Below the pieces are notes generated by a model, which saw nothing but the letters and a program-made list of their open reading frames with translations, had not been told where the DNA came from and made no database searches. DNA of 47,085 bases from Phoronis australis (taxonomy: Eukaryota; Animalia; Phoronida), in contig NMRA01000865.1 in the NCBI GenBank assembly GCA_002633005.1, positions 67,328 through 114,412 on the forward strand, read 5' to 3'. How positions within the stretch are numbered: the stretch's first letter is position 1; every line of letters begins with the position of its first letter. This document shows positions 1-47,085 of the stretch, piece after piece. Both the position numbers and the translations under genes were made by a program.

Positions 1-586
1 CCCCCCTAAATCCGCCTATGATACATATGGACAACAAAATTGTTGCAGCTACTCGTACTACAATGATAACACATTAGTAATAATTTTGAATTTGCCTTCC
101 GATTCAAAGCTCTTGATCATGGGGCGCCGTACCCGGCCAAGTGGTATTTGCGTAGATGACAGGATCGTTAAGACGATTAGGGAAGGCTTTATATTATGTT
201 ACTCATCGGCATTGATCACACATGGTGGTTGCACCGTAGGGAAACTAGGGAGTCTAGAACTAAGCTATTACAGAGGCGAGAGAGCTCCCAAAAAGTCACA
301 GTGGCGACCGTGACTAAGAAACAAATCAGCAGAAATAGGTTTGTTTTCTGATTTTGCTTGCTGGCTTACGGTAAAAGGCAGGCCTTTTCAAATTTGGAAT
401 TGAAAGTGTTCATCAAATACAGGTATGGTTTTCATCCAGTGTCCAATTCGATTGTGGATTGGTGGAATGATATGCATTCGTGTTCATTGTGTGCGTTTCC
501 GTCCTTTTAACTTCAGTAGAAGCCGATGGTAAGTTAACTATAGGCATCCCTCCGTCATTGCACAAACAAAAAAATTCAACTATGAC

Positions 587-905
587 TGCGTTTCCTTGCT
601 CTTAAAAAACACCGACGAGCACGTTCCCTATTTTGGAGAAAAGTAGATCTAAACCCAATAAAATGGTCAATTGAGATAGGCTTCGAGTCTCTTGTCAGTA
701 GTGTCAATGGTGCACAGCCTCACACACTTTATACGAGCAACTAACCTGTTGGAAAAGATTTCCAATATTAGGTACCACAATTCCGAAGGTTCGATACTCT
801 GAAGGTTCATTACTCAGAAGATTTGCCACCTTCGAAAGTTCACTACTTCGAATGTCCACAATTCCAAAACCAGAACTCGGACAGTTATTTTCTTCTTAAA
901 TATAC
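587..905 (+). repeat. Dispersed duplicate of 21766..22085
   Basis: GCGTTTCCTTGCTCT...GTTATTTTCTTCTTAAATATA is near-identical at both places. Confidence 0.93.
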
Positions 906-1059
906 ATGTAAGCACGGCCCCAGGAGTCGCTTAGCATTGTATTCAGGTTCTAATTCACACCCTTGCACATATGCAGTAGTAAGACCTAGCTCAGATGAGT
1001 AGGAGACACCTTTGTGCAATGCTCGATTGGCAGCCAGTAAAGCCAGGATTCGAACCCAG

Positions 1060-1210
1060 TCTCCCGTTCAGTAACGCTAGGACCTCGCTAAAAATCAATA
1101 CTTCGCGAGATTACGTGAGATATTGCCGTGTATTTCATATGAGAACACGTGACTTAGACTAGGTTTTAGCTAGGTCCTAGCGTAGGTCCTAGCGTCTACT
1201 GAACGCACAC
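1060..1210. mobile_element. Harbinger-like MITE with CAG TSD; second copy inverted at 42757..42907
   Basis: TIR CGTTCAGTA(G)ACGCTAGGACCT / AGGTCCTAGCGTCTACTGAACG. CAG at 1057..1059 and 1211..1213. Confidence 0.85.
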
Positions 1211-1213
1211 CAG

Positions 1214-1614
1214 CGCCCGGTCTCCAATCTTTTTACTCGAAATGGAACTCGAAATTAGGTTTGGCATTTTCTACTCTACTTTTGGGCGAACTCAAGATAA
1301 GTGTCTATTATTCTATGTTCGATTACACAATAACTTACGTAGATAATTTATTGCCCTTAGTTCACAGTTTGTAAACCCAATATTAAAGCAATAAGTTCGA
1401 GTTTGAACTCGAAATTTCGAGCTTTTACTCGAGTTTATAGCACGAATATAAGGGTCTTCAAGGGCAAACTTGAACTAGAAACTCCTATGCGTAAACTATA
1501 ATGTATTCGAGCACAGTCTGATAACCAATTATCCTACGTTCGCACAAAAGGAGCAGAGAAATTGCCAAAAATATTTTCGAGTTCGTTTCGAGTACAAAGA
1601 TTAGAGACCGGGCC
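1214..1614. mobile_element. Harbinger-like MITE with ~40-bp TIRs and CAG TSD
   Basis: GCCCGGTCTCCAATCTTTTTACTCGAAA ... TTTCGAGTACAAAGATTAGAGACCGGGC. CAG at 1211..1213 and 1615..1617. Confidence 0.88.
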
Positions 1615-2245
1615 CAGTTCTCCCAAGCAAGAGTCCCGACCTCAAACTACTGAGCTCAGTACACAGCTCATTACTCTCATTGTCATAACAAACGTGAATA
1701 AATTATTGTATTTGTGTCCATTCAGTAACCATTTAAAGGCTGTGCAAAAGTTGACTAGTTCTTAATACATTGATTTCGTTGTTTACAAATGAGCTCGGTT
1801 CCAGTCACTGCCAAATCGTCATTCTTGAATGTAACTAACGACTCATTCTCAAGCACGGACAACATCTAGGGCACGGGTCAGGGCTGCGGCGACCAACGGT
1901 TTCAGTTTAAGAAGACTGAATGGGGCTCACTGACTTCGTGAAGACTGGCAGGGACAGGGTAGCCTGCTAACTACATTTAATTTCGACCCGCTGCGCGCGT
2001 GGTTCCGGTGCGTGAGGATCAGACGCAGCGGCACTAAACTTTTCAGTCGCGCTGTGAAATGATACGACCTTGACATGGATTTATTGTGGTTGATAATTCA
2101 TTAATATTTCCACTCCATATTTTTTATAATGCAATAACGTTCTCAAATTCCGAGTTTGTAAGACATGCGGGCAATTTCGCAGGTGTATGAAATCCAAACA
2201 ATTACATATCAGTACATGGGCGTTGGTTGTTTTCGCTATAGGTAC

Positions 2246-2562
2246 CAGTGGCGGATCTAGGATACCGTAAGGGGTGACCCAACATGTTGACTCAGGTAAT
2301 TGGGCAAAGCACGTGTGCATGCGCAAGGCCGGCCTGAAAGTTGCTTGGCCGGTAATGAGGACCGTCAGCTCGAAAAATCAATCGAAGAACTAAAAAAAAA
2401 ACGGTGCCACAGTTCCGCCGCGGTCTCACTCTGAGCCCTCCCTCCCCCTTCATCCGCTACCGGTTCTACAGTTACTGAACTCAATCTTTCCTCACCCTTC
2501 TCGTTATTCATTTTGGTTGCGGCAACCAAAGGGGGGTCACCTGCCCCCTAAATCCGCTTATG
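2246..2562. mobile_element. hAT-like MITE with 5-bp TSD GGTAC
   Basis: GGTAC|CAGTGGCGGATCTAGG ... CCTAAATCCGCTTATG|GGTAC. The same right end occurs at 1..20 and 35672..35691. Confidence 0.85.
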
Positions 2563-3132
2563 GGTACACCGTTCAGTGTATTTATTATTCATTTTTGCAT
2601 GTAAAAGTGTAAAAATTACACCTGAGTTGAAAAAGTTAGATCTTTTCGTAGTAATAAACATTAGAAGTAGTGAACCTTCGTAATGACGAATCAAATGGTG
2701 AGTAGTGGGCTGTTCCCATTTCCAACGACGTAAGCAACTTTATATAATTAGATAAAAAAATTCATCACATTTTTCTCCGAGAGCTAATTATTTCTGTCCG
2801 AGTAGGTCTAATCACCCATTTAAGCATGCTGGTTTGAAAAAAAATAAAGGAAGTAACCCAAAAACGTTTTGGACCACATTACATCCGAATTGCTCGTTGC
2901 GAGCAAACGTCACAGCAACCTCATCTCTGACATCATTGATTCCGTCTCATCTCAAAAACATAGAGCTGAGAGTCATCGTTGTGTATACAAATTTCCCTTC
3001 CCCCTGATTAAGCTGCGTCAACTGGGGGCCTTAATGAAAACTCCACAGTGTCGACGGACGTTTGTAAAGTATTAAAGGTCCACCGTTCAAGAAATTCGAA
3101 CCACCCCCTGCGCAATGCTGGCAACGGGCCTG

Positions 3133-3172
3133 GTGTGTGTGTGTGCGTGTGTGTGCGTGTGCGTGTGTGTGT
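3133..3172. repeat. (TG)n/(TGCG) microsatellite
   Basis: tgtgtgtgtgtgcgtgtgtgtgcgtgtgcgtgtgtgtg. Confidence 0.9.
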
Positions 3173-3407
3173 TTTGGTGTGGGTGAATGTTATTAGCCGA
3201 GATTGCTGTACCAAATAACTTTTTTCACGAGACCAGAGTTCTCTGCACAGTGCTGCAGAGAGGCGAGTTCCGTAACGCGAGTTTGGCGACTGAGACCACG
3301 CAACAACACCTGAAAGGCGCATCGCGAGTAAACTTGGGATTTTACTTGGGCGTACGCTCGCCAAAGGGCCGCCTGAAATTGATCGGTGAGTCTGGAATAT
3401 TGAGTTA

Positions 3408-4052
3408 GGTGGCACTGAATAGTTAGGCTGCGGCCCTACTCCCAAAATATTAAAATTTTGGGGTAGGCCAAGTTTGGGGGCATTTTGTAGGTGGGCATTG
3501 CATGTTGGCTCAGTGAATGTGGTTTGTTTGCATTTGTGAACATGCTGAGAATAAAAAGGCCACTTTCTCGGCTGCAGCTGCACTCTTCTTCAAGATGGTG
3601 GCCCCCGGTTGCAATTGTGCATTGCTGGGTAGCGACTGAGAAATTGGCCGCGATTTCAGCTAGCCCTCAAACAAGCCAGGTTTGCAAAAAAACTAGTTAG
3701 TTGACAGTACTTTTGGACCAAGTTCGGAATCTGTAGGAAATTTACTTTCAGAATCTATTGTTGGTTTTAGTCGTGCATCGGCAGGAATGTGGTGATTTTA
3801 GGGTGAAAAGTGCTGATTTTGCATTTTCTTGCCCTTATTTTTCTTAGTTCAGTTTGGTTTCCACTGGGAGTGAAAGGGTAAAAAATACAAGAGAGTACAA
3901 AGTTTCTATGCTCATCTGTAAGGCTTGTGATGTGAAATGACTCAAAACTTTTCTTTATTTGCATGCAGTTTTGACACAGTGAAAAAAGGGTAAAGAGTCC
4001 ATTGACGTGTGTTCTGATAGGCAAATCCCAATGAGAACTGTTCAGTGCCTCC
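3408..4052. mobile_element. PIF/Harbinger-like MITE with TTA TSD
   Basis: TTA|GGTGGCACTGAATAGTT ... AACTGTTCAGTGCCTCC|TTA. The paralogous empty site gagTTAtggaagaaaac near 15546 has a single TTA. Confidence 0.88.
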
Positions 4053-4186
4053 TTATGTAAGAAAACGTAAGTTAGCGGCACAGTGCTGCGAGCAGAAATA
4101 ATACTAAGAGAGAGTAGTCAAGTGCCATTTCCGTTTAAGCTGCCATGAAGATTTATCGCAGCAAGCGTTTTCCCGGCGTTACGAAA

Positions 4187-4746
4187 GGATTGTTCTAAGA
4201 TCTCCTCGACCCCCACACCCTCTACCCACGACCCACAGCCCCGATGACCCCCTCAACCCACCTCCTACAATACCCGAAGCCACGGGGTTCGGCTCTGTCA
4301 GGTTATCGACTCACCTTCGGTTTCGCTGGGTCTGGCTGGTATTAAGCAGTGGAGGATTTAAAGGAGGGCGGGGAGACCAAGGGTACCAAACAGAAAGCAA
4401 ATAACAAAAGTGTGAAATTATGTGTAAGTAACGTACTCTTTCCATAAGTTTGAACAAAGACGTTGATAGCCACTCCTGGAACTATTTCCGTGACAATTAA
4501 CAATAGTACACTTACAATCCGCCATTTCAGATCTCGTTCTTACGCCACTTGTCGTTTTTAACTACCAGCTTTGAGCCAAAGCAGGTTCGTGTAGTTAAGT
4601 CTTATGAGAAAATCATCCAGCGACTTAATAAGATCATATAATTTGTAAAAAGCCCAAAGGCGCCTCTATTGCCGCAGGTCGAGAGTGCTGTGGGTCGTGG
4701 GGGTCGTCGGGCGTGGGGTTCGCGGGGGGGGGGCTTAGAACAATCC
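4187..4746. mobile_element. MITE with TIR GGATTGTTCTAAG and C-rich/G-rich subterminal repeats (superfamily unassigned)
   Basis: GGATTGTTCTAAG ... CTTAGAACAATCC. Absent from the paralogous intron near 15690. Confidence 0.85.
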
Positions 4747-4888
4747 GCACGGAACGTGTCTCTATTTCAACTCATCATCCATTATCACCGTTAGCATTAC
4801 TGTTTAATTAAAAGCCCATTTTGAGTGAAACAACACTCATCATACGTGAAATCCACTTGTAATTTGTACACAATGTTTATCTTTTCAG

Positions 4889-5039
4889 TGTTGACTGTGT
4901 TGACGTGGGAAAAGACGGGATACTCTTCCGTGGCAGGTATTATACTGTGCAAAAGAGTTCTAAAGGATTTTATATGGAAGGTTTCAAAATGAAGAGCAAA
5001 AAAGTGGATTATTTAGTTTGCGACTGTATACCAGTTTAA
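4889..5039 (+). CDS. Last exon of paralogous cystine-knot gene copy A (upstream exons not found in the window; may be a pseudogene)
   Basis: Acceptor atcttttcag|T. Same length (151 nt) and phase as 15834..15984. Encodes VDCVDVGKDGILFRGRYYTVQKSSKGFYMEGFKMKSKKVDYLVCDCIPV*, 29/49 aa identical to copy B, with one knot Cys changed to Tyr. Flanking intron and 3' UTR (about 3197..5250) align with about 15340..16180. AATAAA near 5186. Confidence 0.7.
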
Positions 5040-5321
5040 AAAGAATAAGACTGAGGAGCACAGGTGCTAATAGATAGGATGCAACAATGATAAAGAACTT
5101 GACCTTCTTCAACACGTAGCTCCGGAGCAACTAAAGATATTGTTGAAGGTATAACGTTGTCAATAATCACTATGTAAAATATCGGAATAAAGTCATTATA
5201 TTAAAACATAAGTGAATGAGACATTGATTCATTTAAACCTGAATGAGCCACAGTATTGCACTTTACATAATGTTTTTCATACCAATGGATTTGGTTTCTT
5301 TGACTGTGGCTTTTGTTTTAA

Positions 5322-6409
5322 AGTGGCATAGAACGTGAAACAGAATAAATTGCATTATTCAAAGTGGCTCTCTGCCACTCAGACAGAAGTCAAACTATTT
5401 GCCAGGCACATTTACAGTTTGTTCACAAAGATTTTGAATTTCTGTTCATGTTAAAACATTTTTCATTAGTTTCAAATTTGGAAAAAATTCGATCTGCAAG
5501 CTGCTGGTCACTTCGTCGACAATCCTCCCACACAGCAAAGCACGTCTGCTTATTTGGCGTGACAAGACATAAACAAGGAGCATTTCCATAATACGGAAAA
5601 TGTGATCTTTGGCATTTGATGTGAACAAAACAATGGTGACTTCAAGCAGTGAACAGTTCGACTTCTTTGAGTGAATGCGCGCATATATATTCTTAGAAGT
5701 GAAGAATTTGAAAATTGAATGAGATGAAAGAGCTTGCATTTCGTCTGTGTTTCGAGAATAATGAATCTGATTATTTTGCTATAAATTCTCGGAATTTATA
5801 GAAAAATTACAGTGTAATATTCAAAGTGAACAGTTCTTACGTTAAACAGTGACCATCGTCCTACTGGCCCCGACAGTAGGACAGTGGAGCTCTTATAGGC
5901 GCTTCATACGCCGGAAGCTTTTCGGCGAATTGTCTTGCACTGACTAAAACTTCAAAGTCACATTGTTATAAATACCTTTTGCTCACAAAGGGATACCTTA
6001 GGAGGTCATCCATTCCAAGTATGCAATTCGAGGGGACGTCATACCACCTGGCGCGCGCAAAGTTCAAAATGGTGAGTTACCGATTTTGGGAACGGAACGA
6101 GGGACTGCTCGAGAAAAAAAATTTGATAACGAGAGTATTTGTTCGAGTTGGAAGGAATTAAATACATCGACAGCCTTCTAAGGAGTCCCTCTATGCGCAA
6201 AAGGTGTTTATAACAAGATAGCATTTATGTTTAAGTCAGTTCCAAGGTGCGAGGCATAATTCGCCGAAAATCTTTCGGCGTATGAAGCACCTATAAGAGC
6301 TTCACTGTCTCTACTGCGGAGCCACACTAGTAGAGACAGTGGCCATTGTCTACTCTTACGTTAGCATCCCGAAGAACAAGCTTTGTTTAAAAGGTTCCAC
6401 GCCTCTTTT
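5322..6409. mobile_element. Old Kolobok-like non-autonomous element hosting the foldback at 5843..6352
   Basis: TTAA-AGTGGCATAGAACG at the left versus GGTTCCACGCCTCTTTT-TTAA at the right (imperfect inverted match). Confidence 0.45.
5843..6352. mobile_element. Foldback element with ~165-bp TIRs and a 9-bp TSD (AcademH- or MuDR-type)
   Basis: TAAACAGTGACCA..GCTCTTATAGGCGCTTCATACGCCG..TTTTCGGCGAATT is mirrored at 6172..6352. Flanks are TTCTTACGT and CTCTTACGT. Confidence 0.85.
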
Positions 6410-6870
6410 TTAAAATACCAACTGTACATTTGGCGTACGATTCGTTGACGCGAGAACCTAACTGAACGAAAGATTTTGCGAGATATTGCCGCTGATGGTA
6501 CTACAAATGAAGCACACGATCACATCAGTGTCCTTCGCTAGATTCTTGCGTTTACAGAGTTCCATTCGTGTCTCACCCACAGGCGTCCTCAGCTTCTGAT
6601 CGTCTCCAGAACAATATATATATAAATACTACAAGGTGTGACACTCGGGACAAGGAATTCCACAGGTGATTCACTTCAGCCGTCCATATCAAACACAAGA
6701 CTCGATAAATTTACACAAAACAGGGTTTCAGCCAACCATTAGCAATTGTTCTTTCTTCTAATACCATTCACGGTGTCCTGCTCCAGCGAGATCGCAACAA
6801 ATTCGCGGTAAAAGCACATAAATGTTCTAAAAAAAGCCCACGCATCAGTCCTCCCTTGACGGTTCGTTGA

Positions 6871-7011
6871 AGGTAAGAGGACGGTACGGAATTATCAGTT
6901 ACTAATGGCCGGTTCATCACAGAAGGTTACTAAATTGTCTGGATAAGCGTGGAGTTATCGATGTCGTGACACTCCGTGACAAATCCGCAATTGCCGTACC
7001 GTTCTTGACCT
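6871..7011. mobile_element. Small inverted-repeat element abutting the copy B promoter
   Basis: AGGTAAGAGGACGGTACGGAATT ... AATTGCCGTACCGTTCTTGACCT. Confidence 0.6.
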
Positions 7012-7373
7012 CATCCAAGTTCGTGAAGGCGAAAACGCTCAAGCGTAGTGAAATGACCCATACATAACAGTGTCACTGTAAACTGAGCAGTGGGTGTTTC
7101 TTAGCTCACACGTAACTAAAGTAAATCTTACATGTGACAGAGATACTACTGGAACACCTGCTGGACGTTTAAGATATGTGAATGAACCTATTCGCAGAAT
7201 TGACCTAAACCAATCCCAAAAATGAAAAAACTAACGTACCTCATTTAGTTAGCGTAACTTGCTGTAAAAATAGAAAACGTTCATCCAGTCACGTAGACTT
7301 GTTTGTGACCATTTTAAATAGTTTGAGAAACAACAAATTGTCTCAGTGTTCGAGCCATCTTGAGTGACAAATC
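7011..7373 (+). promoter_or_regulatory. Putative proximal promoter and 5' UTR of copy B
   Basis: Conserved with 43581..43976. TATA-like TTTAAATA at 7313..7320 (TATAAATA at 43914..43921 in copy C) about 55-60 nt before the ATG. Shared motifs TCACGT and GTTAGCRTAAC. Confidence 0.5.
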
Positions 7374-7394
7374 ATGTTTTTGTGGACTGTTTTG
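7374..7394 (+). CDS. Exon 1 (MFLWTVL) of a secreted neurotrophin/Spaetzle-like cystine-knot precursor, copy B
   Basis: aaatcATGTTTTTGTGGACTGTTTTG|gtaagt has a perfect donor at 7395, phase 0. It joins 8009 in frame to give the signal-peptide-like MFLWTVLVTVIFARNAFS-QN. ATG and donor are conserved in the paralogous block at 43977..43997. Confidence 0.75.
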
Positions 7395-8008
7395 GTAAGT
7401 TTCTTATAACACCACAATACTGTTTGGAGTAAGGATGTTATATATTGTTGACATAAAGTGGGGGAAAAAGTATTCAAAGGAGCAGTAAAAAATAACTAAA
7501 TCACATAGCCATTGTCCCAGACAAATTGATCGTTTTCTACAATCGGTATCATTATAAGTCTCGTGTTAAGTATAAACAGAAGGAATGCTAATAATATGTC
7601 AAGTGTGGATGTCTTCAACCCCAAACGCCTCTTGCGGCTCAGCAAAAAATAATTTAACTTAAATCAGCAGTAGCGCAGAAAAGAACCCATGAATTCGGCT
7701 TGAATAACTGTTGCGCCAGGTCCCAAAGCAGTGCATAGCATAGTAGCATAGTATTTTTAAAATATATTTTGTTAAAAACGCTGGCCTTTATTTTAAAGAA
7801 TGGCTAGCAGACAACTGCGAGATTTGGCGATTTGTAACAAATCAAAAGCAACGAATGTTGTTTTATAGCTGTGGTCAAAGTTGAAAACTTAAAGAAGCAT
7901 GTCCCAACCAACAGTTATACTCAGACTGCATTTTTTTCGGCCGTAAAACCGATAACGCCTCTTTGACCGTTTTATTTTTTATCTAAACTCCATGTACTTT
8001 CTGTATAG

Positions 8009-8430
8009 GTAACGGTGATTTTCGCCAGAAATGCCTTCTCCCAGAATACTATATTTACAAGTAGGCCAACGACGACAGCCTACCCAGACACTACCACAAA
8101 AGAAAAGACGAGTGAGTCAACGACTACAGCCTACCCAGACACTACCACAAAAGCAAGGACCAGTGAGTCAACGACGACAGCCTACCCAGACACTACCACA
8201 AAAGCAAGGACCAGTGAGCCAACGACGACAGCTTACCTAGATACTACCACCGAAGCTATGACGAGTGAGCCAACGACGACAGCCACTACCATATACACTA
8301 CCAGAAAAGCAATAAAGCGTAAACGATGTAAAGATCGCAAGATGAAAAAAATAACACAGATCCCCGGAGAAAATGGTTCTTTTATAAAGCTATTGGTACC
8401 ATTTCAACCATACAAGTGCTCGTGCAACAG
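8009..8430 (+). CDS. Exon 2 of copy B: end of signal peptide, Thr-rich mucin-like repeats, KRKR, first half of the cystine knot
   Basis: Acceptor ctttctgtatag|GTA. Open frame VTVIFARNAFSQ...(TTTAYPDTTTKARTSES)x4...RKAIKRKRCKDRKMKKITQIPGENGSFIKLLVPFQPYKCSCN. Donor AG|gtaagt at 8431, phase 2. Confidence 0.85.
8069..8284 (+). repeat. Coding 51-bp tandem repeat (17 aa, TTTAYPDTTTKARTSES), four full units plus a partial one
   Basis: Units start at 8069, 8120, 8171, 8222 and 8273, in frame within exon 2. Confidence 0.95.
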
Positions 8431-8919
8431 GTAAGTAATAACTTTTTGTTGTTATACGCCCACCTATACACATGTGGATGCATCATTGTCATCTCTGTTA
8501 GGGAGTCCATTATCAACACTTGATAATCAAGTCAGTGCACTCATCGCCAGAAATTTGTAACATTCTTGATCATCTAGGTGACGCTTAGCGCCATAACCCC
8601 AACCAATCATAAGAACGCATGGTTAGTTAAAAGTCAGGAAGCTTGGGCAACAGTATCGTAATTGTGAGCTTAAAGTGTTAGACCGGGATCCCATAGCTTT
8701 TTGGACATGAAAAGGTAACCAATTTTCTTTTGTGCCATAGTGCTCTATGGATATCCTCATGTTTCGAAATGGCAGTCTGGCAGGTTTGCTCTGGTGGGAG
8801 TGGTCAGGGGAGCCAAGAAAACGACACTTGAATATTGAGCAAGATCAATGTTTCTGGTAATCACTTAAAACTGCCGTCGATACCTACATGTACTACGTCA
8901 ATCCACTGTATCAAAATTG

Positions 8920-10040
8920 GTCACTGCCAGACAATTTAAGTATCAGCCAGACGGTTATAAACAGAGTAAAAATTGAGTTGAGGATTCCAAGAGGTAACTG
9001 CATGAAACCAGTTGCAAAATATTCACCATAAACCAACGTATCACGCCGAATAAACGATGTCAGACAAATTTAGCGGTGTATAAAAGACACGCCCAAATAA
9101 TTATTTTCGAGTTGAGCTGGATCAACCCACCAGGTATCCGTCTGAACCTAATTGCTCGATGTTCAGCATCACTTCACATGACATAACAGCTAGATGCCAG
9201 TGGTGGGTTGCCCCTGCAGACGATTATTAAAAGGTTTAAAATTTCAGCTAGAACAACCAAAGAGGTAACCGCATAAAACCAGTTGCAAAAGATTCATTGT
9301 AAGCCCAGGAATCAGTCATGGATAAACACTGCCATACAAATCTAATAGTGGGGTAGCCCTGCCAGACACGCACAAATACCTGAGATCAGCTAGATGAACC
9401 TTACAGGTAACCGTTCGATACCAATTGCACGATGTTCATCATCACAGTACATGGCACAACAGTAAGATGCCAGAAAATTTCGGCAGTGGGGTGCCAGTGG
9501 CGGGTTTGGGGGAGGGATAAGAGGGCCATGGCCCTTCTAAAATTCTCCCAGATTCCATTTGGCAGTTCGGGATGCGAATTGCTGACTAGCATATGCGTGC
9601 ACCCAGGGGGGTTCGGGGGGCAAATACACAATGCATAGGCCTTAAGTAAACCTCGTTTGTTTGTTTGTAATAAGTTACAGAAGCCCAAACATTCGAGACC
9701 TCCTACATCCCTACACTTTAGGCTGAGTGCACGCACGAGGCGAAATTCTGGTTATTCCTGTACCCTGGTCCCCCCTAACTCAAAATCCTGGATCCGCCCC
9801 TGAGTGCCCCTGCCAGACAATTACAAAAACAGCTAAATCAACCCAAGAGGTAACCGAATGAAAACAGTTGCAAAATATTCTACTTAAGACCATGTATCGT
9901 GAATAAACAGTGCAAGAGAAGTCTAGTGTTGAATTAGAAGCTCCTCACGACGGAATATCTGACTCTGAGTTGAGCTAGAATTACCCGCCAGGTAAGTGTT
10001 TGAAACCATTTGCATGATGTCCACCAACACTTCGCCTGCA
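8920..10040. repeat. Degenerate satellite-like array: about 270-bp unit of two related ~135-bp subunits, about 3 units, interrupted by a MITE
   Basis: The anchor AAGAGGTAAC..CAGTTGCAAAA recurs near 8990, 9260 and 9846. The alternate subunit GCTRGA..CAGGTA..TTGC.CGATGT recurs near 9132, 9405 and 9990. Confidence 0.75.
9495..9802. mobile_element. hAT-like MITE (near-5-bp TSD GGTGC/AGTGC) with a nested MITE at 9592..9737
   Basis: CAGTGGCGGGTTTGG ... CCTGGATCCGCCCCTG interrupts a satellite unit. The inner TATGCGTGCACCCAG ... CTGAGTGCACGCACG is related to 28156..28342. Confidence 0.75.
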
Positions 10041-10224
10041 ACAAAAGGTAACTTATTAGTAGTGAGTAACGTCATTGTCGATCGAGGAACAGATAAACTC
10101 AAGCGCTTGTGACAGCAACCACGCCACCTTCGGCTTCGGAACCTCCGATTTCTGCTAAGTCGTCTGCCGCACCTAGTTTCTACGGTGGCTGTAAAAGGAC
10201 GGCACGGCAACTTTTTCTCCGTTG

Positions 10225-10722
10225 CTAACTCTATCGATAGACTTACTTATTCTATAGATAGATTTAGTATCTCTATCGATAGACTTATTAAATCTATCGA
10301 TAGACTTACTAACTCTATCGATAGACTTAATAACTCTATCGATAGACTTACTATCTCTATCGATAGACTTAATAACTCTATCGATAGACTTACTAATTCT
10401 ATCGATAGACTTACTAACTCTAGCGATAGACTTACTAACTCTATCGACAAACTTACTAACTCTATCGATAGACTTAGTATCTCTATCGATAGAATTACTA
10501 TCTCTATCGATAGACTTAATAACTCTATCGATAGACTTACTATCTCTATCGATAGACTTAATAACTATATCGGTAGACTTACTAATTCTAGCGATAGACT
10601 TACTAACTCTATCGACAAACTTACTAAATCTATCGATAGACTTAGTATCTCTATCGATAGAATTACTATCTCTATCGATAGACTTAATAACTACATGTAT
10701 ATCGATAGACTTATAACTCTAT
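10225..10722. repeat. 21-bp tandem array (CTCTATCGATAGACTTACTAA), about 23-24 units, each with the palindrome TCTATCGATAGA
   Basis: Directly visible. It produces the heptad ORFs IDRLTNS (+) and SIELVSL (-). Confidence 0.97.
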
Positions 10723-10737
10723 CGGTTTCAAATTAAA

Positions 10738-11180
10738 ATGGAGGACCAAAAGAAGCATATTGTCGATTTATTGAAGCTAGGACTGACCCTAAATGAAATA
10801 ACAGATGCACTCATGCGCCGTTTTGGAGTGTCACTAAGCACAAGGCAATTGCGACGTGTTTTGGCGTCTTACGGACTACCGTGCCGTAAAAGCCTGTCTG
10901 AATTTGATGTAGTGGTTCGTTTTGTTGAAGAACAAGTCGCGGGTTCAGGTCAGATGCACGGTTACAGATTTATGCATCAGAAGTGCGTAACAAATGGTTT
11001 AAATGTACCACGAGAGACAATTCGGCAGTTGTTATCTGTCATTGATCCCTCTGGTGTAGAAGCTACACGTTGTAAACGGCTAGTTCGGAGGAGGTATGGA
11101 GTCCGCGGTCCGAATGTCGTTTGGCACATGGGCTCTAACGACAAGTAAAAGCCATATGGAATTTGTATCCATTTCTGTAT
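10738..11180 (+). pseudogene. Truncated integrase-core (DDE) transposase
   Basis: The usual WHxDGxDKLKPYGxxIHGxID motif reads WHMGSNDK*KPYGICIHFCI, so the first catalytic Asp is lost and there is an in-frame TAA. Similarity ends near 11185. Confidence 0.8.
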
Positions 11181-11569
11181 TCAAGGCAATCCCTTTTCGT
11201 TGTATGGACTCTTCTCTCATGACCAGTTCCTATCACCAGAACATTTTAATTTAATTCTAATCTGTCTATTGTCAGTTACTCATTGCTTATCCCATTCTCC
11301 CTTGAGGTCTTATAATAAATAATTGCTCACGACGAATTCAAATAGTTACTTCCGATGCTACACTGTGTGTTTATACATTCAATTTTCATACCAGATGTGA
11401 ATGTTTGCAGTGAAACGTAAATAGTATTTATTCAATATTTATTTAGAAAAAAATAAAACACTTAAATCCAGTAACTCCATATCACTCAATACAAACAAGT
11501 CTCATAAATTATCAACACTGTCGAACTGGCGCTGCACACAACCTGATTGCACCTGTGATAAATACGCAG

Positions 11570-13270
<1,701 letters not shown>

Positions 13271-13886
13271 CACATCAACAATTCAGCAGTCCGGGCCTCA
13301 ACAGTTGCGAGTCGCCGATTTTACCACTACACCACTCAGCGGCTGACGTCATCGCATGTGAAAATAGAATACTTAAATGAGCACGCGCAACAATCGCATG
13401 TTCAGCAAAGGGCATTGCACCGACATTTATACGCTATGAAAAATAAGACGCATAATTTCCATAAAACGATATTTTAATTCAGTGAAATTTTTCTCTCGTG
13501 TTCTCTCACTTGTAAATCACCGATCTCCAATTTGAATGCAGGTGCCGTGTGGTCGGGATCCTTTCACTTGAGACTTATAGTCAGTTACCATTGGTAACCT
13601 ACTTTAGCAGACGATATATTCCCGGTCGAAGCTTAGCGTGATAAAATGTGTAGTAAACTATAATAATTGCTAAACCTTAATTTATAGATTCACTTTTTTC
13701 TATTTTGTTTTATTTTTCAATTGGTTTTGAGTAAAAGCATTATTTTACAAAAATATCTTGGCTTTTCTTAAAAGGTCACGACCTCCGACCCAGGGCTACT
13801 GACATAGAAAGTAGTTGCAAAGCCGAGGCGAGTCGAGAAAGGTAGATCGATTCATTGCAATGTTTCTTGTTCAGTACGTGGTATAA

Positions 13887-14041
13887 ATAGGTTATTACAT
13901 GTTTTCAGTCGTTATCCCCCTTATCTAGAGCCCTCGTGGATTTTGTAAAGTTATCACCCTCTGGGCTAACGCCCCTCGGGAGATAATTCCACTCGGGCTC
14001 TAAAGAACGGGGGATAACGACTTCGCCATGTAATAATCTAT
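13887..14041. mobile_element. Palindromic element resembling non-autonomous Crypton-type repeats
   Basis: TAGGTTATTACATG..GTCGTTATCCCC..AGAGCCC / GGGCTCT..GGGGATAACGAC..CATGTAATAATCTA around a central CCCTCTGGGCTAACGCCCCTCGGG. No clear TSD. Confidence 0.6.
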
Positions 14042-14067
14042 ACATATTTCTCACGGGAGTTTGCCTT

Positions 14068-14230
14068 TTTTGCGCTCGACTAAAAAGAAAAAACGGGATG
14101 TTTCATGAGTTTGTTGCGGTCCCCGCAATTTCCCTTTCAACTCTAAAACAATAACTACAAAAACGCTTTTGGGAAATTTTTTGGTGTTGCATCCTCCGTT
14201 CGACAAAAAACGCTGTCGGAACGTCTTTGT
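14068..14230 (+). repeat. Dispersed repeat related to about 33455..33590
   Basis: Shared TCGACTAAAAA..AAACG..GTTTCATGAGTTT and CGTTCGACAAAAAA. Confidence 0.65.
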
Positions 14231-15833
14231 GTGTTGCAGTGAACATTTCACCCTTTCATTTTAGCGTAGATCCAGATGTCCCACTTTTTAACCTGAAGTC
14301 GCGCTTTTCAATTCACTTGTTCCGTTTTTTGTTCTTAAATGTTGACCATGACAACTATGCAGCAGGTGTTCAGAATGGTCTCTTTAATGAATATCGTTAT
14401 TGTCCAGAGTCCACTTTCTTTAGTAACAATAATTGTAAAAGTGTGTTTCAATGTCTCTTATTTACGGTAACATATACCGGGTACTACATATATCAGGATC
14501 ATTAACTTTCACAATCTGAAGAAGAGTTTACTTGTAAACTTTTACATAAAGTCATGCACTACAACCAGTGTCATGAGCTATCCACAGTGCATTTCAAAGC
14601 TACGGGAGATAAGTTTGCCCATTTTCTAGCTACCAGAAAACCTTAATCTGCAAATTTCGTATAGGTATTTGAAGTAGTTTATCACATTTTTCGAAAATAT
14701 AGCTGGGTTTTGAATTTTTTACTGAATAATTGTATCGAGCGGCACCAAAAGTCCAATTTATTATAATGTATAAAGATGTATAATTTTGAATGAATGCCTG
14801 ACTAAATTATCTACAGCAAATTCGAGGGATTCATATTCTAAGACCTTTGTCTTTATAGGGTAGAAATTTTTGAATCATTGAAATTATTTCCCTAATGGCT
14901 TAACTAGTCATTTGTATAAATTCTCTGGTTCTTTTCCTTTTTCATTTTACTATTACACGCTGTTGTTTTTCTCATTTTGGTAACACTCTTGGTTTTTAGA
15001 ATAAAAAAGTACTTTTTAACCAGTCATGATAATTACTTATCACTTTAATTATTTATATTTTGCTTCTGGTGCGGTCATCAAGAAATGAAAAGAAAAATGC
15101 TTTCTAATGATATGACTCTTATGTAATACGGTTGAAAAACGGCGGAGTTGGTAAAAGTTTTAAAGACAGTAAATTCCACACCGGAACAAACGAATGCAAA
15201 CAATCGTTCTCACGCACGAGTGGCGCAACGTCAGTGGCCGCGAGATTGGAGTTGGTATTCCAGGGCTAGAGTTCCATGACTCGAACACAAAACAAAAATA
15301 TATTAAACTGTACGTGTTTTTGTATGGTTGAAAGCTAGTTCTCGAGTTAGCTGTGCCTAGTATTTTTACAAGGCCATTGGTCTCTGCACAATGCTGCACA
15401 GAGGTACGTTCCATAACGAGTTTCTTGTGAGTTGATGAGACCACATGACATCACCAGAAATGCGCTTCCCGAGTAAACTTGCGATCTCACCTAAACGTCC
15501 ACTCGCCAAATAGCCGCCTGAAATTGATCAGCGAGGCTGGAGTTTGAGTTATGGAAGAAAACTTAAAATAGCGGCACTATTATATTTTAGCACCCCACAG
15601 TGCTGCGAACAGAGTTAGTACTGAGAGAGAGTAGACACTACATCCATTCAAGCCGCCAAGATTTATCGCTGCAAGCGTTTTGCCGATGCTACGGAACGTG
15701 TGTTTTCAACTTAGGATCCTTTATCACCGTGCGCATGGTCGTTTCATTAAAAGCCCAGTTTGAGGGAAACGACACTCTTTAAATGTGAAATCCACTTGTT
15801 TAATTGTCATTTGTACATGTTTTGTCTTTACAG

Positions 15834-15984
15834 TGTTGACTGCGTTGAATTGGGGAATGGCGGGACACTCTACCGTGGCAGATGTAATACTGTGCAAAAG
15901 ATTTTTGATGGTCTTTACATGGAGGATTCCAAAATGAAGACCGTAAAAGTGAAAGTAACTGTTTGCGACTGTGAACCAGTTTAA
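15834..15984 (+). CDS. Exon 3 (last) of copy B: second half of the cystine knot
   Basis: Acceptor ttttgtctttacag|T, phase 2, matches the 8430 donor (AG+T = Ser). Encodes VDCVELGNGGTLYRGRCNTVQKIFDGLYMEDSKMKTVKVKVTVCDCEPV*, with the terminal CxC typical of cystine knots. Total CDS 21+422+151 = 594 nt. Confidence 0.8.
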
Positions 15985-18900
15985 GACGGATAAGACTGCA
16001 GAAAACAGGGGCGAATAGATATGATTTGACAATGGCAAAGGACTTGACCTTCCTCCGTCAAAACTGTTGATACTGCTGAGGGTATATCGATGAAACCAAG
16101 AAACAATTTATCATCGGAATTAAGTTATTATATGAAAACACAAGTGACTGAGACATTTATTCATTTATACCTGAATGATGCAATTGATGAAATTTGGACT
16201 CACAAACTGTAGATTTTAAAAACGTTTTAAAAAATCCTTAAATAAATGAAATTAAACTCATTGCTTGGAAAGGTTGTCTTTGCACTTCCATGGTGTTTTT
16301 AAAATCCAATAGTTTTGAGTTTTGTTCTTCAAAACTGAATTGATTGCTTGCCCTGATTTGCGTGCACGTCATGACTGACGTACCCACGTTAAAAATAAGA
16401 TGTAACCATGCAGTAGGCTCGCACAGAATCTCAGTGATCCACGGGAGCTGAATTTGAACTCCAGGCGTTCACGAAGTGTGTACATTTTTGGAACACAGTA
16501 TCCTTTTCCCCAGCCACCAGAAACTGGACGACTAGTCGTGTTTCAGCTAGGGATTTTGAAACAGACCCAAAAGGCATTATACCATGGACTTCGGTACCTC
16601 ACCTTCTCAAAAAACTCCTTTAAAGAATAACCACAATGAAATAAAGTTTTCCCGAAACTGGATCACAATAAAACGAATCATGGCATTAGAGCGAGCGCAG
16701 ATTGCCTCTCAAGTGAATCACAGGTGAGCTGACCAGCAACTAGCTTTAGTTCATCGGGAATTTCGTATTTTCACACTGTTATATTTCGGCTAGAGCTACT
16801 TTTGAGACAGCTCCTCGCTACCGGTCTGTGCACTGGTTCTAAACCCAAACTTTCTCTCCATGTTGCCTGGTTACTCAACTTTTGATGGCTGCATCCCCGG
16901 GATTGTTCCAGGGACGAATCCAGGATTTTGAGTTGGGGTTGGGGCCAGGGCATATTATTAGCCAGGGTGATGAGTTATTTGGTGAAGTCGAAATGGTTTG
17001 TGCACCCCAATAATTTTTGCCTTCCTGCGGGCCTGCTTCATAGCCTCCTTTGCCCCTTAGTGCCCGGTTAAATGAAACAGTCACAAATAGGGACTCAACC
17101 AAGTTTCCTAAATCTAATGCATATTTTTGGACTTGTGAAAACATTTACTGTTTTGGAACAGTAATGAATCGCTGTTTTTTCATACGCCCAGAAATAACTT
17201 TATAAGAAGAAGTGCAAGAATTACGCAAAAGTCATAACGCCGATCCATTGAGTTTGGTGATGTAAAGGGGGTTGTCAGGTCACCGTCAACACTAGCCAGG
17301 CTTTGGCGAACCGATGAAAGATTGCCGGATCATCGTGTTACTCGGCATGAGGGATAGAACTCTCGATCAGCTGGATCGACCAAGTATTGCTCGATACTGT
17401 GACTAAGGCGTAAGGGAAAACTTTCAGTAGATCCTCCACGCTAATTCCTTATCTCTGTGATTGTTTGGTCAAATTAGTTAGAAACACAACACATAACTAA
17501 ATGTGAACATGAAGTAGGTTCAACATTGCCACATGTTTTTAAACGAGCATGCCACCCAAAAAACAACCTAATTTGTATCAATTTACATGTAGATCGAGTA
17601 GTTCTACTCCATAAGGGCACGTACAGTTGCGTTACCTGACACCTGACGGCAGACGGAGGTGTTGAAATTATCCAATGACGTAATTGGTTTCACACGCAGT
17701 CTGTTCAGCAGTTCACAACACGGGTTACTGGTGTCAGCTTATTGCTTGAATTAATCGTTTAACACCAATGAATCGTCAAACTTCGATGTAAAACCCTTAA
17801 AAATACACCGAGTTCTTATAAAAACGTGTTATTTTATTTCGCTCTTACGGATTTATTGGTGTTTGGACACAGCATAGACTACAAAGTTCGGCAGGCTAAT
17901 AAGGTCCGTAGCAGGAGTATGGGGTCTGTTCGGAGATAAATTCTAAGTATTTTCCTTAAGATACAGACTGGAGAACCTAGATCTGTGTTGTTTAGGCTTG
18001 TTATTATTTGAGTTCTGAACACACAAAACGATTGTTATCCCGGCCAGTGGCTCAGAAGCCGATCCGTCAGACATCACGGACATAAATCATCCAAAGTTGG
18101 AAACTAAATTTCCAATCAAGAAATACTAGTGAGCCAAAGAAGTAAAGTGCACGTGAGTAGTTGGTGAATTAGCCATGAAACTGCAAATCTACTTACTCGT
18201 CGGGGGTCGCGAAGTCAGGTTCCGCTTTGCCTCAGAACCGTCACGGGTACATTGACGATCATTATTTGAATAATGTAAAATAATGTAAATAAAGATTTCC
18301 CTAACGCCTGGCCGTGGGATAGAAATCGAGTTGTTTCACAACAGTTTCTGTCAGCAAACACTGAATTAGCATGAGCTCGTCACGGCCTCGGTGTCTCGTC
18401 AATTAGTTTTATTACACATAAAGCCGTTAACACAGTGATTTATTCATTGCTGGCTTCTCAAATCATTTGCACTCACAAACACTCCAAAGGCGTTCCAAAT
18501 TGTATCTAATGAGGCAGACTTTGTTTCAGTTTCATATAAGTATTGGTATAACGGTGAGAATAATTCATTTTGAAACAGAACGCTCAGTACTAAACGTCAA
18601 CACCAGACGGCAACTCGCAATCCCGCCCTTAGACGAGCTCATCCCAACGAAGACTTCGCAGGTGGATCGTTAAGTTTCACAGGCTATCAGTTCGAACAGG
18701 AATAAAGTGATGAAGTAATACTAGAGAGGCGCCGTGAACAAGCTCAGACAACGGAACGTATGGATAGTTATTTGGTAAGCCGGCATTCGTCAGGCACTGT
18801 TCCGCGACGACTGCAGGCCACAGACACGGAGATGTTTCACGGCCTCATACTTGCTATTTACAGCGTACTTTTAATTTTTCACTACAGCGAGCCACTTCCT

Positions 18901-19909
18901 AAGCATTTCGGACTCTCGAGGAAGTCGAAAAAAACGATATACCTGCTTTCCTCGCAGTTACATAGTTCGGACAAGCGGGAACGATGCACCGCAACATAGC
19001 GGCATTAACTCTGCAAATGAACCACTGACGTCGCTGCGTCGTTTCTCACCTTCTTCACAGGTTAACGCGACACCTCTCGGCAAGGTAAGGTCGACAGCAT
19101 GCAAGGCGATGTGGATATAGACCGATTAAGACGGCACAAAAGACTAATTAAATCGGGTGGCATTCTCCTTTAAGATCAATTTTCGCGTCAAAAATGATCC
19201 GCCGTGAACCATTTAACTGTGTATAGTAAGTATCATAACGTTGTGTTGGAAAATAACATTACATGGTGACTTATTGACTAATGTTTTAATGTTATTCTTT
19301 GTGAACGATGTATAATGTATTGTTTTATGTGACATTTAATTATCATGCTAGAGCAAAATAAAAAAAGATTTCAAAAAATGCATGGTGCGAGCTATGTGAG
19401 CCCCAAGGTAAGTCATTAGTGCAAAGGTCACCCAGCGTAGATGATGTAAATGCTATATTTTAGCATAGTCAGAAGCATCCAAATACATCTTTAATACCGA
19501 TTGTGTAACGTTACAACGTGTTAAGTCAAAACACGGGTTCAGATCTTTAAAACAAGAATTCTCGAAATAATTTTTTTCAGATTTATCGCAATCCCGATTA
19601 GCATCATTAACGTCAGTATGACTAACAGCTAACCGTCACCAGAGCAGAGATAACGTCACCGTCTTCGACTTAGCTATCGCTGGCCAAACGATTGAATGTT
19701 GCGCACGTGAATTACGAGCGTAAATTAATTGTTGTTAATAGCATAAAATAAGTTTTAAATTAAAATTTAGCGGTGAAAATTTATCGATGGCCAAACAGAT
19801 GAAGGTTACGTATTTAAGTTACGTGCGTAAATTAATTCTTAATGGCGTTAATAATAAATATAAGAATTTAAAGTGCTTAAAATCACCAATTAAATATCTA
19901 AAACATCCT

Positions 19910-20325
19910 AGCGCTGTGGTTGTATGGCGTAGAGGCGAGTCCCCTGGGTGGTGGACTGGGGAAGCCTTAAGTTTCCAGAAGGGGGTTGTACCGAATATTA
20001 CGGAATAAGGTGCTGTGAACCAACTCATCCTAGGAGAATGGAAAACTCTGATTCCAAAGCCGGGTAGATTGAGCTCGTTAACCTTGGAAGGCAGTTTGTC
20101 TAGAAAAATCTGATTCCAAACACGGGTAGACATAACTCGTTAGCTTTGACAGGCAGTTTGTCTAGGAAAAGGAAAACTCTGATTTAAAACCAGAGACAGA
20201 GGATGCTCCTATGAACGGGCAGCAGATTCCCTACGAGAGGGAAACTCGGATACAAAAACCAACGGATACACTGGGCACCTGTGGAGCGTAACGGCAGTGC
20301 AACGCACATACGTCATCATGATGGT
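19910..20325 (+). mobile_element. RTE-clade-derived non-autonomous retroelement (5'-UTR motif repeats plus a short tail)
   Basis: Three to four copies, about 60 bp apart, of GGCAG..TCTAGGARAAGGAAAACTCTGATTYAAAC, a motif I associate with RTE 5' UTRs. Ends CATCATGATG. Confidence 0.6.
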
Positions 20326-20391
20326 CAATATAATTTGACCATTTGGCGAACGAGAAAAAGAAGAAGATATCAAAAAACAACAAAAAAAAAA

Positions 20392-23377
20392 CTCCAGCAG
20401 TCGATCAGCTGTGAAGTTAGAACAACGGCAAACATTATCTGGCCCAAATATTAATCAGCTGATCTCAAATTACCAGCATTTATAGGTCGAAACATACTAT
20501 GTAAAATCGGGACAACCAATCACAGCACTAGTCATTCTCCATTTTCTCACATGACATGGAATGTGTTACGACACGACTGGTTGATAACACCGAGTACGTA
20601 TTTTTTATATTACATGGGAAAATCACAAAGTAGTGCAAAGTAGAAATCCATACGCCTCACATTTTGTTGTCTGCAAAACACTAAAACAACCAAACGCGCG
20701 CCAACCAAATAATGCTGGAATTCCGAGGTGACAAGGTCATCATTGACAAATCCGTTGTCGTAACTATACGTACTCTCAGTCGAAAAGATATGCAAATAAC
20801 TTTTTAAACCGACCCATCTTCGGTGGCGAATTCTATATCCACTTTCATTCAAACGGAGACGAGCCCTCAACTCAAGAAACGCGGCAGGCTGTCTAGCTGT
20901 GCTGACTCAAGGTCATTCATTGCTCAAGCGCGGGATTTAAATATTTTTTAAGTTTTAATGTTAAAACTTCAAAGACTATTTATTACATTTTAACTTGAAT
21001 ATTTACTACCAAAGCTGAATGCAATTTACAATTGTTAAGCTTAGAATAAACCTACTGACAAAAAATTAACTGAATTGCGTGCGTGTTTTTACAAAAGTTG
21101 CGTTTTGTGGTCGAATGGTTTAGACACGTAGTTTTTCAGCATGTGAGAAAGCAAATCCTACACTCGTCTCGGCAAGCCTCGGGATTTTTACGAAATTTCC
21201 GAGAGGTTTTGCCCATGTCATCAACCTGAGTCTCGTGTAGGATTCTCTATAATATTTAGTGTGAAAAGTCGTAAACTATTGCTGCTCGTTTTCCCGTGCT
21301 CACACTCATGTCCGTGGAGCTGAGAAACTTTTCATGCATTTTATGGTTGTTAGGATATTGAATTCACAATTGTAATAAACAGTCCTTTAAAAGAAGATTT
21401 ATGTGATGCGGAATATGTAGACACTTGTCAAAACAAGGTAAATTGCGGTTTTAAGCACTTGAAATAATCAAAGAAATATATGTACGCCCAAAACAATCAA
21501 TTTACACCGTTAAGAACTACTTTACGCCGCGAATAATTAATCAAACGTCAATTTGCAGTTTAAAAGTTACTTTGCGCCGTTAACAATAATTAATTTACTC
21601 TCGTAATTTACGTTCGTAACGTTCACCCATTTCGCCATCGATACATACAGGCCGCATAACCGTTTTATATTAATGGTCCAATAACTCATGATCCTGCTGC
21701 AGCTTGGGCGGTAGAAAAACGTCAACGGTCCTTTACCGTTCAGACCGCACAGTCTTGAGCAAATCGCGTTTCCTTGCTCTGAAAAAACACCGACGAACAC
21801 GTTCACATTTTTGGAGAAAAGTAGATCTAAACCCAACAAAAACTTCGGTCAATTGAGATAGACTTCTCTTATCAATATTGTCAATAGTGCACAGCCTCAC
21901 ACATTTTATACGAGCGAGCAACTAACCTGTTGGAAAAGATTTCCAATGTTAGGTGTCACAATTCCGAAGGTTCGATACTCTGAAGGTCCATTACTCCAAA
22001 GATTTGCCACCTTCGAAAGTTCACTACTTCGAATGTCCACAATTCCAAAACCAGAACTCGGACAGTTATTTTCTTCTTAAATATAAGCATAGCTCCAGCA
22101 GTCGATCAGCTGTGAAGTTAGAACACCTACAAACACTATCTGGCGAAATATTAATCAACTGATCTCAAATTACCAGCATTTATACGGGTCGAAACATACT
22201 ATGTAAAATCGGGACAACCAATCACAGCTTTAGTCATTCTCCATTTTCTCAAAGTAGTGCAAAGTAGAAATCCATTCGCCTTACATCTTGTCGCCGGCAA
22301 AACACTAAAACAATCGAACGCGCGCCAACCAAACAATGCCGGAATTCCGAGGGGACAAGGTCATGATTGACAAATCGGTTGCCGTAAATATACGTACTCC
22401 CAGTCGAAAAGACATGCAAATAACTTTTTAAACGGACCCATCTTCGGTGGCGAATTCTATATCAACTTTCATTCAAACGGAGACGATCCCTCAACTCAAG
22501 AAACGTGGCGAGACTGTCTAGCTGTGCTGACTCAAGGTCAATTCATTGCTCAAACTCGGGATGCCTTGCTGACTGTTATTTGCTGACTGTTAAAATAAAC
22601 CTATTAACAAAAAGTTAACTGAATTGCGTGCGTGTTTTTACAAAAGGTGCGTCTTTTGGTCGAATGATTTAGACACGTAGTTTATCAGCAAAAAAGACCA
22701 TTTGCCGTTCATGTGAGAAAACAAATCCTACGCTCGTCTCGGCAAGCCTCGGGATTTTGACGAAATTTCCGAGAGGTTTTGCCCATGTCATGAACCTGAG
22801 ACTCGTGTAGGATTCTCTATGATGTTTAGTGTGAAAAGTCGTTAAATATTGCTGCTCGTTTTCCCGTGGTCACACTCATGTCCGTGGAGCTGAGAAACTT
22901 TCAACTGAAATCCCTTTTCCTGCATTTTCTGGTTGTTAGAATATTGAATTCACAATTGTAATAAATAGTCTTTAAAAGAAAATTCATGTGATGCGGACAA
23001 TGCAGACACTTGTCAAAACAAGGTAAATTGCGGTTTTAAGCACCTTAAATAATTAAAGAAATTTTTGTACGCCCCAAACAATCAATCTACACCGTTAAAA
23101 TCTACTTTACGCCGTTAATGATTAATTTAATTTACGCTATGAATAATTAATTAAACGTCAATTTGCAGTTTAAAAGTTACTTTACGCCGTTAACAATAAT
23201 TAATTTACTTTCATAATTTACGTGCGTAACGTTCACCCATTTCGCCATCTATACATACAGTACAGGCCGCATAAACGTTTTATATTATGGTCCAATAACG
23301 CATGATCCTGCTGCAGGTTGAGCGGTAGAAAAACGTCAAAGGTCCTTTACCGTTCATACGGCACAGTCTTGAGCAAA
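20392..23377 (+). repeat. Local direct duplication: 20392..21763 and 22093..23377, separated by a ~330-bp spacer
   Basis: Both copies start CTCCAGCAGTCGATCAGCTGTGAAGTTAGAACA and end GCACAGTCTTGAGCAAA. High identity by eye with several indels. Confidence 0.95.
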
Positions 23378-25169
23378 CCAGAGCATTTCTCCCATGAGGC
23401 TGACAGCCATATTTGAAATGTTTTACGCGAGGAAAGGTTTTGCAATTTGACTGTAAAGTATGGCTAGGAGTGCCACAAACGATAGTCAGCCATTCTATAG
23501 TACATGCATGATGTCGTCTCAGTCGGGCTGCTTAGTGTTTCCACCTCAGTCTTGTAGTTTTATTGGGCCTCTCAGTGTTCATTACTATACTTGGTCACGC
23601 TTTGGACACTGGACAGAGCTTAACAGTGTGCGTCTCCTCCATTCAAGTTCGTGTTAATTGGCCAGGATTTTGTATCACATACGTGTCGATCACTGACTGC
23701 CTACGTGTGATAGTCCAGTGGCAGCCATGAAAGAAGACAACAAGAGCCCAGTCTACTCTCTAAGCTATGCCCAGCCTTGCCCACGAACCCCTAACATTTC
23801 GGTCCCATTCTTAACTGAATTCCCCCAGTACCGGCAAACGACTGCTCTGTTGTAAGTATAATGAACGTCTTAAATCACAAGCTGTGAGACTAGTTACACT
23901 CCTCAATCATAGACATTGACTTCTTGTAAATGTAATTGATGACCATTAATGTATATTTTATTTAATAGACGTGACCGCTTAACACCGAAAAACGGCCGCA
24001 CGACGGTGGCGTTATTTAGATCGTGCTCCGGGAGGGGAGGGGTCCCCAGCCGCAAAGTGAAGTTGCATTATGATAGAATTACATCTCACGCCTTCCGTGA
24101 CAGAAACCAAGTTTTGATTTTGGTCTCTAGTTGTTCCTTAGTCAAAACAGATGCAAGAGTTTGGGGCTTGAAAAGAACTAATACTTCGTTTTTGTTTGAG
24201 CAGGAGCAGATCCAGGATTTTAAAAGGGGGTCAAAGTCAACAACTTGAAAATTCTAGATTTGATATCATTAAAATCAAGGGAAAAGGGGGGATCCGGACC
24301 CCCTTGATCCCCCTGTTGCATAGTCGTAGGCCTACTTATTTTTTATTTCTTTCTTAGTATGGCCTGTTATAGTGACATGCTCTGCGAAGTGAAGTATTGC
24401 TTATCTGTAGCTGTTTCTCAGAAAACAAGATTGGGATGCAAAAAAGTTTAACGCAAAAATTATTTTTGGATTTTTATTATGTAGGGAGAACCCTATGAAT
24501 ATTATCATGGGATTCTTCTGACAAAACCATTGATCATTTTGTCATTTTTGAACCATCAGGTGTACTGCTATAGTTGTATCGTTTCCATCACATCTGCGGG
24601 CCTGGAGTTTTCTACAGACCTCTGCCTATCCACAGACATGACCAGTTGAGTTTGATAAGGGGAACTTTTTCGCAGTTACATCCAAACCACACATTTGAGG
24701 AAACATGCGTGCCTCGAGCTGAACAGTAATAGATCCACATCTTGAGTTCGCTCAAGAGTAGAACCAAAGTATCAAAAAAAAAATTAAAGTTGGATTTTGT
24801 TAAGAAAGATTATTAGACTTCGGGCCTAGAAAAGTGTTTTCTTCATCTCTGTGTCGGCTCAGCCAGATTCGCCTATCTGCCCCACATTGATTGCCGTAGC
24901 TTATTCAGCGGCGGATCTACGTTTTCAGTAAGGGGGGGTTAGGATTCCCGCAAAGGTCGAATCCGAGGCCCGTGGCGCCGAGCGGGGGGAGGTCGAGAGG
25001 GGGGATTTTCCTCCACCCGTGTAAGAAATTTTTTGTTTTTGTAGCCAAACAGTGAAATTTCCATGCATCCTGGTAAGTTTCTGGCACTTAACATGTCTCT
25101 GGAGTTTTTCTTAAGATAATTTAAAACCTTTCTCGATTTCGTCATATGAACTTGTCTGATAACTTACGT

Positions 25170-27075
25170 GTGACCATATTTGTGCAAATTTGGGTATGAG
25201 TCACGCCACCAGCAAAAATTTTTATCGTAATCTATTTTGCCCGGGGTACGCCACGAGCTATGTTGCAGAGTAAAACAAGAGTAGGATTGCGAATATTGTC
25301 ATTTATTATGACGTAAATAGATAAAACTAACTAAGACTCTGCAAGATGGGCATGGACAAAACGCCATAATAGCAGCACGGGAATGCTGACATCGCCCATC
25401 CGAGGAAGCGGAACCCGGGAAATAACAAGGTTAGACTATGATAATATAGGTACTAATAACGGTATAACAGAAAACTTGAATACAAAAGTCTAGAATATAA
25501 AAAACAAGAACATAACACACTGGAAGTAAAGGTAAATAGAACTAATGACTAGAAATTGAAGCCTGCAACTACAGACCGTGGGCCGCACGCTGCTACAACA
25601 GACCTGCGAACGTGAGCAGGCCGGCTGCAACAACAGACCTGACCTAGGGGGCTGAAACCACAGACCCAGAGGAGTGGGAGGGGCTGAAAAGCAAAGTGAG
25701 AGAAATGGGGAGCTGCAACAACAGGCTCACCAGGGGTTCAGGAAGCCTGGGGAAGAGGGAAAAGCAGACATGCGAATGTATTTTTTAGTGCGTCAGAATT
25801 CCAGCGCCCCATGCGCTGGATCACCGGTTCAGGGACGCCACGGCTGACCGCTGAGGTGGCGGCGCCAATGCGAAAGCTATGAGACGTATAAGGCTTGGTG
25901 TCGAGTCCTACAAAGGAAACCACTTTAGTTAACATGGACTTGAAGCAGGAACGTGTAACCGGTGATCCACTGAGGTGTTGGAACAAGGGGCCAGGAGAGG
26001 GCTGAAAAGTAGACAAGTACAAGGTTAGGGCAGCTACTGGGAAATGGGGAGATTGGCTGGACGGAGTTGTAAGTGAGACTGGTCCCGAGCTGTGCTTGAA
26101 GGTACGCATAGTGATGACCACAGAATCGCCAGAGGGGGGAAGACGACGTCGCTGACCTGTATGACGTGGGAGGAGAGCGAGGAGATGACTGTGAATTCAT
26201 CGACCCTGAGCAAAGCATGGAAGGCTAGGAGGAACATAGCACGTGCGAGAACCGAGTCGGCAAAAGAGCCGAGTGCAGAAGGGCAGGCGTCAAACAAGCG
26301 GTGGAGCAAAGCGGAAGTAATGGGCATGCGTGTGTCAGAAGAAGGGCGCAGATTGGAAGTGCCTTCGAGGAGTTTTTTTGATGAAAAAGGAGGAAGTGGG
26401 GTCAGGGAGGTTGTCAAGCTTGTGGACAAAACTAATGGCAGAGACATAGGACTGAATAGACGAGCTACTACGGCCAGATTCGAAGAGACGGAAGATGTAG
26501 TGGGCCAGGAAAGAGGTATTAATGGGCAAGGAGAGCGGAGAGTTGTTAGAGAAGAGGTGAAACTGTGCGAGGTTATGCAGGATGCGGGTGTAGGAATGAA
26601 GAGTGGAGGGGGCCAGGGAAGCCCGGGGCAGTCTGGTCACTCTGTCAGGAGGTGCGGCGAGAACGGTGTCGGATGAGGGCCGAGCCAAGAACCCTGGGAA
26701 AAGGCGACCTGAAAGTTGAAACAAGAAAGTGCATCAGCGATGGTGTTAGTGTAGCCGGGGATATGTTTTAACCGAAAATGAACGCTAAAGGTAAGAGAGG
26801 AGATGACCAGACGACGAACAAGAGACATAATAGGGGCGTGGCGGGAGGAGGTCTTGTTGATAATATCAACGCCGGCACGGTTGTCGCACAGGAAGAGGAT
26901 CTTGTGGTTGGCGAGCTTTGAACCCCACAGCTCTAGCGCTATGACGAGAGGAATGAGTTCCTTGAAGGTGATGTGATGGCGTTGCAGGTGCTCGGGCCAC
27001 GGACAGACAAACCAGGAAGCTCCCAATGTCGCAGCAAAACCCCCATTGTAACCCGCAGCATCAGAGTACAGTTTG
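25170..27075 (-). mobile_element. 5'-truncated DIRS/Ngaro-type tyrosine-recombinase retrotransposon (RNase H + YR, frameshifted)
   Basis: RNase H motifs LYSDAAG, ITFKELIPLVIALELWG, CDN, HIPGYTNTIADALS (27075..26640). Overlapping YR: SLAPSTLHSY, AFHALLRVDEF, HSFRIGAATSA, RMGRWNSDA (26640..25770), broken by three frameshifts. The 3' non-coding boundary is approximate. Confidence 0.9.
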
Positions 27076-27184
27076 ATGGCGTCTGTGAAAATTTGGCATG
27101 TCCAAAAACAATTTCTATTTCGTTTTCATTTTACACAAGCATAAAAAACCGACATCATATACAAACTGTGTAGAATTATAACTT

Positions 27185-27560
27185 ATTATTTGGGTGTTGC
27201 TCTAGGAACGTTAGTCCTATCCTTCTGCTGTCTAGACCACCGAGGAATCTGTATATCGGATCCAATGGTTTGCTCGTCTTGGAACCATTCTACCCAGACA
27301 TCTTCGATGTTTGTTCCCAACGCTTGCACTTCGTCAGCTGATGTGTCAATAAGCTTGTAAGCCTCATTATCTCGTTTCGTAGCTCAGTTGGCACTAAGCG
27401 CCCTGAGGTTGCCAAATCCAATCAAAAGACTTACAAGCGCATTGCCAAATAAATTTGATCCGTTGATCATGGACTACTTCAAACCTTGACGATGTATCCC
27501 AAGACCAATTTGCATCTCTTGCAATTTTCGAAATAAACGTCCCAATGTCTGAACGCTTGA
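27185..27560 (-). pseudogene. Degenerate hAT transposase fragment (Tip100/THAP12-ZMYM type)
   Basis: Minus-strand translation ...NLRALSAN*ATKRDNEAYKLID...WVEWFQDEQTIGSDIQIPRWSRQQKDRTNVPRATPK* resembles the PRxxxRQxxRxNxPxxxP segment of this hAT group. It contains stops. Confidence 0.55.
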
Positions 27561-28155
27561 AACCCGAAGTACTAACATCAAATAAATGACCATGGGCATG
27601 GACGTTTCATCGGATAAGACGGCAGTGGTGCTTATTGCAGGTAGAAAGACGGTAGGTGTTGAGGTCGGAACTAGGGCTCCTTTGGAGGCCTATTGAACAT
27701 CGCACGAGTCCCTCAAAACTTTGTTGTGAAAGTACAGCCTCCCCGCAATTTCTGGTACTGTACACTGTTCCCGAATGCGGTCACTTTGTCAACGTGAGTG
27801 CCCCCTTGGTCATTCCTTGTATAGACATAACTTGTTAAAGTGCATCTTCAAACGGACTCGCGACCAGACCACGGCGCCCGCAACAATAGCAATTCTTCGG
27901 AAAACGATATTTTTTTCAAAAATATTACATGTACATGTACACTGTATGATATTGCGCAAGACAACTTTACTATACACCAGCTAAATTCGAGTTACAAACG
28001 TGTGGAGTGTAATAGGTAATAGCTCTTTTACGGCATGACAGATGAGGTAAAAACGCTGCACGTCAATTCGCCTGAGTATCAAGGATCAGGGTTGCGGCAC
28101 TACAGTATTTCCCCTAATCAAATCAAAACATATCTTAGAGTAAGAAAGCTAATTA

Positions 28156-28342
28156 TATGCGTGCATCCAGCCTTCAATATGTGGGGCTCGAATTCCTGAA
28201 TTCCAGACTTTGTGGACCTATTGGTAACAAAAAAGTGGGCGGACTAAAAAAACGGAAGTACCACTGTGGACCTTTTTGACCACTTCGCCAAATGAGGGGC
28301 TCATTCAAGCCCCCAAACCCCCCCCCCCTGGGTGCGCGCATG
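28156..28342. mobile_element. MITE with 5-bp TSD AATTA
   Basis: AATTA|TATGCGTGCATCCAG ... CTGGGTGCGCGCATG|AATTA. Confidence 0.8.
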
Positions 28343-28378
28343 AATTACCTAAAGAAATCAGCTATAGAGCTACTCTTT

Positions 28379-28760
28379 CAGCGGTGGATCCCGGATGCTT
28401 GGCTACTTCAGAAGTGTCGACGAATGCGCGCGCAGAATTGATCTCCGCGCGTTTTGCCGATGATCCACGTACACTCTATCACAGTGCTAAACGAAACTTT
28501 GCAGTACATGTGACGCTGTGTCAGAGGGTAATGATCCACGAAGACTCGAAATGCTTTGATTTTCAGCAATTTACAATGCAAAAAAATTATTTTCAGAGTG
28601 AGCCCCCCCACTCATTTTTTCCAAGTTTGTTTATTTGGAGGTTACACACGCTGGCGGTGCCGTTTTTTTGCTGGAGACGTTTTTGTTTTTTTTTTATTTT
28701 TGGGTCCTGGCCCAAAGGGGGTGGTTAAACCCCTTGAACCCCCCCTTAGATCCGCCACTG
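28379..28760. mobile_element. hAT-like MITE (TSD not preserved)
   Basis: CAGCGGTGGATCC ... AGATCCGCCACTG. Related single ends or fragments at 16908, 24201..24315, 24906 and 33257. Confidence 0.6.
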
Positions 28761-29339
28761 AAAAGAGAACGAAGACTGAAGCTGTGAAGAGGGGCCAAGC
28801 GAGGACAAGTGAATCAATTTTTGCCCAAATGCCAGGACGGTCGCGCTCTCAGCCAACAGAGTTACCAATTAATACTAAGTATAGGACTAAGACAATGGCC
28901 GAACAAATACACAACAAACTGTACATTCTACATCATATAAAGAGACCCGGCCTCAAGACACACTGATGGCGGCTCAAAGACGACACGTCAGCGGTTAGCC
29001 ACGGCCCACTCTCAATGGTCGGCTGGAATGCACAAGGTCTTACATTTTGTTTTTCGGTAATTCAATAATACGCATTTTTGTCGAAATTAAAGCTTTCAAA
29101 TCTTCAGCTTTGCATTGGTTTTTACTGGCAATCCGTCTTTTGTCGATCACGAGCCTTGCTCGACAGCCCGGCGGAGGGCGGTACTGAAATTAGGGTTTTC
29201 ACCAATCATTATGACAACACTAACTGAGATGCAAGAGCCTCTAATAGGTAAGTAGGTACATGAAATGGGTTTTGACACTTGATCATATCTGATTCGTTTT
29301 CGTCAGTGCCTATCGTTTGCTATGTCAGTTTTTTTACAA

Positions 29340-29565
29340 AAATTGCTTTGTGAGCAAATTTGAGTCAGCCTAAGCCTAATAATCAGAGAGAGACTACAAG
29401 AGAATACAGATACATCGCAGTTGTTAACTGGAAAGCCCAGAATAAGATACAAACCGGATAATGAAAATGATTGAAACAGAAATATAACAAACGCTGTGTA
29501 CACCAGTCAGACATTCGGCTCAGTCACGGCGATCATTTTCTTAGTTTACACACTAGATGTCGCAA
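29340..29565 (+). repeat. Dispersed repeat related to about 40640..40885
   Basis: Shared AGAGAGAC..AGATAC and TTTTCTTAGYTTACACACTAGATGTCGC. Confidence 0.6.
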
Positions 29566-30494
29566 ATGCTTGTCAATCTCAAGGTCACATGTAAAAACTT
29601 GAGATAGCAACGTAGACAGGATTCCAAGTTCACGTATGATTTCAAATTCTCGCATGACATTAATACTTGGCCTACAGGTATGTTTATGAGATTTTTCAGC
29701 TATTCATGATATTGTGTGCGTGTGTAACGAAACATGTGAGTGCACATTGTTGTAATGAAGACTGTACGCTTGTCATTTCTACACGGCCGGGGATAAAGGA
29801 AGGCACCGGCTTAACCAGCCGGCGGCCGGGCGATCCATCGGCCTACTGCTGGGATTGTCTAGTAAAATTAACCGCAGGACTCTGCTAAACCCCTTAAAAA
29901 TCCATCCGAGGGGCAGCCTCTCGTTTCGCATTTGGTATCGCTACCGGAATAGCAGCCAGCACAACCAAGTCGTTTCTCCTGTTGCAAAAGCCCCGCGTTG
30001 AGTTATGTCCGGATTATCTTATGCTTCGTTCGACTTAGCCAGGGTGTTATGGAATGACGTCATCATTTAGGTCATCTGCCATCATGTTTGCGGAGGCGGC
30101 GGACAAGGATTTCAGTTTGAAGCAGACACACATTGCGTAGCTGAATTCTCCTTGCTCGAACAGGGGGATAGAGCTACTACGCCGTTCTATCGTCTGCCAA
30201 AGAATATTTCAAAGTCTTGTCTCTGGAGTAAGAGTCGAATCAATTTTTTCGTTTTAAGGAAATTTCTCAATCATCGGAAAGATAATGCACAAAAGATTTT
30301 TGTCAAAATCAGGTTAAGCAGTACAAAGTTGTTGCGAACTGAATTTGGGAGGATCGGGTCAATGAGATATTATACCGTCATGTGTTCAGAAACTTTATTG
30401 TAATTCAAGTGAGGCGGTGATTAAATTCCTACTATTGTTCACGGAAGTAAATAATATTTTCATTTGTGGTAAGTCAGTTTTGTTGTTATTATAT

Positions 30495-30639
30495 CATGGG
30501 CGGCGCAGCACTGAATTGGGGCTATAGCTCCCCAACTCCCTGTGGTGCACCGCCCATGTGGGCGACGCAGCACTGAAAAAAGTGGGGGCTTCAGCCCTCC
30601 ATCTAAAGCCCCCTATCCCCCTATGGTGCGCCGCCCGTG
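30495..30639. mobile_element. Dimeric mini-MITE with 5-bp TSD TATAT
   Basis: TATAT|CATGGGCGGCGCAGCA..TGGTGCACCGCCCATG then TGGGCGACGCAGCA..TGGTGCGCCGCCCGTG|TATAT. Confidence 0.78.
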
Positions 30640-31146
30640 TATATTCGACACTATATTTAGACTCGTTGGTATTTTACCGCCGTCAGAGTTTCCCCGAATT
30701 CCAATAAAAGCTGTACAAATATCTCGCGTGTAAGTGAAATTCTTCACTTGACGGTTGCCAATCCACGATTCTGACGTACATGTACTTCGATTTTCCTGAA
30801 AGAGAAATGCAGTAATTAAGATTTGTTGTCAAGTAATATAAATCTAAAGCTTTTTACAGGCTTAAAGATTGGGTTTGTGTTTTGTGTAGGTCCCTCTCCT
30901 TCCGATCAAAGAATGTCTCTTGCGTTTATGTAACCATAATGATTTCAATCGATAGTCAAAACTTCACAATCGTTGACAGTGGCGGCATTTCCCCTAACTC
31001 TAACGGTTTATAAATAACTCAAGATTGTGAATGGAAAAACCTGGCAGGTGATTGGTCTTCTGACGGCTGATTTGCGCCTAGGTTTTTTGGAAGTGGGTGA
31101 ACCATTTGAGTGAAAGATACAACCATATACACAGAAGGAAACTTAA

Positions 31147-32782
31147 AAGGGAACTGTAATTTATTCTGAATAAATTCTGGATAGTTTTCTATGAATTGTT
31201 GATTAATTTCACAAATAATTCAACACCAAAAATTAAACTTATATTCTCTAACGAAGCTAAAAAAAATTACCGGCTTGGAGCGCTGCTTAGTCTCGTGACG
31301 TATTTGGCGGGGGCAAAGTCACAAGTTAGCGTGCAATCAAGTAGCGTTTTTCATCTTGTCGGAATAAGAAATTTTAGTGTGAAATGTCGGGTCACCAGGG
31401 ATACCTGTTTGAGCCGAGGCAACACAAAGTGATACCCAGTCATCGTCATCGTCAGACGAAAATTTGCCGGTGCAACTGGTGTCAGTGACTGTGCCGAGGG
31501 CAATGTGGACTCTAGCCATCCAGTCAGCCAGCTGTCAGCCAATACTCCGGCAGCTCTGTAAACTTGAAGGGTTGGTAAGTTACCTACTGTAGCTGTATGA
31601 AGACTATCGTACCACTGTGTGTTGAGCTCCGTTAACCCCGAAATTTCAGACAGCCGATGACTACCCGGGTATAGTTGACTCAGTTATGCTCGTCACCTCG
31701 TCGTAAAACTTAGGCTACATCAACATATAAAGCTAACGGACCGGCGGGGGCGCATGCAAAATCTGATATAGTCACCCGACACTTCCATTGTTCGTTGCAG
31801 CCGTTTAAGTGGAAAACAATCAAATAAACGTCCTTTGGTAGCATAATTTGCCGCCTTTTTAACAAAGAAGTGTGTTGTCCGTTTCAAGAACAGCACGCTC
31901 GTGACACGGCGCACGCGCCATTTCATAAAAATTTGAGACGTCTTTCGGGACATCATAACAGCTTCGCAGCACCAAGGTTGTTCTAAAATTCGGTTTGCTG
32001 GTGTAAAAATACTAAAAACTTGAAACAAAATGAAACAAGCTCCGATAATTTGTTATAACATGTACGCAACCTAGGTACCGTCAGCGACGAACACATGATA
32101 AAAGAATCAGGGGGAAAAGAAACTGGTAAAGGTCAGGTGACGTAATCGCAAAAAGCCGACTCAAGAAAACACATCACAATTTTACTAGCACCAGCCGATG
32201 AACGATCGCTAACATTTCCAACACCGGTAAATACAGAAGTTAGTTTACTCTAGGAACCTGTTTCCTAGGTTTACTCAAGGATGACTTAGTTTTAATGACA
32301 TTTATTTGAGTCAGATTTTATTTGCACATTTTTTACCCATATCGGCTTAAACCTGTAGGCCTATATCTAGTATACACTGAGCTTTGGGCCAAGGCTTGGG
32401 TAACCCGGCGATGGTATGCGATGACCATCCCTTTAGAAGACGCCTTTTTCGAAGAGTTTGAGCAACCAGGTGCCATACAAAAAGGCATAGCGAACCTTTT
32501 ACAGCACTGTGGCAAACAATAAAAAAATAAGGACGATTGATACAATGATAAATTACGATGTAAACTCTTCAAATATGACATAAGCAATGAATGTGCAAAG
32601 CAGCCGATACCCCGCCGTTCACGTCACTGACACATCAGCCAATCAGCGATCGCTTTCAGAATTCAGTGTTTTGACCATGAATTCGAATTGGCTTTAGTTT
32701 GGCACGCAAGTCAGGCAAATGTGAGTTTTATTTGTATGTTAGAACCGATTAACTGCAACATTATTTTGACTACAGTCCCCTT
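31147..32782 (-). mobile_element. Non-autonomous Kolobok-like element with TTAA TSD
   Basis: TTAA|AAGGGAACTGTAAT ... ACTACAGTCCCCTT|TTAA. Minus-strand THAP start MPFCMAPGCSNSSKK..IAYHR (about 32490..32405). Plus-strand GYLFEP motif near 31400. Confidence 0.75.
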
Positions 32783-34263
32783 TTAAGCCGACCTTTAGTC
32801 CTTAAAGTTGGTATACCTGCTATAGAAACTGAAAACAATTTACTGTTGTAATTACAAAATGGTCCGAGGAAAATGTCACGCAAACGCACGACTTGACAAA
32901 TTTCTAAACTGAAATCATAAAATCACGTTCTTTCGTTCAAATGAATTAACTTTTTGAGCTTCAGTGCTTTAGATTTATCAATCAGTTTTTATCTATTATA
33001 ATGAATAGCCAAACTAACAAAATTGCTTATTACGCGAACAATGCCATCAAAAACTCAACTTGGACTACGTGGGTTGAGTGAAAATTCAATTTTTTCAAAA
33101 CCTTTGGTGTCTCAGTATTACAAAAGTTTTATTGTGCTATTAAGCCAAACCCAGGACTCCTAAATATATCAATGCTACCATTAAAAGGATTAATTTTGTA
33201 ATCCTGAAATACTGTCAAACAGATGTGTAGAAGCTGAAAAGCTGAAAGATTGTTCAAGGTCGGATCCAGGTTTTTTTTAAAAGGGGGTCTAATTCAACAA
33301 TTTGAAAATAGAAGTTGGAACTGTTGGATCACAGTTTACACAATACTGTCTCGGTCGATACGGGAGTAATGTCTCATGGGGTATTACTTCATGTACGCCA
33401 CTCTCGGTACGTTTTGTGTATATAACATTGTGAGTCCCCACGAGGCGTAGCCCTATTTCACGTTCGACTAAAAAAGGAAACGAGACGTTTCATGAGTTTT
33501 TGTAGCATACCCAATTTCTCATTCCATTAAAGCGTTTTCGGGTGTTAGTGTTTCGTTCGACAAAAAAGTCGATGTCGATACGTTTTCTTAGTAGTGAGTG
33601 ACGTCTGAGGTGATCGAGGATCAGATAAACTCTAGCGCCTGTGTTCTAAACATAGGCATCATAGTATTATGTTGTCTATGGTTCAAAACCTACTTCGTTT
33701 GTACCAAGCAAACATTCCAGCTCAGTGGCGGATCTAGGATATCACAAGGGGAAGGCCAACATTTTTGTCTGTAAACATTTGCGCAAAGCACGATCATTGT
33801 AGATGCGCATAGCACCGAATGGGGGGAGGTCGGGAGGGGGGTTTCCCCCCTTCCGCCCAGGAAAATTTTTCTGTTTTTCCTCTAAAACTCAAGCTTTTTC
33901 CTTGATTCCTGAAGTATTATCAAAGAAAAAAGGCAAAAGAAAAGAAAAACAAAGAAACAGTGAATGTGTCAAACGTGAAAGTATCAGACTCGGACTCACG
34001 ACCTGGTGGATAGAGAGCGCGTGCTTTACCACTGCACCATCACGACTTCACTCGCACATTGATTCTAAGAGACCTACTTGTTTATGGTGCACAGCGCGAA
34101 ACCTACTTCTTTTTGTAATATTTATTACACTTTTTATATTTTGTGCAATTAGTTCGTAACAAATTTGTTGTATTTAAAATAGTCTTCAATTGCCCAAAAG
34201 ACCAAATCTGTTTTTTGTGTTGGTATTAATGACGCGATTGCTTTGGAAATCGTCTTAAGTTAA

Positions 34264-35229
34264 ACAGTACACACCATGGATTTTTGCACATTTTGAATTA
34301 CAGGTGGCCACAAACTAAATGCGTGAAGTAAAGTTTAGCTAAACCCACGTTTATTTTGTGTAATTAGCTCGAAATTTTGATTTTTCTTTCAATTTTGCCA
34401 ATTTTCACATTTCCCGCCATGTGACGTCATGGGTTGAACACAAGAGATTAGTGACTAGCACTGAACAATGGCGGAAAGCAGGGAATTTGAAAGCGACGAC
34501 GATTATGAGCAAAAATTGAACGAATACTATGAAGAAACGTACGGGAATGGTGGCCAAGATAAGGAAATGGGGTTGCACGAAAGCGAGAATAAGTTTAATG
34601 TGCTTCCGGCAGCGTACTTTTCTACTTTGAGCCTTACGAACTGGATCATCCCGCGAGAGAAGCGGCCTCGGGCTCGGCGAGTCAACCCAGTCGTCATCCA
34701 ACAGACGATCCTGAACTAAAAGCTGATGTTTCTGAATGATAAATATTGTCCTTTATTGAACCAGGCCTTCATCGTAACGTCTCTTGTGACTGGAGTCGAA
34801 ACGCGAGTTCTCAAAGTGGGCAGAACACAGAGTGGCCCCGGACCGAATCGCTTGGTCCACGATGACGTCCCACACTCTCGTTCGGCGCACGAAGCGATGC
34901 CACTTCTGCGCAACTTTGGTATCCTTCGGAACACCGAGACGTTCTCCGCCTGGCTACTGTTGCTGCAGCCTCTGGAAACACATCTTTTGATACCTCTACG
35001 AACCTTCTCGACGCTAAATGTATTTTGCTTTCTCTTCACTCAATACACTTTGTCTCTGATCCGAACAGTATGGCGAACGACTTGGGTTCAACCCATGACG
35101 TTGTACATAATTGTTATTTTTTTCAATTTTTGCGTGTTTCTTTATGAGCTGTGCACTAAAGGCACTGAAATCTAGTAAGATATAATAATAAAATTTATTT
35201 TGAGGTACAAGAGTCATGTTGTGTACACT
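34264..35229 (-). mobile_element. Non-autonomous Kolobok-like element with TTAA TSD and a frameshifted THAP domain
   Basis: TTAA|ACAGTACACACCATG ... CATGTTGTGTACACT|TTAA. Internal inverted motif ACGTCATGGGTTGAAC (about 34425 and 35087). Minus-strand THAP: KRCVSRGCSNS..(frameshift)PKDTKVAQKWHRFVRRTR..TLCSAHFENSRF. Plus-strand acidic ORF from 34468 followed by a frameshifted FYFEP. Confidence 0.8.
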
Positions 35230-35307
35230 TTAAGGTTTGACAAAGAGAATTATGAGTTTCTGAGTGATTCACTAAGGCTTCGATTAAAATTCACATCTTA
35301 CCAGCAG

Positions 35308-35342
35308 CATAGACTATAGTACATGGCTGTCTATAATCTATG
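35308..35342. mobile_element. 35-bp micro-element with CATAGA termini and a 7-bp TSD (P-element-like)
   Basis: CCAGCAG|CATAGACTATAG-tacatggctgt-CTATAATCTATG|CCAGCAG. Confidence 0.75.
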
Positions 35343-36302
35343 CCAGCAGCTTCTGTTTTTTCATCGTCACTCAGATTCCATTTTCTTTAAATTGAAGCAA
35401 TTTTCTTCATTGCACAGTGGAGCAGACGACGGAAATGGAGTCGTAGTGCGCAGCGCCACTGCCGGTCGTCTGAGATATCGCGGGAGAGCCTATACGTAGC
35501 CATAGTTCCGTTATGATTGCGCCGTGTTCCGAATTAGACACTTGAAATTGGATCTGAGCCCCCCCCCCAGCCGTATAATGTTAATTACCGGGGTTAATTA
35601 ATAAACTCAACATTTCCCTGCGCTCTTGCTGTTTTATTTTTTGCGGCAGCCAAGGGGGGGAGGACCACTCTCCCCCCTAAATCCGCCTATGCAGCTAAGT
35701 TCTATATTCCGTAGCAATAACCAACAACGGAACGAAGCGAATGCGAACAAATCCCAAGCATGCTCGGCGCAAGCTTAGTGGCACGATATCGAAGTTAGCA
35801 TTCCCGGTCTACTATTCTATGGTTTCAATTCTTTATAGGTTTTTAGTGTATACTGAATTTCTGAGAAATAGTTTCTTCGGTGAAGCTGTAATTATCGCCC
35901 CAAAGATGTCGAAAAAATTGCCAATGGCGCGTGTGCGTGTCACGAGCTTACTGTTTTCAACTCGCTGATAAACTTTTCGTTGTGGCTAAGGTCGAAAATG
36001 ACGTTTATTTAGATTGTTATTTTTAATGTTAAGTAGGGTATCACCAGATTGAATGAAATGAAACCTAAAGCCAAACTAATGGACGTTTCTGTTTCGCAGC
36101 AAGTTGACAAGCACAAGCAAATCAGATTTATTGAACCTGCTTCGACAGGCTACACATTGGACGTATCAGTATCGTAGCTGGTTATTTCAACTTCATACAC
36201 AAAAGCTGTGTGACTTCGTGTCTTTTCATTCGTTTATACTTTGCATTTCAGGAAGGGATATTGGAGGACTTGAAAAATAAAATCTACAAATGAAGAAAAA
36301 AG

Positions 36303-37487
36303 ATGGCAATGGAAGTGTGGATAACAAAAGTCCTGGTCCTGTGTGCGCTCTTCGTTGTTACGTTCGGCTTCAGCTTGATACCCGTCAAGTTCATAAGCGT
36401 CATAAAAAACACAACCGACAGCAACAAGCAGCATAGATATCATACAGCAATCAGTTTTTGCTCATGTTTCGCGGGTGGCGTGTTTCTTGCTACCTGTTTT
36501 CTTGATTTGTTTCCCCATGTGCGAGAGCAAGTCAATGAAGCATTTGATCAGTACCAAGTGGTGACGTCATTCCCGTTTGCGGAATTCGTAATGGTATTTG
36601 GACTGTTCCTAATATTACTCATTGAACAACTCGTCTTATACGCGAAAGAACACCAGGGCAGTGGTGAAGCAGAGAAGGAACCCTTATTGCCAAGTGCGAG
36701 TAGAGCGTCCTCAAGAAAGAGTTCCATTGCATCATTATCGTATCAGTCTGACCGCGCTCTCTCCGTTGGAATCTGTGATCGACCAATCATACACCAGGAG
36801 AAACCTTCACGCCCGGTCTCTCCTGACTTAGATCAAGATTTAACTCTAGCCGAATCCAACTTAGACGTTGTGATCTCAGAGGAACACCACCGCGGTCACC
36901 ATGTCCACGGACACCATGACCACGGGCACAGCCATTTACATGATGACTTCTCAGTTCATGCAGATCTGAGTTCTCACTCGGTTATCCGATCTATGTTGCT
37001 TCTGTTGGCCCTGTCATTCCATTCTGTCTTTGAAGGACTTGCTCTTGGACTCCAAAAAACGACAGAAGGTGTTGTTAATATTTTTACCGCTCTGGTCATC
37101 CATAAAGCAATCTTGGCTTTTAGCTTAGGCATCAATTTAGTGCAGAGCCGACTTAGTTTTTGGGCAACCATTCGGTCAAACGTCTTATTTGCTGTTACTT
37201 CTCCCATAGGGATAGGAATTGGCATATTAGTTCTAGACGCAGCTAATTCAAAATCAACCAACTTGGCTAGTGGTATATTACAAGGTATTGCCTGCGGAAC
37301 TTTTCTCTATGTTACGTTTTTTGAGGTCCTACCTCATGAGTTTAATAACGAGGAGCACAGGCTCCTCAAAGTTCTGTTTTTAGTCGTAGGCTTCGGTATT
37401 ATGGTAGGTATTATGTTTATACATTCTGAAACGAATGACGAGCCGCATCATCACGTCATTAATACCAAAACTACTGTTGGTTTCTAA
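36303..37487 (+). CDS. ZIP-family (SLC39A1/2/3-like, subfamily II) zinc transporter, 394 aa, single coding exon
   Basis: FAGGVFLATCFLDLFPH, FPFAEF, His-rich loop HHRGHHVHGHHDHGHSH, TM4 LSFHSVFEGLALG, TM5 HKAILAF, GTFLYVTFFEVLPHE. A likely 5'-UTR splice acceptor ctttgcatttcag ends at 36251. Confidence 0.96.
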   Translation: MAMEVWITKVLVLCALFVVTFGFSLIPVKFISVIKNTTDSNKQHRYHTAISFCSCFAGGVFLATCFLDLFPHVREQVNEAFDQYQVVTSFPFAEFVMVFGLFLILLIEQLVLYAKEHQGSGEAEKEPLLPSASRASSRKSSIASLSYQSDRALSVGICDRPIIHQEKPSRPVSPDLDQDLTLAESNLDVVISEEHHRGHHVHGHHDHGHSHLHDDFSVHADLSSHSVIRSMLLLLALSFHSVFEGLALGLQKTTEGVVNIFTALVIHKAILAFSLGINLVQSRLSFWATIRSNVLFAVTSPIGIGIGILVLDAANSKSTNLASGILQGIACGTFLYVTFFEVLPHEFNNEEHRLLKVLFLVVGFGIMVGIMFIHSETNDEPHHHVINTKTTVGF

Positions 37488-40400
37488 AACACTGGGTATT
37501 GATTTACAATGTTAAGTGGCAATTTTATTTGTGTCGGACGTACAATCAAAGAACATTTTGATCAATTTAGAAAAAATTATCAGAAAATGTTTAATATGTT
37601 ATAGAGGCATGGAATGGGAAAGCTCGTAAAAACATCTTTTAAACAATTTCTGATCAATGTACTATCTGGCAACGTTTAGTACAGAGTAATTCACTTTCCT
37701 CTGTGAGGAAATTTCCAGAAAAAAATTACAAAATTCACGTTTTTATATGCGCGGGAAGGAAAAAATCTGTGGTTACCACTAAAATTTCTAATATCTCCCA
37801 TTTATGATAAATGCGCTCAGTCAAGAGTCGCTTGAGGTCAAAGGTCACATTCTCCATACATAAGAGAAACGTGCTACGTCTATGTCTTGCCCTACCAAAT
37901 AAGGAGACGTGCTTTTGCCTCGTGCGAGAAAAATCGACGAAGTGTCGAGCGGTTCACTGGTCGTTTTATGGAAAGTTGAAACTAAAAGAAAATGCTTTGA
38001 TATCAACAGAAATTAGAAATCTTTACAAACAAACCCTGAAAAATACCTGGTGAACAGGTTGAATTCTATTTCTGTGGCAGAGAACCACCAGTTTCAATAT
38101 TGCAATTTAGTCTGTTTATTACATTCCAGGCCTCTTTAAGTTTCATTGGCAGCTTCAAAGCATGCATCCGCTTTTGTCTCATCATTTTTTGCCTGACTGG
38201 AAAAATTGCCTTTGAAGGGGTTCCATGAACGTGTGCAGAGATTTTGAATTTTTGAAAAGTAATTTTCAATATTAATTTTCTGTGAATTGAGAGAGTTGCA
38301 TTTTTGTTGGATACGAAGATTTAGTGCAATGGTTGGAAGGTATAACACATTTTTAATGATACCTTTTATTAGGAAGTTTTAGTCTGTCAGCTCGATGTAA
38401 ATTGAGTTAATGTGACAGACGTACGTGACGGACGTACGCTCTGAATTTTTAGTATTAAACTTTTTTTGGCAAAGATATCAATTCAGAATTATTCAAACTT
38501 CAATATTTAAGCTATATTGGTCTTTCAACTAATTCAAAATTAAATTAGTGCAATAAAGTGTACATTCTTTTTTATTAAAGATATAAAACAATCTCTTAAA
38601 ATCCTCAAATTGAAAGATGGTAAACAACATGGGTGAGAATGAAAGTGATAATTGTATTTGACGACACCTGACCTGATGTTGGCATAAGAAAACTGCATTT
38701 TCGTTAAGCAGAATACAATTTCGAAAGTAGTAAGTAAACGTTGCTATCCTGAACATAACACTTGAAGTAGTAGTTGACTGTCAATGTAAGAAAATGGATT
38801 TTAATTATTTGTTTTTTAAATTAGGACTCGCCTTAAGTTTGAACAGAGTTATTGTCTGGGGCATGCCGCTGGTGGCTCTGATGCATGCCCATGTTAGTAA
38901 TAAAGATGTTGTTTTAAAAGTATTAGCATCAGAGCTTCAGTATCTTTCTATAACAACGTGTTAAGTACGCAAGTGGTTCAGCAAGGTTAAATTGACAGTA
39001 TTCATTTTTTGATTCAAGACAGAGGTGCTGTCTTGCACTGTTAAGGAAGTCATTTAGGAATATGATTTCGGAATATGTGGAAATAATAAAATGATCAGAT
39101 GCTGGTACTTGTTGGTGATGAACTTTTCATTCAGATATTTAACACATGGTTTCATTTCGATTTTAAAGAGATACTTTGAATTAAGTCGCATCACGATTCA
39201 TGCAGGTACAATCGTGAATTTCTAGATGCGCAATGGCCTTTTTCGACTTTCAGTGACAATCCTAGCATTGCCTCCAACAACTCCCCTCTTGTTTTTAAGC
39301 GTTTACTTGTTTAGCAGACCTTGTAAAAAGGTTTCAAAGTTTGCTCCAAAAGTTTGAGGGTTGTCGGGCGGGTACAAAGCTCTATTTTGCTTCAGAGCAT
39401 TGGATGGGAAAATCGTTTTCAATATATTTAATTGGCCGAAACCGGGTTCGGTATCCTTTTAAGACAGAAACACTTTCCTATTTCACAAATGTTGAATAAA
39501 GGTTTAGTCTAAGTCTCTCTGGGATCTAAAATTTTTGCTTGCAAGTGTATTGAGTAACAACTCGTTACATAGTAAACTGATGTCGAGAGTATTCTAAACA
39601 CGATCGTTTTCTGCATGATTCCAAGTTTAAGCAGCGCTTAAACCAGTATTTGGTTTAACATTTTCAGGGCTTTAAGTTTGTAAAATGTTTGACTTTTTAT
39701 GGAACTTCAATTTCATTCAAAACAATTCAATCCTCAGTTTTTAGCAAGCTACATGTAGTCACAGAAAATAGGCTTTTCATGTTTGTGCACAATTTATATT
39801 TGTCATTTCCTCTGTATCCTCCTCACTCAAATGCGGGGCATCAAGTTTCAGTTCAGTTGTCTTCAGATTTCTAGAAAACCCAGAAAAGATACATTTAGAC
39901 CTTATTCACGCAGTCGCCATTTTAGTAGTGAGCCTCTTTTAGGTTTAAAAACAATTCATTTGAGACATAAATATAACGAGACACGCAAAAATCACCCTTT
40001 GCGCTGTGATTAAGAGCGGAATACATTGTTTTTAAAATCTAAAAAGGACGCACTTTTCAAATGGCGACTGCGTGAATACAGTGAACTCATATGCTGCTTG
40101 AGTCAGTCGTACGAGGTTGATTTTCTTGTAGCGAATGTTGGACAGTGATTTGTGAAATATATTGTGCAAAAACAAGTGAACCACCCAGTATTATTTCGAT
40201 GAGGCTGTGATGTGTATCGCAAAGTATTTACGTGCAAATGTGTATTGCTACATGTATGTCAGTCTGCACCAGAGAACACGCAAAAACACCGAAAAATACT
40301 GTCGATCATACAAGGTCCAATCACCACCCTTCAAAACCGGAGAGTTGAAATATCATATATGTTCGAAAAAGTTGTGCTCTATAGCAACTGTCTACAACAT

Positions 40401-42756
40401 TTACACCTGTTGACACCATGCTGCATACCAATGAAAAACTAATATTCAGGTAACATGAAGTGTTTTTAAAATTGCTATTTTGCCACTTTATTGTTCATCC
40501 AGGTCATTGCAAAGTGCCACCAGATTACCACTCACTTCAGCGCCAACCCTCTCCCTCCGTCACCAACTTTATGTTTGCTCCCCTCCTCCTCTGTTGAATA
40601 TTTCTGGCTATGCCACGACAAAAAACGACTTTTAATGAGTTGCTATCTCTAGGACTACGCACCGCGGTTTTATTGGAGCAGTCAAAGAGAGACAAGGAGA
40701 GAAGAAAGATACGTTACACATACATTCCACAATCCGGAATAACACGCAAAACTAATAATAGTAATAATTGAAACAGAAACACTTACTCACGACAAGCAAT
40801 TAAGCTATATGGGCTTAGTGTTTATGTCAACCAGTGCCTTTCTGCTCACGACGACTATTTTCTTAGCTTACACACTAGATGTCGCGTGAACTCGGGATAC
40901 AAGTTGATTCTAAGTACACTCAAAGAAGCCTCTCTACGGTATTTACTCCACTCTCTATTCACGCGCGACAAATCTACCAGATCTGCCGATATAGTCCGAT
41001 CTTTATTTGGGTAAAGTTATAACACACCAAGTTTCAGTGCAGAGCTGGTAGGTTATGGACTTTGTAACACGTTAAAACAGTCCAAGGCAAAGTACACTCG
41101 TGTTTAATGATGAATAGAAGCCAGCAACTTTTATGTAGTTGTCTTTCAAATTTTGTATATTATAAGTACGTTATTGGTTTTTCGGCCGAATAACCAGTTT
41201 TGCGATTTTTTTTTTCAAAAATAAAATAATTGATCAGTGCATTTAAATGACAAGGATAGGCTGCGCATTTTTATTCTTTTTTAAATATTCACCGTGAACA
41301 GATCGGTTATGAAAATGCAACTATTAGTAGAACTGAGAAACGCACAGGATCCTTTCTGTACCGCTTAACCTAATTTCATGCAAAAAATTACAAGCCACGG
41401 ACCGTAAAGTATGCGTGCAATAATACTTTTGTAAGAAAAAAACGAGAAGAAATCTTTGAAAGTGGAAAAGCAAACGATTTATTACCGGTAAACAAAATGC
41501 ATTTTTATTCAGGTCTATATTTTTATCTACAGACCAGCCTACTTGCGTTAGGGCGAGGGGAAAATAAGTCTAAGTCTGCTTAAAATCTTATTTATGGTGG
41601 AATTCTATTGTAATATTTCTTGCATGGTTTGCTGAGAGACTAGTTTCTAACTCACCAAACAAGTACGTTGAGACAGAATTGTGCATAAATGAATTAATTT
41701 ACCATAATAAAAAACAGTTGGTGTAAAATAAGGCGAACATAACAGGGACAAAAATAATCCTAAGTCTGGGATTTAATTCAGTGAGCAGGGAAGATGCTTT
41801 TAGCACTTTGTTTTCGTTAAATTTCTTGGTACGAGAAAACACCGTCATAACAAGTTTGATGGATGGCCAGTGATAATGTTAAGCTCCTTAGTGTGTTGTT
41901 TGTGTAATAATCTGCAGCTGATGGGACTATACGACCCTGTTATGTTTTTAAAAAAGTTGATTAGTTGATTGCCACTGCAGTACACGACGACACCAATTTT
42001 GGTAACTAAATAGTAAGTTATTTCCATTGGTCAATTAGATGAAAAATTGTTCGCTGAATATTAACAACATCCCACCATCATCCCACGTGACGTTGCTCCA
42101 TGGAGTACCATTTTTAAATTTATTGCAAATTCATAGTTAGCGATTAGATTTAAAGGGTTTTACTTAAGTTCCTGTATTTAGCATTCAAAATTTTTTATTG
42201 CACATTTCTAGAAATTGTTTCGTACTTCTTTAAATAACATGTTATTTTCTAAATAGTTCGCTATTTATAAATACCTCGCCAGTCTCAAAATAGCATTACG
42301 GACCAGAGCTTCCCCTGTGGTGCTTTTGTTTGCCATCTTCTGACTGTGTATTACATTTTTGTAATTTTTCTGTTTATTTTATCTTTTTCCATTGTACTCT
42401 TTTCTCTTATTCATCGTCATAAAAATGAATTTTTATCGTCTACGTGCTCCTTGTTTTAATATTTGTGACCGTGGCTTCTTCGTGAACCCACCTGGGTTTC
42501 CTATTTTTCCATGACACACGAGTCACTCAAACATAAATGGTATTTCGCTTGTTACATATGTATATGTGAGCAGATGAACTACCGTTTCCTTTTTATTCTC
42601 TAGTGCCAATCAACCATTCATCCCATGTCATGGGCTGATCAATTCACATTTTGAACTTTTCTGCTTCCATATCCGTTCTTCCTTTTAATTGTATTCTTAC
42701 CACACGATCCCTTTGTTTGCCCTCTCGCCGCACGACAGCTACTAAACTAAATCCAG

Positions 42757-42907
42757 GCGTGCGTTCAGTAGACGCTAGAACCTACGTTAGGACCTAGCTA
42801 AAACCTAATCAAAGTCAAGCGTTCTTATTTAAAATGCACGGCGATATCTCACGTAATCTCGCGAAGTCTTGCTTTTTAGCGAGGTCCTAGTGTTACTGAA
42901 CGGGAAG
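42757..42907. mobile_element. Reverse-complement copy of the 1060..1210 MITE
   Basis: Aligns end to end with 1060..1210 in inverted orientation. CAG on both flanks (42754..42756 and 42908..42910). Confidence 0.85.
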
Positions 42908-43203
42908 CAGATCTCCTTTATCCCTTCTCAGCTGATATGCATTCTCAATTTTTTCTCGCAAATTATTATCCTTCCCATTCCCACCTCTAATTTTACCTCA
43001 ATATCCTATTACTCTATGCATTTTTTTGCCTTTTTGTGTATTTTTGTATATTTTGTTTAATGGTAACCTGGCGCTTTTGACCGCTCATCTTCCCAGTCTA
43101 TACCATTTTTTGTGATTTTCTATTGTACTTCTTTATCTTACTCATACTCATAATGAATGACCTTTTATCTTATTATATTTTCTGAGAACGTAAAATGTTT
43201 TAT

Positions 43204-43421
43204 TTCAAATGACTTATTCTTATTGAAATGTCATAGGCAAGACATTCAATTTCGAGCCTCCAACGTGGGTCCGCCACCTGAAGAGCGGGCGCACCTATAT
43301 AAATAGTGATTCCCCCTGCTCTTCAGCTGCTGTCAGGCGGAGCTTCTTATCGGTAACCCCCCTTTTGACACCCAAAATTGAATTTCTTACCTATGACATT
43401 TCTGTAAGAATAAATCATTTA
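43204..43421. mobile_element. Foldback/MITE with ~50-bp arms upstream of the copy C promoter
   Basis: AAATGACTTATTCTTATTGAAATGTCATAGGCAAGACATTCAATTT / AAATTGAATTTCTTACCTATGACATTTCTGTAAGAATAAATCATTT. Confidence 0.75.
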
Positions 43422-43580
43422 AAAGAATGAGCTGTTATTGGTTAATTCGTGGACCTAGTTCGGAGTCAGTCGAACGTGAATTTGGTAGCACTAAATAGAT
43501 TTTTGAGTCAAGGTTTAATTTAACTACCCCAATTTCATTAGAAATTGGCGAAACTCAGTGTTTACTAATATCTACCTCCG

Positions 43581-43976
43581 TCATCCAAGTTAGTGAAGGA
43601 GGAAACGCTCAAGCGTAGTAAAAACACCCCCATACAGCACGGTGCACTGCAAACGAAGGAACATTTTGTGTTGCTTTGCTCACACGTAACTCAAGTAAGC
43701 CTTACATTCTAATGGAGTGAGAGAGAAACTATTAGGACACCAATTTGGAACATTTAGTGTAGTATGAGACATATGAAGTCAAATGTGCGGAATTGACTAA
43801 AACCACCTCCGCAAATAGGTGACGTAACGTACCTTATCCAGTTAGCATAACTTACTGTAAAAATAAAAAAAACGTTTCAACCAATCACGTCCCGTCATTG
43901 TTTGCGTGTTCATTATAAATAGCTTGAGAAATAATACATTGCGTCTCCGTGATCGAGTCGTCTTTGGTGGCAAATC
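43581..43976 (+). promoter_or_regulatory. Putative proximal promoter and 5' UTR of copy C
   Basis: Collinear with 7011..7373. TATAAATA at 43914..43921 and CCAATCACGT at 43881..43890. Confidence 0.5.
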
Positions 43977-43997
43977 ATGTTCGTGTGGGCAATATTG
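43977..43997 (+). CDS. Exon 1 (MFVWAIL) of paralogous cystine-knot gene copy C; the rest presumably lies beyond the window
   Basis: aaatcATGTTCGTGTGGGCAATATTG|gtaagt lies within a block (about 43581..44430) collinear with about 7011..7735. No exon-2 homologue is seen before 47085. Confidence 0.65.
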
Positions 43998-44177
43998 GTA
44001 AGTTTGTGATAACACAGTAATACTTTTTGCAGTTGGAATGGTATTAATCGTTGTAACAAAGTGAGGAAGATTTTCAAAGGAGAAGTCAAAAACAACTAAA
44101 ATAAAAAACAGCCAATGTCCCAGCCAGATTGAACGTTTTCTATAATCGGTATCATCAAAAGCTTCATTATAAGTATA

Positions 44178-44266
44178 TTTATTTATTATTTTATTTTTTA
44201 TTTATTGTTATATTTAAAATGAGGGTGACCTCTTCAGTGACAGTACTGCTTTCCCAGAGGGCCCTC
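44178..44266 (-). mobile_element. Extremely 5'-truncated LINE/SINE 3' tail in intron 1 of copy C
   Basis: Minus strand GAGGGCCCTCTGGGAAAGCAG...GGTCACCCTC followed by an (AATA)-rich tail. Absent from the paralogous position near 7575. Confidence 0.65.
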
Positions 44267-44367
44267 AAAACATATGGAATGCTAATATATTTAGTGTGGA
44301 TGCCTTCAAGCCGAAATGCATCTTGCTGCTCAACGAGAAAATTTAACAGTTCTACATAAATCAGCAG

Positions 44368-44423
44368 TAGCGCGGAATCGAACCCATGAACTCTGCATTA
44401 GTAGCCGTTGAGCTAGGTCCCAA
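44368..44423 (-). other. tRNA-derived (SINE-head-like) sequence with A and B boxes; degenerate paralogue at about 7670..7727
   Basis: Minus strand GGGACCTAGCTCAACGG...GGGTTCGATTCCGCGC. No complete cloverleaf. Other tRNA-like heads occur on the minus strand at about 13290..13345 and 33980..34045. Confidence 0.55.
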
Positions 44424-45218
44424 TGCAGTAACGATCCTAAATACTTAAAATCTCAGTTTCCAACCATTCAGAGTATGGGTCGCTGGAAGTCCGACGATCT
44501 CAGGAACTGCATTGGTCTCCCATCCCTACACTTCCCGTTACTAACGTTAACATTCACACGTTACCTTAACCCTCCGTCTCTCATATGAGCAGCTATATTG
44601 CCAGTGCTCAACTTTATCACACTTTTTCTCATCAACAGGGCAACTCTTTTGCCCGTGTACAGTTCCACTCACAAACTTCACCTTTCATCAAAGGGCCAGT
44701 GTGCATCTCAATACCTATTTTCATGTCATGGGCAACTGTGTTGGCAGCGTTCAGTGTCACCCACCAACATTTTCTGTATTGACTGTCCTTTTCACTCACC
44801 AACATTTTCCACTCTAGGGCACCTGACAGTGTATTGCCAGTATCTTGTTTCACTCATCCCGATTTTGAATCATAAGACCAACTATATTGCCAGTGTCCAG
44901 GCTACTTTTCATCACCGCTCTACCTCTAAACTTCTCACTCCGGGACAATTATCGATCTCAGTCTTTGTTACACGTGTTGTTGGTTAACTTCCTAGTCTAT
45001 CGATTGTAATTCTCTCCATGTTAAAAGTTTTACCATGGATTCTAGATGTTTCCATTTAACATTACCTCAGTTCGATGTTTCCTTGTCTGTAAGTATTTCT
45101 GAGTACACGGATAATTATTTCTGTATGCATGTTTTTACTTATGTGGCATACAGTGTAAGTCGCCTTATGTATATTCCTTGCTTATTACCACTCCTTGTTA
45201 GTTTTGTAGTCCTCTTAA

Positions 45219-46488
45219 AGGCGAAGGCAACCTTTTTTCACGTCATTTTTAGCAAAAATAAGGTTCGTTGATTATCCCAGACATATTTTACACTTATTTA
45301 CTGCTTTTCGTAATTTAATTAATTACTCGTCGTCTACTCCGGAAGTGACGTTTTGGGAGGCAAGAATTTCGCGCCAATTTCTTTTCATATAGTCTGACTC
45401 TGAGAGCAGTCGTGTCAGTCATTGTTCTACCTCGGTTGTGATAAGTTCGGTCGTCGTTTGCTTTTGCTTACGAGTCAGTCAACATGCCACGCTGTTGCTA
45501 CGTACTGGGGTGTACTCATTATCGTCTCACGTACAGAGGAAGAACTGTCCCACTTGCCCGAGTGTCCCGCGACACACTCCCACTGGAGGATGATCTGAGC
45601 ACAAAAACTGCTTACATCCCGCCGTGTGACTCCCGTGCCACACACCTGGCACCTTCCAAATAGCTCCAAAACAAGTCCACAATAAACTTATCAAACTTAG
45701 GCTCACCGATCTGTTCATTGGATGACGAACTGTCCTCTTCACTGGGTGTCGAACTGGGCCTGTATTCACTCCCACTACTCAACATCGCTGCAGGGCTGCT
45801 TACAGGCTCTGGGCTAGAGACAACAGCACAGGGCGAATCAATGCTAGTTCCCGGAATTGCACGCAATGGNTTCACTCCCACTACTCAACATCGCTGCAGG
45901 GCTGCTTACAGGCTCTGGGCTAGAGACAACAGCACAGGGCGAATCAATGCTAGTTCCCGGAATTGCACGCAATGGGGTACGTTCGGAGGCACGGGTAACA
46001 GTAGATGAAGTGCCTCCAGTCACTGTATATAGTGGCCACAGCTCGCGAGGCTTCTCGCTTCAAAAACGCACTCCTCAGGGTTGGTGACGGGGCACTGCCG
46101 GGAATCAACAGCAACTGTATGGTACCCTTCTTCAGGCGTTGTTTCGCAGGGACCTTCATCATTTCAGCGTACATATCTGTCATAATCTGACGGCAGAAAA
46201 TGCTTGCCACACATTCGGTAACCCTCCATTGCTTTGTACGTTGCGTAGACGGGTAACGCTGCATTCTTCTTCACATGAAAGAGCTAACCAAGTACGGCGA
46301 AGTGTGTCATCCTTCGGAAAGCGACGCAAGGTACCCAAAGCGCGTGTGAGACGATAATGAGTACATCCCGGCACACAGCAACAGCGTGGCAAGTTGACTG
46401 ACTTGTAAACAAAAGCAAACGACGACCGAACTTATCACAAACGAGGTAGACCAATGACTGATTCGACAGCTCTCACAGTCAGACTATA
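45219..46488 (-). mobile_element. Rearranged Kolobok-like THAP transposase remnant with a 143-bp inverted repeat
   Basis: Left end TTAA|AGGCGAAGGCAACC. Minus strand: PRCCCVPGC..RRFPKDDTLRRTW..CGKHF..RLKKGTI..RSAFLKRE..KFIV..ELFGRCQVCG..WECVAGHSGKWDSS, with frameshifts. No matching right terminus was found. Confidence 0.75.
45765..45975. other. Assembly-gap artefact: identical 105-bp sequence on both sides of a single N
   Basis: 45765..45869 is identical to 45871..45975, with N at 45870. Confidence 0.9.
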
Positions 46489-47085
46489 ATCAAGGAGTGT
46501 ACTAGTACAGGAGATTTCACTCCGCCATTTTACCATTCGCCACAATGGTTAGCGGTCGAAACACTAGCGCCCCAAGCGGTGAATAATCAACACTTAGGAG
46601 CGCAATCCGAACAATGTAAACACTGATAAATTCATACTTCAATGACATTCAGCGTGCAATAAAACTAATGTGTGATTGAAATTGGTTAGAATACATAAAC
46701 TAACATCCACTTACAATAGAATGAGAAAGAAAATGTGTATTTTAATCAATATTAAAGTGTATTTGTTTTTATTTTCTTGAAGCTCCCTTCAAAATCCATC
46801 ATGGTTTTGTTTCATGTTTGAGTTCTTAAAACGGCAATTATCGTTCCTTATAACAGTTCATACCTCCATGGACTACATAATTTAGTTAAGTCGTGAGTTT
46901 GGCTTTTGTTCGAACAACTACAACACTCCGTTCATGTCGTTTATTCCAATGATGGCGGACGATCGTGTCGCCCTCAAACGTATACAGAGTGAGGCTCTCA
47001 ACATCCCCTTTCCTTAAAAAAATTCTTATGTATAGAAAGTCACCTAAAATTCTACGCGTACTTAAAACACTAAGAATTCTACATT

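What the first reader, a model, noticed from the sequence alone, without database searches (positions are those of the whole stretch)
7374..15984. Hidden three-exon gene for a secreted neurotrophin/Spaetzle-like cystine-knot protein with a mucin-like pro-domain
Seen: canonical, phase-compatible splice sites join three exons into a 197-aa protein. It has a signal peptide MFLWTVLVTVIFARNAFS, four 17-aa Thr-rich repeats and RKAIKRKR, then CKDRKMKKITQIPGENGSFIKLLVPFQPYKCSCNSVDCVELGNGGTLYRGRCNTVQKIFDGLYMEDSKMKTVKVKVTVCDCEPV. Knowledge: the Cys spacing and local pattern parallel NGF-family and Spaetzle knots (FQPYKC ~ FFETKC; YRGRCNTVQKIFDGLYMED ~ WNSYCTTTHTFVKALTMD; terminal CxC). Inference: this is a highly divergent invertebrate growth-factor or cytokine ligand for a Trk/p75- or Toll-type receptor. 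It is invisible in the ORF track because exon 1 is only 21 nt and intron 2 is 7.4 kb of TE debris.
Basis: partly seen in the sequence, partly recalled or inferred. Interest (0 to 1): 0.9.

Follow-up and report, generated by a model that had tools for sequence, protein, structure and literature searches.

The report
Orphan mucin-stalked cystine-knot gene family
This is a real, spliced, transcribed gene, one of at least three related copies in an invertebrate genome, for a protein with no detectable relatives elsewhere that is predicted to be secreted and to carry a growth-factor-type cystine knot on a sugar-coated stalk, and that likely acts as a fast-evolving signalling molecule.

Summary
The gene model is right: three exons give a 197-aa frame and public RNA data show both junctions, thinly (3 reads; one contig). 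Transcripts differ from the window by 22 of 238 bases in exon 2, by 4 of 242 in exon 3/UTR, and in stalk length, while the cysteines seen are kept. A growth-factor cystine knot is likely but not shown: each half, folded alone, gives one beta-hairpin closed by the expected cysteines, yet fold searches of the halves are at noise level and the whole domain could not be folded. No sequence homologue was found. Published hallmarks of neurotrophins, Spaetzle and IL-17 are not met, so it is not filed under any of them; the receptor claim and the cleaved pro-domain are untested. Host: probably a lophotrochozoan. Verdict: an orphan, fast-evolving cystine-knot-like family, most likely a cytokine-like ligand; a mini-mucin is the main rival.

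The parts
7313..7347 (+). Likely core promoter: TATA-like element at 7313 (a TATAAATA in paralogue C, 43914) and an initiator-like TCAGT at 7343
   Evidence: X3 read depth starts in the 7340 bin; the initiator label is recalled knowledge
7374..7394 (+). Exon 1 coding part: start codon and first 7 residues of the predicted signal peptide
   Evidence: 3 junction reads; same 21-nt exon and donor in paralogue C
7395..8008 (+). Intron 1, 614 nt, phase 0, GT..AG
8009..8430 (+). Exon 2: rest of signal peptide (predicted cleavage after residue 18), Thr-rich stalk, basic cluster, Cys114, first predicted hairpin, Cys144, Cys146
8065..8312 (+). 51-nt (17-aa) tandem repeat, 4.8 copies; residues 19-106 hold 44 Ser/Thr in 88, pI 4.9: mucin-like stalk
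8431..15833 (+). Intron 2, 7403 nt, phase 2, with a transposase-like remnant (10717-11148), a 21-nt array (10225-10724) and an (AT)n tract (11749-12065)
15834..15984 (+). Exon 3 coding part: Cys151, Cys165, second predicted hairpin, terminal Cys192-x-Cys194, stop
15985..16256 (+). 3' UTR with poly(A) signal candidates at 16241 and 16251
   Evidence: (contig to 16103, reads to the 16118-16218 bin)
4889..5039 (+). Paralogue A, exon 3: same acceptor, frame and stop, 59% aa identity; knot Cys4 position is Tyr. Its exons 1-2 are not in the window
43581..44429 (+). Paralogue C: promoter, 21-nt exon 1 (43977-43997) and start of intron 1, 73-78% identical in DNA. Its exons 2-3 are not in the window

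Best explanation
A transcribed three-exon member of a tandem gene family encodes a protein predicted to be secreted, with a likely O-glycosylated stalk and a basic C-terminal domain that likely folds as a growth-factor-type cystine knot and would act as a fast-evolving cytokine-like ligand on a receptor not yet identified. Shown: gene structure, splicing, paralogues, variation. Predicted: signal cleavage after residue 18; two beta-hairpin fingers. Inferred: knot bonds 114-165, 144-192, 151-194, with Cys146 left for an inter-chain bond (or 146 as knot Cys2 and 144 spare), giving a covalent dimer; the acidic glycan stalk keeps the basic knot (pI about 9.5) soluble and masked, and proteolysis in the basic cluster 106-113 may free it to bind polyanionic surfaces and an LRR- or FN3-type receptor. 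It works like the NGF/Spaetzle/Trunk/IL-17 group but is not a member of any of the three families tested (Trunk was not tested). Odds: knot fold about 0.8; signalling ligand given the fold about 0.6.
Against: All fold scores are in the noise range and tied with unrelated hairpin proteins (serpin, Tudor, HU); Foldseek best E 1.6; the exon 2 model matched no knot protein (2 rows). No Pfam, PDB-sequence or database homologue. Neurotrophin, Spaetzle and IL-17 hallmarks are missing. Paralogue A lacks knot Cys4 and differs from the target at dN/dS about 0.9; exon 2 variants have pN/pS about 1.0: this fits relaxed constraint as well as diversifying selection, unlike conserved growth factors. High contig depth in X4 (473-1106) may point to a bulk secretory product, though the tool warns against reading depth as expression. 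No receptor evidence at all.
Confidence: 0.5

Rival explanations
1. A miniature secreted mucin or matrix protein: the Thr-rich stalk is the working part and the C-terminal knot only dimerises or anchors it, as the C-terminal knot of gel-forming mucins does (recalled).
For: Half of the mature chain is Ser/Thr-rich repeat; 3 X3 reads show an in-frame 48-nt insertion of two 24-nt units with N-x-T sequons at the start of the stalk, a length polymorphism typical of mucins; the putative cleavage motif varies; pN/pS about 1; high contig depth in X4.
Against: The stalk is short (88 aa); there is no Gly between Cys144 and Cys151 and only seven Cys, unlike mucin-type knots (recalled); no second cross-linking domain; 11 of 17 listed changes fall in the basic cluster and first finger rather than in the stalk.
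Confidence: 0.25
2. A recognition or effector protein (gamete recognition, allorecognition, antimicrobial) that uses the same fold or another disulfide-rich beta fold, diversifying in an arms race.
For: Exon 2 differs 6-fold more than exon 3/UTR in the same run (22/238 vs 4/242, Fisher p 2e-4); changes in the first finger add positive charge (D116K, T123K, Q124K, S145R); cationic domain (19 K/R in 91 residues); tandem copies; sample-restricted expression.
Against: pN/pS of 0.98 does not exceed neutrality; the contrast may come from a mosaic of paralogues or gene conversion; tissues of the runs are not given.
Confidence: 0.17
3. The copy in the window is a decaying or silent paralogue and the transcripts come from a close copy elsewhere in the genome.
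For: Transcripts are only 91% identical over exon 2; TATA-like element is degenerate here and intact in paralogue C; no genome was available to look for a closer copy.
Against: Intact frame, splice sites and all seven Cys; exon 3/UTR contig is 98% identical and the junction contig's 27 exon-3 letters match this copy, not paralogue A, which is 77% identical.
Confidence: 0.08

Closest known systems
Neurotrophins (NGF family, PF00243) and Spaetzle
   Same: Signal peptide, low-complexity N-terminal region, basic cluster just before Cys1, C-terminal six-Cys knot order without the ring Gly; aromatic residue four before Cys4; Cys3-Cys4 and Cys4-Cys5 spacings close to NGF's (NGF spacings recalled).
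   Different: Knot domain of about 83 aa against a core of about 120 aa in Platynereis NT (PMC4812194); neurotrophin consensus and conserved Trp absent; Spaetzle aromatic/Pro before Cys5 absent; extra Cys sits beside Cys2, not Cys5; N-terminal region is a tandem-repeat mucin stalk; no profile hit on either half.
Invertebrate six-cysteine IL-17 (type T1A of PMC11087794) and Trunk/PTTH
   Same: Six-Cys knot order; a C-x-C-x4-C cluster; tandem, lineage-specific, fast-evolving genes; IL-17A/F second finger is among the weak fold rows; paralogue A lost one knot Cys, as IL-17 types T1B/C, T2 and T3 lose knot disulfides.
   Different: None of the three IL-17 motifs of PMC4517768 is present; no sequence hit; mucin stalk; Trunk was not compared by any search.
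Mucin C-terminal cystine knot / TGF-beta, PDGF, glycoprotein-hormone knots
   Same: Thr-rich region followed by a terminal knot (mucins, recalled); terminal C-x-C.
   Different: No conserved Gly between Cys2 and Cys3; fewer cysteines; 197 aa only.

Membership tests
Cystine-knot growth factor superfamily | Six cysteines in knot order with terminal C5-x-C6 | tested here: met
   Cys 114, 144/146, 151, 165, 192, 194; loose pattern met by 344 of 100,000 shuffles
Cystine-knot growth factor superfamily | Two pairs of beta-strands, between C1-C2 and between C4-C5 | tested here: met
   In predicted half-models only:
Cystine-knot growth factor superfamily | Disulfides I-IV, II-V, III-VI with I-IV threading the ring | not testable with these tools
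   Whole domain spans two exons and could not be folded
Cystine-knot growth factor superfamily | Structural match to solved knot proteins | tested here: inconclusive
Cystine-knot growth factor superfamily | Secreted (signal peptide) | tested here: inconclusive
   Hydropathy 2.0-2.7 over the first residues and small residues at -3/-1 of residue 18; hydrophobic exon 1 kept in paralogue C; SignalP not available
Neurotrophins | Consensus between Cys3 and Cys4 quoted in PMC2772990 | tested here: not met
   No match; two residues too long; besides the two Cys only Leu and Tyr fit, 5 of 9 defined positions fail
Neurotrophins | Conserved Trp (Tyr in amphioxus) in the last strand (site 130 of PMC2772990) | tested here: not met
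   No Trp in the domain and no aromatic residue in 181-196
Neurotrophins | Pro-domain removed at a convertase site | tested here: inconclusive
   No R-x-x-R; K110-R111 and K112-R113 present, R113 is Pro in the X4 transcript
Neurotrophins | Binds Trk or p75 | not testable with these tools
   No receptor sequence of this host in hand
Spaetzle | Aromatic residue (site 133) and Pro (site 136) shortly before Cys5 | tested here: not met
   Residues 181-191 hold neither; sites placed by counting back from Cys5, the paper's alignment figure was not seen
Spaetzle | Conserved Pro after Cys1 (site 13) and Gln before Cys2 (site 44) | tested here: inconclusive
   Pro126 and Gln140 are candidates; register cannot be fixed without the alignment
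Spaetzle | Binds Toll after proteolysis | not testable with these tools
   No receptor in hand
IL-17 | Motifs 1-3 of PMC4517768 | tested here: not met
   Compared by eye: only the Cys and isolated residues agree; the D-P-N-R core, the I-L-V-L-R stretch and the G/A before C-x-C are absent
IL-17 | Pfam IL-17 profile or fold match | tested here: inconclusive
TGF-beta/PDGF/glycoprotein hormone/CTCK knots | Conserved Gly between Cys2 and Cys3 | tested here: not met
   No Gly in 144-151; conserved Gly mentioned in PMC4079206, its exact place recalled
Trunk/PTTH | Family sequence profile | not tested

The most novel reading that the evidence does not exclude
An undescribed seventh branch of cystine-knot ligands: a lophotrochozoan, tandemly expanded, hyper-polymorphic family on variable-length mucin stalks that serves as the endogenous Spaetzle-equivalent for the expanded Toll receptors (or IL-17R/Torso-type receptors) of these animals, or as a self/non-self signal, with variation concentrated on the receptor-facing first finger.
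Probability: 0.2. Interest if true: 0.8.

Novelty: new variant of a known kind. Interest (0 to 1): 0.5.

Why it matters
Toll receptors are expanded in trochozoans (PMC8609888, passages) while an early survey found no Spaetzle in three lophotrochozoan genomes (PMC2772990, 2009, which calls the absence unproven). A secreted knot family too divergent for profiles, hidden by a 21-nt first exon and a split domain, is the kind of ligand such surveys would miss. It gives a concrete candidate to test, and an example of a compact knot joined to a length-variable mucin stalk. If it proves a mini-mucin the interest is modest.

Full report
Observation. Reads were laid on 6600-8800 and 14300-17300 for four runs found by species label; about 18-19% of each raw-read run was read. 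Junction 1 is in 3 reads of X3 with 3 starts. Junction 2 is in one X4 contig: 238 letters on exon 2 ending at 8430, then 27 letters identical to the start of exon 3. Depth on the exons stops at the predicted splice sites, most exon reads have the first mate on the minus strand (RNA of the plus strand in most stranded libraries), X1 and X3 have few reads and X2 none on exons 2 and 3. The support is thin in number but exact in place.

Anatomy. Residues 1-18 look like a signal peptide by hydropathy (SignalP was not available). Residues 19-106 are an acidic stalk, half Ser/Thr, built on a 17-aa repeat of 4.8 copies. Residues 106-113 are a basic cluster without R-x-x-R. Residues 114-197 hold seven cysteines, spaced 29, 1, 4, 13, 26, 1, and are basic; there is one N-glycosylation sequon at 129.

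Exon 3 has a copy at 4889-5039 with the same acceptor, frame and stop and 59% aa identity; DNA likeness runs from the end of intron 2 through the 3' UTR. The promoter, the 21-nt exon 1 and the start of intron 1 have a copy at 43581-44429. All lie on the plus strand; the missing exons of both copies are outside the window or lost. An X4 contig that joins the target's UTR at 16112 carries upstream a 17-mer found in the window only in paralogue A's UTR, so a second member is likely transcribed. In copy A the fourth knot cysteine is Tyr, and dN/dS against the target is 0.94 over 49 codons (0.70 over the first 37).

Variation. The X4 transcript differs from the window at 22 of 238 bases in exon 2 but 4 of 242 in exon 3 and UTR (Fisher p 2e-4). 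Of the 17 exon 2 differences visible, 13 are non-synonymous and 4 synonymous (pN/pS 0.98), none hits a cysteine, and one turns Arg113 into Pro. Three X3 reads add 48 nt in frame at the start of the stalk. Whether these are alleles or a closer paralogue cannot be told without the genome.

Family. No homologue was found outside the window. The neurotrophin consensus and conserved Trp, and the Spaetzle aromatic and Pro before Cys5, given in PMC2772990, are absent; so are the three IL-17 motifs of PMC4517768 and the ring Gly of the TGF-beta/PDGF/hormone knots. The protein resembles the NGF/Spaetzle/Trunk/IL-17 group in architecture and is filed under none of its families.

Host. The neighbouring intronless ZIP zinc transporter (36303-37487; Pfam E 2e-71) has best hits in nemerteans and other marine invertebrates at 47-48%. 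In a tree of 32 rows (23 named and 8 unnamed of 120 hits, plus the query) it falls in an open fork with brachiopod, bryozoan, nemertean, annelid and mollusc rows, support 81/77, in no strongly supported small set: probably a lophotrochozoan, phylum unresolved.

How it most likely works. Inferred: secretion, O-glycosylation of the stalk, knot formation, dimerisation through the spare cysteine, optional release of the basic knot by cleavage at 106-113, and binding to a cell-surface receptor as a cytokine-like signal (0.5). Tandem expansion and fast change fit immune-type knot ligands (sea-urchin IL-17 arrays; Daphnia Spz7/8) better than conserved neurotrophins. Rivals: mini-mucin or matrix protein (0.25), recognition or antimicrobial effector (0.17), silent copy (0.08). 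No evidence bears on the receptor.

Papers seen. PMC11087794: parts 1-2 of 6 of the text and one supplement legend (its alignment figure is a picture and was not seen; it bears on the IL-17 and Trunk comparison). PMC2772990, PMC4517768, PMC4079206, PMC4812194, PMC8609888: passages. PMC3966541: abstract and section 4 (molluscan CRNF, 123 aa, 11 Cys: a different pattern). Other papers: search listings only. Cysteine spacings of NGF, the mucin knot comparison and the initiator label are recalled.

Verdict. A real, unrecognised, polymorphic gene family with a probable cystine knot on a mucin stalk; a new variant of a known kind. Interest 0.5: a good lead for invertebrate cytokine evolution, with fold and function still to be shown.

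Noticed in passing
window 36303-37487 (+): Intronless ZIP-family zinc transporter with a His-rich loop, lying between family copies B and C; no close relative in the protein collection (best full-length identity 47-48%).
   Followed up: partly
window 25738-27125 (-): Broken frames resembling the RNase H and tyrosine-recombinase parts of a DIRS-type retroelement (Pfam RVT_3 E 0.011 for one frame; the DIRS label is recalled).
   Followed up: partly
window 10225-11148 (+): A 21-nt tandem array of 23.6 near-palindromic units directly followed by an HTH/Clr5-like transposase-type frame, inside intron 2.
   Followed up: partly
window 470-535 (+): A signal-peptide-like stretch ending in a GTAAGT donor but preceded by an in-frame stop, with an ATG one base out of frame: possibly a broken first exon of another secreted protein. 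Read by eye only.
   Followed up: no
window 20392-23377: Nested direct duplications of 85-93% identity (588-935 also matches 21766-22110), suggesting recent element insertions or local duplication.
   Followed up: no
window 45765-45975: A perfect 106-nt duplication around the window's single N: probably an assembly artefact at a gap.
   Followed up: no
window 7011-7732 vs 43581-44429; 15314-15833 vs 3169-4888: Non-coding DNA of the paralogues (promoter, intron ends) is about as alike (73-80%) as their coding exon 3 (77%), so the coding part shows little extra constraint.
   Followed up: partly
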